Assembly (NCBI GenBank): GCA_050692915.1 | Contig: JBOGVU010000004.1 | Span: 1,968 to 65,967, forward strand | Direction: 5' to 3' | Length of the DNA stretch: 64,000 nucleotides | DNA from: Actinomycetota bacterium | GTDB lineage: Bacteria; Actinomycetota; UBA4738; CALAEC01 | Made by a program: the position numbers and the translations under genes | Notes under the pieces: model-generated | Databases searched by the model: none | What the model was told of the DNA's origin: nothing | Seen by the model: the letters and a program-made list of their open reading frames with translations, nothing else | Shown: positions 1 through 64,000 of the stretch, piece after piece | Numbering within the stretch: position 1 is the first letter of the stretch | Layout of the letters: every line of letters begins with the position of its first letter

Positions 1-2
1 TG

Positions 3-170
3 GCCGCCCACCCGGGGGAGACCGCCGTGGTCCTCCGACTGGAATCGGATGAGCGCACCCGCACCCTCCGGCTCTCCGAGGGGTACCGCGTGGAGGCCTC
101 CGCGGGGCTCCTGGCGGAGCTGCGGTCACTGCTCGGAGCGGGTGGAGTCCGCCCCGGGTCGACCGGCTGA
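3..170 (+). CDS. partial CDS (3' end, truncated by window edge) of unknown protein; ends ...LRSLLGAGGVRPGSTG*
   Basis: Frame-3 reading gives a balanced, non Arg/Pro-rich peptide ending at TGA 168-170. The ORF listed for this region (49..276) is in another frame and looks like a GC artifact. Confidence 0.3.
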   Translation, partial: AAHPGETAVVLRLESDERTRTLRLSEGYRVEASAGLLAELRSLLGAGGVRPGSTG

Positions 171-272
171 GATCGCCGTTCGTGTCAGCGGCACCGTTCA
201 CACTCGACGTGTGGCCCGCAGATCCGCCGATCCCCATAGGTCGCTGAGGTCCGACGCCTCCTCGGCCGAGGA

Positions 273-961
273 TTGAGCGACCCCGAGGTCGCACGACGGA
301 CGGGGGTCTCGGTCACCTCGGTTCGTCGCTGGCGAGGCCGACCTTCTTCGTGGCCGCCGCCGGGACGTGGAGGCGTTCCATGTCCTCGATGTCACGGAAG
401 GCCGTTGGATGGGTCGGCGTACGCGTCCTTGCTCGGGCTTTACCTCGGTGACGGCTACATCCTGCAGATGAAGCCGGGCGTGTACCGACTCGATCTGTAT
501 CTGAGTCGCAGGTATCCCACGATCGTGGAGAAGGCAACCTCGGCCATCGCCTCCGTTCGGGGAGGCGATTGTCGCCCCGCCCATCGCGTTCGAACGGGAG
601 ACGTCGACATCTACGCGTACTGGAAGCATTGGCCGTGCGTCTTCCCACAGCACGGTCCAGGCAGGAAGCACCACCGCCCGATCCGACTCGCTTCGTGGCA
701 GCAGGCCATCGTGAGGGCGAACACGGAGTTGTTCCTTCGAGGACTGATCCACTCGGATGGGAGCCGCGTATCAACAGGGTGAAGGGGTACGAATATCCCC
801 GCTACCACTTCAGCAACCGGAGCTCGGATATCCGTGGGTTATTCATCTGGGCCTGTGCCCGATTGGGCGTCGAGGCTAGAAGGACGAACCGCTTCGACGT
901 TGCTGTATCCCGCAGGGAGCATGTCGCGCGGCTCGACGCCTTCATCGGACCGAAGTCCTGA
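273..961 (+). pseudogene. HTH + double LAGLIDADG-like (homing-endonuclease-fold) protein, interrupted by a frameshift near 765-782
   Basis: TTG start at 273. N-terminal HTH-like segment EVARRTGVSVTSVRRW. Two LAGLIDADG-type motifs, LLGLYLGDGYI and FLRGLIHSDGS, about 100 aa apart. The reading frame continues in ORF 569..961 (…RINRVKGYEYPRYHF…) after a 1-2 nt shift. Confidence 0.5.
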
Positions 962-992
962 TCGAGCTGGGTCTCGTACACTTGACTGCGAC

Positions 993-1076
993 GCCGGGGT
1001 GGAGGAATCGGTTTACTCGGCGGCCTCAAAAGCCGCTGGCCGAAAGGCCATGCGGGTTCGAATCCCGCCCCCGGCA
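993..1076 (+). tRNA. tRNA-Leu (anticodon CAA), class II with long variable arm
   Basis: 7-bp acceptor stem GCCGGGG/CCCCGGC. Anticodon loop CUCAAAA. Variable stem-loop GGCCGAAAGGCC. T-arm GCGGG-TTCGAAT-CCCGC. Discriminator A. Confidence 0.85.
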
Positions 1077-1081
1077 CGCTC

Positions 1082-1723
1082 GTGGATCCCGTCACCGGAT
1101 TCTCCCGCCGCTCCCTGATCGCCCTGGCCGCGGCCGTGGGTCTGGGCGTGGTGGCCAGCACGGTGGCGACCGTGGTCGAGACATCCGCCGCCGACTGTCC
1201 CGACCCCGCGTACGGGTGCGCGCGTTTCGAGCCGGGCGAATCTCTCCAGATCGCCACGGTGGTGTCCTCCGATCAGGACGACCCGGGCCCGTCGGTGGCG
1301 GTTCCGGCCACCGTGCTGGGCCGCCCGGTCCGGGTGCTGACGTTCGAGGTGGGTTGCTCCGTCGAGGAGGCAGCCCGAGCCGCCCGGGACATCGCCACCG
1401 ACCCGCCCGACGACCCTCCCGTCCTGGCCGCCATCGTGGCCGCGTGCCCCCGGGCCGCGGTGCCCGTGGCCCAGATCCTTGACGACTCCGGGATCTCCAT
1501 GCTGGCGACCGGGGATCCGATGTCCCCACCCGTCCCGGTGGGGTTCGCCCTGGAGGGCCTGGACCCTGCCGCCGCGGTGGAAGCGATTCTGGAGGTGGCC
1601 GCGGAGGTGGCCGTGAAGCGCCAGGGGGACCTGCTCGTGCCCAGGACCGGGCTGCGGGATGGCCTGCTGGCCGAGGGCCTGGCCCCGGTCCCCCCCGGTG
1701 AGGCCGGCGCCAGCGAGAGATGA
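1082..1723 (+). pseudogene. truncated Liv-type substrate-binding protein paralog (remnant), beginning 5 nt after the tRNA
   Basis: The N-terminal ~170 aa parallel the downstream LivK (CPDPAYGC…ESLQIATVVS vs CPDTEIGC…EAIRIGSILTIS) and then diverge and terminate. The GTG start lies directly against the tRNA 3' end, leaving no room for an RBS. Confidence 0.35.
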
Positions 1724-1934
1724 GACCGAGCGGGGGCTCTGGAGGAGCCCCGGAGGCCGGCTTGACCCGGAACGACCCCTACTCCGATAATCGTCCTTGG
1801 AAGGCTGTAGGGGAACGACCCGACGGGAGTGGAGAAGGGAGGGAGGCGGATAGGACGGGATTCCCTTCGAACCACGCTTGAACCGGGCGTATGGGCGGTC
1901 GCCCTGGCGCCCGGCGGAACCGAAAGGAGGGGGA

Positions 1935-3227
1935 ATGCAGAAAAGGCTCGGATTTCTCGCCGTGGTGAGCGCGTTCGCGCTCTTGGCGGCGGCGTGTGCC
2001 GAGGACGGCGATGGCGGCCCCACGGATGGGGCGGCCGAATGTCCTGACACGGAGATCGGCTGCGTCGAGGTCGGCGCCGACGAGGCGATCCGGATCGGCT
2101 CGATCCTGACGATCTCGGGTGACACTGCCAGCCTCGGTCTCGACAGCCAGAACGGCATCGAGCTGGCCCTGGACTACCGGGACGGGACGTTCGACGGGAC
2201 CCCGGGGCAGGTCGCTGGCCACGACGTCGAGTTCCAGCATGAGGACGGCGGCTGCGCCGCGGAAGGCGGAACCGCCGCGGGCACGCTGCTGGCCTCGGAC
2301 CCGACGATCGCGGCGGTGATCGGAACCAGCTGCTCCAGCGAGGCGCTGGGGGCAGCGGACCAGATCCTGAGCGACGAGGGCATCGTGCTGATCTCGCCCT
2401 CGAACACCAGCCCGGCGCTGACGGATCCTGCCACGCGCCAGCCGTTCTACTACCGGACGGCGCACAACGACAGCATCCAGGGTGCCGCCGCGGCGCAGTT
2501 CGCCTCGGAGGAGCTCGGGGCCACGACGGCTGCCACGATCCACGACGGCAGCCCCTACGCCGACGGGCTCCAGCAGGTGTTCTGCGACGTGTTCAGCAGT
2601 CAGTACGGCGGCGAGTGCACCACCCAGGAGGCCATCCAGGTCGGTGACACGGACTTCGGACCGCTGCTGACCAGCATCGCCGCGGACTCGCCGGAGGCCC
2701 TGTTCTTCCCGATCTTCCTGCCCGAGGGCGGGCTGATCACCGCGCAAGCACGGGAGAACCCGGACTTCGACGACGTGGCGCTGATCGGGGCCGACGGCCT
2801 CCTCACGCCCGACTTCATCGACTCGGCCGGTGCGGACAACGCCGAAGGCGTGTACATGTCCGGCCCGAGCCTGGAGTTCTCGGGCGACTTCTACGAGGGC
2901 GAGTTCCTGCCCGCGTACGAGGAGCAGTTCGGCGAGGAGCCGACGGCCGTTTTCCACGCCCACGCCTTCGACGCGACGAACATCGTGTTCGACGCGATCG
3001 AGGAGGTGGCGGTGGAGACGGACGACGGCGGCCTGTTGATCCCGAAGACCCAGCTGGCGGAGACCATCGGGTCGACGTCTGGGTTCGAGGGCATCACCGG
3101 CAGCCTCACCTGCGACGAGAACGGTGACTGCCAGCAGACCGCCACGATGGCGATGAACATCATCGAGGACGGCGACTTCAACCCGATCTTCGAGGCCACG
3201 CTGGAGCTGGCCGAGACACAGGGCTAG
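1935..3227 (+). CDS. livK: branched-chain amino acid ABC transporter substrate-binding lipoprotein (LivK/LivJ family, PBP type I)
   Basis: RBS GGAGGGGG precedes ATG 1935. Lipoprotein signal MQKRLGFLAVVSAFALLAAAC. Family-typical sequence throughout. Confidence 0.85.
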   Translation: MQKRLGFLAVVSAFALLAAACAEDGDGGPTDGAAECPDTEIGCVEVGADEAIRIGSILTISGDTASLGLDSQNGIELALDYRDGTFDGTPGQVAGHDVEFQHEDGGCAAEGGTAAGTLLASDPTIAAVIGTSCSSEALGAADQILSDEGIVLISPSNTSPALTDPATRQPFYYRTAHNDSIQGAAAAQFASEELGATTAATIHDGSPYADGLQQVFCDVFSSQYGGECTTQEAIQVGDTDFGPLLTSIAADSPEALFFPIFLPEGGLITAQARENPDFDDVALIGADGLLTPDFIDSAGADNAEGVYMSGPSLEFSGDFYEGEFLPAYEEQFGEEPTAVFHAHAFDATNIVFDAIEEVAVETDDGGLLIPKTQLAETIGSTSGFEGITGSLTCDENGDCQQTATMAMNIIEDGDFNPIFEATLELAETQG

Positions 3228-3317
3228 CGGGCTCGGAGAGAGAGGAAGTCGACGGGAACGAACTGAGGCGCTGCGGGTGGACCGGGGTCCGCCCGCAGTG
3301 CTTCACGCAGGTAACGG

Positions 3318-4409
3318 ATGAGCGAACCAACGACGACGGTTGAGGCACCCAGGCGCCGGCTGTTCCTGGAGCGGGTGCCGTGGCGGGCCATCATCCTGAT
3401 CGGGCTGAGCGCGGTGCTCCTTCTGGGCATCGTCCTGGGGACGGCGTCGACGCTCCAGGAGGGCCGGTTCACCGGGGCCAACTGGAGCCGGCTGATCGTG
3501 GGCGGGGTGACCCGAGGCAGTGTCTACGCCATCATCGCCGTGGGGTACACCCTGGTGTACGGGATCCTCTTCCTGATCAACTTCGCCCACGGCGAGGTGT
3601 TCATGGCCGGGGCATTCAGCACGCTGTTCGTGGCCCGGGCCCTGGACGAGGCGGGGACGCTCAACAGCAGCCCGATCCTGTCGATCGGCATCCTCTTCGC
3701 GTCCTCGATGCTGATCTCCATGGTCGTGGCCATCGTGCTGGAGCGAGTCGCCTACCGGCCCCTCAGGGGATCGCCTCGGCTGATCCTCCTGATCACCGCG
3801 ATCGGGGCGTCCCTGTTCCTCCAGAACAGCTTCCGAGGGTTCTTCGGCGCGAGCTCGACGGCCTATCCGAGGATCGAGATCCTGGCGGGGGAGATGTCGA
3901 TCCTCGGGGTGGCGATCGCCCGCAAGCAGCTGATCGTGATCGTCGGGGCGCTCGTTCTGATGGTGGGCCTGTACCTCTTCATCGAACGAAGCAAGACGGG
4001 GCGGGCGATGCGGGCCGTGGGCGAGGACAAGGAGATCGCCGCGCTCATGGGAATCGACGTCGATCGGGTCATCGTGACCACGTTCGCCGTCGGCGGCCTT
4101 CTGGCCGGGGCGGCCGGGATCCTGTTCGTGTTCGTGTTCAACCAGGTGAACTACTTCATGGGATTCGTCCCGGGCATCAAGGCCTTCACCGCCGCGGTGC
4201 TCGGCGGGATCGGGAACGTGCTGGGTGCGGGCATCGGGGGCATCGCGCTGGGCGTGCTGGAGAGCGTGGGGCCCCGGCTGATCCTGACCGGCGCCCACGT
4301 CCCTTCGCCGGACCAGCTCCAGCCCGTGGTGGCGTTCGGGGTCCTGGTCCTGGTCCTGCTCTTCCGGCCGGGCGGGATCCTCGGCGCCGAGGAAGAGAAG
4401 AGGGCGTGA
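3318..4409 (+). CDS. livH: branched-chain amino acid ABC transporter permease LivH
   Basis: Multi-TM permease with the LivH-typical INFAHGEVFMAGAF segment. Confidence 0.9.
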   Translation: MSEPTTTVEAPRRRLFLERVPWRAIILIGLSAVLLLGIVLGTASTLQEGRFTGANWSRLIVGGVTRGSVYAIIAVGYTLVYGILFLINFAHGEVFMAGAFSTLFVARALDEAGTLNSSPILSIGILFASSMLISMVVAIVLERVAYRPLRGSPRLILLITAIGASLFLQNSFRGFFGASSTAYPRIEILAGEMSILGVAIARKQLIVIVGALVLMVGLYLFIERSKTGRAMRAVGEDKEIAALMGIDVDRVIVTTFAVGGLLAGAAGILFVFVFNQVNYFMGFVPGIKAFTAAVLGGIGNVLGAGIGGIALGVLESVGPRLILTGAHVPSPDQLQPVVAFGVLVLVLLFRPGGILGAEEEKRA

Positions 4410-4410
4410 G

Positions 4411-6474
4411 ATGGCCGCGGTGACGGAGACGGTCCGGGTCGAGCGGGGCCAGGTCCCCCCGGGCAGCGCGATCCGTCGGGGCGTTCGCAGCGGGTTCCTC
4501 GGTGGGCTGATCTTCATCTACCTGTCCGCCGTGGGGCTGGTGGAGCGGTTCAACGACACGAACGTGATCACGGACGTGCTCTCCCTGGGCCCCACGTTCT
4601 TCCTGGGGGCCATGCTGTTCGCCGGGTACCTGGCGGCCAGGGACCGCAAGGTCGAGGGAGAGATCTTCGCGGTGTCGGCCCGGGACCGGCTGGTAGCCGG
4701 GGTCGTAGCCGGGGCCCTCACCGGAGCGATCGCCGCCGCGTTCGTCCTGCTGTTCAACGCCGTGGACGTTCGGGACATCTTCGTGTCGCTGTCCCCGGTC
4801 CTCATGAGCGACGTCCTGACTCTCGGCCAGGAGCCGGCCGTGGGCGCACTCCTCCAGCTGGGGGTGGCCACGGCCCTGGGCACCCTGGGGGCGGCCCTGC
4901 GGCTGGTGGACCCCCGGAACCGCAAGGTGTTCCTGGCGGCCGTGGGGACGATGCTGATCGTCGGCGTCCTGGAGCGTCTGCTCCGGGTCATGCTGGACAA
5001 TCTGGGCCTGGAGACCTCGTGGCTGTACCGCCGTGGGGGCCTGACCGTTTCTGGCGCCATCGGCATGTTCGTCCTGGGGGGCGTGGTCAGCTACCTGACC
5101 ACCCATCGCGAGGCGATCCTCCAGCGGCTGGCGGGCGAGCGCCGGACGGGGGGCGACCAGGGCGGGGTCCTGCCGCCGAGCACCCAGGAGAGCCTGGCCT
5201 TCGGTCTCGGCCTGGCCTCGCTGGCCCTTTCCGCGATCCTGGCCGTTCAGGGGCTGCTGCAGGAGGAGAGCTCCGGCCTCTTGCTGATCCTGGCGCTGGC
5301 GCTCGGGCTGGTGGCCATCGGCGTGGCCGCAGTCACGGTGCGGAAGCGAACCGGCGGTGGCGCCCGGGGCACCATGAAAGCCGGTCGGGCGGGGATCGGG
5401 TTCTTCGCCGCGGTGGCGGGGGTGTTCGCCATCGTCCCCTTGATCGTGGGGGTGTTCCTCAGCCACGCCATGGTCACCGTGGGGATCTACGTGCTGTTGG
5501 GGCTAGGTCTGAACATCGTGGTCGGGTACGCCGGGCTGCTCGACCTCGGGTACGTGGCCTTCTTCGCCGTGGGGGCCTACAGCATGGCCCTGTTCACGGC
5601 CCTCCAGTCCAGCCTGGTGACCGAGGGCGTGGGAGAGTTCGGGAGCGGCTCCCAGGTCGCCGCGGAGCAGCCGTTCACGAACTTCTGGGTGGCCCTGCCC
5701 CTGGTGATCGCCATCGCCGTGCTGGCCGGGGTGCTGATCGGGGCGCCGGTCCTTCGGCTACGCGGGGATTACCTGGCCATCGTGACCCTGGGGTTCGGGG
5801 AGATCGTCCGGGTCATCGTCCGGTCCGACTGGGCCGCCTCGTTCCTGGGGGGCTCCCAGGGGATCAAGCAGATCCAGCCGCCGACACCGGAGGTGCTGGA
5901 CTTCGGGAATCCCCAGAACCTGTACTACCTCGTCCTGGTGTTCATCCTGCTGGCGATCTATGTCTCCTGGCGGCTCCAGTATTCGCGAGTGGGACGGGCC
6001 TGGGCGGCCATGCGGGAGGACGAGGACGTGGCGGAGGCCATGGGAGTTAGCGTGATCAAGTACAAGCTGCTGGCGTTCGCCATGGGGGCCGCCGTGGGCT
6101 GCCTCTCGGGCGCGTTCTTCGCCGTGCAGCTCTCCGTGATCACGCCGGACAGCTTCGAGCTGCTGGTGTCGATCACCGTGCTGGCCGCCATCATCCTCGG
6201 GGGCCTGGGCAGCATCCCCGGCGTCATCGTGGGCGCCGTCGTCCTGGTGGGGCTCCCCGAGGTCCTGCGCGACTTCGCCGAGTACCGCCTGCTGTTCTAC
6301 GGGGCCATCCTGGTCGGCATCATGATCCTGCGGCCCGAGGGTCTCATCGCCAGCGCCCGACGCCGCCGCGAGCTTCACGAACGTGTGGCCGAGGAGGCCC
6401 AGTTCGGAGGGGAGTTCGCAGTGGGTGAAGCGGCCTTGACCGCCAATCCCGGAGAGGCGAGGCGGGAGCCATGA
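4411..6474 (+). CDS. livM: branched-chain amino acid ABC transporter permease LivM with ~350-aa N-terminal membrane extension
   Basis: The C-terminal half is LivM-like ([33 protein letters not shown]). Start codon abuts the livH stop (TGA-G-ATG). Confidence 0.85.
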
Positions 6475-7253
6475 GCCTGCTCGAGGTGAAGGATCTGTCG
6501 AAGCGGTTCGGCGGTCTGGCGGCCGTGGACGACGTCGACTTCCATGCCGATGAGGGAGAGATCGTCAGCGTGATCGGCCCGAACGGGGCCGGCAAGACCA
6601 CCCTATTCAACATCGTCACGGGCTTCTACGAACACGAGCAGGGGACCGTCGGGTTCGACGGCCACAACATCGCCGGCCTCAAGCCGAACCAGATCACCAA
6701 GCTGGGCATCTCCCGGACGTTCCAGGCCGTCCGGCTGTTCCCGGCCATGAGCGTGTTGGAGAACGTCATGGTGGGCCAGCACAGCCGGAGTCATTCTGGA
6801 GTCTTCGGTACGATCCTCCGGCTCCCGGCGACCATCAAGGAGGAGCGGCGGATCGAGGAGAAGGCCCGGGAGATGCTGGCGTTCTTCGGGACCGCCCTCC
6901 TGCCCCGGGCCGACGAGCTCGCGGCCGGGCTGGCGTACGCGGACCGCCGTCGGCTGGAGATCGCCCGGGCCATGGCCACGGAGCCGAAGCTGCTGCTGCT
7001 GGACGAGCCCACGGCCGGGATGAACGCCCGCGAGAAGGAGGAGGTCATCGACCTGGTCAGCCGGCTTCGCCGGGAGCGTGGCTACACGGTCGTCCTGATC
7101 GAACACGACATGCCGGTGGTCAAGGGCGTCTCCGACCGCGTGGTGGCCCTCGACTTCGGAAGGAAGATCGCCGAGGGGACCTATGACGAGGTCGCGAGCA
7201 ACGAGAGGGTGATCGAAGCGTACCTGGGAACCGAGCACGAGGAGAGCGCATGA
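6471..7253 (+). CDS. livG: branched-chain amino acid ABC transporter ATP-binding protein LivG
   Basis: Walker [10 protein letters not shown], LivG-type N-terminus, ATGA overlap with livM. Confidence 0.9.
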
Positions 7254-7975
7254 CGGCGGACGGCGCACCCGTCTTGGAGCTCCAGGGGGTTCACGCCAGC
7301 TACGGCGCGGTCCGGGTGCTCACCGACGTCAGCCTGGAGGTCCGCCGGGGGGAGATCGTGTGCCTGCTCGGCCCGAACGCCGCGGGGAAGACCACCACGC
7401 TGCGGGCCATCCTGGGGCTCACCCCCCCTCGGGCCGGCCGGATCCATGTGGAGGGGGAGCGGGTCGACGGCCTTCCCACGCCGAGGATCGTGGCCAAGGG
7501 GATCACTATGGTGCCCGAGAACCGGCGGCTCTTCGCCAGGATGAGCGTGCGGGAGAACCTGGAGATCGGGGCACAGCTGCGGAAGGACACCGAGGGTATC
7601 CAGCGGGATCAGGACCGGGTCCTCGAGCTGTTTCCGCGCCTGCAGGAGCGGCTGTCCCAGCGAGCCGGCACGCTGTCCGGAGGCGAGCAGCAGATGCTGG
7701 CCATCGGACGGGCGCTGATGGCGGACCCGAAGGTTCTGCTGATGGACGAGCCGTCGATGGGCCTGGCACCGATCCTGGTGGAGCAGGTCTTCCAGAGGAT
7801 CAAGGAGATCAACAAGCAGGGCACTACGATCTTCTTGGTAGAGCAGAACGCCAAGATGGCCCTGTCGATCGCCGACCGTGGCTACATCCTCAGGGGCGGG
7901 GAGGTCGTCATGGCAGACACGGCCCAGGCGCTGCGCGACAGCCCGCAGATGCAGGAGGCCTACCTGGGCGGGTGA
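7250..7975 (+). CDS. livF: branched-chain amino acid ABC transporter ATP-binding protein LivF
   Basis: Walker A GPNAAGKTT, signature LSGGEQQML, ATGA overlap with livG. Confidence 0.9.
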   Translation: MTADGAPVLELQGVHASYGAVRVLTDVSLEVRRGEIVCLLGPNAAGKTTTLRAILGLTPPRAGRIHVEGERVDGLPTPRIVAKGITMVPENRRLFARMSVRENLEIGAQLRKDTEGIQRDQDRVLELFPRLQERLSQRAGTLSGGEQQMLAIGRALMADPKVLLMDEPSMGLAPILVEQVFQRIKEINKQGTTIFLVEQNAKMALSIADRGYILRGGEVVMADTAQALRDSPQMQEAYLGG

Positions 7976-7976
7976 A

Positions 7977-8906
7977 GTGCGGCTCCCGCTGATCGATGCG
8001 GACGAGCTGACTGGTCTCCTCCCGATGCCGGCGGCCATCGACGCACTGGAGCGGGCGTTCTCCGGCCCCGCGCTCCCGGGTGCCCCTCGGCGAACCCACG
8101 TAGAGGTCCCGGGCGGCGAGCTCCTCCTGATGCCGGCCGCTGGGGAGCCGGGCGTGGGGGTGAAGCTCGTCACGCTGAACCCGTCGAACCCCGAGCGGGG
8201 CCTTCCGTTCGTGCAGGGCGCATACGTCCTGTTCGACCCTGACACGCTGTCCCCGGAGGCGGTCCTGGACGGCGCGGCGCTGACGAACCTGAGGACCGCG
8301 GCTGTCTCCGGCCTGGCCACCCGCCACCTCGCCCGCCCCGACGCCTCCTGGCTGGTCCTGTTCGGGGCCGGCGCCACCGCGAACGCCCACCTCGACGCGA
8401 TGCTGGCCGTCCGTCCCTTCCGGACCGTTCGGGTGGTGTCCCGGTCGGAGGGCCCCGCAAACGCTCTGGCCGAGCGGGCCAGGGCGGCCGGCCTGGATGC
8501 GGCCGTGGCCGGGCCGGAGGCCGTTGCCGAGGCGGACGTGGTGTGCACCTGCACCACCAGCGAGCGCCCCGTGTTCGACGGCACCCTCCTTCAGCCGGGG
8601 ATGCACGTGAACGCTATCGGCGCGTACCGCCCCGACATGCGGGAGCTGGACGATGAGGCCGTCGCCCGGGCCCGGGTCGCGGTGGAGACTCGGGAGGCGG
8701 CCATGGCCGAGGCCGGTGACCTACTGATCCCCCTTCGTTCGGGGCGCATCGGGCGTGACCACGTCGTGGCCGACCTGGGCGAGGTGGTTCGGGGCGCCAC
8801 GGTGCGCCGCGGCCCCGAGGACGTCACCGTGTTCAAGTCGGTGGGGATCGCCCCGGAGGACCTGATCGTGGCCCGGGCCGCCGTGGATGCCCGGGCCCGC
8901 GCCTAG
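7977..8906 (+). CDS. ornithine cyclodeaminase / mu-crystallin family protein
   Basis: GTG start 2 nt after the livF stop. Rossmann GAGATA motif and overall OCD-family sequence. Confidence 0.8.
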   Translation: MRLPLIDADELTGLLPMPAAIDALERAFSGPALPGAPRRTHVEVPGGELLLMPAAGEPGVGVKLVTLNPSNPERGLPFVQGAYVLFDPDTLSPEAVLDGAALTNLRTAAVSGLATRHLARPDASWLVLFGAGATANAHLDAMLAVRPFRTVRVVSRSEGPANALAERARAAGLDAAVAGPEAVAEADVVCTCTTSERPVFDGTLLQPGMHVNAIGAYRPDMRELDDEAVARARVAVETREAAMAEAGDLLIPLRSGRIGRDHVVADLGEVVRGATVRRGPEDVTVFKSVGIAPEDLIVARAAVDARARA

Positions 8907-9424
8907 GAGGTCGTCCAGGGAGCCGCGGAGAGGTACCTGGCCCGGAGGAGGTCGAACGCGCAGTCGTCCTCCAGGACCTCCAGGGAGAGGGAGCCGCCCT
9001 CCAGGGCCCACCGGTAGACGCCCCTGGTCTGGGGGCAGTTGGGGTCGTTGATCAGGATCAGGCGGGCGCCCTCGACGAAGTAGTGGCCGCCGCTGAAGAA
9101 CGCCCAGGCGGGATGTTCCACCCGGAAGCGGCCCTCTTGCAGCGTCAGGACGGCCAGGCCGCTGTTGAGGCGGTACGGGGCGCACCGGCGACACGGGATG
9201 GGGTCGGAGCCGGCCTCGTAGTTCCGCTGGTACACCCCGTCGATCGGGGTGCCGGCCAGCGGCGGGACGGGGGTCACGAACGGATACGGCTCCTGGGCCG
9301 GGGCGTCCCGCCACATCTCCGGGTCCCCCGTGGGACTGGGCGTTCCCCGGGGGGACTCGGCCGTCCCCGTGGAGCAGCCAATCAACAGCCCGGCCACGAG
9401 GATCGTTGGGATCCGTGGAGCCAT
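8903..9424 (-). CDS. hypothetical lipoprotein
   Basis: Signal peptide plus lipobox LLIGCS, balanced composition. Convergent with the OCD-family gene. Confidence 0.55.
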   Translation of the reverse strand: MAPRIPTILVAGLLIGCSTGTAESPRGTPSPTGDPEMWRDAPAQEPYPFVTPVPPLAGTPIDGVYQRNYEAGSDPIPCRRCAPYRLNSGLAVLTLQEGRFRVEHPAWAFFSGGHYFVEGARLILINDPNCPQTRGVYRWALEGGSLSLEVLEDDCAFDLLRARYLSAAPWTTS

Positions 9425-9603
9425 GGTCGGATCGAACCACGGTTGTGGTCCTTCAGGGAATGCTCCGACGGTCGCAGAAGTGTCGCCTGGATGTCGCCGA
9501 CCTCGGCGCCGGCTGGAGGCCGGGCCGCCGGGCCCGAACTGGACGCCCCGGGCCGCCCACGCCTACGCTCCGGGCCACGGTGGAGAAGGAGACTGGTTGA
9601 AGC

Positions 9604-10791
9604 ATGCGGAAGCGATGGCTGGCCCTCCTGGCCGCGGTGGCGCTCGTGGGTGGGTCGTGCGGCGGCGGCCCCGATGAGCCCGACGAGGCGGCGGCCGGAA
9701 AGCCTCGGGTCACCGTGTACTTCCAGGGCGCCCTCAGCGGTGACTTCCGGTCCCTGGTGATCCACGCGTTCCAGGCCGCCCAGCTTCGGATCGACGAGCT
9801 GAACGCCGACGATGACTTCCCGGCCGTGGTGACCCTGGAACGGGCCGACACCCAGGGCGACCGCGTCAGGGCCCCTGGCGTGGCCGAGAGGGTGGCGGCC
9901 GATCCTCAGACCGTCGCGGTGATCGGTCCGGCGTTCGCCGGAGAGTCCGAGGAGTCCGGAGACACCTACGAGGCCGCGGCCATCGCCTTCGTGACGCCCT
10001 CGGCCATCGATCCCGACCTGGCCGACCGAGGCTGGGAGTACTGGTACCGAACCGTGGCGACCGAGGAGGACCAGGGCGGTCCGATGGGGGAGTGGATGGC
10101 CTCCAGACATGCCAGCATCTTTGTGGCTGATGACGAGTCCGAGTACGGGCAGGACCTGGCGGAGGCCGTGGCCGAGGCCGCAGGCCAGAACGGCGCCGCG
10201 GTCGAGAAGGTGGAGGGCATCGTCCCCACGGAGGTGTACTCGGAGCTGATCGGCGACGTGGCGGCCTCCGGAGCCGACGCCCTCTTCTACGGGGGCTTCG
10301 ACGTGCAGACGGGGCTGATCGTGGCCCAGGCCCGCGACGCCGGGCTGGACATCCCCATCTACTCGGGCGACGGATCCGTGTCCACGACACTGCTGGACCT
10401 GGCCGACGAGACAGCGTCGGATGTCTTCCTATCATGCCCCTGCAACCTCGAGGGGGAGGGGGGCTTTCGATCGACCTACGAGTCGGCCTACGGGGAGACC
10501 CGAGCCCCGCTGTTCGCCGCGGAGGGCTACGACGCGGCCAGCCTGATCGGGGAAGGGATCCGCTCGGCGATCGAGGGCGGGGCCGAGGATCCCGCCTCGA
10601 TCCGTGCGGGGATCAAGACGTACCTGGACAGCCTCACGGTCGACGCCCCCTTCCAGGGGGTGGCCAAGACCATCGCCTTCGATGATGCCCACGAGGTGGC
10701 CGCGCTGGATCGGCGGGCCCTCATCTTCCTTTACGAGGTCGAGCCCGACGGTATCTCGCTGGAGGGAAGCGCGGCCGAGCTGGTGGGCTGA
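9604..10791 (+). CDS. orphan Liv-type (PBP type I) substrate-binding lipoprotein
   Basis: Lipoprotein signal LVGGSC and PBP1/LivK-like sequence. No adjacent permease. Confidence 0.8.
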   Translation: MRKRWLALLAAVALVGGSCGGGPDEPDEAAAGKPRVTVYFQGALSGDFRSLVIHAFQAAQLRIDELNADDDFPAVVTLERADTQGDRVRAPGVAERVAADPQTVAVIGPAFAGESEESGDTYEAAAIAFVTPSAIDPDLADRGWEYWYRTVATEEDQGGPMGEWMASRHASIFVADDESEYGQDLAEAVAEAAGQNGAAVEKVEGIVPTEVYSELIGDVAASGADALFYGGFDVQTGLIVAQARDAGLDIPIYSGDGSVSTTLLDLADETASDVFLSCPCNLEGEGGFRSTYESAYGETRAPLFAAEGYDAASLIGEGIRSAIEGGAEDPASIRAGIKTYLDSLTVDAPFQGVAKTIAFDDAHEVAALDRRALIFLYEVEPDGISLEGSAAELVG

Positions 10792-10797
10792 CCGTGG

Positions 10798-11739
10798 TTG
10801 CCGGCCCCAGGCCCCTCCAATAGACTCCCCAGCCGTCCCGATGACCTGGGCCGACGTCGAGCGAGACCAGACGCCGCGGCCGGGGGAGGCGTAGGCTCGC
10901 CCCGCTCCCGGCCCACCCGCGCCTTTCCCTCGTTGGCGGTGACCGCGTTCCTGCTCCTGGGGGGGGTCCTCCTCCTGCTCCCCCGGCCGGAGACCCCCAT
11001 GACCGTGGGACGGGCCAGCGCCGAGGTCGCCACGCTCGAGGACGGGCTGCTCACCGTGGGGGCCGCCCCCACCTCGCCGTACTCGTTCTCCGGACCGGGG
11101 GGGCCGACCGGGTTCGAAGTGGACATCGTCGTGGAAGTGGCCCGGCGGCTGGGGCTCGAGTCCCGGCTGGTGCTGGCTGAGGGGGACCCCTTCTCCTCGG
11201 TCGAGGAGGGCCAGGCGGACGTGGTCGTCGCCGGCGCCCCGATCACCGCGGAGCTGGAGAGCCGGGTGAACCTGTCCGAGCCGTACGTGCGGGTCCTCCA
11301 TGCGTTCGTGGTGAACGCGGACGCCCGACCGGACCTGACCGGGCTCGACGACCTGGCGGAAGGCGACGACGTGGCGGTGGTCGAGGGCTCCACCGGGCAT
11401 GCCTGGGCGATCTCGGCCCTGGAGCCCGAGGCGATCGAGGTCGGTCCGTACCCCGATGTCGAGGCCGCCGCCGTGGCGCTGGCCGCGGGGGCCGTGGACG
11501 CGCTCATCGTGGACGAGGTCCAGGCCATGGCGGCCACCGACGCCCGGGAGAGCCTTCGGATCCTGGAGACGGTCCCCACCGGGGCGGGCCTGGGCATCGC
11601 CGTCGACCCCCGCAACGGGGACCTGCTGACCGCCATGAACGAGGCCCTGGCGGACATGGCCGCGGACGGGACGTACGACCGGATCTACGACCGGTATCGG
11701 GCGGCCCTCCCGCCCGGGGGCCGGATCACCGCGGGGTAG
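10798..11739 (+). CDS. polar amino acid ABC substrate-binding protein (SBP_bac_3 family). True start uncertain: TTG 10798, or GTG 10939
   Basis: SBP_bac_3-like body (GFEVDIVVEVARRLGL…). Hydrophobic signal segment. G8 homopolymer at 10960-10967. Confidence 0.7.
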   Translation: MPAPGPSNRLPSRPDDLGRRRARPDAAAGGGVGSPRSRPTRAFPSLAVTAFLLLGGVLLLLPRPETPMTVGRASAEVATLEDGLLTVGAAPTSPYSFSGPGGPTGFEVDIVVEVARRLGLESRLVLAEGDPFSSVEEGQADVVVAGAPITAELESRVNLSEPYVRVLHAFVVNADARPDLTGLDDLAEGDDVAVVEGSTGHAWAISALEPEAIEVGPYPDVEAAAVALAAGAVDALIVDEVQAMAATDARESLRILETVPTGAGLGIAVDPRNGDLLTAMNEALADMAADGTYDRIYDRYRAALPPGGRITAG

Positions 11740-11743
11740 CGAC

Positions 11744-12790
11744 GTGGCCGGTCGGCCAGAGACCGAGGTCGTGGTGGTGGGGGCGGGCATCATGGGCTCG
11801 GCCACTGCGGCGGCGCTGGCCCGGGAGGGGCGAGAGGTGGTCTTGGTGGAGCGGTTCCGGGTGGGCCATCGCCGTGGGTCCAGTCACGGCGCCGCCCGCA
11901 TCTTCCGCTTCTCGCACCCGGACCCGCTGTACGTCGGCATGATGCAGGAGGCCCTCCCGTTGTGGCGGCGGCTGGAGGATGAAACGGGCGAGACGATCCT
12001 GACGGTGACCGGCGGTCTCGACGGGGGGAGCGGTCTGGAGCAGAACGCCGCGGCCATGGCGGCGCGAGGCGTGCCCTTCGAACGGATCGACGGGACCGAG
12101 GTGACCGCCCGGTTCCCGGCCCTGGCCGCCGAGCCCGGGGAGCCGTTCCTGTTCCAGGCGGAAGGGGGAATCGTTGCGGCCGACGTGGCCCTGCGGGCCT
12201 TCGTCTCCTCGGCGGTAGGCCGGGGAGCTGAGCTGGTGGAGGAGACGCGGGTGGTGGCCGTCAGGCCGGGGGACGACGCGGTAGAGATCGACACCGAGGA
12301 TGGGGCCTACCGGGCCCGCGGGGCCGTGGTGACGGCCGGGGCGTGGGCCAGGGGCCTCCTGACGCCGGCCGGAGTGGACCTCCCCGTCCGCCCCACGCGG
12401 GAGACGGTGGCGTACTTTCGGCTCGACGAGTCGCTCCCGGTCCCCACCCTGGTGGAGTGGGCCGACCCATTGGGCTACGCGCTCCGCAACCCCGGGCAGG
12501 GGATCAAGGCGGCCGAGCACCGGGTCGGCCCGGAGATCGACCCGGACGAGGAGGGCGGGCCGGACCAGGGGTCGGTGGCCCGGATCGGGTCCTGGATCCA
12601 TCGCCGGTTCCCGGAGGCCGACCCGGAGCCCCACCTCGTGGAGACCTGCCTGTACACGAACACCGACGACGAGTCGTTCGTCCTGGAGCGCCGGGGGCGG
12701 TTGGTGGTGGGGTCCCCGTGTAGCGGGCACGGCTTCAAGTTCGCCCCCCTGATCGGGGAGCGGCTGGCCGCCCTGGCCGGGGTGGGTTGA
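11744..12790 (+). CDS. FAD-dependent N-methyl amino acid oxidase (monomeric sarcosine oxidase / MTOX-like)
   Basis: GAGIMG dinucleotide-binding motif and a C-terminal CSGHGFKF motif typical of covalent-flavin MSOX family members. Confidence 0.8.
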   Translation: MAGRPETEVVVVGAGIMGSATAAALAREGREVVLVERFRVGHRRGSSHGAARIFRFSHPDPLYVGMMQEALPLWRRLEDETGETILTVTGGLDGGSGLEQNAAAMAARGVPFERIDGTEVTARFPALAAEPGEPFLFQAEGGIVAADVALRAFVSSAVGRGAELVEETRVVAVRPGDDAVEIDTEDGAYRARGAVVTAGAWARGLLTPAGVDLPVRPTRETVAYFRLDESLPVPTLVEWADPLGYALRNPGQGIKAAEHRVGPEIDPDEEGGPDQGSVARIGSWIHRRFPEADPEPHLVETCLYTNTDDESFVLERRGRLVVGSPCSGHGFKFAPLIGERLAALAGVG

Positions 12791-12870
12791 GAAAGCGCGC
12801 ACCGACCAACTAGCATTCCCCCAAGCGGCCGTCCCCCGGCCGCCCGGGACGGGACATGAAGGGAGGCGAC

Positions 12871-13722
12871 GTGGCGACACGGAAGGCTCGACTGCTCATG
12901 GGGGTTCTCTTCTCGCTGGTGCTGGTGGCCGGGGCCTGCGCGGAGGAGGAGCCCATCGAACCGGGCGCGGGGGCGGATGAGACCGAATCCCCCACCCCGG
13001 AGTTCACCACGCTCACCGAGGGGGTCCTGGCGGTCGGCTCGTGCCTGGACTTCCCGCCGTTCGAGTCGGTCGAGGGGGGCGACGAGGTCGGGTTCGACGT
13101 CGACCTGATCGAGGAGATCGCCACCCGACTCGGCCTGGAGGTCGAGTGGGTCCGGGCCGACTTCGACACGATCTTCACGGCCGTGGCCGGCGGCGAGTTC
13201 GACGTGGTGGCCGCGGCCTCGACCATCACGGAGGAACGCGAGCAGGTCGTCGACTTCTCCGAGCCCTATTACAACTCCCGGCAGTCCCTGATCGTAAATA
13301 CGGAGGAGACCCCGGACATCGCCGGCGTCGCGGACATCGGCGAGGGCGACGTGATCGGCGTCCAGCGAGGGACCACCGGCAAGGCCTGGGCAGAGGACAA
13401 CCTCGTGCCCCAGGGAGCGGAGATCCGGACGTTCCAGGGGGCGCCCGCGGCCTTCCAGGACCTGGCCGCTGGCGGGGTGACGGCGGTGGTCAACGATGAG
13501 CCTTCCTCCGCGGAGATCATCGAGAGCCTCCCGGGGCTGGAGATCGTGGAGGCCATCGACACGGACGAGAAGTACGGGTTCGCCTTCTCTCCGGAGAACC
13601 CCGAGCTCACCGACGCCGTCAACCAGGCCCTGGCGGAGATCATCGCCGATGGGACGTACCAGGAGATCTTCCAGAGGTACTTTCCCGGCGTAGAGGTCCC
13701 GCCGGAGTTCCAGCCCTCCTAG
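12871..13722 (+). CDS. polar amino acid ABC substrate-binding lipoprotein (SBP_bac_3). Alternative ATG start at 12856
   Basis: RBS AAGGGAGG precedes GTG 12871. Lipobox LVAGAC. SBP_bac_3-like body. Confidence 0.75.
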   Translation: MATRKARLLMGVLFSLVLVAGACAEEEPIEPGAGADETESPTPEFTTLTEGVLAVGSCLDFPPFESVEGGDEVGFDVDLIEEIATRLGLEVEWVRADFDTIFTAVAGGEFDVVAAASTITEEREQVVDFSEPYYNSRQSLIVNTEETPDIAGVADIGEGDVIGVQRGTTGKAWAEDNLVPQGAEIRTFQGAPAAFQDLAAGGVTAVVNDEPSSAEIIESLPGLEIVEAIDTDEKYGFAFSPENPELTDAVNQALAEIIADGTYQEIFQRYFPGVEVPPEFQPS

Positions 13723-13789
13723 CGGCGCGCGGCGAAGGGGGCCCGTCCGACTGCGGGCGGGCCCCCTTCTCGTTCTCGGAGGCGGATCG

Positions 13790-14902
13790 ATGGCCGTGAC
13801 CAAGGAACAGGGCAGCCAGCTGGACCAGCTGGAGTCCCCGGCCGAGCGACGGCTGGCCCGGTCGGCGGCCATGATCCTGGGCATCGGCATCGCCTCCATC
13901 GGGTTGGCCCTGGGAGGGACCGTGGTGTCGACCCTGGCAAACGGCATCGTCCCCTACCGGCGGTTGGTGGAGGGGCTGCTGTCCACGCCCACCGCGGTGA
14001 TCCTCGACATCGGCCTCGGCCTGGGCGCGGTGGCCATCGCCCTCGGCTTCGCCATGTACGGTCGGATGCCCACCAAGCGGTCCCGGGAGCAGTCCATCGC
14101 CGGGGCCGTCCTGGGGATCCAGGCGGTGGTCGTCGGGCTCATCATCCTGGCGTTCCGGACCTTCGGGGACCCCGACCTGTTCATCAAGCTGTTCTTCAAC
14201 GCCGGGATCCTGGAGGGCCACCTGGGCGCGTTCATCCGGGGAGCCCTGAACACCGTCATCCTGGCCCTTACCGGTGAGGTGGGCGGGATCATCGTGGGGC
14301 TCTTCCTGGCCATGCTGGCCATGTCCAAGCGGGCCGTGGTTCGGGCCCCCGCCCGCGTGTACATCAACTTCTTCCGGGGCACGCCGCTGATCTGGCAGCT
14401 CTCGGTGTTCTACTTCGGGTTCGCCATCGGGCTGGGGATCCGCCCGGCCATCGAAATCGGGCCCATCCAGCTCTCCGCCCCCTACACGATCGCGGTCATC
14501 GTGTTCGTCCTGAACACGGGGGCGTACGCTGCCGAGGTGTTCCGGGCCGGGATCCAGTCGATCGAGCGGGGCCAGCTGGAGGCGGCCCGGTCCCTGGGCA
14601 TGTCCTACGCCCAGGCCATGCGGTACGCGGTGGTCCCTCAGGCGGTCCGGCGAGTCATCCCCCCGCTGATGAACGAGTTCGTGATCCTGATCAAGGACAC
14701 GTCTCTCGTGCTTGTGCTCGGTTTGGCCGTGGGGGAGCTGGAGCTGTACACGACCGCCCGGGAGGGGTACTCGGACACGTTCAACGCCTCGTTCTTCACC
14801 GCGGCGGCCATCGGCTACCTGGCCATCACCCTGCCGTCGATCTGGGCCGTGAACAGGCTCGAGCGCCGGCTGCGCAGCGGCCTCGTCGGGGTCGGAGCGT
14901 GA
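13790..14902 (+). CDS. amino acid ABC transporter permease (HisM/GlnP family) with ~150-aa N-terminal TM extension
   Basis: C-terminal half matches polar-amino-acid permeases (FFRGTPLIWQLSVFYFG…EAARSLGMS). Confidence 0.8.
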   Translation: MAVTKEQGSQLDQLESPAERRLARSAAMILGIGIASIGLALGGTVVSTLANGIVPYRRLVEGLLSTPTAVILDIGLGLGAVAIALGFAMYGRMPTKRSREQSIAGAVLGIQAVVVGLIILAFRTFGDPDLFIKLFFNAGILEGHLGAFIRGALNTVILALTGEVGGIIVGLFLAMLAMSKRAVVRAPARVYINFFRGTPLIWQLSVFYFGFAIGLGIRPAIEIGPIQLSAPYTIAVIVFVLNTGAYAAEVFRAGIQSIERGQLEAARSLGMSYAQAMRYAVVPQAVRRVIPPLMNEFVILIKDTSLVLVLGLAVGELELYTTAREGYSDTFNASFFTAAAIGYLAITLPSIWAVNRLERRLRSGLVGVGA

Positions 14903-15633
14903 GCGGGCCCCTGGTCCGACTGGAGGGCGTGCACAAGTGGTTCGGATCCCTCCACGTCCTCAAGGGGATCGACCTCCAGGTGGAGCCCCGAGAGGTGGTG
15001 GTGGTCATCGGACCGTCCGGGTCCGGGAAGTCCACCCTCCTCCGCACAATGAATCTGCTCGAAGAGCCCACGGAGGGGAGGGTGTGGTTCGAGGACGTCG
15101 AGCTCACCGACGTCCGGACGAACCTCAACAGGGTCCGGACCCAGCTGGGCATCGTGTTCCAGGCGTACAACCTGTTCCCTCACAAGACGGCGGTCCAGAA
15201 CATCACGGTGGCCCTGGAGAAGGTCCTTGGGCTCGACCACGGGCAGGCCCTGGAGGCGGCCCGCAAGGAGCTGGACCACGTCGGGCTGGCCCACAAGGCC
15301 GACACCCATCCGGGTCGGCTCTCGGGCGGGCAGCAGCAGCGGGTGGCCATCGCCCGGGCCCTGGCCATGCGCCCCAAGGTGATGCTCTTCGACGAGGTCA
15401 CCTCTGCTCTCGACCCCGAGCTGATCCAGGAGGTGCTCGATGTGATGAAGGCCCTGGCGTCGGAGGGGACGACCATGGTCGTGGTCACCCACGAGATGGG
15501 CTTCGCCAGGGAAGCCGCCACTCGCATGGTGTTCCTGGACGAGGGCCAGGTCCTCGAGGATGGCGATCCGCGCCGAATGTTTGATCGGCCGGAGCATCCG
15601 CGTCTGCGGCGGTTCCTCCACCGGATCCTGTGA
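14899..15633 (+). CDS. amino acid ABC transporter ATP-binding protein (GlnQ-like)
   Basis: Walker A GPSGSGKST, signature LSGGQQQRVAIARAL, ATGA overlap with the permease. Confidence 0.9.
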   Translation: MSGPLVRLEGVHKWFGSLHVLKGIDLQVEPREVVVVIGPSGSGKSTLLRTMNLLEEPTEGRVWFEDVELTDVRTNLNRVRTQLGIVFQAYNLFPHKTAVQNITVALEKVLGLDHGQALEAARKELDHVGLAHKADTHPGRLSGGQQQRVAIARALAMRPKVMLFDEVTSALDPELIQEVLDVMKALASEGTTMVVVTHEMGFAREAATRMVFLDEGQVLEDGDPRRMFDRPEHPRLRRFLHRIL

Positions 15634-15980
15634 GTCGGACGGTCCTGCTGCTCCTGGTCGTCCTGACGGCCTGCCGAAGCGATACGGGGCCCGACCCCGA
15701 CGCTCGCCCCTACGTGGTGACGGCCATCGACTACCACTTCCACGACGCCCACCCCTCGCTGGCGATCCCCCTGGACCGGGCCGTCCAGTTCAGCAACCAG
15801 GGCCGGAACCCCCACAACGTCACCATCGAGGGGACGGACTACGACCGGACCATCCAGCCCGGCGAGCGGATCACGATCGACCCGATCGGGTCCCTGCTCC
15901 CCGAACCCGGCCGATACGCGTTCGTCTGCAGGCTCCACGCGGATCGGGGGATGAGCGGGGTGCTGGTGCTGGTGGAATAG
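15630..15980 (+). CDS. small cupredoxin-like (type-1 copper) lipoprotein
   Basis: Lipobox VLTAC. Candidate copper ligands His (HFHD) … Cys-x2-His-x4-Met (FVCRLHADRGM). ATGA overlap with the upstream ATPase gene. Confidence 0.6.
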   Translation: MSRTVLLLLVVLTACRSDTGPDPDARPYVVTAIDYHFHDAHPSLAIPLDRAVQFSNQGRNPHNVTIEGTDYDRTIQPGERITIDPIGSLLPEPGRYAFVCRLHADRGMSGVLVLVE

Positions 15981-16348
15981 ATGAAGGCGGGCCCGTAGCG
16001 CCTTTGGAGCCGCTCACGCCTTCCCCATACGCGAGCGTTATCTACTCGGCTCTACGGACCCGCCAAAATTTGGTCCCGAGCGACTTCGAATCCGACGACA
16101 GCCCTCCGGTCCGGGTTCCGGTCCGGGCCTCGAGCGAACCCGATGCTCGAATCTTCCCCCGGGGCCTTCCGGCCCCCGCCGGTCCCTGCGGCCGCTCGGG
16201 ACCGGGCGGAAAACTAACAGGCGCTCGGCTCGAAGTCAACGGGGGGGGAGGTGTTGCGCCCCAACGGTTCCGAAGTATCGACGCAGGTAGCGGCCACCTT
16301 CTCGCGCGCGAAAAATCGGCGGTTGGACGCAATGTTGTCCGCCAAAAC

Positions 16349-17065
16349 TCAACGAAGCGCCTCGAGCGCTGCCACGGCGGCGGGCGCCAGGACCAGCGCG
16401 GGGAGAAGGTTCGCCACGCGAACCTCGCGCAGTGACAGGAGGCGTAGCCCGATCCCGATGATCAGGATGCCGCCCACCGCCGACATCGCGGCGATCATGG
16501 CGTCGGAGAACGCGTCGGCCAGCGCCGTGGCGGACAGCGACAGCGCGCCCTGGTACACCAGGATCGTGATCACCGAGAAGCCCACGCCCCAGCCGAGGGC
16601 CGACGCGAACGCCAGCGCGCCGAACCCGTCGAGGAGGGACTTGATCGCCAGCAGCTGGTAATCGCCGGTGAGGCCGTCCTGGATCGATCCCAGGATCGTC
16701 AGTGGCCCCACGCAGAACACCAACGACGAGACCACGAACCCCTCGGTGAACCGGGCCTGTCCGCGGCCGAAGCGAGCCTTGAGGGCCTCGCCGGCCCGGT
16801 CCAGCCCCCGCTCGATGCGGAGGAGCTCCCCCAGGACGCCACCGACCAGCACGCTCCCGAGGATGATCAGCACCGCCCCCCTGGTGACGTCGGAGAGGGG
16901 AGGTCGGAACGCCTCCAGTCCCTGGGAGACCCCCAGGACCAGCGTGAACAGGCCCAGACCGTGCATCACGGTCTCCCGGATCCGCTCCGGGAGGCGGCCG
17001 CCGAGCAGCGTCCCGACGGCCGTTCCGGCCAGAACCGCGGCCGCGTTGATCAGGGTTCCGGTCAC
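16349..17065 (-). CDS. DUF554 membrane protein (YqgA family)
   Basis: N-terminus VTGTLINAAAVLAG…GGRLPERIRETVMHGLGLF closely parallels E. coli YqgA. GTG start overlaps the upstream thioesterase stop (GTGA). Confidence 0.75.
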   Translation of the reverse strand: MTGTLINAAAVLAGTAVGTLLGGRLPERIRETVMHGLGLFTLVLGVSQGLEAFRPPLSDVTRGAVLIILGSVLVGGVLGELLRIERGLDRAGEALKARFGRGQARFTEGFVVSSLVFCVGPLTILGSIQDGLTGDYQLLAIKSLLDGFGALAFASALGWGVGFSVITILVYQGALSLSATALADAFSDAMIAAMSAVGGILIIGIGLRLLSLREVRVANLLPALVLAPAAVAALEALR

Positions 17066-17499
17066 GGGTCCTGGATCGACACCGTCAGGGTCGCTGTGGC
17101 CACCAGGTCCTCCCGGTCGTCCCTGACCCGAAGGTCCCAGACGGCCACCCGCCGCCCGACCCGCACCGGGACGCCGGCGCACGTCACGTGGCCCTCGCCG
17201 ACGGCGCGGAGGTGGTTCACCGAGAGCTGGATCCCCACCACCCGGCGGTCCAGGCCGACGGCCACCGCCGTGCCGAACGACCCCACGGTCTCACACAGGG
17301 TGGCGGTGGCTCCGCCGTGGAGGAGGCCGTCGACCTGCGCATTGCCCGCAACCGGCATGCGTGCCACCAATCGGGCGCTGCCGACCTCGAGCCACTCGAT
17401 CCCCATCCGCTCCATCAGCGTCCCCTGCATGGCCTGGTTGGCCATCTCCACGGCGCGTTCCGGAGCGACCCCCGCGGGGAGCGGGTTGTCCTCGCTCAC
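17062..17499 (-). CDS. PaaI/YbgC-type hotdog-fold thioesterase (start approximate)
   Basis: GLLHGGATATLCETVGSF motif. Confidence 0.7.
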   Translation of the reverse strand: MSEDNPLPAGVAPERAVEMANQAMQGTLMERMGIEWLEVGSARLVARMPVAGNAQVDGLLHGGATATLCETVGSFGTAVAVGLDRRVVGIQLSVNHLRAVGEGHVTCAGVPVRVGRRVAVWDLRVRDDREDLVATATLTVSIQDP

Positions 17500-17518
17500 G
17501 TCGGCGGAGTCTAGCGGT

Positions 17519-18382
17519 TCAGGAACGCCGGGCGGCCGCGTCGGCGGCCTCGGGGCCGGTCGGCCGGGCCACAACCGCCGCCTGGGGCCGGAAGAAGAGG
17601 AACCCGGTCACACCCAGATATACGAGCCACGCGCCGAGCTCCAGCCACGACGGGTTCGCGTTGTAGCCGAACATGGCCCGGAGGAAGGCGCCCACCCCTG
17701 CCTCGTCGGACAGGACGCCGGAGACGTCGAACGCGATGGCGGACTCGCCCGGCAGCCACGCGATCTCCTGGAGCTCGTGGATGCCGCCGGCCAGCAGCCC
17801 CGCGGCCAGGACGAGGATCAGGCCGCCGGTCACCTTGAAGAATGTCCGAAGGTTCAGCCGGACCCCACCCCGATAGATCAGGTAGCCGAGCACGACCGCC
17901 GTGGCCAGGCCGAGGGCGGCCCCCACGTACCCGAGGGCCACCGAGCCCGTGACCTCCTCCCGGATAGCGCCGAACAGGAAGAGGACCGTTTCCAGGCCCT
18001 CCCGGACCACGACCACGAACGCCAGGGCCGGCAGGGCCAGGGCCGTGCCCGAGGCCAGCGCGACGTCGACGCGCTCCTGGAGCTCGCCGCGGATGAACCG
18101 GGCCTGCCGCCGCATCCAGAAGATCATCCAGGTCAGCACACCCACCGCCAGGAGGCTGGCGATACCCTCGAAGGCTTCCTCGGCCGTCTCGGACAGCGCG
18201 CCGGCCGTGGCGAACACGATCGCCCCGACGACCAGGCTGAGGGCCACCGCGGCCCCGGCCCCGACCCACACCGTCCCGTGGCGGTCCCGCCGGCCCACCG
18301 AGTTCAGGTACGCCAGGATGATGCTGATGACCAGGGCGGCCTCGATGCCCTCCCGGAGCGTGATCAGGAACGCCGCGCCCAA
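17519..18382 (-). CDS. efeU: FTR1/EfeU-family high-affinity iron permease
   Basis: Two RExxE motifs (LREGIEAAL, VREGLETVL) and 7 TM segments. Confidence 0.8.
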   Translation of the reverse strand: MGAAFLITLREGIEAALVISIILAYLNSVGRRDRHGTVWVGAGAAVALSLVVGAIVFATAGALSETAEEAFEGIASLLAVGVLTWMIFWMRRQARFIRGELQERVDVALASGTALALPALAFVVVVREGLETVLFLFGAIREEVTGSVALGYVGAALGLATAVVLGYLIYRGGVRLNLRTFFKVTGGLILVLAAGLLAGGIHELQEIAWLPGESAIAFDVSGVLSDEAGVGAFLRAMFGYNANPSWLELGAWLVYLGVTGFLFFRPQAAVVARPTGPEAADAAARRS

Positions 18383-18465
18383 CGTCGCCTCCTCTCTACA
18401 TAATCAGGTAGCCCTAACGGATAGGCTCAAGTGCGGCTAATACTACGCGGGGAGTCGGATTCGAG

Positions 18466-19125
18466 TCAAGCTCCGACCCGGACCCACAGGTTGTCCGCCA
18501 GGTGGGAGCCCAGACCGACCTTCTCCCCGCCGACCTCGAGGGTCATGGTGCCGTCGGGAGCCACGGCCAGCACCCGGATCCTGGCCCCCGGCATGAGGCC
18601 GGCATCCTCGAAGAACCGCATCACGTCCAGCTCCAACTCGAGGTCCTCGGTGAGCCGCTCCAGCCGGGCCCGGGTCCCCGCAGGCACCTCGTGTAGGGGG
18701 CGCAGGTCCGACTGGTCCACGGCATGAGAAGAGCCGGGGATCGGGTTGCCGTGGACGCATGTGGCCGGGTCCCGGAGCATCTCGACGAGCCGGCCCTCCA
18801 CGCGCCCCGAGATGGCCGGGCCCCATGCCGTGGCCTCCTCGTGGGCCAGGTGCCAGGAGAGGCCGATCACCTCGACCAGGAACCGCTCGGCCAGCCGGTG
18901 CCGGCGAACGAGTGCCTCCGCCACCCGCTTTCCCTCCGCGGTGAACCGGAGGCGTCGGTCCCCGCCCGTCTCTACCAGGCCGTGTCTACCGAGCCGCTTC
19001 ACGGCCTCGGACACGGACGCGGGGCTGACGTCCAGCCATTCGGCCAGACGGGCCTGTTGGGTGGGGATCCCCTCCTCGGCCATCTCGTAGAGCGCCTCGA
19101 GGTACTCGTGGGAGGGCTGGGTCAC
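18466..19125 (-). CDS. ideR: DtxR/IdeR-family iron-dependent repressor with C-terminal FeoA/SH3-like domain
   Basis: HTH-plus-metal-site architecture. Sequence is IdeR-like along its full length. Confidence 0.85.
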   Translation of the reverse strand: MTQPSHEYLEALYEMAEEGIPTQQARLAEWLDVSPASVSEAVKRLGRHGLVETGGDRRLRFTAEGKRVAEALVRRHRLAERFLVEVIGLSWHLAHEEATAWGPAISGRVEGRLVEMLRDPATCVHGNPIPGSSHAVDQSDLRPLHEVPAGTRARLERLTEDLELELDVMRFFEDAGLMPGARIRVLAVAPDGTMTLEVGGEKVGLGSHLADNLWVRVGA

Positions 19126-19135
19126 GGGGGGAGTC

Positions 19136-19141
19136 TACAAT
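19136..19141 (+). promoter_or_regulatory. TACAAT -10 hexamer 4 nt upstream of the polA GTG (near-leaderless transcript)
   Basis: Exact TACAAT. The same hexamer recurs immediately upstream of uvrA and uvrC. Confidence 0.3.
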
Positions 19142-19145
19142 CGCC

Positions 19146-21773
19146 GTGCAGGTGACGAAGAAGCGCATCTTCCTCCTCGACGGCCACAGCCTGTCCTACC
19201 GGGCGTACTTCGCCCTGCCCACCTCGCTGGCCACTTCCTCGGGACAGATCACGAACGCCGTGTACGGGTTCACCTCGATGCTCATCAAGCTGCTGGCGGA
19301 GGAGAGGCCGGACCGGATCGCGGTGGCCTTCGACAAGGGCCCCCCGACCGAACGCCTGGCCCGGTACGCGGAGTACAAGGCGGGGCGGACGGAGGCCCCC
19401 GACGAGTTCCGGGAGCAGATGGGTCTGATCCGCGAGGTCCTGGAGACGCTCGGGGTGCCGATCGTAGAGGTCGAGGGCCACGAGGCCGACGACGCCATCG
19501 GCACGCTCGCTGTCCGGGCTCGCCGGGAGGGCATGGAGGCGGTCATCGTCACCGCCGACCGAGACTTCTTCCAGCTGGTCGGTCCGGGGATCCGGGTGAT
19601 GTTCAACAGGAAGGGGATCTCCGACATCGTCGACTACGACGAGGCCGCCGTGGAGGCCCGGTTCGGCCTGCCCCCGGAGAAGTACCTCGACTATGTGGCC
19701 CTGAAGGGCGACCCCTCGGACAACATCCCGGGCGTGCCCGGGGTGGGGGAGAAGACGGCCAGCCGCCTGATCCAGGAGCACGGCAACGTCGGGGCCGTGC
19801 TGGCGAACGCCGGGACGCTCTCGCCGAAGCTCGCCGCGGCCATCGCCGAGGCGGGCGACCGGCTGCGACTGAACAAGGACCTGGCCCGGCTGCGGACGGA
19901 CCTCGACCTCGACATCGATCCGGACGGCTGTGTGCTGGCCGACCGCGACGACGACGCGGTCCGGCGGCTCTTCAACGCGCTGGAGTTCCGGACCCTGCTC
20001 GAGCGGCTGGAGGAGGCCGGCGTGGCCCCGGCGGCCGCGGAGGTGAAGGAGCTGGCGCTCGCGGAGACCTCGGCCCGGGACGCCGTGGCTATGCTGGACC
20101 GGGGGGACCCCCTGGCGGTGGCCCTGGTGGCCCGGGGCGGGGAGCCCGTGGCCATCGGTCTGTCTTCGGGGGAGGGGATCGGCCGGACCCTGCAACTGGA
20201 CGGAACCTTTCCCGAGTCGGTGGCGGCCTGGCTGGCCGACCCAGACCGGCCGAAGTGGGTCCACGACTCCAAGGAGCTGGGGGCCACCGCGCTCCGCCTG
20301 GGGATCGAGGTGGCCGGGGTCGCCTTCGACACCCTCCTGGCCGGCTACCTGCTCGATCCGGCCGAGGCGACGTATCCGCTGTCCGCCCTCTCGGAGCGAT
20401 ACCTGGGGGCCGACGTGCTGGGGAGGGCCGAGGACACCGTTGAGGAGGGGCAGCTGCCGCTGGGGGAGGCCTGGCGTGAGCCGGCCGGCCACGCCGCCGC
20501 GGTGGCGCTCCTGGCGCCGCCGATGGCCGAGCGGGTGGAGCGAGAGGGGGTCCGTTCCCTGCTGGAGGAGGTGGAGCTCCCCCTGGCCGGGGTCCTGGCC
20601 CGGATGCAGGCGGCCGGGGTGGCCCTGGACATCGACTACCTGAAGGAGCTGTCCGAGACGATCGGCGACCGAATGCGGACGCTGGAGGAGGATATCTACG
20701 CCCACGCCGGAGAGGAGTTCAACCTGAACTCCCCGCCCCAGCTCCGGGTGGTGCTGTACGAGAAGCTCAAGCTCGCCTCGGGGAAGCGGACCCCGAAGGG
20801 CCAGCTCTCCACTGACGCCTCCGTGCTGGAGAAGCTCCGGGACCGCCACCCCATCATCGACGCGCTCCTGTCCTACCGGGAGCTGGCGAAGCTGAAGTCA
20901 ACGTACCTCGACGCGCTCCCTCCTCTGGTCTCCGCCGGCCGCCTGCACACCACGTTCAACCAGGTGGGGGCGGCCACGGGTCGCCTGTCCTCGCTCAACC
21001 CGAACCTCCAGAACATCCCGATCCGGGGGGAGACGGGGCGCCAGATCCGGAAGGCGTTCGTGGCCTCCCCGGACCACGTCCTGGTGGTGGCCGACTATTC
21101 GCAGATCGAGCTCCGGGTCCTGGCTCACCTCTCCGGGGACGAGGCCCTGGCGGAGGCATTCGCCGCCGACACCGACATCCACGCCGCCACCGCGGGAAAG
21201 GTGTTCGGCCTTCCGCCGGATCAGGTGGATTCCGAGCTCCGCCGGCGGGCCAAGGTCGTGAACTACGGCCTGGCCTACGGGATGAACGCGTACGGCCTGG
21301 CCCAGCGGCTGGGGATCGTGCCGGACGAGGCCCAGGAGTTCATCGACGCGTACTTCGCGGGTTTCCCGAAGATCCGGGAGTTCCTGGACCGCCAGGTGGC
21401 CTTCGCCGCCGCGGAGGGTTTCACGGCCACGATCCTGGGCCGGCGCAGGTACCTGCCGGAGCTGCAGTCACCGAACCCACGGATCCGCGATCTGGGCCGG
21501 CGCATGGCGCTGAACGCCCCGATCCAGGGCTCCGCGGCCGACATCATGAAGCTCGCCATGATCAGGGTGGACGCGGCCATGGGATCGCTCCCGGCCACCA
21601 TGGTCCTGACCGTCCATGATGAGCTCGTGTTCGAGGTCCGGGAAGGCGCCCTGGACGAGGTGGCCGGGGCCGCCCGGAAGGAGATGGAGGCGGCCTACGG
21701 GCTGTCGGTGCCCCTCCGGGTCGACGTCGGCTCCGGCCCGAACTGGGCCGACGCCGCCCCCGCCGGCCACTGA
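19146..21773 (+). CDS. polA: DNA polymerase I
   Basis: 5'-3' exonuclease N-terminus (LLDGHSLSYRAYFAL), then 3'-5' exonuclease and polymerase domains, over a full-length 875 aa. Confidence 0.95.
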   Translation: MQVTKKRIFLLDGHSLSYRAYFALPTSLATSSGQITNAVYGFTSMLIKLLAEERPDRIAVAFDKGPPTERLARYAEYKAGRTEAPDEFREQMGLIREVLETLGVPIVEVEGHEADDAIGTLAVRARREGMEAVIVTADRDFFQLVGPGIRVMFNRKGISDIVDYDEAAVEARFGLPPEKYLDYVALKGDPSDNIPGVPGVGEKTASRLIQEHGNVGAVLANAGTLSPKLAAAIAEAGDRLRLNKDLARLRTDLDLDIDPDGCVLADRDDDAVRRLFNALEFRTLLERLEEAGVAPAAAEVKELALAETSARDAVAMLDRGDPLAVALVARGGEPVAIGLSSGEGIGRTLQLDGTFPESVAAWLADPDRPKWVHDSKELGATALRLGIEVAGVAFDTLLAGYLLDPAEATYPLSALSERYLGADVLGRAEDTVEEGQLPLGEAWREPAGHAAAVALLAPPMAERVEREGVRSLLEEVELPLAGVLARMQAAGVALDIDYLKELSETIGDRMRTLEEDIYAHAGEEFNLNSPPQLRVVLYEKLKLASGKRTPKGQLSTDASVLEKLRDRHPIIDALLSYRELAKLKSTYLDALPPLVSAGRLHTTFNQVGAATGRLSSLNPNLQNIPIRGETGRQIRKAFVASPDHVLVVADYSQIELRVLAHLSGDEALAEAFAADTDIHAATAGKVFGLPPDQVDSELRRRAKVVNYGLAYGMNAYGLAQRLGIVPDEAQEFIDAYFAGFPKIREFLDRQVAFAAAEGFTATILGRRRYLPELQSPNPRIRDLGRRMALNAPIQGSAADIMKLAMIRVDAAMGSLPATMVLTVHDELVFEVREGALDEVAGAARKEMEAAYGLSVPLRVDVGSGPNWADAAPAGH

Positions 21774-21945
21774 CCTCGTATTGACGCTGGTCAGCGCGTT
21801 CTCCTACTATTAGGGGTGCCCGCGAGGGCGTTCCCGCACGGACCTCCCACGGCTCTGCGCGGGGCCCAGCGTGGGCGGAAGGAGCTGATCGGACATCGAG
21901 ACGACGAGCGAAGCGACGGTCGAGCGGGACCTCACTCCCGAGGAG

Positions 21946-23262
21946 TTGCCCGCGGCGATCGAGGCGTCACTGAAGGACTTCAACGACGGAGATCTGGTTA
22001 CCGGCCAGATCGTGCGCATCGACCGGGACGAGGTGCTCCTGGACATCGGTTACAAGTCCGAGGGTGTCATCCCCATCAAGGAGCTGTCGATCCGGCACGA
22101 CGTCGACCCCGACGAGGTGGTGAAGGTCGGCGACGAGATCGAGGCCCTCGTTCTCCAGAAGGAGGACAAGGAGGGCCGGCTGATCCTGTCGAAGAAGCGT
22201 GCTCAGTACGAGCGGGCCTGGGGCCGGATCGAGAAGATCATGGCCGAGGGCGGCACGATCACAGGACCGGTGATCGAGGTTGTAAAGGGCGGGCTGATCC
22301 TCGACATCGGGCTCCGGGGCTTCCTCCCGGCCTCACTGGTGGACCTGCGCAGGGTCCGGGACCTCCACCCCTTCGTGGGCCAGGAGCTCGAGGCGAAGAT
22401 CATCGAGCTCGACCGGAACCGCAACAACGTGGTCCTGTCACGCCGGGCCTTCCTGGAGGAGTCGCAGAGCGAGGGCCGGAAGAAGTTCCTCGAGTCGCTG
22501 CAGAAGGGCGAGCGTCGGAAGGGAACCGTGTCCTCCATCGTCAACTTCGGCGCGTTCGTGGATCTCGGCGGCGTGGATGGGCTCGTGCACGTGTCCGAGC
22601 TGTCGTGGCGTCACGTCGAGCACCCCAGCGAGGTCGTCTCGGTCGGCGAGGAGGTCGAGGTCGAGGTCCTCGACGTCGACATGGAGCGCGAGCGCGTGTC
22701 GCTGTCGCTCAAGGCGACCCAGGCCGACCCGTGGAAGGAGTTCGCCGAGCACCACCGGGCCGGACAGGTCATCGAGGGCGAGGTCACGAAGATCGTGCCG
22801 TTCGGCGCCTTCGTGCGCGTTGCGGACGGCATCGAGGGGCTGGTGCACATCTCCAAGCTGTCGGAGCAGCACGTGGAGTCCGCCGACCAGGTGGTGCAGG
22901 TCGGCGAGCGCGTCCGGGTGAAGGTGGAGGACGTGGACGTGGCCCGACGAAGGGTGTCCCTTTCGATGCGCGGCGTCGACGAGGCCGCTCCGGTTGCCGA
23001 GATCGAGGCGGAGGTCGCCCCCGAGGCGCCCGAGCCCGAGCCAGTGTCCGCCGAGCCGGAGCCCGCCGAGCCCGAGCCGGCCGAAGCCGAGGCCGAGGCT
23101 GCGCCAGAGCCCGCTCCGGAGCCCGCTCCCGCCGCCGAGGAGGAGGCGGAGGCCATCGCCCCCGAGCCGACGTCCGCCGAAGAGGCCACCGACCAGGACG
23201 AGGGCGAGGTCTCCCTCGAGTCGATCGTCGAGGACCTGAAGCGGCGCGAGGGCCGCGGCTAG
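21946..23262 (+). CDS. rpsA: 30S ribosomal protein S1
   Basis: Multiple S1 domains and an acidic EPA-rich C-terminal tail. TTG start lies directly against GAGGAG, so the true N-terminus may lie upstream. Confidence 0.9.
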   Translation: MPAAIEASLKDFNDGDLVTGQIVRIDRDEVLLDIGYKSEGVIPIKELSIRHDVDPDEVVKVGDEIEALVLQKEDKEGRLILSKKRAQYERAWGRIEKIMAEGGTITGPVIEVVKGGLILDIGLRGFLPASLVDLRRVRDLHPFVGQELEAKIIELDRNRNNVVLSRRAFLEESQSEGRKKFLESLQKGERRKGTVSSIVNFGAFVDLGGVDGLVHVSELSWRHVEHPSEVVSVGEEVEVEVLDVDMERERVSLSLKATQADPWKEFAEHHRAGQVIEGEVTKIVPFGAFVRVADGIEGLVHISKLSEQHVESADQVVQVGERVRVKVEDVDVARRRVSLSMRGVDEAAPVAEIEAEVAPEAPEPEPVSAEPEPAEPEPAEAEAEAAPEPAPEPAPAAEEEAEAIAPEPTSAEEATDQDEGEVSLESIVEDLKRREGRG

Positions 23263-23277
23263 GCTCCCGACTCCGCC

Positions 23278-23877
23278 ATGCTCCTGGTCGGCCTGACCGG
23301 CGGCCTCGGTGCCGGCAAGTCCACCGTGGCTCGCATGCTCGCGGATCGAGGAGCCATCCTGGTGGACGCGGACGAGCTGGCCCGCCGGGCCCTGGAGCCC
23401 GGGAGCGGAGCCTACCGCCAGGTATCCGATCTCTTCGGCGACGAGGCGGTGACCGCCTCCGGCGAGCTCGACAGGGCGGCCATCGCCGCCGCGGTGTTCT
23501 CCGACCCCGAGCGGCGCCGGGCCCTCGAGTCGATCGTCCACCCAGAGGTCTTCCGGATGCTCGCGGAGGCCGTGGAGGCGCGTCGGGGGACGGACGACAT
23601 CATCGTGTTCGACGCTCCGCTGATCGTGGAGACCGGGTTCCACGACGCCTGCGACGTGGTCGTGGTGGTGACCGCCCTCGAGGAGGAGCGGGTGGCCCGG
23701 GCGGTTCGGGACCGGGGGTTGACCGCGGACCAGGCCCGGGCCCGGATCGGGGCCCAGATCGGTGACGCCGAACGCGAGGCCGTGGCCGACGTCGTGATCC
23801 GGAACGATGGCGACGTGGCCCAGCTGGAAGCTCAGGTGGACGACCTGTGGGAGCAGCTCCGGGCCGGGGGCGACTAG
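23278..23877 (+). CDS. coaE: dephospho-CoA kinase
   Basis: P-loop GLTGGLGAGKST and CoaE family sequence. Confidence 0.85.
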   Translation: MLLVGLTGGLGAGKSTVARMLADRGAILVDADELARRALEPGSGAYRQVSDLFGDEAVTASGELDRAAIAAAVFSDPERRRALESIVHPEVFRMLAEAVEARRGTDDIIVFDAPLIVETGFHDACDVVVVVTALEEERVARAVRDRGLTADQARARIGAQIGDAEREAVADVVIRNDGDVAQLEAQVDDLWEQLRAGGD

Positions 23878-23878
23878 C

Positions 23879-24592
23879 GTGGACGTGGAGGCGGTGTTCT
23901 TCGACGCCGGGGAGACGCTCCTCTATCCGCACCCGTCGTTCGCGGAGCTCTTCGCCGAGGTGCTCCGCCGGGAGGGCCACCGCGTGGACCCCGCCGTCGT
24001 CCTGGAAGTGGTCTCCGCTTCCTCGCGAACCCTCAACGAGTTCCTGACCTCGGAGGAGGCCCGCCTGTGGTCGACCTCGCCGGAACGGTCCAGGGCCATG
24101 TGGGACAGGCTGTACCGTTCGTTCCTGTCCGACGTGGGGATCGCCGAGGACCACGACCGGCTGGCCGACGCCCTGTACAGGCGGTTCAGGGACCTGGCCA
24201 CGTACCGCCTCCACCCCGACGCGCTCCCGGTCCTTCGTTGGCTCAGGTCCACCGACCTCACGATCGGGCTGATCTCGAACTTCGAGGAATGGCTGGAGCA
24301 GCTCCTGGAGGCGCTCGAGCTCCAGGCGTTCTTCGACGTAACCGTGATCTCGGGTGTTGAGGGCGTGGAGAAGCCCGACGCCGAGATCTTCCGCATCGCG
24401 CTGGCCCGGGCCGGGGCCACGGCCGAGCGGGCCGTGTACGTGGGCGACAACCCCGTGTTCGACGTGGACGCGGCCAGGGCCGTGGGCATGATCCCGGTGC
24501 TGATCGACCGCCGGGGCCGGCACCCGGATTCGGACTCGATCCGCATCACCTCGCTCGAGGACCTGCCGGGTGTCATCGGCCTCGATCGCTGA
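23879..24592 (+). CDS. HAD-superfamily hydrolase (subfamily IA-like)
   Basis: GTG start adjoins the coaE stop. Motif I is FFDAGETL, with motif IV as VGDNP. Confidence 0.7.
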   Translation: MDVEAVFFDAGETLLYPHPSFAELFAEVLRREGHRVDPAVVLEVVSASSRTLNEFLTSEEARLWSTSPERSRAMWDRLYRSFLSDVGIAEDHDRLADALYRRFRDLATYRLHPDALPVLRWLRSTDLTIGLISNFEEWLEQLLEALELQAFFDVTVISGVEGVEKPDAEIFRIALARAGATAERAVYVGDNPVFDVDAARAVGMIPVLIDRRGRHPDSDSIRITSLEDLPGVIGLDR

Positions 24593-24626
24593 CCGGGGCT
24601 TGCGCGGGAGCACCCCCGGGGCTTTG

Positions 24627-25154
24627 ATGGCGGCGGTGCAGGAGAGGGGTATCGGCCATCTGGACGAGGTCCTGGACAACCTCGGGGTGTTCCGGGCAGC
24701 CGCCGAGGAGCTCGTCCGGCTGTGCCCATCGGGGTTCCGCCGCGTCCCCATCTCCCAGGGGAGCGAGTTCTACTTCTCGATCCAGGCCCTGGCCCCAGGC
24801 CAGGTCGCGTACGCGCACACCCATCCCGACTCGGAGGAATGGACCGTGGTGCTGAGCGGGGAGGGGGAGGCCCGGATCCACGGGGCCGTGCCCCTCCAGC
24901 CGGGGTCGGTGCTCGGGCGGGCCGCGGCCTTCCCGCACGGGTTCCGAGCCGGGCCGGAGCCCCTCTACCTCCTGTCCATCCAGGCTCCCCGGCCCACGGC
25001 GGACGCCACCACGTGGGACGAGGCGGGGGAGACCTCCGAGCCCATCGAGTGCTCCGGCGGCGGGCGGTGCCGGCGGTGTCCTCGGTGCGGCGGTCACGCA
25101 GCCATGGTCCGCCGTGCCGTGTTCGAGTGCGAGAACTGCGCGCTCCAGCTCTGA
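24627..25154 (+). CDS. cupin-domain protein with C-terminal CxxC…CxxC zinc ribbon (start uncertain; ORF opens at 24570)
   Basis: Cupin metal motifs AHTHPDSEE / FPHGF. C-terminal CRRCPRC…CENC. Confidence 0.55.
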   Translation: MAAVQERGIGHLDEVLDNLGVFRAAAEELVRLCPSGFRRVPISQGSEFYFSIQALAPGQVAYAHTHPDSEEWTVVLSGEGEARIHGAVPLQPGSVLGRAAAFPHGFRAGPEPLYLLSIQAPRPTADATTWDEAGETSEPIECSGGGRCRRCPRCGGHAAMVRRAVFECENCALQL

Positions 25155-26776
25155 GCGTCCGCCTGGCGCTGGCCGTGTTCCTGGTGGCGGGGTCGTGCAC
25201 GACGGAGACCGAGCCCCGGGCCGAACCCTCGCCGCCGACGACGCCGTCGCCGATCGCCCCGACCGCCGGCCCGCCCCCCGAGGTCCTGGCCTCCGGCCCC
25301 GTGGCTCGCCGGACGTGCCGCCTTCCCCATCGACACCTGCTCCGGATCTGGCGGGGCTACGACCCGGAGCGCAGCGGCGAGCTCCAGCTGGTCCCCGTCG
25401 AGCCGAACGTGATCGGTCCGGGGTTTCCGCACGCCGGCGTGGCCGATCATCTGCAGGACGTGCCGATGCTCGTGTACGGGCCGGGGCTGATCGAGCCAAG
25501 GCGGCGGGTCCTGCGTCCGGTCACGGTGGCCGACGTGGCCCCGACCATCGCCGGGCTGATCGACTTCGATCTCCCCGCCCCGGACGGCGTTCCCCTGCGC
25601 GAGGCCCCGGTTCGGGGGGCGGAGCCGGCCCGGCTGGTGGTCACGCTCGTGTGGGACGGCGGCGGCCGGGGGGTCCTCGACGAATGGCCCGATGCGTGGC
25701 CGAACCTCCGGCGGCTGATCGGGGAAGGGACGTGGTACGAGCGGGCCACCGTGGGCTCATCGCCCTCCACGAGCGCCCCGATCCACGCCACCATCGGGAC
25801 CGGCACGTTCCCCAAGCGGCACGGCCTGATCGGGAACGCCCTCCGGATCGACGGCCGCATCGGCGACCCGTGGGAGCAGGGGCCGGCCCATCTTCGCCAG
25901 CCCTCGGTGGGGGACCTGTACGACCTGTCGGAGGACAACGTCCCGCTGATCGGGCTGATCGGGAGCGCGCAGGTGCAGCTCGGGCTGCTCGGCCACGGCT
26001 CGATGTGGGGCGGGGGCGACCGCGACATCGCCGTGCTCAAGCGCCGCCGCGGGTACGAGAGCCCGGACGGGTTCTGGGGGGTCACATCGACGAGCAGGGT
26101 CGCTTTCTCCACGCCCGGGTACGTGAACGACCTGCCGTTCATCACCGAGTACCACCGGTACGCGGACCTCCTGGACGGCCGGGCCGACGGGGCGTGGCTC
26201 GGGGAGCCCATCGAGCTGCTCAGGAACGGCTTCGACACCCCCGCCCGGATCCCGTTCGAGACGCGGCTGGTGGAGGAGGTGGTCCGCCGGGAGGGATTCG
26301 GCCGGGACGACGTCCCCGACCTCCTCTATCTCAACTACAAGTTGATCGATTTCGTGGGCCACCGGTGGAGCCTCCACAGCCAGCAGATGCGGCACACCAT
26401 CCGGGAGCAGGACGCGGAGCTGCCCGAGCTGGTCGAGCTCCTCGACGACCGGGTGGGGAGAGGGCGGTGGGTCCTGATCCTCACGGCCGACCACGGCTCT
26501 CAGCCGGACCCGGTCGCCGAGGGCGGACGCCGGATCGACATCACGGGGATCGAGGCCCACATCCGGGCCCGGTTCGACGACGGGGACGACCGGCCCCTGG
26601 TCCAGCAGGTCCAGACGAGCCAGGTGTTCCTCGACACGCAGGAGCTGGCCCAGAACGGCCACACCCTGCAGGAGGTCTCGGCCAGCCTGCTGCGATCCGA
26701 GCCGGGCCTGGCGGCGGCGTTCCCCTCCGAGCTCCTTCCCCGGCTCCGGTGCCTTCCCGAGGCCCGGGACGGGTAA
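25127..26776 (+). CDS. secreted lipoprotein of the alkaline-phosphatase superfamily (type I phosphodiesterase / nucleotide pyrophosphatase-like)
   Basis: GTG start yields signal peptide MRELRAPALSVRLALAVFLVAGSC. TGTFPKRHG and LTADHG motifs. Overlaps the cupin gene's 3' end by 28 nt. Confidence 0.7.
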   Translation: MRELRAPALSVRLALAVFLVAGSCTTETEPRAEPSPPTTPSPIAPTAGPPPEVLASGPVARRTCRLPHRHLLRIWRGYDPERSGELQLVPVEPNVIGPGFPHAGVADHLQDVPMLVYGPGLIEPRRRVLRPVTVADVAPTIAGLIDFDLPAPDGVPLREAPVRGAEPARLVVTLVWDGGGRGVLDEWPDAWPNLRRLIGEGTWYERATVGSSPSTSAPIHATIGTGTFPKRHGLIGNALRIDGRIGDPWEQGPAHLRQPSVGDLYDLSEDNVPLIGLIGSAQVQLGLLGHGSMWGGGDRDIAVLKRRRGYESPDGFWGVTSTSRVAFSTPGYVNDLPFITEYHRYADLLDGRADGAWLGEPIELLRNGFDTPARIPFETRLVEEVVRREGFGRDDVPDLLYLNYKLIDFVGHRWSLHSQQMRHTIREQDAELPELVELLDDRVGRGRWVLILTADHGSQPDPVAEGGRRIDITGIEAHIRARFDDGDDRPLVQQVQTSQVFLDTQELAQNGHTLQEVSASLLRSEPGLAAAFPSELLPRLRCLPEARDG

Positions 26777-26785
26777 CCTCGGCCG

Positions 26786-27163
26786 ATGGCGGGCGAGCGG
26801 TTCTTCACCGTCGAGGAGGCGAACTCGGAGCTTCCGGCCCTCAGGGATCGCCTCACCCGGATCCGGGGGGCCAGGGCCACGGTCATCCGCTCGGCCGAGG
26901 TGGTCCGCCGGGCCTCCCCCTCGGACGGCGGCGGGCCGGAGGGCGCCGCCTACCTGGAGGCCGTGCGCGTGCTCCGCGAAGAGGTCGAGGCGCTGGCCGC
27001 GGCCGGCATCATCCTCCGTGACCCCGACAGCGGCCTGGTCGATTTCCCTGCCCGCCGGGAGGGCCGCACGGTCTACCTGTGCTGGCGGCTCGGGGAGGAG
27101 CGGGTGGAGCACTGGCACGACGCCAGCTCCGGGTTCTCCGGCCGTCGGCCTCTCAACAGCTGA
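26786..27163 (+). CDS. conserved hypothetical protein (DUF2203-like), the typical actinobacterial neighbour of uvrB
   Basis: [12 protein letters not shown]…GLVDFP…[10 protein letters not shown]…WH pattern. Occupies the position of the Rv1632c-type gene. Confidence 0.55.
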
Positions 27164-27183
27164 GCGCGCGCTACCATCGGACC

Positions 27184-29199
<2,016 letters not shown>

Positions 29200-29477
29200 C
29201 CCTCTGACCGGGGATTCGGACACATCTGCCGGAGAGGGGTCCCTCCGCCGGAGGTCCGACTTGTTCACCCGACCGACAGCGGGTTAGGGTTCGTTTCCAT
29301 CCTCGAGCGCCCGCACCGGGAGGGAGCACGATCAGGATCGCTTGCCGTTCATGGCCCAACGCTTCCGCCGTTGTCCACGTGCGGTGCTTCCCTGAGTATC
29401 CGTCCCGGCCCAGGGATCCTCCGCCGCGAGCCCGAACAAGATTTCCGATGAACGTCGGTCGAACAAGGAGGAAGCGG

Positions 29478-31235
29478 ATGCACCGAAGGATGCGCACGAT
29501 CGTGCTCGTGGGCTCCATGGCCGGATTGCTCAGCTTGCCGTTGGCGGCGGCTGCGGAGCCCCCGCCGGAAGAGGTGAGCACGTTCGACTACACGCAGAAC
29601 ATGCACCCGATGGGTCATTCGGCCCGGATCCCCGTGGGCGGCAGGTTCAACTCGGACCTGGCCTTCTGGGGAAAGACCGCCTACCAGGGCACCTACGAGG
29701 GGTTCCGGATCATCGACATCACCGAGCGGGACAACCCGGTCGAGGTAAACAACTACGCGGAGTGCGCGCCCGGTTCGACGGCCGGGAACCAGGGCGACGT
29801 GATCATCTGGGATGACATCCTGGTCCGATCGTGGAATTCGAACACGGGGGCCGCCGGCAGCTCCTGTGACGGCGACTTCGTTCCGCCGGGGTTCGAGGGC
29901 CTGCACGTCTTCGAAGTCAGCGATCCATCCGATCCCGACCTGATCGCCTCGGTCGACCTCCCCCAGGGGTCGCACACCGCCACGGGCGTGCCGGACCTGG
30001 AGAACGACCGGCTGCTCGTCTACAACTCGGCCTCGAGCGGCGCGAATCCGGGGATCGACATCGTGGAGGTCCCCCTGGACGCGCCGGAGAACGCCGCGTT
30101 CCTCCGGTTCGAGCCGTCCGGCGATCCCACGATCGGCGGTGGGCTGCCGAACCTCGTGACGATCGATCCTCCGTCCTCGGCGGCGGGGGTCTACGGGGCG
30201 ACGGGGGCGGCTTTCGGGCCAGCGCCGACCTCCGGCGGCATCTCCGGCGACATCGAACTGGTCAACGACGGCGTCAGTACCCCGCCGGCCGGCACGCCCA
30301 CCGACGGATGCGAGCCGTTCACGCTGACGGCCGGGGCCATCGCGCTGATCGACCGGGGTACCTGCTCCTTCGTCCAGAAGGCGAGCAACGCGCAGGCGGC
30401 CGGGGCGTCGGCGGTCATCGTGGCCAACAACGTGCCCGGGGCCCCGATCACCATGGGGGGCTCCGACCCGACGATCACGATCCCATCGGTGATGGTGTCG
30501 CTGGACGACGGCAACACCATCAAGGCGGGCCTGCCGGCCCACGCCACCATCACCAGCCACCCGATGCCGCAGCGGTCCTGCCACGACACCGGGGTGATCC
30601 TGGGCGACGCCCTGAAGGCGGCCTGCGCCGGCGGGAACGGGCTCACCGTGTGGAGCATGGACCCCGCCGACGGCGGATCGCTGACCGACCCCCAGATCCT
30701 GTACTCCCGGGCGGTCGAAGGGGTGAGCATCGGGCACTCCGCGTCGTTCACCTGGGACGGAGAGACCGTGATCTTCGGGCACGAGCCCGGTGGTGGTGGT
30801 CAGGCGCAGTGCCAGGCGACGAGCCCTGAGGTCAACAAGACCATGTTCTTCTTCGATGCGGACACGGGAGACGAGGTCGGCCGCTGGGTGCTCCCACGGC
30901 CGCAGACGAACACGGAGAACTGCACGATCCACAACTACAACATCGTGCCCACCGCCAAGCGGGACGTGGTCGTCAGCGGCAACTACCAGTCGGGGATCAG
31001 CGTGGTCGACTTCTCCGACCCCGAGAACGCCGTGGAGGTGGCCTACGCCGACCCGGCCCCGCTCGTGCCCACGGCCACCGGTGGAGACTGGTCGTCGTAC
31101 TGGTACAACGGGATGATCTACGAGTCCGACATCACCAGGGGCTTCACCACCTGGCTGCTCAGCGACAAGGTGGTGGCCGGCGCCATGAAGCTCGGACACC
31201 TCAACCCGCAGACCCAGGAGTTCACCATCGGGTAG
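29478..31235 (+). CDS. secreted LVIVD-repeat beta-propeller protein with inserted PA (protease-associated) domain
   Basis: RBS AGGAGG precedes ATG 29478. Signal peptide. Repeated GFRIIDITERDNP / GISVVDFSDPENA blades. PA-like insert spans roughly 30090-30550. Tandem paralog of the next gene. Confidence 0.7.
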   Translation: MHRRMRTIVLVGSMAGLLSLPLAAAAEPPPEEVSTFDYTQNMHPMGHSARIPVGGRFNSDLAFWGKTAYQGTYEGFRIIDITERDNPVEVNNYAECAPGSTAGNQGDVIIWDDILVRSWNSNTGAAGSSCDGDFVPPGFEGLHVFEVSDPSDPDLIASVDLPQGSHTATGVPDLENDRLLVYNSASSGANPGIDIVEVPLDAPENAAFLRFEPSGDPTIGGGLPNLVTIDPPSSAAGVYGATGAAFGPAPTSGGISGDIELVNDGVSTPPAGTPTDGCEPFTLTAGAIALIDRGTCSFVQKASNAQAAGASAVIVANNVPGAPITMGGSDPTITIPSVMVSLDDGNTIKAGLPAHATITSHPMPQRSCHDTGVILGDALKAACAGGNGLTVWSMDPADGGSLTDPQILYSRAVEGVSIGHSASFTWDGETVIFGHEPGGGGQAQCQATSPEVNKTMFFFDADTGDEVGRWVLPRPQTNTENCTIHNYNIVPTAKRDVVVSGNYQSGISVVDFSDPENAVEVAYADPAPLVPTATGGDWSSYWYNGMIYESDITRGFTTWLLSDKVVAGAMKLGHLNPQTQEFTIG

Positions 31236-31268
31236 CGGGGACGGATCCCTCGTCTGTTTCGCCCGGTT

Positions 31269-31301
31269 GAGAGAGGGGCGGCCGTGAGGTCGCCCTCTCT
31301 C
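31269..31301 (+). terminator. GC hairpin after LVIVD paralog 1 (GAGAGAGGGGCG … CGCCCTCTCTC)
   Basis: Inverted repeat with one bulged G. No U-tract, which is common in high-GC genomes. Confidence 0.4.
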
Positions 31302-31460
31302 GCTCCCCGGCCCGGCCGGACCGTGAGGGGCGACCAGCCGGTTTGCGGGTTTCCTCCCCAACGGCTAGGGTCGAAGGGTCCCTGACCCCGCACGTGCTTT
31401 TGCCATGGGCGATTCCCGTGGGGCCACGCGCGGGCCAATAGGACGAGGAGGTGGGGACAC

Positions 31461-32864
31461 GTGAGAAGGAGAATCCGATGGTCCACGCTGGCCGTCTCCA
31501 TGACGGCCCTGGTGGCCGTGGGGGTGCCGGCGCAGGCCGACCATGCCACGCGGCCAAGCACCACGAACATCCATGCCCTGGGGCACAGCCCCCAGGAAGG
31601 GACGTTCAGCGTCCCCGATGGACAGCGGGTGATCAACTCCGACATCGCGTTCTGGGGAGACATCGCGTTCAACGGGAACTACAACGGGTTCCGGGTGATC
31701 GACATCTCCGCACCCGGGAACCCGAAGGAGATCTCCCACCCAGAGTGCAATGGTGACCAGGGCGACATCGTGGTCTGGGAGGACATCCTGGTCCGATCGT
31801 GGAACTCGCCGGCCCCGGCGGGACGGACCTGCGACGGTGAGCCGGTGCCGGTGGGCTTCGAGGGCGTGCACGTCTGGGACATCAGCGACCTCGACAACCC
31901 CACGCTGCTCACCGCGGTGGAGTTCAGCGCGGCGGGAGCGGCGCAGCGGGGCACCGCGGACGGCTGCGGCTCCCACACGGCGACGCTGGTCCCCGATCTC
32001 GAGAGCGATCGCCTGCTCGTCTACAGCAACAACTCGTCGGGTGCTGGTCGCCCAGTGTGCGACGCCATGGACATCATCGAGGTGCCCACGGACGATCCGT
32101 CCAGCGCCAGCCACATCGGCTACGTTCCGCTCACCGGCGGCTCGCTCGGCAGCAACAACGGCTGCCACGACGCCGGTGCGATCCTCGGAGACGTCAACAA
32201 GCTGGTGTGCGCCAGTGGCCACGCCGCGAACGTGTTCTCGATCGGCGCGCCCGGCGGTGGCACTCTCGAGAACCCACAGTTCCTCTACACGATCGAGGAA
32301 TCGGATGCGTTCGGGAACAAGGTCGGCATCGGGGGACGGTGGCACTCGGCCGGCTTCACCTGGGACGGGGAGGTCATCGTCCTGGGGTGGGAGCCTGGCG
32401 GTGGCGGCGCGGCAGAGTGCGAGGCCACGGACCCCGACATCAAGAAGAGCATGTTCTTCTACGACGCCGACACCGGGGCCAAGCTCGGCCAGTGGGTGCT
32501 CCCAAACCCGCAGGGGGCCGACGAGAACTGCACGATCCACGTCTACAACATCGTGCCCCTTCGGAGCGGCCGGTACGTCGCGGTGAGCGGGAACTACCAG
32601 GCCGGGACGTGGGCCACCGACTTCACCGACCCGGCCAACCCGGTCACGGTCGGCTGGTCCGACCCGCCCTCGCTCGGGCCCGGCCCCTTCTGCGGCGGGC
32701 AGTGCCAGATCGGCGGTGCGTGGTCGAGCTACTGGTACAACAACTTCATCTACGAGTCGGAGATCCAGGCCGGTCTGAACGTGTTCCGGCTGAGCGACTC
32801 CGCGACCGGCGGAGCGATCAAGCTGGATCACCTGAACCCGCAGACGCAGGAGTTCTCCCTGTAG
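31461..32864 (+). CDS. secreted LVIVD-repeat beta-propeller protein (paralog without PA insert)
   Basis: GTG start with upstream GAGGAGG. Colinear with paralog 1, including conserved Cys positions and the shared C-terminus LNPQTQEF. Confidence 0.7.
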   Translation: MRRRIRWSTLAVSMTALVAVGVPAQADHATRPSTTNIHALGHSPQEGTFSVPDGQRVINSDIAFWGDIAFNGNYNGFRVIDISAPGNPKEISHPECNGDQGDIVVWEDILVRSWNSPAPAGRTCDGEPVPVGFEGVHVWDISDLDNPTLLTAVEFSAAGAAQRGTADGCGSHTATLVPDLESDRLLVYSNNSSGAGRPVCDAMDIIEVPTDDPSSASHIGYVPLTGGSLGSNNGCHDAGAILGDVNKLVCASGHAANVFSIGAPGGGTLENPQFLYTIEESDAFGNKVGIGGRWHSAGFTWDGEVIVLGWEPGGGGAAECEATDPDIKKSMFFYDADTGAKLGQWVLPNPQGADENCTIHVYNIVPLRSGRYVAVSGNYQAGTWATDFTDPANPVTVGWSDPPSLGPGPFCGGQCQIGGAWSSYWYNNFIYESEIQAGLNVFRLSDSATGGAIKLDHLNPQTQEFSL

Positions 32865-32883
32865 CGTTCGCGGGCTGACGTTG

Positions 32884-32913
32884 GTGGGGGGTGGGCGCCG
32901 GCCCACCCCCCAC
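32884..32913 (+). terminator. perfect 13-bp GC hairpin (GTGGGGGGTGGGC-GCCG-GCCCACCCCCCAC)
   Basis: Perfect inverted repeat lying between the LVIVD paralog 2 stop and the amidohydrolase GTG at 32932. Confidence 0.5.
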
Positions 32914-32931
32914 GGCTATCCTCGTGCCGAG

Positions 32932-33972
32932 GTGACCACGGGGCGGCTGCTGGTTCGGGGGACGGGGGCCTGGATCGGCTCGGGCGAGGTCATCGAGGCC
33001 GCTGCCGTGGTCCTCGAAGGAACTCGGGTCACCTTCGCCGGTCCGGCCTGGGAGGCGCCCGAGGCGGACCGGCAGATCCGGGGCGACTGGTTCCTGATCC
33101 CCGGCGTCCTCGACCACCACGTCCACATCTGCCTGTCGGATCCGAGGGCGGTCCTCCGGGGCGGGGTGACGTTCGTCCGGGACCTGGCCTGGCCCGCCGA
33201 GGACATCTTCCCCCTGGCCGATATCTCCCAGGCCACGGACTTCGACGGTCCGGCCATCGCTGCGGCCGGCCCGATGATCACGGCTCCGGGAGGCTACCCG
33301 ACCGCCTCGGGGTGGGCGCCCGCCGGGACGGGGATGGAGGTGGCCGGGACGGACGAGGCGGCCCGGGCCGTGGCCCGGATCGCGGACCAGGACCCCGCTG
33401 TGATCAAGATCGCCCTCAACTCCGAGGCGGGGCCCACGCTCACCGACGGCGAGCTCCTGGCAGTATGCGACGCCGCTCACGAGCGGGGTCTGGCGGTGAC
33501 GGCCCACGTCCAGGGCCGCGGTCAGACGGAGCGGGCGCTTGGTGCCGGCGTGGACGAGCTGGCGCACTGCCCGTGGACCGAGCGGCTGGCCGATGACCTC
33601 GTCGAGGCCCTGGCCCGGACCGTGGCCGTGGTCAGCACACTCGACATCCATTCCTACGGGCGGGACACGCCGGAGCTAGGGACGGCCCTGGACAACCTCC
33701 GCCGGTTCGTGGCCGCCGGGGGGCGGGTCCGGTACGGAACCGACCTCGGCAACGGGCCCATCCCTCCCGGGATCCACGTCGGAGAGGTCCGCCACCTGGC
33801 CGAGGCCGGCCTCGACGCGGCCGCGATCCTGGGCGCCATGACGCTGTCACCTCTTCGGGAGGGGATCGAGGCCGACATGGTCGGGCTGGCCGGGGACCCC
33901 TTCGAGGATCTGGAGGCCCTGGGCCGGGTCCGCCTGGTGGTCCGTGGGGGCACGGTTCGGCTGGGCCCCTGA
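32932..33972 (+). CDS. metal-dependent amidohydrolase-family protein (alternative TTG start 32881 lies inside the hairpin)
   Basis: HHVH metal motif and TAHVQ…ELAHC, typical of the amidohydrolase fold. Confidence 0.75.
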   Translation: MTTGRLLVRGTGAWIGSGEVIEAAAVVLEGTRVTFAGPAWEAPEADRQIRGDWFLIPGVLDHHVHICLSDPRAVLRGGVTFVRDLAWPAEDIFPLADISQATDFDGPAIAAAGPMITAPGGYPTASGWAPAGTGMEVAGTDEAARAVARIADQDPAVIKIALNSEAGPTLTDGELLAVCDAAHERGLAVTAHVQGRGQTERALGAGVDELAHCPWTERLADDLVEALARTVAVVSTLDIHSYGRDTPELGTALDNLRRFVAAGGRVRYGTDLGNGPIPPGIHVGEVRHLAEAGLDAAAILGAMTLSPLREGIEADMVGLAGDPFEDLEALGRVRLVVRGGTVRLGP

Positions 33973-33983
33973 GCCCCGGTACG

Positions 33984-35324
33984 ATGCCGCCGATGACCGA
34001 CATCCCCAAGCCCCGCGTCGGGGTGGTGCTCGCCGCCGGGCGGTCCGAGCGGCTCCGGGCCGTGACCGGGGGCGGCTCGAAGGCGCTGGTCCGGCTGGGG
34101 GGCCTGCGACTGGTTGAGCGCGCCATCCGCACCCTGCTGACGAACGAGGTTGAGTTCGTGGTCGTCGTGGTCGGCTATCACGCCGGCCCGGTGGCCGCCG
34201 TGGCCCAGCGCGCCGCGCCGGGGCGGGTCCAGGTGGTGGAGGCCTCCGATTGGGAGGAGGGCAACGGGGCTTCGCTGGCCGCAGCCGAGCCCGTCCTGGG
34301 CGCCGAGCCAGGCTTCCTGGCCGTCAGCGCCGACCACGTGTTCGCCGAGGATGCCCTGGGGGACCTGACGAGGGCCGGCGGGCCGGCCGTCCTCGTCGAC
34401 CCCTCGCCGGAGCCGGAGGTGTGGAAGGAGGCCACCAAGGTCCGTATGGGGGCGGACGGGCGGGTGCAGGAGCTGGGGAAAGACGTGGACTCGCCCACGG
34501 TGGACGCCGGCGCCTTCCTCTTACCCCGGGAGGTGTTCGACGCGATCCGGAGGAGCAGGGCGCGCGGCGACGGGTCCCTGGCGGTGGCGGTGACCGAGCT
34601 CGGGAGAACCGTGCCGGTGGCCGCCGTGGCCATCCGGGCCGAGGCGTGGTGGCAGGACGTGGACACGCCCGAAGATCTGGCTCTGGCCGCCCGCAGGCTC
34701 CGGGCCGGCCTGCCCCGGCCCGGTGACGGCCCGGTGGCCCGGCTCTTGAACAGGCGCCTGTCGGTGCCGGTGTCCTGGCTGCTGGTCCGGTTCGGCCCGA
34801 ACCCGGACCTGCTGTCGGCGGCGGCGTTCGTGGTGGGGCTGGTGGCCGCGGCCTTCCTGGCCGCGGGTCTCGGGGTGGCCGGCGGCCTCATGGCCCAGCT
34901 CTGCTCGGTCCTGGACGGGGTTGACGGCGAGGTGGCCCGGCTTCAGCTCCGGGCCGGGCCCCGGGGGACCCTGCTGGACGGGGTCCTCGACCGACTGGGC
35001 GACGCGGCCATCTGCGCCGCCCTGGGCGTCTGGGCGTCTTCCGCAGGGACGTCCCCGGCCGTGGTGGTGGTCCTGGTGGCCGCGGCCACCACCGGAGCCA
35101 TGCTGTCTATGGCCACGAAGGACCGGGTGGCGGCCCTCGGCCTGGAGCCCCCCTCCGAGCGGCGGATCGGCTGGCTCCTGGGGGGCCGGGACGGCCGCCT
35201 CCTACTGATCGGGGTCCTTTCCGTGCTGGGGATGCCCCAGGCGGCCCTGGCGGCCACGGCCGGCACCTCGCTGGTCTCCGCGGCCATCCGGGTGTCGTTC
35301 GCCCGGACCGTCCCACCGTCCTGA
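33984..35324 (+). CDS. bifunctional nucleotidyltransferase / CDP-alcohol phosphotransferase (IPCT–DIPPS-like)
   Basis: N-terminal [12 protein letters not shown] and EEGNGASL nucleotidyltransferase motifs. C-terminal membrane domain carries the D-G-x2-A-R-x8-G-x3-D-x3-D signature ([10 protein letters not shown]…[13 protein letters not shown]). Confidence 0.65.
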
Positions 35325-35342
35325 GGCCGCCGTCGCCGTCGG

Positions 35343-35346
35343 TACA

Positions 35347-35348
<2 letters not shown>
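35343..35348 (+). promoter_or_regulatory. TACAAT -10 hexamer overlapping/adjacent to the uvrA start (leaderless if translation begins at ATG 35356)
   Basis: Exact TACAAT. Confidence 0.3.
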
Positions 35349-38219
<2,871 letters not shown>

Positions 38220-38223
<4 letters not shown>

Positions 38224-39824
38224 GCCGCCGGGTCTGTGATAGAACACGTCCCGCTGTGCTGAGTCGGCTCGTGCCCGTCCTGGGCATCATCGCGCTGGTG
38301 GCCACGGCCTGCGGTTCGCCCGACATCGTGGTCCGGTCCGGGGAGCCCGAGGGACCCTCGTGGTTCTCGCTGGTGGTGGACTCGACCGGCGATGCCGGGG
38401 CGGGGCTCTCGTTGGCCACGGACGCCGACGGCAACCCCCACCTGGCCTACGTGGCCCTGGAGGAGGAGGTCGAGGGGGAGGCGCCCGCGCCCGACCCGCT
38501 GGCTCCCACGCTCCCGGCGGTGATGCACGCCCACCTTGTGGGGGAAGCCTGGACCCGGGGACCGGTGGCCGAGGAGCAGGAGCTCGACGGGGCGTCGGAG
38601 ACGGCCATCGCCGTCGGCGCCGACGGGGTGCACCACGTGGCCTGGACCGCCGGCGGCCAGGTTCTCTACTCGTCGAACGCCGGCGGCGAGTTCGCCGAGG
38701 AGCGGGAGACGGTGGCCGACATCGGGGCCGTGGGCTTGTCGATCGCCGCCGACGGGGACGGGACGCCCCTGATCGCGTTCCAGACCGCCCTGGATGAGGC
38801 CGAGGGCCCAGCCTCGCTGATCAGGCTGGCCACGCCGGAAGGCGAGGGAGCCTGGACGCTGGAGACCGTGGCGGAGGCGTCCGCGCCGGAGGAGCCGGCC
38901 GGCACGGCGGTCGTCGTCACCCCCGACGGGCCGGTGGTGGCGTTCGGGTCCGACGGGGCCACGCTGGTGGGGGAGCGGCGGGGCACGCGGTGGTTCAGCG
39001 AGACCGTGGACGAGGACGGCGGCGTGGGGATGGCGGGTTCCCCCGACGCCGACGGGAACCCTCACCTGGCGTACCTGACGGGGACCGGCGACGTCAAGCA
39101 CGCCCACTCGATCGATGGCGGGCCGTGGGACGTCTCCGACGTCGGCTCGGGGGCCACCGGCTCCCCGGCCTCGATCGCCCTGGACGCCGAGGGAGTCCAC
39201 CAAATCGCCTGGCAGACCGCCGACGGACTGGCCTACGCCTCGAACGCCGGTGGAGACGAGTTCGCCGAGGAGGAGCTGCCCGCCTCCACGGCCGAGGGCG
39301 TCCGGCCCAGGGTGGGCGCCGGCGCCGACGGGACCGTGTACGTGGCCTTCCGGGACGAGAGCGACACCGAGGTCCAGATGGCCGTCCGCAGCGAGGACGC
39401 CCCCCTCCTGGCGGTGCCCGCCCCCGAGGAGGCTGCGGGCGGCGGGGGTGCCGGGCCGCCGACCGGCCCGCCCCCCTGTGAGCCGGAGGGGACCGAGCTG
39501 GCCATCACCGCCCCGCCCGGAGGGGCGGGAACCGGGTTCGACACGGATTGCTTGGCTGCTCCGGCCGGCGAGGCCTTCACGATCGAATTCGATAACCAGG
39601 ACGACGGAGCAGCCCCGCAGACCCACAACGTCGCCATCTACACAGAACAGCCTCCAGCGGGGCAACCTCTGTTCCAGGGAGAGATCTTCCCCGCACCGGC
39701 CGCAATGACCTATGAGGTCGACCCCATCGACGAGCCCGGCAACTACTTCTTCCAGTGTGACGTTCACCCGACCACCATGACCGGGACGTTCGTGGTAGCC
39801 GTCGCAGACGGCGAAGGCGGCTAG
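38220..39824 (+). CDS. lipoprotein: 7-bladed beta-propeller fused to C-terminal cupredoxin (type-1 Cu) domain
   Basis: Lipobox LVATAC. Seven ~45-aa repeats of the form xDxDGxPH(L/I)A(Y/W/F). C-terminal copper ligands His…Cys-x2-His-x3-Met ([10 protein letters not shown]). GTG 38220 overlaps the uvrA stop; alternative GTG at 38256. Confidence 0.65.
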
Positions 39825-39863
39825 CGGACCGACCGAATCCCTCGCGCTCGCCCGGTGGAGCCC

Positions 39864-39869
39864 TACAAT
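39864..39869 (+). promoter_or_regulatory. TACAAT -10 hexamer 17 nt upstream of the uvrC GTG
   Basis: Exact TACAAT. Confidence 0.3.
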
Positions 39870-39886
39870 GGGGCCGGACGGGCAGC

Positions 39887-41761
39887 GTGACCGACGACAT
39901 CCCGAGACCGGACCCGGCTTCTGTCCCCGACGCCCCGGGGGCGTACCTCTTCCGTGACCGTGACGGCCGGGTCATCTACGCGGGGAAGGCCAAGTCCCTC
40001 CGGAAGCGGCTGGGCGCGTACTGGGGCCGTCCCCTCCATCCCCGGACCGAGGCCATGGTGGAGGCGGCCGACCGGGTCGAGTGGATCGTGGCCTCCGGCG
40101 AGGTGGACGCCCTCCACCTCGAGTACAACCTGATCCAGGAGCACCGCCCTCGGTTCAACGTCCGGTACCGGGACGACAAGTCGTATCCGTACCTGGCGCT
40201 CACCGTGGCCGAGCGGTGGCCCCGGGCCATGGTGACCCGGTCGAAGCGGCGGAAGGGCATGCGGTCGTTCGGCCCGTACGCCCACGCGTACGCGATCCGG
40301 GAGACCCTGGACGCCCTCACCCGGGTGTTCCCCGTCCGGACCTGCTCGAACGGCTTCTTCGACCAGCGGCGCCGGGCCGGCCGGCCGTGCCTCTACTACG
40401 ACATCGGCCGGTGCGCCGGGCCGTGCGTGCCGGAGAAGACCGGCGTGACCGATGAGGGATACCGCGAGCACGTGGACCGGCTGGCCGACTTCCTGGCCGG
40501 AAACCACCGTCCCATCCTCCGGGAGCTGGAGGTGGAGATGCGTTCGGCCTCCGCGACCGAGGAGTACGAGAAGGCCGCCCGGTTCCGGGACCGCCTCACT
40601 GCCGCCGGGAAGGCCATCGAGTCCCAGGAGATGGTGCTGTCCCAGCGGGAGAACCTCGACGTGATCGGGCTCGACGAGGACGATCTGGAGGCGGCGTTCC
40701 AGGTGTTCTTCGTCCGGCGGGGCCGGGTCACCGGCCGCCGGGGCTGGGTGGTGGACCGGGTCGAGGATCTCGACGCGCCGGCGCTGGTGTCCTCGTTCCT
40801 GGAGCAGCTGTACATGGAGCGCGACGAGGTCCCCGCCCGGGTGCTGGTGCCGGTGTGGCCGCGGGACCGCGATGTACTGGAGGAGTGGCTGTCCGGTCGC
40901 CGGGGAAGCGCCGTGCGCATCGCCCTCCCGGAGCGGGGGGACAAGCGTCGCCTCCTCCAGGTGGTGACCACCAACGCGAGGGAGGCCTTCCTCCGCCACA
41001 AGCTGAAGCGGGCCTCGGACTTCGCGGCCCGATCCCGGGCTCTGGCCGAGCTCGGCGAGGCCCTCGGGCTGGCCCAGCCGCCGCTGCGGATCGAGGCGTA
41101 CGACGTTTCGAACATCGGTCCGACGGCAACCGTGGGCTCGATGGTGGTGTTCGAGGACGGCCTCCCGAAGCGCTCCGACTACCGCCGGTTCGAGATCAAG
41201 GGCGTCCCCGGGCAGGACGATATCGCCTCCATGGAGGAGATGCTCCGGCGGCGGTTCACCCGGTACCTCAGGGAGCTAGACGAGCCGGTGGCGAAGCGGC
41301 GCCGGTTCGCCTACCCGCCCTCGCTGGTCGTGGTGGACGGCGGGCGGGGCCAGCTGAACGTGGCCCTCCGGGTCCTGGATGAGCTCGGCCTCGATGTCCC
41401 CGCGATCGGCCTGGCCAAGCGGCTGGAAGAGGTGTACCTACCCGGGCAGCCGGAGCCGCTCCGGATAGGCCGGGGCTCGGAGGCGCTGTTCGTCCTCCAG
41501 CACGTCCGGGACGAGGCCCACCGGTTCGCGGTCGACTACCACCGGCGGCTCCGGGAGCGCCGGGCCATGGCCTCGCCGCTCGACGAGGTGCCGGGGATCG
41601 GCCCGGCCAGGAAGAAGGCCCTGCTCCGGCAGTTCGGCTCGCTGGCCCGGCTGGCCCGGGCCTCGGAGGAGGAGATCGCGGCCACCCCGGGGGTGGGCCC
41701 CCGCCTGGCCGCCGAGGTCGCGTCTCGCCTCCACCGGCCTTCCGAGGCGGCCTCGGCGTGA
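39887..41761 (+). CDS. uvrC: excinuclease ABC subunit C
   Basis: GIY-YIG N-terminus (GAYLFRDRDGRVIYAGKAKSLRKRL), UVR domain, and C-terminal RNase H-like and HhH regions. Confidence 0.9.
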   Translation: MTDDIPRPDPASVPDAPGAYLFRDRDGRVIYAGKAKSLRKRLGAYWGRPLHPRTEAMVEAADRVEWIVASGEVDALHLEYNLIQEHRPRFNVRYRDDKSYPYLALTVAERWPRAMVTRSKRRKGMRSFGPYAHAYAIRETLDALTRVFPVRTCSNGFFDQRRRAGRPCLYYDIGRCAGPCVPEKTGVTDEGYREHVDRLADFLAGNHRPILRELEVEMRSASATEEYEKAARFRDRLTAAGKAIESQEMVLSQRENLDVIGLDEDDLEAAFQVFFVRRGRVTGRRGWVVDRVEDLDAPALVSSFLEQLYMERDEVPARVLVPVWPRDRDVLEEWLSGRRGSAVRIALPERGDKRRLLQVVTTNAREAFLRHKLKRASDFAARSRALAELGEALGLAQPPLRIEAYDVSNIGPTATVGSMVVFEDGLPKRSDYRRFEIKGVPGQDDIASMEEMLRRRFTRYLRELDEPVAKRRRFAYPPSLVVVDGGRGQLNVALRVLDELGLDVPAIGLAKRLEEVYLPGQPEPLRIGRGSEALFVLQHVRDEAHRFAVDYHRRLRERRAMASPLDEVPGIGPARKKALLRQFGSLARLARASEEEIAATPGVGPRLAAEVASRLHRPSEAASA

Positions 41762-42663
41762 CCGCCCAGCCGGCCAGACGGGAGGAGCCTCGCCGGCTCC
41801 CCACCGGGCCCCAGTTCACCCTGATCACCGGCCTGTCAGGGGCCGGCCGATCGGAGGCGGCCAAGTGCCTGGAGGACCTGGGGTTCTTCGTGGTTGACAA
41901 CCTGCCCCCGGCGCTGATCCCGAAGATGGCCGAGCTCGTGGAGGCCACCGGCGGTCCCCAGCGGGTGGCCATCGTGGCCGACGCCCGCGGCGGGAAGTTC
42001 TTCGGTGACCTGGCCAACGCCCTCGACGTGCTCAGGCAGCGGCGGATCGCCACCCGGATCCTGTTCCTGGAGGCCTCGGACGAGGTGCTGGTCAGCCGGT
42101 TCGCCGAGACCCGGCGGAAGCATCCACTGGCCCCGGAGGACCGGCGTGAGGAGGGGATCCGCCGGGAGCGGGCCATCATGGAGGCCCTCCGGGGCGAGGC
42201 CGACCTGGTCATCGACACGACCGGGCTGACCCCGAACGAGCTCCGGGAGCGGGTCCGGGACGCCTTCTCCAAGGCCCCCCCGGAGGCCGGCCTCCAGGTG
42301 GCGGTGGTCTCGTTCGGCTACAAGTTCGGTGTTCCCCGCGATGCAGACGTCGTGCTCGATGTGCGGTTCCTGCCCAACCCCTACTGGATCGACTGGCTCC
42401 GGTCTCTCCCGGGGACCGAGGCCCCCGTCCAGAGGTTCGTGACGGGCCAGCCCACGTACGCCGAGTTCATGAGCCGCCTCCGGGGGCTCCTCGACTACGT
42501 GCTCCCGGGGTTCATGGCAGAGGGGAAGTCGTACCTGACCGTGGCGGTGGGGTGCACCGGCGGGCGCCATCGGTCGGTGGTTGTGGCCGAGGACCTCCTG
42601 GCGTACTTCCGGGAGAAGGGCCTGCCGGTGACCCGAGATCACCGCGACATCGGCCGGGACTAG
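41758..42663 (+). CDS. rapZ: RNase adapter protein RapZ (YvcJ family P-loop NTPase)
   Basis: Walker A GLSGAGRS. Conserved position downstream of uvrC. Confidence 0.85.
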   Translation: MTAQPARREEPRRLPTGPQFTLITGLSGAGRSEAAKCLEDLGFFVVDNLPPALIPKMAELVEATGGPQRVAIVADARGGKFFGDLANALDVLRQRRIATRILFLEASDEVLVSRFAETRRKHPLAPEDRREEGIRRERAIMEALRGEADLVIDTTGLTPNELRERVRDAFSKAPPEAGLQVAVVSFGYKFGVPRDADVVLDVRFLPNPYWIDWLRSLPGTEAPVQRFVTGQPTYAEFMSRLRGLLDYVLPGFMAEGKSYLTVAVGCTGGRHRSVVVAEDLLAYFREKGLPVTRDHRDIGRD

Positions 42664-42678
42664 GTACGCTCCTCACCC

Positions 42679-43260
42679 GTGAGCCGCGCCCTGGCGCTTG
42701 CGCTCGTCGCGCTGACAGTGGCGTGCGACGGGCCTGACGGTGGGTCGGGGCCGTCGGATGCCGGCGGCTCCGGTCTGGCCCCGGTGGTGCTCCGGGCCGG
42801 CGAGGTCCCCGAGGGGCTGGAGCCGGACCAGGCCGGGCCGATCGCGTCGATCCGGGACGTCCTGCCCCTGAGGCGGCGGTTTCCGAACCTCCCCCCGCTC
42901 GCGGACGGGCTCGCGGAGGGGTTCGTGGAAGGGTACCGGCGATCGTTCGCCGGCCCCGACGGCGCGGCGTCCTCCACGGTGGTCCGCATGGCTGACCCGA
43001 CGGTCGCCTCGGCCCTGGTCGCCTACCTCCGGCTGCTCCCGGTGGGGGGGCACGCCGGGACGCCAGAGGAGGTGCCGGCCACCGGCCTCGGGGAGAAGGG
43101 GTACGGGTGGCGCCTCCTGGTCCCCCGGCGCGAGTCGTCCGGCTACGTGTGGCGGTCGGGCGACCTGGTGGCCGCGGTGACGCTCAGCGGCCCGGTGGGC
43201 CGGGCGAACCCCGAGGCCTCCCTACCCCTGGCCGAACGGGTGGACGAACGCCTGGCCTGA
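42679..43260 (+). CDS. hypothetical lipoprotein (occupies the place of yvcK/whiA)
   Basis: GTG start. Lipobox LTVAC. Confidence 0.5.
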   Translation: MSRALALALVALTVACDGPDGGSGPSDAGGSGLAPVVLRAGEVPEGLEPDQAGPIASIRDVLPLRRRFPNLPPLADGLAEGFVEGYRRSFAGPDGAASSTVVRMADPTVASALVAYLRLLPVGGHAGTPEEVPATGLGEKGYGWRLLVPRRESSGYVWRSGDLVAAVTLSGPVGRANPEASLPLAERVDERLA

Positions 43261-43326
43261 GCTCGGTCGTGGGCGTGAAGGCCCGGCGGGTAGGATGGAC
43301 CGCGAGACCACAAGGAGGCGGCGACG

Positions 43327-44331
43327 ATGACGGTGAAGGTCGGTATCAACGGCTTCGGAAGAATCGGCCGTAACTTCTTCCGGGCGGCCAAGCGCCAGGG
43401 TGCGGACCTCGACTTCGTGGGGGTGAACGACATCACCGATGCGAGGACCCTGGCTCATCTGCTGAAGTACGACTCGGTGCTTGGGACCCTCGACGCGGAC
43501 GTCGGCGTGAGCGACGAGGGGATCCGGGTGGACGGCGACGAGCTGAAGGTGCTGGCCGAGCGAGACCCGGCCGCGCTCCCGTGGAAGGAGCTGGGCGCGG
43601 AGATCGTCATCGAGTCGACCGGGCTGTTCACGGACCGGGAGAGCGCCCAGAAGCACCTGGAGGCCGGGGCACAGAAGGTGATCGTCAGCGCCCCCGCGAA
43701 GGGTGATGACATCACGATCGTCCTCGGCGTGAACCAGGATGACTACGACCCGGCCACCCATCACGTGATCTCCAACGCTTCCTGCACCACGAACTGCGTG
43801 GTCCCCATGGCCAGCGTCGTCGAGGAGGCCTTCGGCATCGACCGGGCCCTGATGACCACGTGCCACGCGTACACGAACGACCAGAACCTGCTCGACCTGC
43901 CTCACGAGGACCTCCGGCGGGCCCGGGCCGCGGCCATCAACATCGTGCCGGCGAGCACGGGGGCGGCCAAGGCCACCTCTTTGGCCATCCCCAAGCTCAA
44001 GGGGAAGATGGACGGCATGGCATTCCGGGTCCCGGTGCCGGTCGGCTCGGTGACCGACCTGGTGTGCCTCCTGGAGCGGGAGGCCACGGTCGACGAGATC
44101 AACGAGGCGTTCCGGACAGCCGCCGAGGGCCGCCTCCAGGGCATCCTCAAGTACACGGAGGACCCGCTGGTCTCCTCGGACATCGTGGGGGACCCGCACT
44201 CGTGCGTGTTCGACGCGCTCTCCACGATGGCCATCGGGAACATGGTCAAGGTGATCGGCTGGTACGACAACGAGTGGGGCTTCTCGAACCGGCTCGTGGA
44301 GCTGACCGAGCTGGTCGCCTCGAAGCGCTGA
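43327..44331 (+). CDS. gap: glyceraldehyde-3-phosphate dehydrogenase
   Basis: [14 protein letters not shown]-binding motif and ASCTTNC active site. Confidence 0.95.
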
Positions 44332-44333
44332 GC

Positions 44334-45497
44334 GTGGCGCGGCTCCGGACCATCGAGGACCTCGGCGACCTGGCCGGGCGGCGGGTCTTCATGCGGGTCG
44401 ACTTCAACGTCCCGCTGGAGGGCGGCCGGGTGGCCGACGACACACGGATCGCCGCCGCCCTGCCCACGATCCATGAGCTTCGCGACCGGGGGTCACCCCT
44501 GGTCCTGGCCTCGCACCTGGGGCGCCCCGAGGGGAACGTGGTCGGAGAGCTCCGCATGGATCCCGTGGCCCGGCGCCTGGAGGAGATGGGGGGATTCCCG
44601 GTCGGCAAGATGGATGGTTGGATCGCCCGGCCCGGTGAGGGTGAGGTCGTCCTCCTGGAGAACCTGCGGTTCGACCCCGGCGAGGAGACCAACGACCCCA
44701 GGTTCGCCCGGGAGCTGGCCTCGCTGGCCGACGCGTACGTGGACGATGCGTTCGGCGCCGCACATCGGGCCCACGCCTCGGTGGTCGGGGTGGCCCGGCT
44801 TCTGCACGGTGTCGCGGGGCGCCTCATGCAGAAGGAGGTGGAGGTCCTGTCCCTGCTCGTGGAGGGTCCGGAGGAGCCGTTCGTGGCCATCCTCGGCGGG
44901 GTCAAGGTGTCCGACAAGCTCGGTGTGATCGACGCATTGCTGGATCGGGTGGACGCGCTGCTGGTGGGCGGGGCCATGGCGTTCACGTTCCTGGCCGCCC
45001 AGGGCGCCGAAACGGGCGACTCCCCGATCGAGGAGGATCAGCTGGACACGGTTCGGGCCGCGCTGGCCAAGGCCGAGAAGCGAGGGGTGGTGATCGTACT
45101 CCCCGAGGACATGGTGGCCGCGCCGGAGGCCTCGCCCGAGGCCCGGAAGGAGACGGTGCCCGCCGATCGCATCCCTCGAGGGCTGAAGGGGCTCGACGTG
45201 GGGCCGCGGACCGTCGAGGAGTTCACCCGGGTCCTGGCCGACGCCAGAACGATCTTCTGGAACGGGCCCATGGGCGTGTTCGAGCTGGAGCCGTTCGCGC
45301 TGGGGACGCGCGGCGTGGCTCAGGCCGTGGCGGCGGCGAACGCGTTCACGGTGGTCGGCGGGGGCGACAGCGTGGCGGCGATCCGGAAGCTCGGCTTCGA
45401 GGACTCGGTCGATCACCTGTCCACGGGCGGGGGAGCGTCGCTGGAGTTCCTGGAGGGGAGGACCCTTCCCGGCGTGGCCGTGTTGATGGAGGGCTGA
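44334..45497 (+). CDS. pgk: phosphoglycerate kinase
   Basis: GTG start 2 nt after the gap stop. The listed ORF 43860..45497 is a merged frame. PGK motifs RVDFNVP and GGGASLE. Confidence 0.9.
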
Positions 45498-46262
<765 letters not shown>

Positions 46263-46264
46263 CC

Positions 46265-47533
46265 ATGGCCCCACCGAAGCTCCTGTACGCGTGCCTGGAT
46301 GGACTTGGGGACGAGCCCGATCCCATCCTGGGCAACCGGACGCCGCTGGAGGCCGCGGCCACGCCGTTCCTGGACGACCTGGCCGCCCGGGGCCGCGTCG
46401 GCCTGGTGCACACCGTGGGCCCCGACATCGCCCCGGAGTCCGACATCGCCGTGTTCGCCATCCTCGGCTACGACCCCGCCGAGCAGCATCCCGGTCGGGG
46501 AGTCCTGGAAGCGCTGGGGTCGGGGATGGAGTTCCGGGACGACGACCTGGCGCACCGGGTGAACTTCGCCACCGGGGAGGACGGCCACATCGTGGACCGT
46601 CGGGTCGGCCGGGACCTGTCCAGCGAGGAGGCCCGGGCCCTGGCCGACGAGGTCAACGGCCGGCTGGAGCTCCCCGCGGCGACGTTCGAGCTGCGCCCCA
46701 CGGTGGAGCACCGGGGCGCCCTGGTGATCCGGTCCACCGAGGGCCCGCTGTCGGCCGAGGTCTCCAACACCGACCCGGCGTACGCGAAGGTGGGGAGCCT
46801 CGGGGTGGCCCTGGAGACGTTCGAGGATGAGGTGGCCTGGGCCGAGCCGCTGGACGCCTCGGAGGAGGCCCGCCGGGCCGCCGACCTCACGAACGCGTTC
46901 GTCAGGGAGTCGGCCCGGATCCTGGATGCATCGGAGACGAACGCCCGGCGCCGGCGGGACGGCCGGCTCCCGGCTAACCTGATCCTGACGCGGGACGCCG
47001 GCGACCACCTCCCTCGGCTGACCCCGATCCGGGAGCGGTTCGGCCCGTCGTGGGGGTGCTTCGTGGAGATGCCGGTGGAGCGGGGGATCGCCATGGCCCT
47101 GGGGATGGGGGAAGTTCCGGCGCCCTCGCCGCCCGACCCGGAGGAGCGGTACGCGGCCTGGGCGGCGGTGGCGGTCGAAGCCTTGGGTGGGTACGACGCC
47201 CTGTACGTCCACATCAAGGGACCCGACATCCCGGCCCACGACGGCCGGGCCGAGGACAAGCGGGACGTCATCGAGGTGATCGACCGAGCCTTCTTCGGCC
47301 AGGTCCTCCCGGCCATCGACCCCGGCGGCGTGATCCTGGCCGTGACCGCCGACCACGCCACATCGTGCCTCCGCAAGGCCCACACCGCCGATCCGGTCCC
47401 CTTACTCGTATGCGGGCCGGGGGTCCAGGCGGACGGGGTCACGGCCTTCGGCGAGCGGTCCGCCGCCGACGGCTCCATCGGCACGATCCGTGGCGTCGAC
47501 ATCCTCCCGCGCCTGGTGTCCCTCCTCCGCTAG
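46265..47533 (+). CDS. apgM: 2,3-bisphosphoglycerate-independent phosphoglycerate mutase, archaeal type (ApgM)
   Basis: ATG 2 nt after the tpiA stop. CLDGLGD N-terminus, TADHATS motif near the C-terminus, alkaline-phosphatase-superfamily metal site. Confidence 0.8.
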   Translation: MAPPKLLYACLDGLGDEPDPILGNRTPLEAAATPFLDDLAARGRVGLVHTVGPDIAPESDIAVFAILGYDPAEQHPGRGVLEALGSGMEFRDDDLAHRVNFATGEDGHIVDRRVGRDLSSEEARALADEVNGRLELPAATFELRPTVEHRGALVIRSTEGPLSAEVSNTDPAYAKVGSLGVALETFEDEVAWAEPLDASEEARRAADLTNAFVRESARILDASETNARRRRDGRLPANLILTRDAGDHLPRLTPIRERFGPSWGCFVEMPVERGIAMALGMGEVPAPSPPDPEERYAAWAAVAVEALGGYDALYVHIKGPDIPAHDGRAEDKRDVIEVIDRAFFGQVLPAIDPGGVILAVTADHATSCLRKAHTADPVPLLVCGPGVQADGVTAFGERSAADGSIGTIRGVDILPRLVSLLR

Positions 47534-47624
47534 CCCCCTAGGCCGGTCAGACCGGATAAGGGCTCGAAACCCCGCTCGGGGGGGGGCAATCCGGCGGAGG
47601 GGGTGGTGGCGTATTACTGCGAGA

Positions 47625-47651
47625 GGACCCAGCGTTGCTTGGGCTGGGTCC
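47625..47651 (+). terminator. 9-bp perfect hairpin GGACCCAGC-(9)-GCTGGGTCC after apgM, overlapping a TTGCTT-17-TAGTAT promoter-like element
   Basis: Perfect inverted repeat. Candidate -35/-10 at 47635-40 and 47658-63. Confidence 0.4.
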
Positions 47652-47694
47652 AGACACTAGTATCTGCTGGTCCTGGACCTGAGGGGGCGCACGA

Positions 47695-48687
47695 GTGGCG
47701 CAGGTCGCCAGCGAGCCGGTCGCGGCCGAACCGATCGGCCCGGAGTTCGGCGGAGAGCCGAGCAAGCAGGTCGTCGGCCGGAGCCCGGGCCAGCTCTTCT
47801 GGCGCCGGTTCCGGCGAGACAAGTTTGCCGTGGCCGGGGTCGTGTTCATCGCGTTGATGATCGTGCTCGCCACCGTGGGGGCCCCCCTCCTGTCCGGCGT
47901 GGTGGGCCACGAGCAGAACGAGGTGTTCGTGTCCGAGGCCCTGAGCGAGATCGGGCTCCCGATCGGCCCGACCGGCGAGTTCTGGTTCGGGGCCGACACG
48001 GCCGGGCGGGACCTGTTCGTTCGGGTGCTCTACGGGGCCAGAACCTCGCTGACGGTGGCCGTGGTGGCCACCGGCATCGCGCTGGTCATCGGCGTGACCC
48101 TGGGCCTGATCGCCGGCTTCTACCGGGGCAAGGTCGATACCTTCGTCTCCCGGCTGATCGACATCGTCCTGTCCCTGCCGATCCTCCTGCTGGCCCTGGG
48201 CCTGGTGGCGGCGTGCAGCCTCAGCCGGACCGGCTGCCTCGGGGGGCTGATCCGGCCGGGCGTGCTCCTGGTCAGCTACGTGATCGGGCTGTTCTCCTGG
48301 CCGTACATCGCCCGGATCGTCCGCGGCCAGGTCCTGTCCCTGCGGGAGAAGGAGTTCATCGAGGCCGCCCGGGCGCAGGGCGCCGGAGACGCCCGGATCA
48401 TCTTCCGGGAGATCCTGCCGAACGTGACCGCCCCGATCATCGTGTACACGACCCTGATCATCCCGGCGAACATCCTGTTCGAGGCGGCCCTGTCGTTCCT
48501 GGGCATCGGGGTGAAGCCGGGGACCGCGTCATGGGGGAAGATGCTCGCCGACGCAGGAACCGGGATCTTCACCGTGGCCTGGTGGATGATGCTGTTCCCC
48601 GGCCTGTTCCTGTTCCTGACCACCCTGGCCTTCAACCTGGTCGGCGACGGTCTGCGGGACGCGCTCGACCCACGCACGGCTCGGTGA
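47695..48687 (+). CDS. dppC: peptide ABC transporter permease DppC/OppC family
   Basis: GTG start. C-type permease N-terminus (WRRFRRDKFA) and EAA-loop region. Confidence 0.85.
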   Translation: MAQVASEPVAAEPIGPEFGGEPSKQVVGRSPGQLFWRRFRRDKFAVAGVVFIALMIVLATVGAPLLSGVVGHEQNEVFVSEALSEIGLPIGPTGEFWFGADTAGRDLFVRVLYGARTSLTVAVVATGIALVIGVTLGLIAGFYRGKVDTFVSRLIDIVLSLPILLLALGLVAACSLSRTGCLGGLIRPGVLLVSYVIGLFSWPYIARIVRGQVLSLREKEFIEAARAQGAGDARIIFREILPNVTAPIIVYTTLIIPANILFEAALSFLGIGVKPGTASWGKMLADAGTGIFTVAWWMMLFPGLFLFLTTLAFNLVGDGLRDALDPRTAR

Positions 48688-48761
48688 AGCGATGACCGGC
48701 GAGAGAGAGGAGACGGCCTGGAGCACTCGGTGGTACTCGGGTACGTGAGAGAGGGGATGAC

Positions 48762-50591
48762 GTGAAGCGATATACGAGACTGATCGCCCTCGCCGGGGTG
48801 CTGGCCCTCGCGGCCGCCGCCTGCGGCGAGGAGGCGGCGCCGCCCGCAGCCGAGGGCGAAGAGGCCCAGCGGGGCGGAACGCTCCTGGCCGGCCTGGAGT
48901 CGGACGTCGATGACGCTTTCGACCCCCAGAAGGAGTACTACTCGGTCACGTGGGGCTTCTACCACTGTTGCCTCCTGCGGACGCTGATCACGACGCCGCT
49001 CACTACGGCCGAGAACGGAGGGGATGAGCCACAGCCGGACCTGGCCACGGATCTGCCGGAGGTCTCGGAGGACGGGCTCACCTACACCTTCACTATCCGG
49101 GACGGGGTGACCTTCGCCCCCCCGTATCAGGACACGGAGATCACGGCCCAGTCCTTCATCAACGCCATGGAGCGGGAGGCCACCCCGGCGGTCGGCGCCG
49201 GGTACCCGTTCTACTACTCGGTGATCGAGGGGTTCGACGAGTTCTCCGAAGGTGAGGCCGACACCATCTCCGGGATGACCGCGGTCGACGACAAGACCCT
49301 GGAGATCACCCTGAGCCGGCCGGCCGGGGACTTCCCGCTCCGGATGATGATGGCGGCGACAGCGCCGATCCCCGATGGGGCCGCCGACGGGCACGACAAG
49401 GACTACGGGCGGTTCCTGATCTCCTCGGGCCCGTACATGTTCGAGGGGGCGGACGAGGCCACGGCGCCGCCGGCCGAGCCCTTCCCCGGCTACGAGCCCG
49501 GGCGGTCGATCGTCCTGGTTCGGAACCCGTCATGGAGCGCCGACACGGACCCCCTCCGGGAGGCGTACCTCGACCGGATGGAGATCCAGATCGGGCTGAC
49601 GACCGACGACGGCGCCCTTCGGGTCGACAGCGGCGAGATGCATCTCATGCTCGACGCGATTCCGCCGGCCCAGCAGATCCAGGCGTACCAGGGGGATCCG
49701 GAGCGCCAGGACCAGCTGTTCTCCTTCACCGGCGACGGCACGTACTACGTGTCGATGAACGTGGCCGAGCCTCCATTCGACGACGTCAACGTCCGTCGGG
49801 CCGTGAACTTCGCCCTCGACCGGGCCGGCCTGCTCCAGATCCGGGGCGGACCGCTGTTCGGTGAGGTGGCGAACCACGCCATCACGGATCCGTTGACGAA
49901 CTTCCTGAACGCGGACTACGATCCGTATCCATCGCCGGACGGTTCCGGCGATATCGCCGCGGCGCAGGAGGAGATGGCCCAGTCCGCGTACGACTCGGAT
50001 GGGGATGGCGTCTGTGACGACCCGGTGTGCGAGAACGTCGTCTCGGTCACCGACGAGGCCGACCCATACCCCGACCAGTCGGCGCTGATCAGCCAGAACC
50101 TCGAGCCGCTGGGGCTCACCTTGGACGTCACGACGCAGGAGCGCACCACGATGTACGACAGCTGCAACGACCCCGGTGCGCACGTGGCGCTGTGCCTGGG
50201 CCCCGGGTGGTCCAAGGACTACTCGGACGCCACCACGTTCGGCGAGGCGCTGTTCGGATCGGCGGCCGTCGGTCCGGACTCGTGCTGCAACTACGCCCTG
50301 GTGGGGGCCCCTTCGGACGTCCTGGAGGAGCACGGCTACGAGGTCACCGAGGTCCCCAGCGTCGACGCCGATTTCCTGGCGTGCGACGAGATGGAGCTCG
50401 GGGACGAACGGCTCCAGTGCTGGGCCGACTTCGACCGGAAGATCACCGAAGAGGTCGTGCCGTGGGTTCCGATCAGCTTCTTCCGCGACGCGTTCATCGT
50501 GAGTGACGCGGTCCGGAACTTCGACTACGACCAGTTCTCGGGTCAGCCCGATCTCGCTGGCTTGTCGCTCGCGGGCGGAGGCTCCGCCTAG
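48762..50591 (+). CDS. peptide/oligopeptide ABC substrate-binding lipoprotein (SBP family 5)
   Basis: Lipobox LAAAAC. SBP_bac_5-like sequence. Confidence 0.8.
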   Translation: MKRYTRLIALAGVLALAAAACGEEAAPPAAEGEEAQRGGTLLAGLESDVDDAFDPQKEYYSVTWGFYHCCLLRTLITTPLTTAENGGDEPQPDLATDLPEVSEDGLTYTFTIRDGVTFAPPYQDTEITAQSFINAMEREATPAVGAGYPFYYSVIEGFDEFSEGEADTISGMTAVDDKTLEITLSRPAGDFPLRMMMAATAPIPDGAADGHDKDYGRFLISSGPYMFEGADEATAPPAEPFPGYEPGRSIVLVRNPSWSADTDPLREAYLDRMEIQIGLTTDDGALRVDSGEMHLMLDAIPPAQQIQAYQGDPERQDQLFSFTGDGTYYVSMNVAEPPFDDVNVRRAVNFALDRAGLLQIRGGPLFGEVANHAITDPLTNFLNADYDPYPSPDGSGDIAAAQEEMAQSAYDSDGDGVCDDPVCENVVSVTDEADPYPDQSALISQNLEPLGLTLDVTTQERTTMYDSCNDPGAHVALCLGPGWSKDYSDATTFGEALFGSAAVGPDSCCNYALVGAPSDVLEEHGYEVTEVPSVDADFLACDEMELGDERLQCWADFDRKITEEVVPWVPISFFRDAFIVSDAVRNFDYDQFSGQPDLAGLSLAGGGSA

Positions 50592-50601
50592 GAACGACGG
50601 G

Positions 50602-50644
50602 CGAGGGGATGAGTGGGGGTCCGTCGGGGCCCCCACTCCCCTCG
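50602..50644 (+). terminator. bulged GC hairpin (intra-operon attenuator candidate) between the SBP gene and dppB
   Basis: CGAGGGGATGAGTGGGGG … CCCCCACTCCCCTCG. Confidence 0.35.
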
Positions 50645-50665
50645 TGGGGGATAATCGGGGGCGAC

Positions 50666-51637
50666 ATGGGACGGTACCTGATCCGGCGGACGCTGTTCCT
50701 GGCCTTGGTGCTGGTGACCGTGTCCTTCCTGACGTTCCTGATCTTCTACAAGCTTCCGCCGGGCGACCCGGCGCGGAGGGCCGCGGGCCGGCGGACCAGC
50801 CCGGACATCATCCAGCAGGCCCGAGAGAACCTCGGGCTGGACAGGCCCTGGTACGTGCAGTACGGCCGGTTCGCCAAGGGCCTGGTCCCGTGGCCGGGGT
50901 TCTTCCTGAACGAGCAGGTGTACTTCTCCTACAACAACTTCGTCCCGGTCAAAGAGCAGCTCTACCAACGGCTCCCCGTCACCGCCGTGATGGCGGTCGG
51001 CGCCTCGGTGGTGTGGGTCCTCATCGGGCTCCCGATCGGGATCATGTCGGCGATCAAACCGAGGTCGACCCGGGACCGGGCCGGGATGCTCTTTGCGCTC
51101 TTCGGCGTGTCCGCCCCGGTGTTCTGGCTCGGCTACGTGATGCTGTACGTGTTCTGGTTCAAGCTGAGCTGGTTCCCGGGGAGCACCCTGCCCATCGACG
51201 AGACGCTCTGGGAGTCCGTGCTCCGGGGCCGCTTCGTCCTGCCCTGGATCACGCTCTCGTTGACCTTCGCCGCCTTCTACGCTCGGATGACCCGCTCCAA
51301 CCTGATCGAGACCATGAGCGAGGACTACATCCGGACGGCTCGCGCCAAGGGACTGTCGGAGCGTCGGGTGATCTTCAAGCACGGCCTCCGCGCGGCGCTG
51401 ACTCCCGTGGTGACGATGTTCGGGCTCGACCTGGGGATCCTGCTCGGTGGGGCCGTCATCACCGAGCAGGTGTTCAACCTCCCCGGCATTGGCCACTACG
51501 TCATCGACGCGCTGACCACGAACGACTTCCCCGCGGTGATGGGGGTCACCGTGTTCGCGGCGCTCTTCATCATCGTGGCGAACCTCCTGGTCGACGTGGC
51601 CTACGCATTCCTCGACCCGCGGGTGAGGTACGGGTAG
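50666..51637 (+). CDS. dppB: peptide ABC transporter permease DppB/OppB family
   Basis: ATG 50666 gives MGRYLIRRTLFLALV, a B-type permease N-terminus. Confidence 0.85.
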   Translation: MGRYLIRRTLFLALVLVTVSFLTFLIFYKLPPGDPARRAAGRRTSPDIIQQARENLGLDRPWYVQYGRFAKGLVPWPGFFLNEQVYFSYNNFVPVKEQLYQRLPVTAVMAVGASVVWVLIGLPIGIMSAIKPRSTRDRAGMLFALFGVSAPVFWLGYVMLYVFWFKLSWFPGSTLPIDETLWESVLRGRFVLPWITLSLTFAAFYARMTRSNLIETMSEDYIRTARAKGLSERRVIFKHGLRAALTPVVTMFGLDLGILLGGAVITEQVFNLPGIGHYVIDALTTNDFPAVMGVTVFAALFIIVANLLVDVAYAFLDPRVRYG

Positions 51638-52650
51638 TGGGGGAGCCGCTCCTGGAAGTGCGGGATCTGACCGTCCATTTCCCGACCGACGACGGCCTGG
51701 TGAAGGCCGTTGACGGCGTGTCGTTCTCGGTCGACCGGGGGGAGACCCTCGGCGTGGTGGGGGAGTCGGGCTCCGGCAAGACCGTGACGTTCCTTACGGT
51801 GATGGGGCTGATCAGCCGGAAGTCGGCCCACGTGAGCGGCGAGGTCATCTTTCAGGGCCAGAACCTGCTCGAGCTGCCGGACGAGGACATGCAGGACATC
51901 CGGGGGTCCCGGATCAGCATGATCTTCCAGGATCCCATGACCTCGCTCCACCCCTACTACCGGGTGGGGGAGCAGATCGTGGAGGCCATCCGCACCCACC
52001 AGGACATCTCGAAGCGCGATGCCCGGAAGCAGGCCGTGGAGATGCTCCGCCGGGTAGGCATCCCTCGCCCCGACGAGAGGGTCCGCCAGTACCCGCATGA
52101 GTTCTCGGGCGGGATGCGCCAGCGGGCCATGATCGCAATGGCTCTGTCCCTGAACCCCGATCTCCTCATCGCGGACGAGCCGACCACGGCGCTCGATGTG
52201 ACCGTCCAAGCACAGATCCTCGACCTGATCGGCCGGCTGAAGGACGAGTTCGATGCATCGGTCGTGATCATCACGCACGACCTCGGCGTGGTGGCCGAGC
52301 ACGCCGACCACGTCCAGGTGATGTACGCGGGGAGGATCGCCGAGTCCGGGCGACGTAACGACATCTACTACGGCGCGCGCCACCCGTACACGTGGGGCCT
52401 CCTGCAGTCGATCACCAGACTCGATCAGCCCAGGCAGGAGCGGCTCCGCCCGATCCGGGGCCTCCCGCCGTCGTTGATCTTCGTGCCGTCCGGGTGCCCG
52501 TTCCACCCGCGGTGTCCTTACGTCATGGACGTGTGCAAGACCGAGGTGCCACCGCTCCTCAGTGAGGACGGAAAGCATGCCTCGGCCTGTCACCTTCCGC
52601 TGGCCGAGAAGGAGCGGATCTTCAACGAGGACGTGGCGGTGAAGACGTGA
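51637..52650 (+). CDS. dppD: peptide ABC transporter ATP-binding protein DppD/OppD
   Basis: GTG overlaps the dppB TAG (TAGTG). Walker A GESGSGKT, signature FSGGMRQR, C-terminal oligopeptide-transporter domain. Confidence 0.9.
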
Positions 52651-53900
52651 GCGTCACTGCACGCCGGCCCGGCCCCGGCTCCGACGGAGAGCCACTGGTC
52701 CGGTTGCGCGGGGTGAAGAAGTACTTCCCGATCACCCGGGGCATCATCCTCCAGCGCAAGGTCGGTCAGGTCCATGCCGTCGACGGGATCGACCTCGAGA
52801 TCCCCGCGGGCGAGACCTTCGGGCTCGTGGGGGAGACGGGCTGTGGGAAATCCACCACGGCCCGCCTGGTCACGCGTCTGCTCGACGCGACCGAGGGGTC
52901 GATCGAGTACGACGGCAAGGACATCACACGCCTGAGCCGCCGGAGGATGCGGCCCCTCCGACGGGAGATCGCCATGATCTTCCAGGACCCGTACGCCTCG
53001 CTGAACCCGCGGAAGACGGTGGGCTCGATCATCGGGGAGCCGTTCCAGATCCACGGCCTGGCCGGACGGACCGGGATGGGCAGCCCCTGGGCCTCCCCGG
53101 CCGCCCGGCTGGTGGGGCCCCTGATCGCGCTGGCGGCCCTCGTGATCGCGGTGGTGGCGGGGTTCTCCGCATCGATCGAGGTCCCCCTGGCGCTCCCGTT
53201 CGGGCTGCTGGGCCTGGCGATCCTGGTGGAGGTGCTTCGCCGGCTCCTGGCCCTCCCGGCCCGGCGGAGGTGGAACCGGGAGGTCCGGACGGAGGTCCAG
53301 CGGCTGATGGAGCTCGTCGGCCTCAACCCCGAGCACTACAACCGGTTCCCCCACGAGTTCTCGGGCGGCCAGCGCCAGCGGATCGGGGTGGCCCGGGCCC
53401 TGGCGCTCCGGCCTCGCCTCATCGTCTGCGACGAGCCGGTGTCCGCGCTCGACGTCTCGATCCAGGCCCAGATCCTGAACCTGCTGGAGGATCTGCAGGA
53501 GGAGTTCCACCTGACCTACCTGTTCATCGCCCACGACCTGTCGGTGGTGAAGCACATGAGCGACCAGGTGGCGGTGATGTATCTGGGTCGGATCGTGGAG
53601 ATCGCGCCGGGGGAGACGCTCTATGTGAACCCCAAGCACCCCTACACCGGCGCCCTGTTGTCCGCGGTCCCCATCCCCGATCCCGAGCTCGCCGCCCAGC
53701 GGCACCGCATCATCCTGGAGGGCGATGTGCCCTCGCCGATCGACCCCCCCTCCGGTTGTCGGTTCCATCCCAGGTGCCCGAGGGCGCAATTCCCGGTGTG
53801 CAAGGAGGACGACCCGAGGCTCACGCCGCACCACCGGGGCCAGCTCGCCGCGTGCCACTTCCCTCTAGAGGACCGGGCCGTGATAGAGTCCACGGCCTGA
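52647..53900 (+). CDS. dppF: peptide ABC transporter ATP-binding protein DppF/OppF with ~70-aa hydrophobic in-frame insertion
   Basis: Walker [10 protein letters not shown], signature FSGGQRQRI. Extra segment …[72 protein letters not shown]… (nt ~53061-53276) sits between the Q-loop and the signature. Confidence 0.85.
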
Positions 53901-53926
53901 AGGCCCAAGTTCGGAAGGGATCCACC

Positions 53927-54151
53927 ATGCTGATCGCCACCGTCATCGTGCTCCAGGTGATCTCCGCCATCCTGATGGTGCTGTTCATCCTGCTCCACGC
54001 GGGACGAGGCGGGGGCCTGTCCGACATGTTCGGCGGAGGGTCCGGTCTGGCCGGCGGCACCGCGGTCGAGCGGAACCTCGACCGGGTCACCGTGGCCACG
54101 GCCGTCGTCTTCGCGGTGACCACGTTCTACCTCGCCTGGAAGTGGGTGTAG
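53927..54151 (+). CDS. secG: preprotein translocase subunit SecG
   Basis: 74 aa, two TM segments, glycine-rich loop HAGRGGGLSDMFGGGSG. Confidence 0.8.
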   Translation: MLIATVIVLQVISAILMVLFILLHAGRGGGLSDMFGGGSGLAGGTAVERNLDRVTVATAVVFAVTTFYLAWKWV

Positions 54152-55746
54152 GGGCCCAGGGGCCCCGATCCCTGCTCGTCCTCCTGGTCGCCGTGGCGCT
54201 CCTGGCGGCCGGCTGCACAACCCCTCCCGGGCCTGAGGAGGGCCCGGTGGCGGGTCCCTCGGTGGGAGCCACGCCTCGGACCTCGCTCCGCCTGGCCACC
54301 TCCCTCCCCACGAGCCTGGACCCGCGCGAGCTGAACTCGGCCGACGGGCTCCAGCTGGCCGCCCAGCTGTTCGATGGGCTGGTGGGCTACGACCCCACCA
54401 CGCACGAAGCGATCCCGGGGGCGGCGGAGCGGTGGGACGTCGAGGAAGGAGGGAGCCGGTTCGTCTTCCACCTCCGTCAAGGGATGACCTTCCACGACGG
54501 CAGCCCGGTACGGGCCCAGGACTTCGTGTTCGCCTGGAACCGGCTGGCCGACCCTCTGGCGGCCGCGCCGTACGCGTTCCTGCTCGAGTCGGTCGAAGGG
54601 TTCGATCGATACCAGCAGCAGATCCGGGTGACCAGGCTATCGGGGGCGGTGGCCCGGGACGACCGCACCCTGGAGGTGACGCTCGTCCGCCCCTGGCGCG
54701 ATTTCGTCTCGCTCCTGGGCCATCCGGCGCTGTCTCCCGTCCCGCCGGGCGCCGGCGGGGGGTCCTTCGCGTCCCAGCCGGTCGGGAACGGGCCCTACCG
54801 TCTGGCCGCCCCCATCTCGCCGGGAACCCCGCTGCTCCTGCTGCGCTTCGACGGCTATTTCGGGACCCTCCCTCTCGTCCCGACCCTCGAGTATCGAACC
54901 TTCGACGTGGCCTCGGATGCCTGGCCGGAGTTCCTTGCCGCCGAGCTGGACGTGGCCCCCATACCGCCGGCGCTCCTGGCCGAGGCCGAGAGCAGCTACG
55001 GGGACCACGGCATCACCGAGCTGGCCCAGCTCCTGTACTGCGGCTTCGACCAGGAGGACCCTCGCTTCGCCGATCCGGCCCTGCGGCGGGCGGTCTCCCT
55101 GGCCATGGGCCGGGACGTCGTGGCGGCCGACGTGTACGGCGGCGCCGCCATCCCGGCCACTGGGATCATCCCCCCCTCGCTGCCCGGCTACCGACCGGAC
55201 ACCTGCGGGGGCCGGTGCCTGCGCGACCTGGAGGCCGCCCGAGCCCAGGCCGCCGAGGTGCCTCGAGCCAGCCGAACCTTCTCCCTCGACTACCCCGCGT
55301 CGCCCCTGGCCGACCAGCTCGCCCGGACCCTAGTGGCGCAGCTCGGGGAGGCCGGGCTCATGGTGACGCCCCGGGCCCGAAACCCGATCCGGTTCCAGGA
55401 CGTGCTGGAGGACGGGGGACAGGACCTGTTCTGCCTGGTGTGGACGGCGGACTATCCCCGGCCCCAGGCCCTCCTGGAGCCCCTGGTCGAATCGGGGTCG
55501 GCCGACAATCACTCAAACGTCTCCGACCGGGACCTCGATGTCCTGCTGGAGCGAGGGCGGGCCGAGGCGAACGCCGAGATCCGGACCGAGGTCTACGCCG
55601 AGGCCGAGCGCCTGGTCCTGGAGCGGATGCACGTGATCCCCGTGGTCTGGTTCCGCTCCCACCTGGCGGTCCGCCCCGGCGTGGAGGGGTTCGTGGTCGA
55701 CCCGCTGGGCCGGTACGATGCCGCCACGCTCCGGCTCGGCGCGTAG
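54142..55746 (+). CDS. orphan SBP family 5 lipoprotein
   Basis: Lipobox LLAAGC. SBP_bac_5-like sequence. Confidence 0.7.
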   Translation: MGVGAQGPRSLLVLLVAVALLAAGCTTPPGPEEGPVAGPSVGATPRTSLRLATSLPTSLDPRELNSADGLQLAAQLFDGLVGYDPTTHEAIPGAAERWDVEEGGSRFVFHLRQGMTFHDGSPVRAQDFVFAWNRLADPLAAAPYAFLLESVEGFDRYQQQIRVTRLSGAVARDDRTLEVTLVRPWRDFVSLLGHPALSPVPPGAGGGSFASQPVGNGPYRLAAPISPGTPLLLLRFDGYFGTLPLVPTLEYRTFDVASDAWPEFLAAELDVAPIPPALLAEAESSYGDHGITELAQLLYCGFDQEDPRFADPALRRAVSLAMGRDVVAADVYGGAAIPATGIIPPSLPGYRPDTCGGRCLRDLEAARAQAAEVPRASRTFSLDYPASPLADQLARTLVAQLGEAGLMVTPRARNPIRFQDVLEDGGQDLFCLVWTADYPRPQALLEPLVESGSADNHSNVSDRDLDVLLERGRAEANAEIRTEVYAEAERLVLERMHVIPVVWFRSHLAVRPGVEGFVVDPLGRYDAATLRLGA

Positions 55747-57247
55747 TCGCCGGCTCAGGGCCGCGCTCCTGGCGGTCCTCGCTCTGCTCGCGGCGTGTCC
55801 GGCCGACGAGCTCGAGCCACCCCCCGATCGTCGCTCCCCGGCGGGGACCGTCCGGGTGGGCTACCCGGAAGAGCCCCCGACCCTGAACCCGGCCACAGAC
55901 CCCTCCCCGGCGTCCCGGGACCTCCTGCGCCCGTTGCTGCCCTCGTTCTTCCGGATCACCCCGGATCTCCGGTACGAGCCGTCCCTGCTCGCCGCGGAGC
56001 CCGAGGTGGCGCCGGCGGGGGACCGGACCGAGATCAGGTTCCGGATCCGCGAGGACGCCGCGTGGAGCGGCGGGACCCCGGTGACCGTCCAGGACGTGGC
56101 GTTCACCTGGCGGGTGATGACGGACCCCGGCGTGGACGCGTGGAACCCCACCGGGTTCGACCGGCTGGTGGACGTGGTGTCGGACGACCCCAAGGCCGGC
56201 CGGCTGGTGCTCGACGGCCGATGGCCGGGGTGGCGGGATCTGTTCGCCGCCGGTCGGTTCGTGCTCCCCGCGCACGTCGGTGAGCCGGGATCGGTGGCCG
56301 GGTGGGACGAGGGGCCGCCGGTGACGGCCGGGCCCTACCGGCTCGACGGCTGGACCCGGGGACACTCGATCGTCATGGTCGCCGACCCCACCCACTGGGG
56401 TCCCCGGTCCGCCGTTGAACGGCTCGAGGTGCAGTTCGTGCCGGATCCCACCACGGCCCTCCAGCTCCTGGAGCGCGGGGAGCTGGACGTGGTGGCCCCG
56501 ATGGCCGGAGTGTCGTGGGGCCGGCGCCTGGCAGAGATCGCCGGCGGCGGGACCTCCAGCGCCACCGGCCCGGACGTGGTGTCCCTGGCGATGAACGCCG
56601 AGTCGGTGAGCGACGCGGACCTACGGCGACGCATCGCCCACGCCATCGACCGGAGCCGTTTCCTCGAGGTGGCCCTGCGCGATGACGCCGAGCCGGCCCA
56701 CGGGCTCCTGGTCCCCGAGCAGGAAGGGGCCGAGCCCGCCTGGGCCCGGTACGGCAACGAGCCCGCCCCCGGCGCCGCTGCGCCCGAGGAGCTAGAGATC
56801 GTGTACCCGAGGGGGGAGCTGCCGGACCTGGTGACGCGGTACGTCCAGGCTGAGCTGGAGCGGGCGGCCATCGACGTGGACCTGGTGCCCCTGGAGGCGG
56901 ACGTGCTCCAGGGGACCTTCTTGCCCTCCCGCCGCTTCGACCTGGCCCTGGTGGAGGTGCGCACCGGCCCCTCGCCCGAGCTGTGGCGATGGGTGGAGGT
57001 GCCGGGGGCGGGGACGTCCCTGACCGGCCTCGCCGACGAGGTGCTCGCGGAGATGGTCCGACGGGCCACGGAGGGATCGGCCCCGGCCCTCCGCGAGGCC
57101 CAGGCGCGGCTGGCCGAACTGGCGGTCGCCGTTCCCCTGTACCGGCCCCGGCTCACCGTCGGGTGGCGGGCCGGCATCGCCGGTCCCGCGGCCAACCCCA
57201 CCGTGGAGGGCCCACTGTGGAACGTGGAGGCCTGGTCCGCGGCCTGA
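55718..57247 (+). CDS. orphan SBP family 5-like lipoprotein
   Basis: Signal peptide with lipobox LLAAC. SBP_bac_5-like sequence. Confidence 0.65.
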   Translation: MPPRSGSARSRRLRAALLAVLALLAACPADELEPPPDRRSPAGTVRVGYPEEPPTLNPATDPSPASRDLLRPLLPSFFRITPDLRYEPSLLAAEPEVAPAGDRTEIRFRIREDAAWSGGTPVTVQDVAFTWRVMTDPGVDAWNPTGFDRLVDVVSDDPKAGRLVLDGRWPGWRDLFAAGRFVLPAHVGEPGSVAGWDEGPPVTAGPYRLDGWTRGHSIVMVADPTHWGPRSAVERLEVQFVPDPTTALQLLERGELDVVAPMAGVSWGRRLAEIAGGGTSSATGPDVVSLAMNAESVSDADLRRRIAHAIDRSRFLEVALRDDAEPAHGLLVPEQEGAEPAWARYGNEPAPGAAAPEELEIVYPRGELPDLVTRYVQAELERAAIDVDLVPLEADVLQGTFLPSRRFDLALVEVRTGPSPELWRWVEVPGAGTSLTGLADEVLAEMVRRATEGSAPALREAQARLAELAVAVPLYRPRLTVGWRAGIAGPAANPTVEGPLWNVEAWSAA

Positions 57248-57284
57248 ACCCGGCCAGGGGACGGGACCGTATACTTGGTCCCGC

Positions 57285-57371
57285 GTCGGAGTGGCGGAAT
57301 CTGGTAGACGCGCTAGGTTGAGGGCCTAGTCCGGCTCGCGCCGGGTGAGGGTTCAAATCCCTCCTCCGACA
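57285..57371 (+). tRNA. tRNA-Leu (anticodon GAG), class II
   Basis: Acceptor stem GTCGGAG/CTCCGAC. D-arm resembles E. coli tRNA-Leu (UGGCGGAAUCUGGUAGACGC). Anticodon loop UUGAGGG. Long variable arm. T-arm GAGGG-TTCAAAT-CCCTC. Confidence 0.85.
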
Positions 57372-57374
57372 CCC
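57360..57374 (+). repeat. attL-like core: 15 bp at the tRNA-Leu(GAG) 3' end (CCTCCTCCGACACCC)
   Basis: Exact direct repeat of 63807-63821. Confidence 0.6.
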
Positions 57375-57452
57375 TCTGAGCAGGGAATCTCCCTGTCCTC
57401 AACTCGGCGAAGCTCATACTGCCCACCACCATTTCCTCTCGGCAGGCAGGAC

Positions 57453-58235
57453 TCATACGCAGGGCTCGACGCTGAAATCCTGATGACCCCTCCCGTGCGC
57501 AAACCGCGGCGCCCAGGTCGCGGACACCAGGTCCCACGCGCCGCCCGAGTTCTTCTCGAACTGGAGCAGGTAGCGGATGGCTTGGATGGAGTCGTCGAGC
57601 AGGCCCTCCAGGGTGACGGTCACCTCTGCCCGTTCTCCCCCCTAGAGGGCCGCCTCTTGGAGGACCGCAGTGGCGGAGGCGGCCTGATCCGGGTCGCTCG
57701 GGTCTCCGAGGTCGAGGAATTCCAGGGCGATTCTCGCCGGCGAATCCCCCCACGAAAGAGCCGTGTCGTCCAGATACCGATTGAACTCGGCTACGGAGAT
57801 TGCGCCGGACTCATCCGGAGGCGCAGGCCCGTCCCAGGTTGGAGAGGAGGATCCGGGTGCGGAGGAAGTCCCGAGGGGCGGGTACTCCTCGAAGCTCTCC
57901 ACGCGCCACGATCCGGAGGGGTCGAGGACGAGCGTTGCCTCGCCGACCCACTCGCTGAACGGAGGCCCAACGCCGTACACGGCACGGCCGTCGGTGCCGG
58001 AGAACCTCGCGGTGCACATGCCCCGGGGGATATCGCCATCGGGGGGAACTTCTTGTGGGCATGTGCCGACGTACCGGGTGCCGAACCGGTCCCGTACGAA
58101 GGCGGCCAGTGCCCGCTCGATCGTGGGCGGCGAGGAGGGAGGAGCTTCGGAGGCATCCCGTCTGAGCAGGAGGACGCCACCGACCACCGCAACGGCGGCC
58201 ACGGTCAGGACTGCAGCCAGGGCCCTCCTCGGCAT
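57453..58235 (-). pseudogene. membrane-anchored hypothetical protein interrupted by an in-frame TAG (57642-57644)
   Basis: ORF 57642..58235 continues in the same frame past the TAG for a further 62 codons of protein-like sequence (GGERAEVTVTLEGLLDDSIQAIRYLLQFEKNSGGAWDLVSATW…) to TGA at 57453. Confidence 0.45.
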
Positions 58236-58375
58236 ATCAGGACTTTAGACGCGCGATTGCCCTTCGAAGTTCCGCGCCGGTTCGAGCAGGCTCCGCGAGC
58301 CCGGGTTGGGGGGAACGACTGCCTCCCTGGACGGGGACGGATTCGGCGGGGCGGGCTGAGATTTGGCGACTCGAG

Positions 58376-59002
58376 GTGAAAGGAGGAGCTGGTCCCGGAC
58401 AGTTAGGGTTCAGAAACAGCAGCAGGGAGGAAACCCTGGACGAGGAACGCCAAATCCGCTTCCGGAAGCTGTACGAGGCTCACGCCGATCGCGTGCTGGT
58501 GTACGCCCTGCGTCGGGTCCCGGCCGGCGAGGCTGCCGACATCGTGTCCGAGACATTCCTCGCAGCGTGGCGCAGGCTGGACATCGTCCCTGAGGATTCC
58601 GCACCGTGGCTGTTCGGAGTGGCCCGGAAGGTGGTGGCCAATCACCGGCGATCACTGAGGCGTGGACAAGCGTTGCGGGCTCGGGTGGAAGGTGACTCCT
58701 CCCGCAGACCGCACCTCGCTCCCGATCCAGCGGATCAGGTGGAGGCCAGGATGGCGATCCGCTCCGCGCTACATCGCCTCTCGGAGTGGGATCGGGAGGC
58801 CCTGACGCTGGTCGCCTGGGACGGGCTGGACGCGGTGGACGCCGCCGCGGCCATGGGCTACACACCTGCCGCCTTCGCCGTTCGGCTGCACCGCGCCCGG
58901 CGTCGGCTGGGGCGTGAGCTCACGAAAGAACGGGCCGGAGCCGGACATGTCCGGGATGATGGGCGTGTGCGCGCCATACCGGCCATCGAGGAGGAGAGAT
59001 GA
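58376..59002 (+). CDS. ECF (sigma-70 family) RNA polymerase sigma factor (start uncertain: GTG 58376 or CTG 58436)
   Basis: Region 2 (LVYALRRVPAGEAADIVSETFLAAWRRL) and region 4 (LTLVAWDGLDAVDAAAAMGYTPAAFAVRLHRARRRL). Confidence 0.8.
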   Translation: MKGGAGPGQLGFRNSSREETLDEERQIRFRKLYEAHADRVLVYALRRVPAGEAADIVSETFLAAWRRLDIVPEDSAPWLFGVARKVVANHRRSLRRGQALRARVEGDSSRRPHLAPDPADQVEARMAIRSALHRLSEWDREALTLVAWDGLDAVDAAAAMGYTPAAFAVRLHRARRRLGRELTKERAGAGHVRDDGRVRAIPAIEEER

Positions 59003-60033
59003 CGCTGGACGTGATGGAGCTGCTACGGCGGAGCGACCCAGTTGATCCTGTTGGGATCGAGGGGTGGGCCAGGGGAGAAGAAGGGAGGCGGGTGTTGCTC
59101 CAGATCGTGGAGACGAGCTCGCCGGTACGCCCTCCGCTTTCTCGCCGACGCAGGCTGGCCGTCATCCCCGCAGGGGCGGGCGCGCTGGCCCTCGCCCTGA
59201 TCGTTGGCTCAATGCTTCTGCCCGCAGGGAGGGGCACCATCTCGGCGGAGGCCGCGGTGGTCCTCCGGTCGGCCGCGAGGGTGGCCGGCGCCCAGCCCCC
59301 GGTTCCATCCGACGGTCGGTACCGATACACCCGGTCCGAGGACGCCTACCTGGGGACCTACGTGGAGCGAGGGGGAAGCTTCTCCGTGTTGCTCCCGCAG
59401 CGCCGCGAGATATGGGTCGCGCCGGACGGCTCCGGGCGGCTGCGGGAGGACGAGAGCGGCGAACCGATTTTCCTCGGGCCCCGGGACCGGTCGACGTGGG
59501 AAGCGTCGGGTCGCCCGGCGCTGGAGGAATCCGGACCCTCGGATCAGACCTTCCAGCCAGGTGGCCTGTACTACGCAGACCTCACGGGATACTCCACCGA
59601 CCCCGACGAGCTGTACGGACAGATCCAGCGCCGGGCGGAGGGGCCCAAGACTTCGGGGGAGCCGGTACCGGAGGGCGCCCCGGCGGCAGTGAAGATGTTC
59701 ACGATCGTCGGAGACCTCCTGCGGGAGACGGCGGCCCCACCGGAGCTACGGGCCGCGCTGTATGAGGTCGCCGCGCGCATCCCCGGCGTGATTCTTGTCG
59801 GCGAGGTGACGGACCCTGTGGGGCGGCCCGGGATGGCCGTGGCCATGGCCTCCGAGGCCGACGGGGTTCGCCGAGAGCTCGTGTTCGACCCCGAGACGTC
59901 GGAGCTGCTCGCCGAGCGGCAGGTACTCCTCCGCCGCGTGAGATGGGTGGACGCCGCCCCCGGGACGGTGATCGGCTGGGCCGCCTACCTCAAATCGGGA
60001 ACGGTGGATTCCACGTCCGCCCGCCCTTCCTGA
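58999..60033 (+). CDS. putative anti-sigma factor / CU044_5270-like membrane protein
   Basis: ATGA overlap with the sigma-factor gene. N-terminus MTLDVMELLRRSDP, single TM segment, extracytoplasmic domain. Confidence 0.55.
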   Translation: MTLDVMELLRRSDPVDPVGIEGWARGEEGRRVLLQIVETSSPVRPPLSRRRRLAVIPAGAGALALALIVGSMLLPAGRGTISAEAAVVLRSAARVAGAQPPVPSDGRYRYTRSEDAYLGTYVERGGSFSVLLPQRREIWVAPDGSGRLREDESGEPIFLGPRDRSTWEASGRPALEESGPSDQTFQPGGLYYADLTGYSTDPDELYGQIQRRAEGPKTSGEPVPEGAPAAVKMFTIVGDLLRETAAPPELRAALYEVAARIPGVILVGEVTDPVGRPGMAVAMASEADGVRRELVFDPETSELLAERQVLLRRVRWVDAAPGTVIGWAAYLKSGTVDSTSARPS

Positions 60034-60065
60034 AGCGCCGACCGCGGGGGCGAACGGAGGAGAAC

Positions 60066-60179
60066 ATGAGCTGGCGGGGAAGCCTCGCCAGGCCGCTATC
60101 CGAGAGCAAGTTCTCCTCGGGTGATGAGCGGTGTGCCTACGGTTGCGGTCGGGCCGTTCCCGGCGCGACCGAGCCTTAG
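60066..60179 (+). CDS. small ORF (37 aa, MSWRGSLARPLSESKFSSGDERCAYGCGRAVPGATEP) with strong RBS
   Basis: GGAGGAGAAC precedes the ATG with ~5 nt spacing. The 3' end is convergent with the oxidase gene. Confidence 0.25.
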   Translation: MSWRGSLARPLSESKFSSGDERCAYGCGRAVPGATEP

Positions 60180-61576
60180 TCCGGCGGGATGTTCTGGTTC
60201 AGCCGGAAAAAGTTCTCGGGGTCGTACTTCCTCTTCAATGCCTTCAGGCGCTGGTACTTCGCAGCCCCGTATGCCTGGCGGACCCGTTCCTGGCCTTCGT
60301 CCATCAGGAAGTTCACGTAGAGGCTCGTGCGGTAGGGCTCCAGGGCCGTCCCGAGCCGGCGCGCCCACTCGCGCTCCTCCTCGAACCCCTCGGCGGTCTG
60401 GCTGTTCCCGTTGATGTTAAAGGTGTGACCCGCGCCACGACCTGCGAAGGCGGTATCGTCCTCGCCGGCGCGGGCGACCGCCCCGCCCATCTGCCAGAGC
60501 CCCACGCTGCTGATCGGGGACTCGATCTGGCGCCCGTACTCCACCATGACGTCGATGATGTCGTCGTTGAGTTCGGCCACGTCGCAGGAACGGAAGTAGT
60601 AGTGCCACCCGGGCTCGAAGCTGGGGTCGTACATCCGCTGGTGCTCGGCGAACGGCCTGGGGACGCACAGATCCAGGGCAGGTGAGCCGAACCCCTTCAG
60701 TGGCCGCAGCACCCTCTCACCTTCCTCTACGGACCCGGCGTAGCAGCTCACCACGGCGACCACCCGCTCCCCGACGAGATCGTGAGGCATGCCTTCGATC
60801 CCCGGCGCCCTGCGCTCGACGATCAGGGTCATCAGGTCGTCGGGGCAGTCGGCGACCCAGTCCCGGTAGAAGCGCAGGACGCTCGGCGCGTCGCCGATCG
60901 GCCAGAAGATCGGCCCGGCCACGACCTGTGGCCCGAGCGGACTCAGCCGGAACTCGAACTCCGTGACGATGCCGAAGTTGCCGCCTCCTCCCCGGACGCC
61001 CCAGAACAGGTCGGTGTTCTCTCGCTCGCTCGCCCGGACCAGCTGGCCCTCGGCCGTGACCAGGTCTACCGAGAGCAGGTTGTCGATAGTGAGGCCGAAC
61101 TTCCGCATGGTGAACCCGATGCCCCCGCCCAGGGTGAGACCGGCCAGGCCCGTGTGCGAGACGAAGCCCGCGGGGACGACGTATCCGAACGCCTGGGTCT
61201 CGCGGTCGAGCTCGCCCAGGAGGAGACCAGGCTGGGCTCGAACCGTTCGGCCCTGGGGGTCGACCCGGACCCCTTTCATCGGGGACAGGTCGATGACCAT
61301 GCCCCCGTCGCACACAGAGTGGCCCGGGAAGCTGTGCCCCCCACCTCGGACGGCTACGAGCAGGCCGTGCTCCCTGGCGAAGCGAACCGACGCGATCACG
61401 TCCGCCGTGCCGGCACAACGCGCGATCAGCGCGGGGAACCGGTCGATCGACCCGTTCCAGACCTTCCTGTGCAGGTCGTAGGTGGCTTCACCGGGACCAA
61501 CCAGCTCTCCGCGGAGCGCGGAGGCCAGCTCTGCGGTCGCCCCATCATCGATATGGATACCCTCGCTCGTAGCCAT
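60176..61576 (-). CDS. FAD-linked oxidase, BBE-like (PCMH-type FAD binding)
   Basis: Start MATSEG at 61576. VRGGGHSF FAD motif. C-terminal BBE motif YDPENFFRLNQNIPP. Confidence 0.8.
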   Translation of the reverse strand: MATSEGIHIDDGATAELASALRGELVGPGEATYDLHRKVWNGSIDRFPALIARCAGTADVIASVRFAREHGLLVAVRGGGHSFPGHSVCDGGMVIDLSPMKGVRVDPQGRTVRAQPGLLLGELDRETQAFGYVVPAGFVSHTGLAGLTLGGGIGFTMRKFGLTIDNLLSVDLVTAEGQLVRASERENTDLFWGVRGGGGNFGIVTEFEFRLSPLGPQVVAGPIFWPIGDAPSVLRFYRDWVADCPDDLMTLIVERRAPGIEGMPHDLVGERVVAVVSCYAGSVEEGERVLRPLKGFGSPALDLCVPRPFAEHQRMYDPSFEPGWHYYFRSCDVAELNDDIIDVMVEYGRQIESPISSVGLWQMGGAVARAGEDDTAFAGRGAGHTFNINGNSQTAEGFEEEREWARRLGTALEPYRTSLYVNFLMDEGQERVRQAYGAAKYQRLKALKRKYDPENFFRLNQNIPPD

Positions 61577-61619
61577 CGCTCCCTCCTCGACGGCAGTATC
61601 CACGTCTAGCCGACTCCTG

Positions 61620-62309
61620 TCAGGAACCTGAGTTCCACCCCTGTTCCAGGGTGAGCCGGGATGGGTCGATGATGACGATCCCGTCGCGCTGTGTCCGCAC
61701 AACGCCTTCCCGACGAAGTTCGCGCAGCACCCGTACGATGACCTCCCGGACCGTCCCCGCGGCCTCCGCCAGTTCTCTCTGGCTGACCCCAGCGACGAGT
61801 TCCTGCCCTGTCTGGTGGCCCGGCCCCCGCTCCGAAGCGAGGTCCAGCAGGTGTCGGGCCACGCGCTGCCGCACGGTGGCAAAGGCACTCCCGGGAATCT
61901 CGTAGATGAAGGCCCACGCCCTTTCGCTGAGCTCGCCCAGGAAGGCTCGGGCGACTCGCACGTCTCGCTCCGCCGCTCGGGAGACGACCATCGGGGACAT
62001 CTTCAACAGCTCCGCGTCCACGAACGCCTGCACCGTCGCCGGCATCACGAACTCCGTCGTGAATAGGGACATGGCTCCGAGCAGAGCCCCGGGTCGGCAG
62101 TACCGAACGGTCATCGTACGTCCATCGGGTGCAGTCACGAACGCCCGCAGGATGCCGGAGATGACCAGTTCGAGATGCCGGGGATCCTCACCCTCCCTAT
62201 GAGTCACCGACCCCGCGGGAATCCTCGTTCCAACGGCATCTCTCAGGAGCTCTCGGAGCACCTCCCGCGGCAGTTCACGCAGGTGGGACTTGGAGACCGC
62301 GGAGCGCAC
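61620..62309 (-). CDS. Crp/Fnr-family transcriptional regulator
   Basis: cNMP-binding domain plus C-terminal HTH (VSQRELAEAAGTVREVIVRVLRELRREG). Lies 43 nt upstream of the oxidase gene on the same strand. Confidence 0.85.
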   Translation of the reverse strand: MRSAVSKSHLRELPREVLRELLRDAVGTRIPAGSVTHREGEDPRHLELVISGILRAFVTAPDGRTMTVRYCRPGALLGAMSLFTTEFVMPATVQAFVDAELLKMSPMVVSRAAERDVRVARAFLGELSERAWAFIYEIPGSAFATVRQRVARHLLDLASERGPGHQTGQELVAGVSQRELAEAAGTVREVIVRVLRELRREGVVRTQRDGIVIIDPSRLTLEQGWNSGS

Positions 62310-62665
62310 ATCCGCGTCAACGGTGGCATCCTACGACTGCCCATGACTGGTCAGAGATGCGACGGAGCGAGACGGACCTGCCACTCGTCGGATCAGGACG
62401 AGATCAGAGAAGCCAGCACAACCAGTCAGGACGTAGTCCCCCACGGCCTAAGCCTCCAGTCGGGGCTCCAGTGGTCGTTTGTGCCGGTCGGTCCTCCTAC
62501 ACAGCAGAGCAAGCAGATGCGGGCCCGATCTTGATAACCTCGAGGGCCGGTAACCGGTCCGGGGTCATCTCTCTCCCACGCTTAAGAGGCTTTTAGAGGG
62601 GGGCCGGGAAGGGTCCCTGTTGCCGGTGACAGGAGCCTTATGGTCGCGTGCGCAGAGCCATGCGC

Positions 62666-63591
62666 TTATGTCAACTCCACCGACGGTTGTCTTGAGTTCT
62701 CGAAATCTCGTGGGTTCGGGCCCTCCAGTTCGGTCCGGAACAGCACGCTGACCCATGAGCGATATGGACGCCACCTCTCCGCAATCTCGGTCAGCTTCTC
62801 GATGGATGGGATCTCGGCGAACCCGTAGGCATCCGCCATGGCACGCTGCAGACGCCGCTCCTTCCGAGGGAAGTAGTCGGGATCGCCCGCGCCTCGAACG
62901 AGAATCAATTCCGCGGAGAAGTCGCCAACTCCCGGAAGACTCTTCAGGCCCCCAAGGGCCTCATCGGGAGGCCGCGACCTGAGCCGGTGAGCGTTAAGCC
63001 GACCATCCAGGGCAGCCCGGGCCACCTCGTGGAGCTGCATGATCTTGCGCCCAAACAGCCCCGGAAATCCGCGCATCGAGAGGAGTCGGTGTGGCCCCGG
63101 GAAGGCGTACAGCCGTTCCCCGTGAACATCGACCTTCTCGCCGCGCTGTTCGGCCATGCGCTGCTTGATCGATGCGGCCTGAGCGATTCGAATCCGATGG
63201 CCAATGATCGTCCACGCCGCGGCTTCGTAGGGCGACCAGAACAGGACCGGGCGCAGCCCCGGATACCCGCTCTGCAGCCGCCCGATCACAGGATCTCGTC
63301 GAGCGACCGCCGCGAATCCCGATCCGTCGACGTCGAGTGAGAGGATCCGTGCCAGCTGCCGGCGCACCGCGGTTCGGTCTGCCTCGCCGAAGATCTCAGC
63401 GATCACCGCCTTGCCGGGCTGGCGCAGACACGCGCCCACGGAGTCCCACCTCCCCTCCACGGGGAAGGCGAGGTGAAGGTGGTCAGCGGTACCTGCGAGC
63501 CTTCGTAGGCGGCGGGTACGAAGCCCTCGAGGAAGCGGCTGCTGGCTTCAAGGGAGAAGGGGCCTCGAGGGATGATTCGGAAGGTCGTCAT
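62666..63591 (-). pseudogene. DNA-3-methyladenine glycosylase II (AlkA-like, HhH-GPD) with a frameshift between N-terminal and catalytic domains
   Basis: The AlkA N-terminal domain (MTTFRIIPRGPFSLEASSRFLEGF) is in ORF 63403..63681, while the HhH-GPD part is in a different frame in ORF 62666..63460. The two overlap across 63403-63460. Confidence 0.6.
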
Positions 63592-63806
63592 CCTGCCAGC
63601 TCCTTCGGTGCCGATGGCCCTGCACGACCGATCGTAAAGACTCGGACGCCTGAGGTCTCCCGGCCAGGTTTCGCCCACCACTGGCTCCGGACTCCTGATC
63701 CGCCGCTCAGTCTGCCAGGATCCGCTCTCCTCGGACCGCCGGGCATGTGCTTATGGCTCGAATCACCCCTCCGACACACCTGTCCACTATCCTGTGAACT
63801 CAGAGA

Positions 63807-63821
63807 CCTCCTCCGACACCC
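63807..63821 (+). repeat. attR-like exact 15-bp copy of the tRNA-Leu(GAG) 3' end; degenerate second copy at 63761-63780
   Basis: CCTCCTCCGACACCC is identical to 57360-57374. Confidence 0.6.
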
Positions 63822-63958
63822 CTTCTGACCGAGAACGAGAACGATCTCTGGGAAGTGGAGACTTTCGTCCGCGACGGAACCTCCTACATCCTGGGGAGCG
63901 ACCGGGACGACGGCTCTGGATCTTCAAGCGCACCGACAGCCAGTCGGCGCTTCTCGGG

Positions 63959-63990
63959 AAGGGGGCCGGCCTCCGGGCCGGCCCCCTTCT
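63959..63990. terminator. strong GC hairpin GGGGGCCGGCC-TCCG-GGCCGGCCCCC flanked by AA/TT
   Basis: Perfect 11-bp inverted repeat followed by TTCT. Could act bidirectionally. Confidence 0.5.
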
Positions 63991-64000
63991 CACGTTTCCC

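What the first reader, a model, noticed from the sequence alone, without database searches (positions are those of the whole stretch)
29478..32913. Tandem secreted LVIVD-repeat beta-propeller paralogs, one with a PA-domain insertion, wedged between uvrB and uvrA
The two adjacent genes are colinear, sharing conserved Cys positions, recurring G(F/L)R(I/V)IDI(T/S)xPxNP blades and an identical C-terminus LNPQTQEF. The first carries an extra ~150-aa module with PA-domain character (GCEPF…ALIDRGTCSFVQKA…AVIVANN). LVIVD propellers are poorly characterised surface proteins. A PA module inserted into one paralog suggests neofunctionalisation, for example ligand or protease-substrate presentation. Both sit with an amidohydrolase and an IPCT/DIPPS-like gene as a cassette splitting the otherwise conserved uvrB…uvrA neighbourhood.
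Basis: partly seen in the sequence, partly recalled or inferred. Interest (0 to 1): 0.65.

Follow-up and report, generated by a model that had tools for sequence, protein, structure and literature searches.

The report
Secreted propeller enzymes, one PA-capped
Two neighbouring genes encode exported seven-bladed propeller proteins, one carrying an extra PA domain; they belong to a widespread, unstudied family that is distantly related to a known manganese-dependent phosphotriesterase and probably keeps its metal site, so they are more likely enzymes than adhesins.

Summary
P1 (29478-31235, 585 aa) and P2 (31461-32864, 467 aa) are colinear paralogs, 44-53% identical. Both have Sec-type signal peptides. 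P1 carries a 154-aa PA domain (Pfam E=1.4e-20). They lie between uvrB and uvrA.

The interpretation needs revising:
- The pair is not a recent duplication. Both architectures are old, widespread subfamilies in Actinomycetota and Chloroflexota.
- The uvr placement is confined to this lineage (2 of 80 related loci).
- No gene partner is conserved. The amidohydrolase has no signal peptide, and the IPCT/DIPPS-like gene is absent from the one relative that keeps the amidohydrolase.

New results:
- AlphaFold models are seven-bladed propellers. Their best solved match, for both proteins, is the Sphingobium phosphotriesterase Sb-PTE (5HRM). Profile-profile comparison supports remote homology (94-98%).
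- The most conserved residues family-wide are four His plus Asp/Glu at the inner-strand starts of blades 2-6. This is where Sb-PTE holds its binuclear Mn centre.
- The PA module sits in the loop directly before one of these His. In some relatives the same module sits one blade earlier.

Best reading (about 0.55): secreted binuclear metallohydrolases of unknown substrate, with PA acting as a lid. Moderately interesting; a new variant of a known kind.

The parts
29478..31235 (+). P1: exported seven-bladed propeller with inserted PA domain (585 aa)
   Evidence: The ORF and translation are, with a Shine-Dalgarno sequence upstream. It is identical to the NCBI protein P0121, 'PA domain-containing protein'. 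The AF2 model has pLDDT 85.6 and pTM 0.82 and shows 7 blades plus the PA domain.
29478..29555 (+). P1 predicted Sec signal peptide (aa 1-26, AAAA|E)
   Evidence: Read directly from the sequence. In the model it is a helix at residues 2-18 with low pLDDT. No signal-peptide predictor was available.
30117..30578 (+). PA module (P1 aa 214-367) in the loop between strand D of blade 3 and strand A of blade 4, ending one residue before Cys368-His369
   Evidence: This stretch is the gap in the P1/P2 BLASTP alignment. PF02225 matches at E=1.4e-20. It matches solved PA domains by sequence and by fold.
31461..32864 (+). P2: exported seven-bladed propeller without PA (467 aa)
   Evidence: The ORF is, with a Shine-Dalgarno sequence upstream. 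It is identical to the NCBI protein P0001, 'LVIVD repeat-containing protein'. The AF2 model has pLDDT 89.2 and pTM 0.89.
31461..31538 (+). P2 predicted Sec signal peptide (aa 1-26, PAQA|D)
   Evidence: Read directly from the sequence. In the model it is a helix at residues 2-20 with low pLDDT.
29796..30932 (+). Span holding the P1 predicted hub (metal-site) codons: D107 29796-98, H166 29973-75, H369 30582-84, H420 30735-37, E436 30783-85, H485 30930-32
   Evidence: These residues are 99-100% conserved in 121 relatives. They remain invariant or at least 90% conserved in a set that is 31-62% identical. Each His lies at the start of strand A of blades 3-6. Codon positions were checked.
31764..32540 (+). 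Span holding the P2 predicted hub codons: D102 31764-66, H172 31974-76, H236 32166-68, H295 32343-45, E311 32391-93, H360 32538-40
   Evidence: Conservation and topology are. H295 aligns to Sb-PTE His-389 by hhalign. H172 aligns to His-258 in the blade-restricted alignment.
31271..31301 (+). G+C-rich inverted repeat after the P1 stop (possible terminator without a T-tract); P1 and P2 probably have separate transcripts
   Evidence: Read from the sequence. The consensus scan found only a weaker site at 31237-31250. Function was not tested.

Best explanation
P1 and P2 are Sec-exported, disulfide-stabilised, seven-bladed beta-propeller proteins. Their family is found mainly in Actinomycetota and Chloroflexota and is a remote homologue of Sb-PTE, the Sphingobium sp. 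TCM1 phosphotriesterase (PDB 5HRM).

At the top-face mouth of the central channel the family keeps a ring of four His and several carboxylates:
- P1: D107, H166, H369/D370, H420, E436, H485.
- P2: D102, H172, H236/D237, H295, E311, H360.

These occupy the blade positions where Sb-PTE binds its two Mn2+ ions: E201 bridging; H258 and H317 on one ion; H389, E407 and H475 on the other. The most likely function is therefore an extracellular binuclear-metal hydrolase acting on an unknown ester, phosphoester or amide substrate.

In P1 the PA domain is spliced into the top-face loop that ends directly at Cys368-His369, so it sits over the active-site mouth. There it would act as a lid or substrate-recruiting module, as PA domains do in subtilases and M28 aminopeptidases. 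This would give P1 a different substrate range from P2.

Shown: the genes, the paralogy, the PA domain, the fold, the best structural and profile match, and the conservation pattern.

Inferred: export, metal binding, catalysis, the role of PA, and the one-to-one ligand mapping.
For: **Fold**
- Both AF2 models are confident seven-bladed propellers.

**Closest solved structure**
- Foldseek against the PDB ranks 5HRM first for both models. P1 gives E=3.9e-11. P2 gives E=1.7e-10 with TMq 0.58. The next hits are about 100-fold worse.
- A family profile searched against all PDB sequences finds only 5hrm/5ioj, at a non-significant E=0.15.

**Homology**
- hhalign of family profiles against two Sb-PTE-type sequences gives probability 80.7% (E 1.3e-5), 93.8% (E 1.7e-7, local), 97.7% (E 1.2e-11, global) and 95.5% (E 1.4e-8).

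**Sb-PTE ligands**
- The ligand and disulfide residue numbers were recalled from the abstract of Mabanglo et al. 2016. The title appears in the reference list read.
- All 12 numbers hit the expected E, H or C in the orthologue recovered from plasmid NZ_CP022749.

**Direct alignments**
- P2 H295-S aligns to His389-Ser, C320 to C411, and ENC357 to ENC443. E311 falls within a few residues of E407.
- H172 aligns to H258 (HTATLVPD / HMVTISPN) in blade-restricted alignments.
- The in-register blade pairing has the highest summed score: 125.6 against 101-112 for the six other cyclic offsets.

**Conservation**
- The hub residues are 99-100% conserved in 121 family ORFs.
- They are among the few invariant or at least 90% conserved positions in a set only 31-62% identical.

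**Topology**
- Each His lies at the start of the innermost strand of blades 3-6. E436 lies at the top end of strand B of blade 5.

**PA position**
- Both known insertion sites are D-to-A loops on the same face. Each ends immediately before a hub His.
- PA domains inserted in catalytic domains are implicated in substrate binding (PMC5177683 abstract). The VSR PA domain binds peptide C-termini (PMC12796998 abstract).
Against: - hhalign by itself aligns only one of the six ligand pairs exactly. In its N-terminal half it slips by one blade, which is a repeat ambiguity. The other correspondences rest on blade register.
- I had no model coordinates, so I could not measure whether the hub side chains converge.
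- The bridging Glu of Sb-PTE would be an Asp here.
- Conserved His at strand-A starts can be purely structural, as in the WD40 His-Ser-Asp-Trp tetrads.
- No conserved enzymatic partner or regulator hints at a substrate.
- P2 has Asn349 and Val361 where at least 98% of relatives have Arg and Asn, so P2 itself may be atypical.
Confidence: 0.55

Rival explanations
1. The proteins are non-catalytic surface or extracellular binding proteins, which is the customary reading of LVIVD repeats. The propeller top face would bind a ligand, cell-wall component or partner protein. The PA domain would add a second binding surface for peptide tails. The conserved His/Asp ring would be structural, or would bind a structural ion.
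For: - Marginal Pfam LVIVD hits.
- The literature treats LVIVD proteins as surface or attachment proteins.
- Copy number varies from 1 to 9 in tandem arrays, as is typical of environment-facing binding proteins.
- The VSR PA domain is a pure peptide-binding module.
Against: - About a dozen polar residues clustered at one face are almost invariant across proteins only 31-62% identical. This pattern is more typical of a catalytic or metal site than of a variable binding surface.
- The best solved match and the only profile-level homologue is an enzyme that uses equivalent positions for metals.
- Neither P1 nor P2 has a wall or membrane anchor.
Confidence: 0.25
2. The proteins are secreted metalloenzymes with non-hydrolytic chemistry. 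The His-rich hub would hold copper or iron, as in other propeller metalloenzymes such as the nitrous-oxide reductase CuZ site, thiocyanate dehydrogenase, or SBP56/methanethiol oxidase. The proteins would then oxidise a small extracellular substrate.
For: - The four invariant His at the propeller hub resemble the His-rich hubs of copper propellers (own knowledge).
- An Sb-PTE-like relative gives a weak SBP56 hit, E=0.004 and below the cut-off.
- A cupredoxin-like lipoprotein gene lies 5 kb downstream, at 38271-39824.
Against: - P1 and P2 have no Pfam or NCBIfam hit to any of those families.
- Those structures do not outrank Sb-PTE in either fold search.
- The invariant carboxylates (D107, D370, E436) fit a hard-metal binuclear hydrolase site better.
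- The cupredoxin-like gene is separated by uvrA and is not linked to the family elsewhere.
Confidence: 0.1
3. A local tandem duplication was followed by insertion of a PA module into one copy (neofunctionalisation). The pair, the amidohydrolase and the IPCT/DIPPS-like gene would form one functional cassette inserted between uvrB and uvrA.
For: - The genes are adjacent, on the same strand, colinear and homologous.
- Spacers from P2 through the amidohydrolase and the IPCT/DIPPS-like gene to uvrA are short, 11-22 nt.
- L032 also has a PA-bearing plus a PA-less pair after uvrB. L046 has a family member plus the amidohydrolase.
Against: - P1 and P2 are only 44-53% identical and sit on distant branches.
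- The PA-bearing architecture is old and widespread.
- Each gene has its own ribosome-binding site, and 225-279 nt spacers with hairpins precede both.
- The amidohydrolase lacks a signal peptide.
- The IPCT/DIPPS-like gene is missing in L046.
- 78 of 80 related loci are not near uvr genes, and none of them carries these neighbours.
Confidence: 0.07

Closest known systems
Sb-PTE / haloalkylphosphorus hydrolase of Sphingobium sp. TCM1 (PDB 5HRM, 5IOJ)
   Same: - Exported seven-bladed propeller with degenerate LVIVD-like strand C-D motifs. Its Pfam LVIVD score is also sub-threshold, at 16-19 bits.
- Best Foldseek hit for both models.
- Profile-profile homology at 94-98% probability.
- Four His plus carboxylates at the strand-A starts of consecutive blades.
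- A shared local signature in blade 5: H-S ... E ... C ... E-N-C.
- Three disulfides in each. The C411-C443 pair aligns with the family's C445-C482 (P1 numbering).
   Different: - Identity is only 12-13%.
- Sb-PTE has no PA domain.
- Its bridging ligand is Glu, where this family has Asp.
- It has a loop about 29 residues longer before the blade-6 His.
- Two of the three disulfides lie elsewhere.
- It is proteobacterial and plasmid-borne next to IS6100, and was recruited recently for man-made flame retardants.
- The substrate of the family studied here is unknown.
Pfam LVIVD repeat (PF08309) / NCBIfam choice-of-anchor B (TIGR04312)
   Same: - The repeated G-x-x-[IV]-[IV]-D-[IV]-S-x-P-x-x-P strand motif.
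- Extracytoplasmic proteins.
- NCBI and JGI already name these proteins 'LVIVD repeat-containing' and 'PA domain/LVIVD repeat'.
   Different: - Scores sit at or below the cut-offs: 19.9 and 21.4 against 20.2 for LVIVD, and 30.9 and 18.5 against 100 for choice-of-anchor B.
- There is no C-terminal sorting signal.
- These models carry no functional information.
[quoted passage not shown]
   Same: - The PA domain is homologous. Matches include the NCBIfam M36 PA regions at 93-109 bits, solved M28 and S8 enzymes at E 1e-8 to 1e-3, and Foldseek hits at 23-27% identity.
- The PA domain is looped out of the host domain next to the active-site entrance.
   Different: The host here is a beta-propeller rather than a subtilisin, M28 or M36 fold. 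No paper in the searched library describes a PA domain inside a propeller.
Integrin alpha subunits with an inserted alpha-I domain (an analogy, not homology)
   Different: The inserted domain is unrelated (vWA), the proteins are eukaryotic, and integrins are non-catalytic.

Membership tests
PA domain (Pfam PF02225) | Profile score above the curated gathering cut-off | tested here: met
   P1 scores 73.6 bits against 23.9, E=1.4e-20, over aa 271-348. The L032 site-B protein scores 62.3 bits. P2 has no hit.
PA domain (Pfam PF02225) | PA fold and hallmark D-R-G-x-C-x-F motif with a conserved Cys pair | tested here: met
   Foldseek matches the VSR1 PA domain at TMt 0.64-0.71 and also hits BSAP and PaAP. 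IDRGTCSF is present, and C278, D292, R293, G294 and C296 are invariant in 42 PA-bearing relatives.
LVIVD repeat (Pfam PF08309) | Profile score above the gathering cut-off (20.2 bits) | tested here: inconclusive
   P1 scores 19.9 bits, just below the cut-off. P2 scores 21.4 bits, just above it. About half of the relatives carry a precomputed PF08309 hit.
Choice-of-anchor B (NCBIfam TIGR04312) | Score above the cut-off (100 bits) over the whole domain | tested here: not met
   Scores are 30.9 and 18.5 bits, and only the last 65-70 model positions match.
Sb-PTE-type propeller binuclear metallohydrolase | Seven-bladed propeller fold closest to 5HRM | tested here: met
   Seven blades are seen in both models. 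5HRM is the top Foldseek hit for both, at E 4e-11 and 2e-10. TM is only 0.55-0.58.
Sb-PTE-type propeller binuclear metallohydrolase | Detectable sequence homology | tested here: met
   hhalign probability is 80.7-97.7%, with E from 1.3e-5 to 1.2e-11. A plain hmmsearch is not significant, at E=0.15.
Sb-PTE-type propeller binuclear metallohydrolase | The six metal ligands (E201, H258, H317, H389, E407, H475) conserved at equivalent positions | tested here: inconclusive
   Candidates exist for all six and are 99-100% conserved: D107, H166, H369, H420, E436 and H485. Only H420/H295 to H389 is aligned directly. H166/H172 to H258 is aligned when the comparison is restricted to one blade. The rest follow from blade register. 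The bridging residue is Asp rather than Glu. No coordinates were available to check the geometry.
Sb-PTE-type propeller binuclear metallohydrolase | Bound binuclear Mn2+ (or other divalent metal) and phosphotriesterase or other hydrolase activity | not testable with these tools
   This needs protein expression, metal analysis and activity assays.
WD40 repeat proteins | WD40 profile match / GH-WD repeat signature | tested here: not met

The most novel reading that the evidence does not exclude
This family would be the natural, widespread reservoir of extracellular binuclear-metal propeller hydrolases from which the flame-retardant-degrading Sb-PTE was recruited. The family has about 230 clusters at 50% identity at E<=1e-30 and about 2000 at E<=1e-3.

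Within it, a PA 'lid' behaves as a movable cassette. The same homologous module is found spliced in front of the blade-4 His ligand (P1), in front of the blade-3 His ligand (L032 and five others), or absent (L046), all at the same chromosomal position downstream of uvrB.

Gaiellaceae keep arrays of 5-9 paralogs with exactly one PA-capped copy. This suggests that the capped and uncapped enzymes work as a set.
Probability: 0.35. Interest if true: 0.6.

Novelty: new variant of a known kind. Interest (0 to 1): 0.45.

Why it matters
- **Function of an unstudied family.** If the metal-site reading holds, a family currently labelled 'LVIVD repeat' or 'hypothetical', and assumed to be adhesive, would be a family of secreted metalloenzymes of soil and sediment Actinomycetota and Chloroflexota.
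- **Origin of Sb-PTE.** It would also give Sb-PTE natural relatives with a conserved metal site. Sb-PTE is otherwise an evolutionary orphan that hydrolyses man-made organophosphate flame retardants. The question of what activity Sb-PTE evolved from would then become experimentally approachable.
- **Domain evolution.** The PA module appears at two adjacent loops, or is absent, within one gene lineage. This is a clean natural example of domain relocation inside a repeat fold. It is also a handle for testing what PA domains do to substrate access.
- **What it does not mean.** The link to nucleotide excision repair is positional only.

Tried and rejected
- **Foldseek against afdb50.** The library was unavailable.
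- **phmmer of P2 against PDB sequences.** No hit.
- **Family profile against the PDB.** Only a non-significant hit, which was nevertheless the lead to Sb-PTE.
- **Recovering Sb-PTE with a 42-aa fragment through the search for homologous proteins.** It found nothing and used the last search. tblastn on plasmids worked instead.
- **Reading the primary Sb-PTE papers.** Mabanglo et al. 2016 and Bigley et al. 2019 are not held. Two later papers that cite Sb-PTE and a review of organophosphate-ester degradation gave no ligand details. The ligand numbers therefore come from my recollection of the abstract, checked against the sequence.
- **Search for conserved gene neighbours across 80 loci.** The only recurrent neighbours are hydantoinase A/B, a CGNR regulator, a response regulator and an ABC1 kinase. 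All are confined to one Gaiellaceae-type synteny block, so I rejected them as functional partners.
- **Rfam scan of 28.8-35.6 kb and promoter/terminator scan.** Nothing informative.
- **Horizontal transfer of the pair.** I considered this from composition. G+C is 0.67-0.69 against 0.70-0.73 nearby, and GC3 is 0.88-0.90. This is too weak to claim.
- **Tat export for P2 (RRRIRW).** I considered it but did not adopt it, because the motif is not a good S/T-R-R-x-F-L-K match.
- **NJ trees.** They have no support values. I use them only to say that P1 and P2 are not sister sequences and that PA modules from the two sites intermingle.

Full report
**What is there**

The window is about 70% G+C. By exact protein identity it matches an NCBI metagenome-assembled Actinomycetota genome.

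Two + strand genes occupy the flagged stretch:
- P1 runs 29478-31235 and encodes 585 aa. It starts at ATG behind AAGGAGGAA.
- P2 runs 31461-32864 and encodes 467 aa. It starts at GTG behind GAGGAGGTG.

P1 and P2 are colinear. Identity is 44% over the N-terminal 213-223 residues and 53% over the C-terminal 217-233 residues. P1 residues 214-367 have no counterpart in P2.

That insert is a bona fide PA domain:
- PF02225 scores 73.6 bits against a cut-off of 23.9.
- It matches the PA regions of solved peptidases and VSR1 by sequence.
- It matches them by fold as well.

Pfam LVIVD is only marginal, at 19.9 and 21.4 bits against 20.2. NCBIfam choice-of-anchor B is far below its cut-off.

Both N-termini read as Sec signal peptides with A-x-A sites. 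There is no lipobox, LPXTG motif or C-terminal membrane segment. This is read from the sequence, because no predictor was available.

- uvrB lies upstream.
- Downstream come an amidohydrolase, a fused nucleotidyltransferase/CDP-alcohol phosphatidyltransferase (IPCT/DIPPS-like, 191.7 bits against an equivalog cut-off of 580) and uvrA.
- A putative lipoprotein and uvrC follow.

**How common, and is the pair a local event?**

P2-type proteins have thousands of relatives at 90% clustering. Carriers include cultured Amycolatopsis, Haloactinopolyspora, Jiangella and Phytoactinopolyspora.

P1-type proteins with PA form their own large subfamily. All 120 listed representatives are 552-639 aa long and carry PF02225. 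They come from Acidimicrobiia, Gaiellaceae, Thermoleophilia and Jiangellaceae, and JGI already labels some 'PA domain/LVIVD repeat'.

An exhaustive HMMER scan of 1.84 billion cluster representatives at 50% identity gives 231 hits at E<=1e-30, 853 at E<=1e-10 and 2051 at E<=1e-3.

In a core-only NJ tree of 121 full-length family ORFs, P1 and P2 sit on distant branches. PA-less proteins are nearer to P1 than P2 is (no support values). So the pair is not a recent duplication with a fresh insertion.

**Genomic context**

Only two of 80 related loci from GTDB species representatives lie next to uvrB:
- L032 has a uvrB that is 91% identical. It reads Phosphodiest-DUF2203-uvrB, then a PA-bearing copy, then a PA-less copy.
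- L046 has a uvrB that is 71-77% identical. It has a single PA-less copy whose core is closer to P1 (63-73%) than to P2 (48%). The amidohydrolase follows, then an unrelated minus-strand gene where the window has the IPCT/DIPPS-like gene.

Elsewhere the family sits in unrelated contexts. The only recurrent neighbours are hydantoinase A/B, a CGNR regulator, a response regulator and an ABC1 kinase, and they belong to one Gaiellaceae-type synteny block.

The amidohydrolase has no signal peptide. No Rfam element lies in the region. The 'cassette' is therefore positional and lineage-specific, not a functional unit.

**Structure**

AF2 models are confident: P1 has pLDDT 85.6 and pTM 0.82, and P2 has pLDDT 89.2 and pTM 0.89.

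Both show seven four-stranded blades. An N-terminal strand completes blade 7. In P1 the PA domain is looped out between strand D of blade 3 and strand A of blade 4.

The same enzyme is the only PDB sequence touched by a family profile, at a non-significant E=0.15.

**Testing the Sb-PTE link**

I recovered a full-length Sb-PTE orthologue (583 aa) and a 48%-identical relative from sphingomonad plasmids.

Sb-PTE is described as a binuclear metal centre in a seven-bladed propeller. That is stated in the title of Mabanglo et al. 2016, seen in the reference list of PMC11656708.

From my memory of that abstract:
- The ligands are E201 (bridging), H258 and H317 on one metal, and H389, E407 and H475 on the other.
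- The disulfides are C146-C242, C411-C443 and C542-C559.

All twelve numbers land on the expected residue type in the recovered sequence. All six ligands are invariant in the 48%-identical relative.

Profile-profile comparison of the family with these two sequences gives:
- probability 80.7%;
- 93.8% local and 97.7% global with a broader profile;
- 95.5% with a 31-62%-identity profile.

The confidently aligned core pairs P2 W-H295-S with F-H389-S, C320 with C411, and E-N-C357 with E-N-C443. It places E311 within a few residues of E407.

In the N-terminal half hhalign slips by one blade, which is the usual ambiguity of repeats. A blade-by-blade score matrix favours the in-register pairing: 125.6 against 101-112 for the other six cyclic offsets. 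In register, H172 aligns with H258 (HTATLVPD / HMVTISPN).

**Conservation**

Across 121 family ORFs the following P1 positions are 98-100% conserved:
- polar residues D60, Q105, D107, R117, E140, H166, H369, D370, H420, E436, H485 and Y503, plus W538;
- three Cys pairs;
- the C-terminal N-P-Q-T.

In a set only 31-62% identical to P2, these hub residues are among the 18 invariant and 30 near-invariant columns.

By the DSSP strings of the models, D60, D107, H166, H369, H420 and H485 lie at the start of the innermost strand of blades 1-6. E436 lies at the top end of strand B of blade 5. This places them around the top-face mouth of the central channel, which is where Sb-PTE holds its metals.

I infer the following mapping from Sb-PTE to P1:

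| Sb-PTE | P1 |
|---|---|
| E201 | D107 |
| H258 | H166 |
| H317 (followed by E318) | H369 (followed by D370) |
| H389 (followed by S390) | H420 (followed by S421) |
| E407 | E436 |
| H475 | H485 |

This is an inference. Only two pairs are aligned directly, and I could not inspect coordinates.

**The PA module**

Among 38 PA-bearing ORFs in the loci, 32 have PA where P1 has it. This is site A, in the D3-to-A4 loop, ending just before C-H369-D.

Six have it one blade earlier (L023, L030, L032, L036, L041, L068). This is site B, in the D2-to-A3 loop, ending just before C-G-S-H, the blade-3 His.

The modules at the two sites are as similar to each other (mean 55%) as site-A modules are among themselves (60%). 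They share the same leader, LPxxVTIxxxxxAAGxYxATGAAFGxxPT. By contrast they are only 23-27% identical to solved PA domains. So one homologous module has been relocated rather than acquired twice.

Both sites are D-to-A loops on the same face, and each abuts a putative ligand His.

Downstream of uvrB, three related genomes show three states:
- PA at site A (window);
- PA at site B (L032);
- no PA (L046).

Gaiellaceae-type loci carry tandem arrays of 5-9 paralogs with exactly one PA-bearing member (L019, L020, L021, L025, L034, L038, L069).

**Mechanism proposed**

The proteins would be exported, disulfide-stabilised propeller hydrolases with a binuclear divalent-metal site at the hub, acting on an unknown substrate.

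In P1 the PA domain is tethered at the mouth of the site. It would act as a lid or substrate-recruiting element, by analogy with PA domains inserted in subtilases and M28 aminopeptidases.

My confidence is about 0.55. The rivals are:
- non-catalytic binding proteins (0.25);
- a metal site with redox chemistry (0.10);

**Novelty**

The genes themselves are ordinary members of an already annotated but unstudied family. What is not in the literature I could search:
- the link of this family to Sb-PTE, with a conserved putative metal site;
- a PA domain inserted in a propeller;
- its occurrence at two alternative loops.

I rate this as a new variant of a known kind, of moderate interest.

Noticed in passing
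L032:10010-11806 (also L023, L030, L036, L041, L068): In six relatives the same PA module is inserted one blade earlier than in P1, between blades 2 and 3, directly before the C-G-S-H motif. L032 is the closest syntenic relative (uvrB 91% identical), yet it has this alternative architecture.
   Followed up: partly
L019, L020, L021, L025, L034, L038, L069 (e.g. L069:5231-18439): Gaiellaceae and 'uncultured Actinomycetes' MAGs carry head-to-tail arrays of 5-9 family paralogs with exactly one PA-bearing copy. The arrays are flanked by hydantoinase A/B and a CGNR zinc-finger regulator.
   Followed up: partly
L046:2634-3944: At the same position downstream of uvrB, this relative has a single P1-like copy (core 63-73% identical to P1, 48% to P2) with no PA domain. 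The amidohydrolase follows it, but there is no IPCT/DIPPS-like gene.
   Followed up: yes
window 32505-32507 (P2 Asn349) and 32541-32543 (P2 Val361): P2 has Asn and Val where 98% of 121 relatives, including most of its own orthologues, have Arg and Asn. The second position is the residue right after the blade-6 hub His. P2 may therefore have altered or reduced activity.
   Followed up: no
window 25175-26776 and 26786-27163: A nucleotide pyrophosphatase/phosphodiesterase-family protein lies just upstream of uvrB. It hits Pfam Phosphodiest and weakly resembles the PafA-like alkaline phosphatase (92 bits against a cut-off of 650). A DUF2203 gene lies beside it. Both are conserved in L032 (77% and 83%). 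In sphingomonads the Sb-PTE pathway ends with an NPP-family phosphatase, so the proximity may be worth a look, but it could be coincidence.
   Followed up: no
window 33984-35324: This gene fuses a nucleotidyltransferase with a CDP-alcohol phosphatidyltransferase. It aligns end to end with the archaeal bifunctional IPCT/DIPPS model, but at 191.7 bits against a cut-off of 580. It may make di-myo-inositol phosphate or a related inositol-phosphate compound.
   Followed up: partly
window 38271-39824: A 517-aa putative lipoprotein lies between uvrA and uvrC. It has an N-terminal ...LVATAC motif, a weak cupredoxin-like C-terminus (23.9 bits against 27) and a weak 'PDIAV motif lipoprotein' hit. It is conserved at 38% in L046.
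   Followed up: no
P0241 (849 aa), P0250, P0266, P0268 (817-870 aa): Some family representatives are much longer. One has two matched stretches, so it is probably two propellers fused. Others carry 300-400 extra C-terminal residues of unknown nature.
   Followed up: no
L082:1215-2966 (NZ_CP022749.1) and hits H2-H5: Near-identical Sb-PTE orthologues (93-98% over the probe) sit on plasmids of several Sphingobium and Sphingopyxis strains (three of the six hit plasmids are typed conjugative). On the one plasmid examined (NZ_CP022749.1, typed conjugative) the gene lies next to IS6100. All are annotated only as 'hypothetical protein'.
   Followed up: no
window 31271-31301 and 29229-29252: G+C-rich inverted repeats without T-tracts follow the P1 stop and the uvrB stop. 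They may be actinobacterial-type terminators, which would imply that P1 is transcribed on its own.
   Followed up: no

Follow-up and report, generated by a model that had tools for sequence, protein, structure and literature searches.

This locus raises the question of whether a gene that joins a nucleotidyltransferase domain to a CDP-alcohol phosphotransferase domain enables a member of the Actinomycetota to synthesize di-myo-inositol phosphate (DIP) or a related compound. DIP is regarded as a solute of thermophiles. Among Actinobacteria it has been reported for Rubrobacter only, and Gaiella occulta lacks the DIP genes (PMC6741124). Our comparisons indicate that the encoded protein is probably a new member of the IPCT/DIPPS kind, belonging to a divergent branch without a characterised member.

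Gene and domain architecture

The gene was found in the list of open reading frames at positions 33984..35324 (+ strand) of the window, by which we mean the whole 64-kb stretch of DNA analysed here. It encodes a protein of 446 aa, and its ATG start codon lies 11 nt past the stop codon of the upstream gene. An identical protein (P0001) is encoded on the NCBI MAG contig CCZJNT010000046.1 (assembly GCA_973786495.1). Three Pfam domains, each exceeding its gathering score, were detected in the protein: NTP_transf_3 (PF12804, residues 13-131, E 3e-17), NTP_transferase (PF00483, residues 13-238, E 2e-8) and CDP-OH_P_transf (PF01066, residues 274-378, E 1.2e-7). The nucleotidyltransferase domain is N-terminal and the CDP-alcohol phosphotransferase domain C-terminal, an order colinear with that of structure 4MND, the characterised bifunctional IPCT/DIPPS of A. 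fulgidus (locus tag AF0263). A phmmer search aligned residues 13-415 to residues 43-424 of the 4MND chain (E 2e-41), and the same structure was the first-ranked Foldseek match of the AlphaFold2 model (mean pLDDT 85.5) over its full length (E 1.4e-20, TM 0.66/0.71).

An earlier note on this DNA had described a fusion in the archaeal N-to-C order carrying the motifs GxxLAAGxSxRL, EEGNGASL and DGx2ARx8Gx3Dx3D. The domain order agrees with this description, and all three motifs are present in the open reading frame, the first at residues 13-24, the second at residues 91-98, and the third preceded by D311, which completes the eight-residue signature of CDP-alcohol phosphotransferases. The note had also named AF_2299 as a characterised IPCT/DIPPS; this was a misnomer, since that name belongs to another CDP-alcohol phosphotransferase (4O6M); the right structure for comparison is 4MND. 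The proteome encoded in the window is acid-shifted.

The N-terminal cytidylyltransferase domain

The IPCT-like cytidylyltransferase domain spans approximately residues 13-239 (34020..34700, + strand; PF12804 and PF00483). Its best matches in the PDB were the IPCTs of A. fulgidus (2XME, 77 bits, E 1.9e-20) and T. maritima (4JD0, 52 bits, E 7.8e-13), compared with 28 bits for RmlA, 23 bits for MurU, 19 bits for LicC and an E value above 0.1 for GlmU. A closer similarity to MobA or GlmU-like enzymes, which according to the earlier note would speak against an IPCT, was not found among the NCBIfam models either: those of the MobA/GlmU type reached at most about 70 bits (Arch_glmU 71 bits, MocA 44 bits, no more than 29 bits for GlmU models) versus 192 bits for the IPCT/DIPPS model.

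R23, K33 and D117 of the fusion protein align to the catalytic Arg, Lys and Asp of IPCTs and are invariant within its clade. The catalytic residues of the T. maritima enzyme were taken from a published list (PMC12275187), in which the Asp is D112; the Asp aligned to that of the fusion protein is chain residue 117, which would be native residue 109 by an offset of eight residues inferred from R16 and K26, and the conserved Asp itself is unambiguous. The T. maritima IPCT aligns to the N-terminal domain over 223 residues and shares with it, besides the catalytic residues, the loop R-x-V-T-G-x-x-x-K, which the A. fulgidus IPCT lacks. It differs in not being fused to a transferase, and identity is only about 25%. 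Homologous IPCT domains with 30-38% identity are also found in the stand-alone IPCTs of MIPS-IPCT operons (BEPIS-type) in Rhodothermales, Balneolales and Bacteroidota. When these MIPS-linked stand-alone IPCTs were compared with archaeal IPCT/DIPPS proteins, 33 positions were invariant, 29 of which are kept by the fusion protein and just 21 by the validated T. maritima IPCT. The COG1213 cytidylyltransferases also cover enzymes for phosphocholine, phosphoglutamine and phosphoglycerate (PMC12275187), and because substrates vary within this group, an identity of around 30% does not fix the substrate.

The membrane domain and its acceptor pocket

The two domains are connected by a linker and juxtamembrane helix (approximately residues 240-269; 34701..34790, + strand), modelled as helical between residues 250 and 268. 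Its conserved residues D248, G249, N256, R257, S260 and S264 are invariant in the archaeal and the actinobacterial clades alike. The DIPPS-like CDP-alcohol phosphotransferase domain that follows (approximately residues 270-446; 34791..35321, + strand; PF01066) has six transmembrane (TM) helices, which the AlphaFold2 model places at residues 274-293, 297-320, 326-353, 358-384, 402-414 and 418-442, with nothing C-terminal to them and the model ending at residue 446. A six-TM architecture without C-terminal extension has been described to go with soluble acceptors, a criterion resting on eukaryotic enzymes (PMC4634129). As an argument for excluding a lipid acceptor we demoted the helix count to weak evidence, since small CDP-alcohol phosphotransferases (~230-250 aa) also adjoin IPCT-like genes in other phyla, and one of them (locus L058) stands between IPCT and MIPS.

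The CDP-alcohol phosphotransferase signature, which lies on TM2-TM3, was read from the sequence at 34914..35003 (+ strand) as D311xxD314G315xxA318R319...G328xxxD332xxxD336, followed by R337 and D340. All eight residues of the signature (D1xxD2GxxAR...GxxxD3xxxD4) are present and invariant among 24 clade members, and the motif aligns to D68, D71, G72, A75, R76, D89, D93 and R94 of the PIP synthase of M. tuberculosis (MtPIPS). Searched alone against the PDB, the membrane domain matched AF2299 with 70.6 bits, AfDIPPS with 61 bits and RsPIPS with 44 bits. AF2299 (4O6M/4O6N/4Q7C) is a CDP-alcohol phosphotransferase whose physiological substrates have, to our knowledge, not been established. It resembles the fusion protein in the motifs DG-x-DGE-x-ARL, LDGVLDR and RDxRL and in its two-domain shape (Foldseek TM ~0.6/0.78), but its cytoplasmic domain showed no sequence-level match to the N-terminal domain, the alignment beginning only at residue 228 of the fusion protein, and it carries A, D and F at the positions of S375, K379 and R381.

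These last three residues, located in TM4, belong to a predicted inositol-phosphate acceptor pocket (35106..35294, + strand; aligned to MtPIPS) together with R402-D-G-R405 (the RxxR motif in TM5) and R436 in TM6. The pocket residues of PIP synthases have been mapped by experiment (PMC4634129, PMC6506517); our definitions come from these PIPS papers, and all residue arguments are alignments. In such an alignment, seven out of seven inositol-phosphate pocket residues of MtPIPS are identical in the fusion protein (R94=R337, S132=S375, K135=K379, R137=R381, R152=R402, R155=R405 and R195=R436), and all seven counterparts are clade-invariant. At the positions of the lipid-donor groove, by comparison, the fusion protein has Gly and Asp (G312 and D403) in place of M69 and P153 of MtPIPS. 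AfDIPPS and AF2299 agree with it in this, and the donor is on these grounds more likely a soluble CDP-alcohol.

The acceptor region departs from archaeal DIPPS at otherwise invariant positions (Y to M376, E to K379, Y/F to R381, K to G401 and E to G404), reading S-M-A-T-K-D-R and G-G-R-D-G-R where the archaeal IPCT/DIPPS proteins read S-Y-T-S-E-K-Y and G-K-R-D-E-R, and in the alignment the TM6 Arg is one helical turn off the archaeal one. Actinobacterial PIPS proteins (M. tuberculosis PgsA1, 6H53; R. salmoninarum PIPS, 5D92) have the six-TM fold, the signature and the seven pocket residues in common with the fusion protein, including the counterparts of K135 and R137 that archaeal DIPPS lack, whereas they lack a cytidylyltransferase domain, and their donor is the lipid CDP-DAG. 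Judged by these alignments, the acceptor pocket appears to mix features of DIPPS and PIP synthases. In Verrucomicrobiota and Acidobacteriota, the split transferases encoded next to IPCT have neither an Arg behind D4 nor the second of the two RxxR arginines.

Family assignment and phylogeny

The A. fulgidus IPCT/DIPPS (4MND; 2XME/2XMH for the IPCT domain by itself) and its orthologues in Thermococcales (NF041135) share with the fusion protein the domain order, a colinear alignment of about 400 residues and the predicted fold. They also share the catalytic Arg, Lys and Asp of the IPCT domain, the eight-residue signature with the Arg after D4, the RDxR motif, and six TM helices plus the juxtamembrane helix, although identity is only about 28-32%. 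At 53 of the 107 positions that do not vary among the IPCT/DIPPS proteins of Archaeoglobales and Thermococcales, the actinobacterial clade is fixed for the same residue, compared with an overall identity of about 30%. The hosts differ, the archaeal proteins being from hyperthermophilic archaea and the actinobacterial clade from high-GC, apparently non-thermophilic bacteria. The fusions retrieved from Nitrososphaerota and Thermoproteota carry an additional C-terminal region of 166-203 aa with about four predicted TM helices, which the fusion protein lacks.

The best NCBIfam model for the protein was the IPCT/DIPPS equivalog NF041135 with 192 bits, the next families reaching 71 bits or less, among them PIPSynth with 52 bits versus a cut-off of 170 bits. 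NF041135, which was built on Thermococcales, has a cut-off of 580 bits that was not reached. In a calibration, a partial AF0263 scored 622 bits, the proteins of Ca. Alkanophaga and Ignisphaera came to 359 and 203 bits, and signature-degenerate fusions of other phyla scored 243-256 bits, i.e. above the protein studied here; we therefore dropped the NCBIfam score as a classifier. Falling short of the 580-bit cut-off rules out the status of an equivalog and is compatible with IPCT/DIPPS activity.

A first homologue search yielded 1211 matches, of which the best 120 were all fusion proteins with at least 58% identity. Strong purifying selection acts on the fusion protein across a large clade: in an alignment of 24 of its members, whose identity to the query is 57-86%, mean column identity was 68%. 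A strain titled 'Terrabacter sp. 28' (locus L017) has a homologue of 57% identity. A search with AF0263, by comparison, returned only Archaeoglobales and Thermococcales among its best 120 matches. In a neighbour-joining tree, calculated without support values and without the DIPPS of Rubrobacter, Thermotoga and Aquifex, the actinobacterial proteins formed a deep clade of their own, and the sole characterised anchor (AF0263) fell into another clade. Near the query, a genome scan, an exhaustive search of representatives and two cluster look-ups recovered proteins from MAGs only, with no cultured or characterised anchor. Most of these relatives come from MAG collections that we presume to be soil surveys (SMAG and MFD isolate names) and not from hot environments. 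The clade is widespread among uncultured Actinomycetota that are apparently non-thermophilic.

Genomic context

The fusion gene is preceded at a distance of 11 nt by a gene of the amidohydrolase family (32881..33972, + strand; PF01979). This pair is kept in several related loci (L001-L003, L010, L014, L081 and L082) and absent in relatives of 48-60% identity, and the lineage of the window alone keeps the order amidohydrolase-fusion-uvrA within a uvrB...uvrC-rapZ-gap-pgk block. At the loci of other relatives the fusion gene is a loner among unrelated neighbours. We rejected the amidohydrolase as a pathway partner because it is conserved within the lineage only and its best family match is of the Xaa-Pro dipeptidase type. 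Genomic context was likewise rejected as a functional clue, as the neighbours outside this lineage are unrelated.

The earlier note had stated that the inositol-1-phosphate synthase (MIPS) is not in the window, and this was borne out: a Pfam scan of about 50 ORFs covering the 64-kb window revealed no PF07994, PF01658 or PF00459, the domains of MIPS and IMPase, and tblastn with genuine MIPS gave no match in the window at E <= 10. Comparison was extended to seven related neighbourhoods (L080, L081/L082, L083-L087 and L017), whose genes were Pfam-annotated or Pfam-scanned, and to 84 loci by tblastn. In the seven neighbourhoods neither MIPS nor IMPase nor any further inositol gene was present within 8-10 kb of the fusion gene. 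MIPS directly followed by a stand-alone IPCT was detected at 11 loci, in other phyla only. These BEPIS-type IPCT genes are unfused and directly behind MIPS, in contrast to the fusion gene, which was near MIPS at no locus examined. The Rhodothermales MIPS-IPCT pairs showed no CDP-alcohol phosphotransferase within 10 kb.

Proposed function and alternative explanations

On sequence grounds we consider it reasonably likely that the protein is an IPCT/DIPPS-type enzyme with two activities, which would turn CTP plus inositol-1-phosphate into CDP-inositol and combine this with a further inositol-1-phosphate to the precursor of DIP. The cytoplasmic N-terminal domain would form CDP-inositol from L-myo-inositol-1-phosphate and CTP. 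The six-helix membrane domain would then transfer the phospho-inositol moiety to a second inositol-1-phosphate with release of CMP and formation of di-myo-inositol-phosphate phosphate (DIPP), with Mg2+ presumably bound by D311, D314 and D332 and D336 serving as the putative base. DIP, which is an anionic and soluble compatible solute, would finally be formed from DIPP by an unlinked phosphatase. What the protein and its model show is the two-domain layout, the fold, the residues of catalysis and of the signature, and an acceptor pocket that agrees residue by residue with inositol-phosphate sites mapped by experiment. From these we infer what both substrates are, that other parts of the genome encode the phosphatase and MIPS, and which physiological role the product has. 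The CDP-inositol and DIP-type chemistry suggested by the earlier note is sustained in part. Every sequence and structure comparison that was run agrees with a fusion of an IPCT-like and a DIPPS-like domain; the support is limited in that the 580-bit threshold is missed widely and the protein falls into a deep clade of its own, that a part as osmolyte or thermoprotectant is conjecture and most relatives are presumably from soil, that CDP-inositol is also a lipid donor (BEPIS; PMC4587543, PMC9246714), and that the reference protein was misnamed.

A clearly less probable alternative is that the same fold makes another soluble phosphodiester. The N-terminal domain would then use a different phospho-alcohol, for example glycerol phosphate, phosphoglycerate or some other cyclitol phosphate, or else something other than inositol-1-phosphate would be the acceptor. 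The product would in that case be a related solute, for instance glycero-phospho-inositol phosphate, or a novel compound. The varied substrates of COG1213 (PMC12275187) would fit this explanation, as would the depth and separateness of the clade, the lack of MIPS linkage at every locus examined and the slightly greater similarity of the membrane domain alone to AF2299 than to AfDIPPS (70.6 versus 61 bits). The N-terminal domain, however, is far nearer to validated IPCTs than to other solved nucleotidyltransferases and keeps 29 of the 33 IPCT-wide positions. The pocket also differs from archaeal DIPPS at M376, K379, R381, G401 and G404, but these departures go toward the state of PIP synthases, which themselves bind inositol-1-phosphate.

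Synthesis of a CDP-inositol-dependent lipid seems improbable to us. Here the N-terminal domain would supply CDP-inositol and the membrane domain would produce an inositol phospholipid from diacylglycerol, dialkylglycerol or ceramide, as in the BEPIS of Rhodothermus or a proposed alternative pathway of Bacteroidetes. CDP-inositol has been proven to donate the head group of lipids in bacteria without DIP (Jorge et al. 2015, summarised in PMC4587543), and the product of the Rhodothermus CDP-inositol pathway is a lipid and not DIP (PMC4587543); a similar route has been proposed in PMC9246714. Because CDP-inositol also serves lipid synthesis, IPCT homologues are not diagnostic of DIP. The fusion protein is moreover membrane-embedded, and inositol lipids are abundant in Actinobacteria. 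On the other hand, its pocket contains in the alignment the full cationic set that binds the phosphate of inositol-phosphate in PIP synthases, and the model shows no extra C-terminal TM helices (the criterion of PMC4634129, derived from eukaryotic enzymes). The arrangement typical of this lipid pathway, consisting of MIPS, stand-alone IPCT and a separate transferase, was seen in other phyla only, and the split transferases next to IPCT genes in Verrucomicrobiota and Acidobacteriota are those in which the Arg behind D4 and the second RxxR Arg are missing. Very improbable, finally, is a PIP-synthase-like enzyme making phosphatidylinositol phosphate from CDP-diacylglycerol and inositol-1-phosphate, with the N-terminal domain serving, like that of AF2299, only as a cap in the cytoplasm with a structural or regulatory task. 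In its favour, K379 and R381 bring the acceptor pocket closer to PIPS than to DIPPS, Actinobacteria need PI and the cytosolic domain of AF2299 has been called 'cytidylyltransferase-like' (PMC4634129). Against it, the catalytic residues of the N-terminal domain are all kept and strictly conserved, as one would not expect of a mere cap, the acyl groove positions for CDP-DAG (M69, P153) are Gly and Asp, and similarity to PIPS (29-44 bits) is below that to DIPPS and AF2299 (61-71 bits).

Possible roles and significance

If the protein acts as an IPCT/DIPPS-type enzyme, we would conjecture a role of its product as an osmolyte or thermoprotectant. Osmoprotection rather than heat protection may be the role, because the proteome of the window is acid-shifted and the sources of the relatives are apparently non-thermal. 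A precedent for such a fusion outside hot habitats, though an archaeal one and with an IMPase gene nearby, is the fused IPCT/DIPPS of deep-sea Thaumarchaeota, whose transcription takes place at about 2 degrees C and which has been read as part of a piezolyte or osmolyte pathway (PMC7265257). It is conceivable, if somewhat doubtful, that the large actinobacterial clade makes DIP or a close inositol phosphodiester in non-thermophilic Actinomycetota of soil and saline habitats, and that DIP is a widespread bacterial solute for osmotic or desiccation stress instead of a marker of high temperature. In that case DIP would have been overlooked so far because its producers are mostly uncultured.

Should the clade be active, DIP-type solutes would reach many uncultured, apparently mesophilic Actinomycetota, with consequences for what soil and saline metagenomes are taken to say about osmolyte and desiccation strategies. 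The PIPS-like acceptor pocket would be a natural intermediate if solute-making CDP-alcohol phosphotransferases evolved from lipid-making ones, as has been proposed. If the product were instead a lipid or a different phosphodiester, the fusion protein would represent a new head-group pathway in Actinobacteria. Activity of the clade would also settle a problem of naming. The NCBI name is 'NTP transferase domain-containing protein' only, and the JGI annotation of the clade proteins switches between 'IPCT/DIPPS' and 'choline kinase/PGP synthase'.

Gene, domains and nearest structures

The fusion gene lies exactly where the earlier note had placed it, at window position 33984..35324 (+), with its ATG 11 nt past the stop codon of the upstream gene, and encodes a protein of 446 aa. 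The three motifs quoted there were all found, the GxxLAAGxSxRL-type motif at residues 13-24, EEGNGASL at 91-98 and the DGx2ARx8Gx3Dx3D-type motif at 314-336; D311 precedes the last of these and completes the eight-residue CDP-alcohol phosphotransferase signature D1xxD2GxxAR...GxxxD3xxxD4. Pfam recognized both domains with scores above gathering (NTP_transf_3 and NTP_transferase at 13-238, CDP-OH_P_transf at 274-378). This fusion pattern is not due to chance, since the identical protein is also present in one NCBI MAG, a first search gave 1211 matches, the best 120 of which were all fusion proteins with at least 58% identity, and an exhaustive search of 1.84 billion representatives gave 212 matches below 1e-30.

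The best solved-structure match was 4MND, the bifunctional IPCT/DIPPS of A. fulgidus, which was colinear with residues 13-415 (E 2e-41) and bore out the claimed archaeal domain order. AF_2299, previously named as a characterised IPCT/DIPPS, was the wrong reference, as the PDB lists 4MND as the IPCT/DIPPS and 4O6M as 'AF2299, a CDP-alcohol phosphotransferase'. An AlphaFold2 model built on 24 members of the actinobacterial clade was confident (mean pLDDT 85.5); besides an alpha/beta domain it has one juxtamembrane helix and six TM helices, and the chain ends at residue 446. In the PDB, Foldseek gave 4MND as the top match along the entire chain (TM 0.66/0.71), followed by the T. maritima IPCT 4JD0, AF2299 and the A. 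fulgidus IPCT 2XME.

Among NCBIfam models the IPCT/DIPPS equivalog NF041135 scored best with 192 bits, all other families reaching at most 71 bits. We calibrated its cut-off of 580 bits with known and related fusions. The validated A. fulgidus enzyme, represented by 382 of its residues, scored 622 bits, fusions from Ca. Alkanophaga, Nitrososphaerota and Ignisphaera 359, 235 and 203 bits, and those of Latescibacterota and Gemmatimonadota, in which the signature Arg is gone, still 243-256 bits. By NCBI's definition the query protein is therefore no equivalog, and the bit score was dropped as a classifier at this distance because signature-degenerate fusions outscore it. We also drew a descriptive neighbour-joining tree (about 150 family members, no support values), in which the actinobacterial proteins formed one deep clade, and the only experimentally anchored sequence fell into a separate archaeal clade. 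A search seeded with AF0263, the A. fulgidus IPCT/DIPPS, gave only Archaeoglobales and Thermococcales among the best 120 matches listed. Cluster look-ups on the nearest representatives (n=2, 35-48% identity) returned nothing but MAG proteins with generic names.

Cytidylyltransferase domain

Searched alone against the PDB, the N-domain placed the two crystallised IPCTs on top (2XME 77 bits, 4JD0 52 bits), compared to 28 bits for RmlA, 23 for MurU and 19 for LicC. A closer kinship to MobA or GlmU-like enzymes, which the earlier note had regarded as evidence against its reading, was not found, with 44 bits for MocA and at most 29 bits for GlmU models. Residues R23, K33 and D117 align with the catalytic Arg, Lys and Asp of the T. 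maritima IPCT (PMC12275187) and are invariant in the clade. We further defined as IPCT-wide those positions that do not vary within either of two independent sets and carry the same residue in both. One set was 25 archaeal IPCT/DIPPS from DIP-producing genera, the other 11 stand-alone IPCTs whose genes lie immediately behind one for inositol-1-phosphate synthase (MIPS). The query keeps 29 of these 33 positions and the validated T. maritima IPCT 21, a match to be read with the caveat that the comparison sets held IPCTs only and that the COG1213 cytidylyltransferase family also includes phosphocholine, phosphoglutamine and phosphoglycerate enzymes (PMC12275187).

Membrane domain and predicted product

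An alignment of fusions from many phyla split the membrane domains into three types. Type A keeps the signature complete, with Arg as the residue following D4, and shows RDxR on TM5; besides the query and its clade it includes AF0263, Thermococcales, Ca. Alkanophaga and several further proteins from archaea and bacteria. In the second type, seen in Latescibacterota, Gemmatimonadota, Myxococcales and Bradymonadia, there is an insertion at TM4-5 and two arginines are missing, the one following D4 and the second one in RxxR; most members outside Myxococcota are also without the signature Arg (A[T/K/V/I]L). The third type, split enzymes adjoining IPCT-like genes in Verrucomicrobiota and Acidobacteriota, is likewise missing the Arg that follows D4 and the second RxxR Arg.

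The inositol-phosphate site has been mapped experimentally in the PIP synthases of M. tuberculosis and R. salmoninarum to R94, S132, K135, R137, R152, R155 and R195, with R94 described as conserved among inositol-phosphate-using enzymes (PMC4634129, PMC6506517). HMMER and MAFFT aligned these residues with R337, S375, K379, R381, R402, R405 and R436 of the query, so that its predicted pocket is identical at all seven positions, which are invariant in the 24-member clade alignment. About half of the positions invariant in 25 Archaeoglobales and Thermococcales enzymes (53 of 107) are fixed identically in the actinobacterial clade, evenly split across the two domains. The changes relative to archaeal DIPPS concentrate in the acceptor region (Y to M376, E to K379, Y/F to R381, K to G401, E to G404). 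Since K379 and R381 are in the PIP-synthase state, the acceptor pocket looks like a DIPPS/PIPS hybrid; the acceptor common to both enzymes is inositol-1-phosphate.

From these comparisons we consider it rather probable that the protein is a genuine IPCT/DIPPS-type enzyme making CDP-inositol and then DIPP. The cytoplasmic domain would convert CTP and L-myo-inositol-1-phosphate to CDP-inositol, the membrane domain would transfer the phospho-inositol of CDP-inositol to a second inositol-1-phosphate, yielding DIPP, and an unlinked phosphatase would convert DIPP to DIP. Synthesis of a related soluble phosphodiester from a different donor or acceptor is the less likely reading to which the deep separate clade, the altered acceptor pocket and the substrate diversity of the family would lend themselves. 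A CDP-inositol-dependent lipid synthase has a precedent in Rhodothermus and has been proposed for Bacteroidetes (PMC9246714), but is distinctly unlikely here given a cationic pocket for the acceptor and an architecture with six TM helices: six-TM enzymes use soluble acceptors and lipid-acceptor enzymes have three or four extra helices (PMC4634129), and the model of the query has six TM helices and no extension. A PIP synthase with a non-catalytic cap is highly improbable, as the N-domain active site is intact and the acyl-groove residues for the lipid donor are absent (M69 and P153 of PIPS are G312 and D403 in the query, with AfDIPPS and AF2299 alike).

Distribution and habitat

The architecture and chemistry of an IPCT/DIPPS-type enzyme are already known, and the JGI pipeline labels many of these proteins IPCT/DIPPS, NCBI labels being generic. 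The novelty is modest and consists of a large uncharacterised actinobacterial clade below the equivalog threshold, whose acceptor pocket resembles that of PIPS and whose hosts appear not to be thermophilic. Many of the relatives belong to MAG collections that, judging from the SMAG and MFD isolate names, we take to be surveys of soil, not of hot springs. The 38 predicted proteins of the window are acid-shifted ((D+E)/(K+R) = 1.39, median pI 5.2), several secreted solute-binding proteins among them with a calculated pI of about 4, and so hint at a saline or alkaline-saline habitat. Within Actinobacteria, Rubrobacter is the only known source of DIP, and Gaiella occulta lacks the genes (PMC6741124). 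Cold deep-sea Thaumarchaeota carrying fused IPCT/DIPPS genes represent a precedent outside hot habitats (PMC7265257). One relative with 57% identity, 'Terrabacter sp. 28' (L017), is titled as a strain and not as a MAG.

Related fusions and split systems

Fusions from Nitrososphaerota, Thermoproteota, Bathyarchaeia, Ignisphaera and Zestosphaera (~10001-11940 in most of L035, L041, L043, L044 and L051; 7715-9607 in L047) carry a C-terminal extension of 166-203 aa with about four extra predicted TM helices and no Pfam match. As extra C-terminal helices go with lipid acceptors (PMC4634129), these 'IPCT/DIPPS' proteins may have a function other than DIPPS. Second-type fusions (L024-L027, L029-L034, L036-L038, L040 and L069; ~10001-11430 in most loci) outscore the query on the equivalog model. 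In Verrucomicrobiota and Acidobacteriota (L050, L052, L057, L059, L060, L065, L068, L072 and L076; 10001-13200) a stand-alone IPCT-like gene lies beside one or two small CDP-alcohol phosphotransferase (CAPT) genes or is followed by a gene for an 820-890-aa multi-TM protein with a terminal CAPT domain, with no MIPS gene near the IPCT-like genes of these nine loci. In some lineages the IPCT-CAPT core is probably joined to further domains, as several representatives that share 39-47% identity with the query have a far greater length (P0123 834 aa, P0162 699 aa, P0192 735 aa, P0220 741 aa, P0252 768 aa).

Genomic context

With polA, rpsA, coaE, uvrB, uvrA, uvrC, rapZ, gap and pgk, the window represents an actinobacterial housekeeping region of high GC content (~70%). 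The order amidohydrolase-fusion-uvrA is kept within the window's own lineage, and in relatives at 48-60% identity the fusion gene lies in unrelated, variable neighbourhoods. The reported lack of MIPS in the window held up in Pfam scans of about 50 ORFs and in tblastn with genuine MIPS at E <= 10. The Pfam scans likewise found no inositol monophosphatase (IMPase) in the 64 kb, and neither gene was found in the flanks of any fusion locus examined; the absence holds for this one window and carries no information on the whole genome. In three neighbourhoods with no other resemblance to each other (L083 12163-13650; L085 1-982 and 7016-7684; L087 12367-13035), genes of PHP-domain (PF02811) or PF04185 phosphoesterases are no more than 8 kb away from the fusion gene; they might encode the missing DIPP phosphatase, or their presence may be a coincidence.

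MIPS was directly upstream of stand-alone IPCT genes only, in Rhodothermales, Balneolales, Bacteroidota and a few others; in Rhodothermus this arrangement is the one described for the pathway to CDP-inositol lipids (BEPIS; PMC4587543). Ten loci (L046, L048, L053, L054, L061, L062, L066, L070, L073 and L078) from Rhodothermales, Balneolales, Bacteroidota, Fodinibius and one deltaproteobacterial MAG have a tight pair, with the MIPS end at or overlapping the IPCT start. A CDP-alcohol phosphotransferase could not be detected up to 10 kb from these pairs, and the transferase of this pathway is therefore encoded elsewhere. A Desulfosudis MAG (L058) is arranged differently, its MIPS being about 2.7 kb downstream of IPCT and separated from it by a small CAPT-like gene.

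The interval between rapZ and gap (41758-44331) holds a single 193-aa ORF with no Pfam match (42679-43260). The yvcK-whiA pair usual in classical Actinomycetes is missing from this interval, which suggests a deep-branching actinobacterial lineage as the source of the window. Between uvrB and the amidohydrolase-fusion-uvrA unit lie genes for two LVIVD-repeat proteins (29379-31235 and 31461-32864, both +) that are paralogous and probably secreted, one of them having a PA domain; they are also present in L002, L003 and L014, and replaced by a PPK2 gene in L081. A gene at 38220-39824 (+), between uvrA and uvrC, encodes an acidic protein of 534 aa with a cupredoxin-like domain at its C-terminus; the position of this gene is kept in the lineage with 46-52% identity in L003, L014 and L081.

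Follow-up and report, generated by a model that had tools for sequence, protein, structure and literature searches.

Between uvrA and uvrC, the latter followed by rapZ, the window (the whole 64,000-nt stretch of Actinomycetota DNA that was analysed, high in G+C at about 0.65-0.73) holds an open reading frame of 534 aa, within which the most likely coding sequence specifies a protein of 522 aa (Table 1). The first-pass annotation had seen in this frame a surface lipoprotein that joins a seven-bladed propeller to a blue-copper domain; the frame is real and open throughout, and the architecture of lipoprotein, seven-bladed propeller and type-1 copper cupredoxin is borne out by the sequence, the alignments and the AlphaFold2 model. 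A second, small cupredoxin, said in the same annotation to be coupled to an ABC ATPase gene, scores above the Pfam cut-off, and its 4-nt overlap with the ATPase gene is kept in two relatives. The propeller-cupredoxin protein has no paralogue within the window, its only match there being a weak one (E 0.22) to this small cupredoxin.

Table 1. Features of the propeller-cupredoxin locus and of related elements in the window (residues in 522-aa numbering; domains, sites and promoter-like elements are predictions).
Feature	Coordinates	Strand	Remarks
Small cupredoxin	15630-15980		Pfam Cupredoxin_1, 30.5 bits, above cut-off
uvrA	35347-38223		Upstream neighbour of the propeller-cupredoxin gene
Longest open reading frame	38220-39824	+	534 aa; between uvrA and uvrC
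Extended -10-like element TGATAGAAC (TGn + TAGAAC)	38237..38245	+	Conserved; 10 nt upstream of the start codon
Most likely coding sequence of the propeller-cupredoxin gene	38256..39824	+	522 aa and TAG stop
Lipoprotein signal peptide (18 residues) and lipobox Cys19 (38310-38312)	38256..38312	+	Conserved Cys
Seven-bladed, four-stranded beta-propeller	38355..39395	+	Residues ~34-380; the first strand closes blade 7
His triad A: H91, H93 (MHAHL, blade 1) and H126 (GVHHVAW, blade 2)	38526..38633	+	
His triad B: H282, H284 (KHAHS, blade 5) and H315 (GVHQIAW, blade 6)	39099..39200	+	
Pro/Gly-rich flexible linker	39396..39476	+	Residues 381-407
Type-1 copper cupredoxin domain	39477..39803	+	Probable disulfide C408-C432; predicted copper ligands in the four rows below
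Ligand H457	39624-39626	+	Followed by invariant N458
Ligand C501	39756-39758	+	
Ligand H504	39765-39767	+	
Ligand M508	39777-39779	+	
uvrC -10-like element (TACAATGGGG)	39864..39873	+	Conserved; separate from the propeller-cupredoxin gene, bears on the operon question
uvrC	39887-41761		Downstream neighbour of the propeller-cupredoxin gene; rapZ next

The gene is a real, conserved and uncharacterised gene of an uncultured, high-G+C soil lineage of Actinomycetota. A search of 5.8 billion proteins returned 228 matches; the best 120 of these are nearly all full-length (about 500-540 aa), come from MAGs labelled Actinomycetota bacterium and, where they are named at all, are called 'cupredoxin domain-containing protein' or 'plastocyanin' by automatic annotation. 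Under automatic names such as these, public databases already contain more than 150 sequence clusters of the family, and the initial description of the architecture as novel was overstated. A full-text literature search returned no characterised member of the family and no paper on a fusion of a type-1 cupredoxin with a propeller, the sole described propeller-plus-cupredoxin protein returned being NosZ. When a profile of the propeller only was run against 1.84 billion cluster representatives, 14,705 proteins matched at E<=1e-3, many of them giant multi-repeat proteins, which indicates that the repeat type DxxGNPH[IL]AY is common; such repeats are widespread in surface proteins and giant repeat proteins. 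Dozens of the matches are ~500-610 aa long, and all 10 remote ones that were scanned (~550 aa) carry a C-terminal Cupredoxin_1 domain. Judged by these matches, the propeller-cupredoxin architecture is conserved far beyond the close relatives of the window protein. One member (P0128) combines the same propeller with a different cupredoxin subtype (C-x4-H-x4-M loop), and stand-alone propeller proteins with the same repeat type are found in an Opitutales MAG and in a Saccharibacteria MAG, the latter with a lipobox.

Conservation was followed in alignments of 25 sequences (down to 51% identity), of 104 sequences and of 158 relatives, the last being the family alignment. The N-terminus of the window protein fits the Gram-positive lipoprotein pattern: the lipobox reads LVATAC, and its Cys19 is present in 156 of the 158 relatives, the other two being gapped at that column. 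Many database entries fail the strict form of the pattern, owing to truncated start calls or to a Ser at position -1. The protein is, as first annotated, a predicted surface lipoprotein, anchored to the membrane. The AlphaFold2 model of the whole protein, built on the 104-sequence alignment (mean pLDDT 90.2, pTM 0.73), displays in succession a signal-peptide helix, 28 strands (residues 35-379), a segment of low confidence and a C-terminal beta-sandwich, and both the propeller and the cupredoxin, for which the first-pass annotation had suggested structure prediction, are present in it. The low-confidence segment lies in the linker, whose residues 389-403 have a pLDDT <50 and whose length and composition vary among relatives.

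In the model the 28 strands form seven four-stranded blades. The repeat motifs that had been quoted for the propeller are found in the translation, and an internal duplication is clear (residues ~41-193 against ~250-387, BLOSUM62 local score 209), which implies a 3+1+3 arrangement of the blades. The best structural matches of the propeller are sugar-binding propellers, the Photorhabdus PLL lectins, and not NosZ; by structure its relatives comprise Photorhabdus PLL/PHL lectins, GH145, PL42/BNR_4 and sialidases, at identities of 10-16%. Membership of a named sequence family was rejected in two cases. Pfam BNR_4 (PF15892) matches the propeller with 11.2 bits (E 0.23), below its gathering cut-off of 27.3, and is passed only by the Saccharibacteria stand-alone relative; NCBIfam NF053835 (PDIAV motif-containing lipoprotein) gives 29.4 bits over residues 313-387 against a cut-off of 90, and a literature search for 'PDIAV lipoprotein' found nothing relevant. 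The propeller positions that are conserved throughout the family are mainly Gly, Pro, Trp, Tyr and Ala; the only universally conserved polar residues are H127 and the Asp of the repeat motif, while the His of the GNPH motif is part of the ancestral repeat signature.

The C-terminal domain has the residues of a type-1 copper site. Its ligand loop, CDVHPTTM, is of the form C-x2-H-x3-M with a single Cys, and two further Cys flank the start of the domain. In the 25-sequence alignment the lipobox Cys, these two Cys, His469-Asn470, Cys513, His516 and Met520 (534-aa numbering) are invariant, and the 104-sequence alignment agrees on the invariant residues; the two linker Cys and the His...Cys-x2-His-x3-Met ligands pointed out at first are therefore invariant or nearly so. 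H457 and N458 are found in 158 of 158 relatives, and the complete set of Cys, His and Met ligands in every protein with the propeller-cupredoxin architecture, hence a search for ligand loss in orthologues came out empty. The ligand loop is spaced by x3 in 113 of the relatives, by x2 in 39 and by x4 in one. Pfam Cupredoxin_1 matches residues 439-526 with an E value of 4.4e-5 and a score of 23.9 bits, below the cut-off of 27. Modelled alone, the domain reaches a pLDDT of 90.1 and takes the Greek-key beta-sandwich fold of cupredoxins, and its top Foldseek matches are the auracyanins 6kol, 1qhq and 2aan (E 7e-7 to 5e-5; TM about 0.66), followed by rusticyanin, plastocyanins and pseudoazurin (E 7e-7 to 2e-4 overall, probability 1.00, TM 0.5-0.67). 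Sequence profiles against the PDB likewise retrieve auracyanin A and 6kol (E 3e-4 over about 60 residues, 18-20% identity); the auracyanins are thus the closest relatives of known structure, although not clearly of one family with the domain.

Electron transfer by blue copper proteins is textbook knowledge, and these proteins nearly always either consist of one small domain or form part of a well-known enzyme; auracyanins, rusticyanin, plastocyanin and pseudoazurin are all single-domain electron carriers. The auracyanins, which in Chloroflexus and Roseiflexus are tethered by their N-terminus to the outer face of the membrane and act as one-electron carriers, are the best match of the C-terminal domain by both structure and profile, and share with it a single type-1 site of His, Cys, His and Met ligands. 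The window protein differs from them in its sequence (identity about 20%), in its shorter ligand loop (C-x2-H-x3-M), in its lineage (Actinomycetota) and in a tether that contains a whole seven-bladed propeller. The auracyanin-like cupredoxin and its intact ligand set make an extracytoplasmic role in electron transfer, which had been proposed at the outset, plausible by analogy. No redox partner gene is encoded within about 10 kb of the propeller-cupredoxin gene, and the carrier role hence rests on the analogy with auracyanin-type proteins.

The reading that we favour, with middling confidence, is that the gene encodes a blue-copper electron carrier, auracyanin-like and anchored by a lipid, which is tethered to a lectin-like propeller used for docking, and that it is expressed from a near-leaderless promoter of its own and not coupled to uvrA. 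We propose that the protein would be held by its lipid anchor on the outer face of the cytoplasmic membrane. As sequence, alignments and structure prediction show, it consists, from the N-terminus, of the signal peptide with the lipobox Cys, a 14-residue tether, the propeller, a disordered Pro/Gly linker of ~25 residues and the type-1 cupredoxin. The cupredoxin would serve as a mobile one-electron carrier on a leash, and the propeller as a non-catalytic, fast-evolving, lectin-like platform that would attach the protein to a membrane complex or to a cell-envelope ligand, the docking thereby setting which partners the copper domain could reach. An extended -10 promoter that lies about 10 nt upstream of GTG 38256 would drive transcription and give a near-leaderless mRNA, and the position between uvrA and uvrC would be a gene order inherited in the lineage, with no translational coupling to uvrA.

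The propeller carries two His triads that have to be weighed against a purely docking role. By strand assignment each pairs an HxH in strand three of one blade with a His that opens the second strand of the next, and from the strand register all triad His are inferred to lie near the same face of the propeller, clustered in space. Among the 158 relatives triad A has all three His in 125, none in 22 and some in 11; for triad B the figures are 117, 21 and 20. Either triad can be lost without the other (five sequences keep A alone, five B alone), each is wholly missing in about 13-14% of the relatives and 13 of the 158 lack both. This bimodal retention, all three or none, suggests that each triad forms a functional unit, as a metal site or as a ligand pocket comparable with those between the blades of PLL lectins. 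To be kept or lost as a unit is more than a pure scaffold needs of its residues. The triads are, by the same alignment, dispensable for the family, since members devoid of them retain both the architecture and the copper ligands, and one such locus (L029) keeps the synteny as well.

If the triads are taken at face value, the protein may be a self-contained extracytoplasmic copper enzyme, with A and B as one or two mononuclear three-His sites between the blades that bind either copper or a substrate, for instance a sugar, and with the type-1 domain feeding or removing electrons by the logic of NirK or NosZ (an electron-entry site and a catalytic copper) on an unrelated scaffold. We regard this as unlikely. 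The bimodality and independent loss of the triads speak for it, as does the strict pairing of propeller and cupredoxin, which is kept even where the cupredoxin type has been exchanged; an HxH on a strand with a His contributed by the adjacent blade is typical of copper- or zinc-binding sites, and the closest structural relatives, the PLL lectins, bind their ligands between blades. However, relatives that lack one or both triads retain the rest of the protein and, in L029, its gene neighbourhood, the clustering of the His in space depends on the strand register, the bimodality may partly reflect shared ancestry, and the propeller has no sequence or fold match to the propeller of a known copper enzyme. 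The more specific proposal, in which the triads at the interfaces of blades 1/2 and 5/6 are mononuclear sites for copper or for a substrate and the tethered type-1 domain serves them, would make the protein a new cell-surface cuproenzyme and is quite improbable; were it true, a lectin-like propeller would be the base of a cuproenzyme, one that might, for instance, be an oxidase of small molecules or of carbohydrates of the envelope or the soil.

Also unlikely, in our estimate, is a role in copper homeostasis, in which the cupredoxin would bind or oxidise Cu(I) at the surface, in the manner of CopI or as the partner of a multicopper oxidase, and the propeller would only anchor it. The closest stand-alone relatives of the cupredoxin module (L034-L048, 44-50% identity) are found in Acidimicrobiia, Chloroflexia and other Actinomycetota and are small lipoproteins or LPXTG proteins. 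They share with it the motif C-x-P-x-G-T...D-x-C-L-A, which includes both Cys, and the ligand loop, have His- or Met-rich N-termini and no propeller, often lie beside multicopper oxidases and are themselves uncharacterised. A three-domain multicopper oxidase adjoins three of five such loci, one of which also has a DUF305 gene; this neighbourhood points to copper handling and not to respiration, and it keeps a copper-handling role in play. CopI, a periplasmic green cupredoxin of copper tolerance, resembles the window protein in that each has one cupredoxin with His-Cys-His-Met ligands, that of CopI likewise acting outside the cytoplasm, but the conserved internal His/Met-rich region that is reported to be crucial for copper resistance in CopI (PMC13308877) has no counterpart between H457 and C501 of the window protein, on which ground membership of the CopI family was rejected. 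Copper-resistance genes are likewise lacking within about 10 kb, and the gene is single-copy, in a housekeeping block, in every genome examined, unlike accessory metal-resistance genes.

That block runs uvrB ... uvrA, propeller-cupredoxin gene, uvrC, rapZ, gap, pgk, tpi. uvrA lies upstream in 28 of the 28 fetched loci with enough upstream DNA, and also in L051; uvrC and then rapZ lie downstream in all 27 loci with enough downstream DNA, three loci having an insertion of 1.1-1.2 kb between the propeller-cupredoxin gene and uvrC. Across loci the propeller-cupredoxin protein is 36-77% identical, UvrA 77-97% and UvrC 72-95%. By these identities the gene is a fast-evolving member of the housekeeping block, and its faster divergence than that of UvrA is as expected for an exposed surface protein.

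The longest reading frame opens with GTG 38220, which overlaps the uvrA stop codon (GTGA), and it had been argued that this overlap couples an extracytoplasmic redox protein to DNA repair. The overlap is present in the sequence; as the true start of the gene GTG 38220 is very unlikely. The starts of the relatives align at GTG 38256 (residue 13 of the 534-aa frame), where several use ATG, and the NCBI annotation of the protein (MGH2655349.1, 522 aa) has the same start. The 12 extra residues are not conserved among relatives, and the distance from the uvrA stop to the gene ranges from 13 to 105 nt across 29 loci, the extension not being kept in frame. The conserved -10-like element and the lack of any Shine-Dalgarno-like sequence ahead of GTG 38256 add to the case against the upstream start.

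This element, GTGATAGAA or a variant of it that differs by one or two bases, is found 7-11 nt before the start in 25 of 29 loci, and the four most distant loci have TAGAAT, TAGGAT or TAATAT (TAnnnT-type) at the same place. Its position is independent of the size of the gap to uvrA (29 of 29 loci examined), and in three loci the uvrA stop codon supplies the TGA of the motif. The final T that is usual in the hexamer is missing in most loci. Within the window the sole exact copy of GTGATAGAA is at 38236-38244; a near-copy, GTGATAGAG, lies in a different intergenic region, with ATG 53927, a start that has a ribosome-binding site, about 35 nt downstream of it, and fits a general promoter element. 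A consensus scan of 37900-40100 called neither a promoter nor a terminator. It demands a -35 hexamer and a T at position 6 of the -10 hexamer and for this reason missed TGATAGAAC, so that the argument for a promoter is one from conservation. We infer that an extended -10 promoter belongs to the gene itself and that its mRNA has no leader or a very short one. As a regulatory site, TGTGATAGAACA was compared by inspection with the consensus of a LexA box (GAAC-N4-GTTC), of a CRP-like site (TGTGA-N6-TCACA) and of a cop box, and all three were rejected, the second half-site being mismatched and the flanks not conserved. Shortly upstream of the uvrC start, CCTACAATGG or CCTAGAATGG is found in nearly all loci.

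Translation from GTG 38220 coupled to uvrA, with a surface redox protein functionally tied to nucleotide excision repair, is accordingly a very improbable account, even if the frame is open from the overlap onwards, a similar extension is possible in a few close relatives (P0007, P0012, P0018) and the order uvrA, propeller-cupredoxin gene, uvrC is kept in every locus with enough flanking DNA. The variable gap, the out-of-frame extension, the ATG that many relatives have at the position of 38256, the annotated length of 522 aa, the conserved -10-like element lying within the proposed 5' extension, the separate conserved -10 of uvrC and the insertions ahead of uvrC in three loci all argue against it, and the conserved start, the variable distance and the promoter-like element directly upstream leave translational coupling unsupported. 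Two unrelated small cupredoxin genes (L045 and L048) also lie just downstream of DNA-repair-type genes, an observation to which no weight was given. We read the place between uvrA and uvrC as an inherited gene order, since a promoter of its own seems to precede each gene and there is no evident mechanistic link.

A divergent NosZ or an enzyme of the thiocyanate-dehydrogenase type, with a His-ligated multi-copper cluster at the propeller's hub, can be practically dismissed: the domain order is the same (N-terminal seven-bladed propeller, C-terminal cupredoxin) and, as in NosZ, two His follow each other in blade 2 and there is none in blade 4, but NosZ is defined by a two-Cys binuclear CuA site and by seven hub His that hold CuZ (PMC11573801), and the window protein has a single-Cys type-1 loop, hence no CuA, lacks the hub His, its propeller His sitting on the second and third blade strands instead of the innermost and, H127 excepted, the conserved ones being lost in remote members, matches no NosZ chain by sequence profile even at E<=10, and shows no preferential fold match. 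Its signal peptide is of the Sec/lipoprotein type, where that of NosZ is of the Tat type. Membership of the thiocyanate-dehydrogenase-like enzymes was rejected on the same grounds of the single-Cys site, the absent hub His and the lack of a match.

The locus offers a clean comparative example of near-leaderless genes that lie packed in between genes for DNA repair and probably each have a -10 element of their own, and a caution that start-stop overlaps of 4 nt can be misread as coupling when only the longest reading frame is considered. Under the favoured reading of a tethered electron carrier, the wider meaning lies in the protein itself: a blue copper domain fused to a lectin-like propeller is conserved and single-copy in a widespread, uncultured lineage of soil actinobacteria, and it may be a new means of placing an electron carrier on the surface of monoderm cells or, with lower probability, a copper enzyme of a new kind.

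The small cupredoxin lipoprotein encoded at 15630-15980, which scores over the Pfam Cupredoxin_1 cut-off and has the ligand pattern H...C-x2-H-x4-M, is the product of the fourth gene in a cluster for a polar-amino-acid ABC transporter. The coupling of this gene to that of the ABC ATPase, proposed in the first-pass annotation, is favoured by the GTGA overlap between the ATPase stop and the cupredoxin start, which is kept in the loci of two relatives of 72-74% identity (L052 and L053). Judged from the sequences, start-stop coupling looks real here, in contrast to the main gene.

Relatives of the C-terminal module of the main protein also occur as stand-alone cupredoxin lipoproteins. In three loci (L039, L040 and L043) these have His- or Met-rich N-termini and adjoin three-domain multicopper oxidases, with a DUF305 in addition in L040, an arrangement suggestive of copper-stress loci in Acidimicrobiia. 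In two loci with other small cupredoxin genes, L045 and L048, the DNA-repair-type genes that precede them recall the uvrA/uvrC setting of the main gene, a placement that may be coincidence.

Within the propeller-cupredoxin family itself, the propeller of a distant member (L029) is followed by not one but two cupredoxin domains, and in the relative P0128 the cupredoxin is swapped for another subtype with the loop C-x4-H-x4-M (CNVPGHYIGGM). The distant members L025, L026, L029 and P0158 carry a CxxC pair (e.g. ARCSSCP, TGCADCP, AGCETCR), which may form an additional disulfide or metal site; the window protein has SAPEEPAG at this place in blade 4 (about 38880-38905).

The surroundings of the uvr genes hold other features. 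An insertion of 1.1-1.2 kb separates the main gene from uvrC in three loci (L006, L009 and L024). The two secreted paralogues share their N- and C-terminal regions, both ending in ...HLNPQTQEF, and the first of them bears a PA domain in the near-identical contig L004. Several related loci encode conserved counterparts, 44-78% identical, of the 193-aa lipoprotein, which had no Pfam match; the place after rapZ is held by yvcK and whiA in many Actinobacteria.

Locations of the features in the window and in related loci
Feature	Location	Remarks
Polar-amino-acid ABC transporter cluster and small cupredoxin	window 12856-15980	binding protein, permease, ATPase, cupredoxin
Two paralogous secreted proteins	window 29379-31235 and 31461-32864	between uvrB and NTP-transferase gene
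uvrC -10-like element	window 39864-39873; matching place in L001-L033	strongly conserved, CCTACAATGG or CCTAGAATGG
193-aa lipoprotein	window 42679-43260	LTVAC lipobox; after rapZ
Further copy of extended -10-like motif, GTGATAGAG	window 53880-53929	~35 nt upstream of ATG
Small cupredoxins and multicopper oxidases	L039, L040, L043, about 4100-7800	cupredoxins are lipoproteins
Small cupredoxin and DNA-repair-type gene	L045 2494-6309	UvrD/PD-(D/E)XK helicase-nuclease directly upstream
Small cupredoxin and DNA-repair-type gene	L048 3941-6318	impB/mucB/samB (Y-family polymerase-like) directly upstream
Distant propeller-cupredoxin family member	L029 5956-7941	two tandem cupredoxin domains

The -10-like element of uvrC lies a short way 5' of the start codon in nearly all loci compared, and its conservation so near that codon suggests that uvrC, too, is leaderless or short-leadered in the lineage of the window. 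The ATG downstream of GTGATAGAG has a GGAAGGG ribosome-binding site, and this occurrence of the motif supports the extended -10-like motif as a putative general promoter element of the organism.

Follow-up and report, generated by a model that had tools for sequence, protein, structure and literature searches.

A predicted two-helix membrane hairpin inside the ATPase domain of an OppF/DppF-like importer subunit

The ABC ATPase domain is a textbook soluble motor, which contacts its membrane partner only via the coupling helix. The question raised by this locus is what a hydrophobic segment of membrane-like character could be doing inside such a domain. The window (the whole 64,000-nucleotide stretch of DNA that was analysed) encodes a DppF/OppF-type ATPase in which a first-pass annotation had seen an in-frame hydrophobic insertion of about 70 residues between the Q-loop and the signature motif, and had proposed either a lineage-specific membrane-anchoring insert or foreign DNA. 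Our analysis bears out the insertion, and we consider that it is a maintained two-helix membrane hairpin, which probably serves as a dispensable tether and assembly element next to the permease DppC.

The interrupted ATPase and its operon

The dppF/oppF-type gene (52647..53900; forward strand, as are all features described here) is an intact open reading frame of 417 codons, with a GTG start and a 4-nt overlap with the dppD stop. Its product matches the Pfam families ABC_tran (PF00005, E=5e-31, query aa 46-265) and oligo_HPY (PF08352, E=2e-16), and all motifs of an ABC ATPase are present and in order: Walker A (GETGCGKS, aa 62-69), Q-loop (FQDP, aa 112-115), signature (FSGGQRQR, aa 238-245), Walker B (LIVCDEP, aa 258-264), D-loop (SALD, aa 266-269) and H-loop (IAHDL, aa 294-298). 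The C-terminal oligo_HPY region carries the four cluster cysteines of the OppF/DppF branch; C371, C377, C385 and C403 of the window protein align with C293, C299, C306 and C323 of E. coli DppF, which bind a [4Fe-4S] cluster (PMC12136057). The earlier statement that the reading frame is kept and the motifs on both sides are intact can thus be extended from the catalytic motifs to these Fe-S cysteines.

The best solved-structure matches of the protein are OppF, DppF and Rv1281c. Against the curated NCBIfam models it scores 389 for OppF (NF011659, cut-off 540), 387.7 for NF008453 (cut-off 408) and 333 for DppF (NF043071, cut-off 660), and the insert divides each of the three matches into two parts. 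The window protein is OppF/DppF-like and lies below the curated NCBIfam cut-offs for OppF, DppF and the dipeptide ATPase subfamily; for brevity we call it DppF. It is deposited at NCBI as MGH2655361.1, and its cluster includes members from three other contigs.

The genes alongside are those of an importer operon. A dppC-type permease gene (47695..48687; Pfam OppC_N plus BPD_transp_1), whose product is the expected membrane partner of DppF, is followed by a gene for a family-5 substrate-binding protein (48762..50591; SBP_bac_5) with a lipoprotein-like N-terminus (...LAAAAC), a dppB-type permease gene (50609..51637; BPD_transp_1_N plus BPD_transp_1) and a dppD/oppD-type ATPase gene (51637..52650; 337 aa), the GTG start of which, at 51637, overlaps the dppB stop. 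The DppD paralogue has no insert and gives a single uninterrupted match to Pfam and NCBIfam. Directly downstream of dppF lies secG (53927..54151; 74 aa), the orthologous position of which is annotated PF03840 SecG in the loci L081-L090. The genes that accompany dppF thus encode a DppD paralogue, a pair of BPD_transp_1 permeases and a family-5 binding protein, as expected for the OppF/DppF branch. Five variants have loci with one and the same arrangement, pgk-tpiA-apgM-dppC-SBP-dppB-dppD-dppF-secG-SBP-SBP, and wherever the insert recurs it does so in this operon.

In the insert-bearing operons both permeases are of ordinary length and domain make-up (DppB 323-342 aa, DppC 328-346 aa), so that nothing obvious is being compensated; we rejected the idea that the hairpin makes up for a shortened permease, since these lengths are normal and the blast match spans are similar in insert-less loci.

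A predicted hairpin at the DppC-facing loop

The insert comprises aa 139-211 of DppF and separates the helix that follows the Q-loop from the one that precedes the signature motif. The FQDP-to-SGGQ spacing is 126 residues in the window DppF and 57 in insert-less relatives, a net gain of 69 residues, and positions 53061-53276 encode exactly the 72 residues that the first-pass annotation had quoted. Alignments to the solved OppF, DppF and Rv1281c chains all break off at query aa 137-141 and restart at aa 212; in Rv1281c this gap holds 2 residues.

The preceding segment (aa 113-138; 52983..53060), consisting of the Q-loop and the first helix of the helical subdomain by alignment with E. coli DppF, includes N120 and E131. 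The insert itself begins with a Gly/Pro-rich linker ending in Arg (aa 139-154; 53061..53108), modelled by AlphaFold2 at a pLDDT of ~72 and probably cytoplasmic, with the first helix beginning at aa 151. There follow a first hydrophobic helix, TM1 (aa 155-173; 53109..53165), which carries no charge in any of the homologues, a turn SASIEVPL (aa 174-181; 53166..53189), which is non-helical in the AlphaFold2 model, would be extracellular and contains a conserved acidic residue (E178) and Pro180, and a second hydrophobic helix, TM2 (aa 182-197; 53190..53237). A basic connector (aa 198-211; 53238..53279), again presumably cytoplasmic, leads from TM2 to the ATPase-domain helix. A LLGLA-like TM2 core is common to the homologue subgroups, and a P-A-R-R-x-W/F-N motif in the connector is common to the subgroups with spacings of 118 to 126. 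TM2 of the window subgroup is short, with just 16 uncharged residues ahead of a conserved Glu/Asp (position 195).

Two lines of evidence support the earlier reading of two membrane-like helices in the nucleotide-binding domain. The Kyte-Doolittle mean over 19 residues peaks at 2.41 (TM1) and 2.02 (TM2) and is no more than 0.66 across the rest of the window DppF; among 156 Dpp/Opp-type ATPase units from 79 species-representative loci the maximum has a median of 1.27 and a 95th percentile of 1.64. The insert lies far above these family units, so the feature is real and far from the family norm, and at these values the window DppF departs from the soluble peripheral Opp/Dpp ATPases, which have no membrane-spanning segments. 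AlphaFold2 in turn predicts a helix at 151-173 (pLDDT 89-91) and another at 182-223 (pLDDT 88-93; 81-93 over both helices), the latter making TM2 continuous with the ATPase-domain helix 212-223. Four confident long helices are predicted for a double-hairpin relative (P0034).

The homologues share this plan. Nearly all insert-bearing homologues have two uncharged stretches of 15-30 aa, the turn between them is 1-16 aa long, and internal insertions carry 2 or 4 hydrophobic segments, always an even number. Across 23 diverse homologues Lys+Arg amounts to 0.18 per residue in the N flank and 0.31 in the C flank but drops to 0.02 in the turn, where Asp+Glu peaks, at 0.13 per residue. Two hydrophobic helices of some 20 aa, a short turn and Lys/Arg on the predicted cytoplasmic sides are what is expected of an N-in/C-in helical-hairpin anchor; composition, positive-inside charge pattern and predicted helices together are the signature of such a transmembrane hairpin, and the insert is predicted to be one.

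The position of the insert relative to DppC can be read from published work on E. coli, where DppC-DppF pairing has been described, N113 and E124 of DppF bond to S196, N210 and N214 in the coupling-helix region of DppC, and the helical subdomain rotates by about 20 degrees in the transport cycle of DppBCDF (PMC12136057). In our alignment N113 corresponds to N120 and E124 to E131 of the window protein, which puts the start of the insert (aa 139-141) 8-10 residues after this Glu. By sequence mapping, the insert site appears to be close to the DppC-contacting residues, on the side of the ATPase domain that faces the membrane, and because this loop lies at the docking face for the DppC coupling helix, the hairpin could rise straight into the bilayer beside DppC. 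The proposal of a lineage-specific membrane anchor gains support from this membrane-facing site, from the positive-inside hydrophobic helices and from conservation of the insert in positional orthologues.

Constraint, distribution and rival readings

Within the insert dN/dS is 0.27-0.64 (about 0.45), compared with 0.04-0.12 in the flanks, while dS is 0.2-0.9 and 0.3-0.7 respectively; constraint on the sequence is therefore weak. Among 49 distinct core replacements only 2 are to D, E, K, R, H, N or Q, where random single-base changes would be expected to give 23.6% (p=2.4e-4), and both of these sit at the edge of the turn. Selection on the insert acts on its hydrophobicity.

Comparison with the orthologues of relatives, which the first-pass annotation had called for, showed that the insert is conserved and that membrane segments also occur at other positions. 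Our census covered the best 120 protein clusters at 90% identity, with sequences from NCBI, JGI, ENA and Logan: 44 of them carry a two-helix insert at the window site and 3 a four-helix insert. Among the 156 Dpp/Opp-type ATPase units, and among the 80 loci listed, the orthologue L001 alone carried such an insert; as a measure of rarity outside the clade this figure is indicative rather than exhaustive. The insert is thus common to a subfamily, as the earlier note had allowed for; however, we found no description of that subfamily. Insert-less close orthologues form the most numerous group (352 aa, flanks 82-87% identical), one of which, L003, belongs to the same operon clade; neighbour-joining trees divide over the position of the L003 group, with 43% against 28% bootstrap. 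In place of the insert such orthologues have a short loop, for example TVPKPKIKN in P0066. That the insert-less orthologues are the most numerous and closely related suggests that the hairpin is dispensable for transport.

A single clade defined by DppD (100% bootstrap) contains the DppF layouts H2, H2+S2, H4, N-terminal 4 TM and none, where H2 and H4 stand for two and four helices at the helical-subdomain site and S2 for a second hairpin, ahead of the Q-loop. The sister variants include P0034 (H2+S2), P0047 (H4), P0068 (N-terminal 4 TM), P0035 (N4+H2), P0088 (N-terminal 2 TM) and P0029 (an extra hairpin after LLDVTQ), while the P0060 group has an N-terminal module homologous to that of P0035 (hhalign 95%) and no H2. 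Membrane segments have been placed at at least four positions of one orthologue, namely at the N-terminus, behind LLDxT, behind DITG and at the helical-subdomain site. These variants share with the window DppF a common operon neighbourhood and an ATPase core that is 73-87% identical, and all of their added segments are hydrophobic; they differ in the position and number of helices.

The H2, S2, H4 and N4 modules match one another with an hhalign probability of no more than 14%, and we therefore treat them as independent or unrecognisably diverged. A common origin of modules at different positions was rejected for want of detectable homology, with the exception of N2 and N4, which are homologous (E about 1e-5 to 1e-6), and of the N4 modules shared by P0035 and the P0060 group. 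Even between subgroups with the hairpin, the hairpin segments are only 23-39% identical. The mixed layouts fit interchangeable, position-independent anchors.

Could the insert be an artefact or recent foreign DNA, arising by misassembly, from a mobile element, as an intein-like insertion or from a frameshifted stretch? A 9-nt direct repeat (CCGGACGGA, at 53062 and 53285) does bracket it, and its GC (0.77) is above that of the flanks (0.69), but we regard such an origin as scarcely credible. The repeat spacing, 223, is not a multiple of 3; the higher GC arises from Ala/Gly/Leu/Val/Pro/Arg codons, and the weak inverted repeats nearby are typical of 70-77% GC DNA. The insert turns up both in diverged orthologues and in numerous assemblies made independently, its dS equals that of the flanks, and its GC3 is 0.96 in the coding frame (0.92-0.93 in the flanks), its five other reading frames giving stop codons or Arg/Pro/Gly-rich sequence. 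Searches for a second copy by blastn and tblastn against the whole window returned nothing beyond chance matches, at most 16 nt long, which, with the out-of-frame repeat spacing, led us to reject a mobile element or duplication. Similarity of the insert to SecG, DppB or DppC in the window was not found either, and an exhaustive search of 1.84 billion representatives with a hidden Markov model of the hairpin found no donor for it, returning a single family member and a pair of small membrane proteins that are unrelated (E about 9e-4). Inteins and other mobile in-frame elements have conserved splice-junction residues, about 130 aa or more, a sporadic distribution, and additional copies or a composition that differs from the host; an insert of 69-72 aa that starts with Ala-Gly and ends with Trp-Asn-Arg is too small and lacks such residues, has no Pfam match, resembles its flanks in dS and GC3 and is inherited with the operon, so an intein was rejected too. 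The earlier alternative of in-frame foreign DNA or misassembly is thereby set aside. It is also very unlikely that the two hydrophobic helices form a soluble arm, packing on DppF, DppD or cytoplasmic parts of the permeases, for example in dimerisation or docking. AlphaFold2 gives the helices and not their environment, and the short TM2 of the window subgroup, with its 16 uncharged residues before the Glu, would suit such an arm; however, Kyte-Doolittle means of 2.0-3.2 over 17-19 residues and uncharged stretches of 15-30 aa are typical of bilayer helices, and a soluble arm offers no rationale for the positive-inside pattern or the even number of segments.

Two further readings accept that the hairpin enters the membrane. 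It may be a tolerated passenger, harmless because it sits in the one surface loop turned towards the bilayer, which drifts there with no role and with selection acting only against toxic changes; this seems doubtful to us, even though the relaxed dN/dS, the abundance and close relationship of insert-less orthologues and a hairpin sequence that is nearly unrecognisable between subgroups all agree with it, as do non-hydrophobic insertions at the same site in L077 and L078, which indicate that the loop is permissive. Drift alone would hardly give membrane segments at at least four positions of the same orthologue, from modules with no detectable homology, or their repeated gain in one clade as against the single unit of 156 among the loci listed elsewhere, and P0035 and the P0060 group look like anchor replacement. 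The hairpin might instead be active in coupling or regulation, passing the motion of the ATPase domain to DppC, sensing lipid or membrane state, or recruiting a membrane partner that gates the ATPase. The predicted continuous helix 182-223, the helical-subdomain rotation reported for DppBCDF (PMC12136057), the nearness of the site to DppC-contacting residues and the retention across subgroups of the LLGLA-like and P-A-R-R-x-W-N motifs would agree with this, and since TM2 is continuous with the rotating helical subdomain, the hairpin could pass motion directly to DppC. We think it unlikely all the same: anchors at the N-terminus or in other loops seem to substitute for the hairpin, which argues against a role tied to the exact position of the insert; the turn, at 1-16 aa, leaves no extracellular domain; and comparison of the operon loci found no extra conserved partner gene specific to insert-bearing operons.

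The reading that we prefer is therefore one of tethering and assembly. We infer for this candidate hairpin that it is inserted into the membrane, packs against DppC, acts in tethering or assembly and follows a YidC-type route. The hairpin would interrupt the loop that joins the first and second helices of the DppF helical subdomain and enter the bilayer next to DppC, its direction of exit from the ATPase domain being suggested by sequence mapping to the published interface; both of its ends would be cytoplasmic, with a very short acidic turn outside the cell, and its second helix would extend unbroken, as a single long helix, into the ATPase domain. The membrane potential, by its action on the acidic turn, might assist insertion along a YidC-type route. 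Such a permanent tether would keep DppF at the membrane and add a contact with the membrane domain, and it may favour or stabilise the assembly of DppF with its own DppBC permeases, as an accessory that is not required for catalysis. A stronger version, which we put forward tentatively, is that DppF of this clade is an integral membrane protein in which the hairpin acts as a covalent second coupling element on DppC, moving with the helical subdomain, and that the different layouts are independent solutions to one selective demand; if so, these layouts would be a stepwise natural record of importer ATPase subunits acquiring membrane domains.

Comparison with known systems

A motor domain interrupted by membrane helices would change how the subunit is synthesised, requiring co-translational membrane insertion partway through a cytoplasmic domain, and how it is assembled with its permeases, and possibly also the path by which ATP-driven motion reaches the membrane. 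The one orthologous gene, with membrane segments of three sizes at at least four positions and also with none, offers a comparative series for the tethering of ATPases, and one that bears on the origin of fused ABC architectures. For annotation, entries named 'ABC transporter ATP-binding protein' can hide integral membrane proteins. Our literature search, using hairpin and insertion wording, found no paper on an importer ATPase with membrane helices, whether internal or fused; nor did we find a solved structure describing the hairpin, and a PDB fold search found no chain with it.

Among solved relatives, E. coli DppBCDF (8z1v) and OppBCDF (8z21) and M. tuberculosis OppABCD (8j5q) and DppABCD (8wd9) have the same fold, motifs and oligo_HPY region with four cluster cysteines, and the canonical Opp/Dpp operons follow the same logic as the window, combining DppD and DppF with a family-5 binding protein and two permeases. 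The solved OppF/DppF members, however, are soluble and peripheral, with 2-10 residues at the loop and no hydrophobic helices, whereas the window DppF has 69 more residues.

In ABC half-transporters and fused proteins (type IV exporters, ABCG, MacB) the membrane domain, of 4-6 helices or more, forms the pathway and lies at an end of the ATPase. The window DppF is like them in joining membrane helices and an ABC ATPase domain in one polypeptide; it differs in having two helices only, which lie inside the ATPase domain, and in being encoded beside complete, separate dppB and dppC genes, and is thus not a fused half-transporter. The regulatory insertion in NBD1 of CFTR is likewise a lineage-specific segment in a surface loop of an intact ATPase domain, but that insertion is hydrophilic, disordered and in the beta-subdomain, whereas the window insert is a hydrophobic, helical segment of the helical subdomain. 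The P-type ATPases offer an analogy only, given their unrelated fold and family: there the M1-M2 hairpin splits the actuator domain, as an essential, universal part of the pump, and as predicted for the window DppF a membrane hairpin interrupts a cytoplasmic domain, with helices that run on into the soluble domain and so link the two in a mechanically rigid way.

Insertion site and operon context

The dppF gene of the window (52647-53900; 417 aa, with Pfam ABC_tran and oligo_HPY domains) stands in an operon with dppC (47695-48687), a family-5 substrate-binding lipoprotein gene (48762-50591), dppB (50609-51637) and dppD (51637-52650), and is directly followed by secG (53927-54151). By its motifs, its C-terminal Fe-S domain and its operon, the product belongs to the Opp/Dpp ATPase branch of the ABC ATPase superfamily; it stays below the thresholds that NCBIfam sets for OppF, for DppF and for the dipeptide subfamily, and these models thus assign it no substrate. 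Every catalytic motif and all four Fe-S cysteines are intact, and the FQDP-to-SGGQ distance is 126 residues versus 57 in insert-less relatives (net +69). Alignments to the solved OppF/DppF relatives all break off at aa 137-141 and restart at aa 212, the NCBIfam models split at the same point, and Rv1281c has two residues in the alignment gap where our protein has the insert. The first-pass annotation, which had described a hydrophobic in-frame insertion at 53061-53276 between intact motifs, was therefore correct in description and coordinates. This DppF departs from the implicit family trait of a soluble subunit.

The operon is wedged inside a conserved glycolytic/secretion cluster, gap-pgk-tpiA-apgM ... 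secG (window 43327-54151; comparison loci L081, L084, L085 and L087). The dppF stop and secG start overlap or abut in several relatives, and are separated by 26 nt in the window. The gene between tpiA and dppC (46262-47530) clears the apgM threshold (TIGR00306; 369 bits, cut-off 320); its top match is the phosphonoformyl-transferase model PhpG, at 419 bits and under that model's cut-off of 545. After secG lie two more family-5 substrate-binding protein genes (54142-55746 and 55718-57247, overlapping by 29 nt), and since this pair is kept at the same position in orthologous loci, we suggest that three binding proteins, including that of the operon, serve one translocator. Two related MAG contigs carry an IS110-family transposase gene just 3′ of the binding-protein genes (L081:12991-14238 and L082:11902-13149); the corresponding place in the window has none.

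Membrane-like signature and probable position beside the permease

Within the insert the Kyte-Doolittle mean over 19 residues has two peaks, 2.41 and 2.02; over the rest of the protein it reaches at most 0.66. Inserts of different subgroups share just 23-39% identity, yet are alignable with a common architecture: G-[ILV]-P-G, a basic linker, about 20 uncharged residues, a short turn containing Pro and Asp/Glu, a second uncharged stretch of about 20 residues and P-A-R-R-x-W/F-N. Among the homologue inserts, the per-residue frequency of Lys+Arg falls from 0.18 in the N flank to 0.02 in the turn and rises to 0.31 in the C flank, and Asp+Glu peak in the turn; judged from sequence, this is the positive-inside pattern expected of a hairpin that would start and end in the cytoplasm. 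Within the window's subgroup the two cores show 49 distinct replacements, of which only 2 are to D/E/K/R/H/N/Q, both at the turn edge; the share expected from random single-base changes is 23.6% (p=2.4e-4). AlphaFold2, run with a 47-sequence alignment, predicts helices at 151-173 and 182-223 (pLDDT 81-93), the latter running uninterrupted into the ATPase domain's own helix. These features, and the conservation of the insert in orthologues, support the proposal in the first-pass annotation of a membrane anchor. Short acidic turns free of Lys and Arg are expected in hairpins inserted via a YidC-type route with the membrane potential helping, and given such a turn, this hairpin could be inserted in that way.

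MalK K106, at what we take to be the position equivalent to the hairpin site, reportedly cross-links to EAA loops. In E. coli DppBCDF, DppF N113 and E124 contact DppC S196, N210 and N214, which adjoin the coupling helix (PMC12136057); these DppF residues align with N120 and E131 of the window protein, whose insert starts at aa 139-141. From the mapping of E131 and this start, the hairpin would exit the domain one to two turns of helix past a permease-touching residue, on what we infer to be the membrane-facing side. The helical subdomain rotates by about 20 degrees during the DppBCDF cycle (PMC12136057), and the hairpin would need to follow or accommodate this movement.

Variant layouts and phylogenetic distribution

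Of the 120 top-scoring clusters (90% identity) of one search, 47 had an insertion at this site (two hydrophobic segments in 44, four in three), and the insert-bearing clusters derive from NCBI MAGs, JGI, ENA and Logan assemblies. In NCBI the window protein is MGH2655361.1 (from an Actinomycetota MAG), and its cluster includes members from three other contigs. The order pgk-tpiA-apgM-dppC-SBP-dppB-dppD-dppF-secG-SBP-SBP is identical in the loci of five diverged variants, which are thus positional orthologues.

Beside the two-segment hairpin (H2), a four-segment insert of ~149 aa (H4) occupies the same site in clusters P0039, P0047 (L085:8001-9506) and P0069. A 484-aa group (P0034 (L084:8001-9455), P0038, P0043, P0046, P0064, P0110, P0033 and P0031) has, in addition to H2, a second hairpin of ~67 aa (S2) between DITG and the strand that precedes the Q-loop; for P0034, AlphaFold2 predicts four long helices with confidence (107-130, 135-173, 219-240 and 248-290). 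P0029 carries one more hairpin at a different site again, following LLDVTQ. Internal additions always comprise an even number of segments. N-terminal extensions of ~150 aa with four hydrophobic segments (N4; P0060, P0068 (L086:1642-3150), P0091, P0092 and P0113) or of ~78 aa with two (N2; P0088) occur in orthologues that lack the internal hairpin, P0035 excepted, which combines N4 with H2. The P0068 extension is not a start-codon artefact, as the gene's start overlaps dppD by the usual 4 nt. The N-terminal modules of P0035 and of the P0060 group are homologous (95%), and N2 is homologous to the final helix pair of N4; between modules at different positions no homology was detectable (hhalign, 14% or less).

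In a neighbour-joining tree of the adjacent DppD, all operons with membrane-segment DppF form one clade (100% bootstrap) that also includes, without a firm place, the insert-less L003. The window's subgroup has 98% bootstrap, and an H2 locus (L087) and an H4 locus (L085) are sisters (89%). Other insert-less orthologues of the same synteny (L014, L017, L042, L054 and L061) fall outside the clade. The feature is rare beyond it: among 156 Dpp/Opp ATPase units of the 79 species-representative loci listed, only the orthologue L001 has it.

In four of these 156 units (loci L001-L080) the distance from Walker A to the Q-loop is 88, 95, 132 and 136, where 50-60 is usual; none of the four has a strongly hydrophobic stretch in the 33-81 residues thus added. 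Two Methanomassiliicoccales MAGs (L077:6107-7633 and L078:6119-7645) encode Opp/Dpp-type ATPases with a hydrophilic insertion of ~105 aa that contains CxxC...CxxC and resembles a zinc ribbon; this insertion lies at the same Q-loop-to-signature loop, which suggests a hot spot for insertions in general.

Alternative readings and known systems

An assembly error, a mobile element or a recent acquisition of foreign DNA, the last being the other branch offered by the first-pass annotation, are ruled out by the independent assemblies, by synteny and by the insert itself: its dS (0.2-0.9) equals that of the flanks (0.3-0.7) across six orthologous DNA sequences, its GC3 in the coding frame is 0.96 (0.92-0.93 in the flanks), its other frames give stops or Arg/Pro/Gly-rich sequence, and the window holds no second copy. 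The insert is thus old and translated, and an artefact or foreign origin is extremely unlikely. An exact 9-nt direct repeat, CCGGACGGA, flanks the insert (53062-53070 and 53285-53293); it is probably due to chance, given a spacing (223 nt) that three does not divide and a regional GC content of 77%.

The best-supported reading, from sequence and model, is that of an integral hairpin with both ends in the cytoplasm, which would tether the helical subdomain of DppF in the bilayer, next to DppC. That the insert is instead a neutral passenger would fit its dN/dS of 0.27-0.64, versus 0.04-0.12 in the flanks (same six sequences), but modules that are hydrophobic and not homologous have been gained repeatedly in one clade; this argues against pure drift, and we consider such a passenger unlikely. 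The anchors look interchangeable (N4 with H2, then N4 by itself, besides a state lacking any) and insert-less orthologues are abundant, and we therefore argue for an accessory role in tethering or assembly rather than an indispensable catalytic part; an active coupling or regulatory element seems to us distinctly improbable, and a soluble hydrophobic arm very improbable.

The hairpin was absent from solved structures, an exhaustive profile search yielded no homologue outside the family, and no description was found in the literature; public annotation of the insert-bearing proteins is plain "ABC transporter ATP-binding protein". The membrane domain of half-transporters is joined to one end of the ATPase domain and forms the pathway, and in CFTR the regulatory insertion is hydrophilic; the window DppF differs from both. 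The closest analogy is with the P-type ATPases, in which the actuator domain is split by the M1-M2 hairpin.
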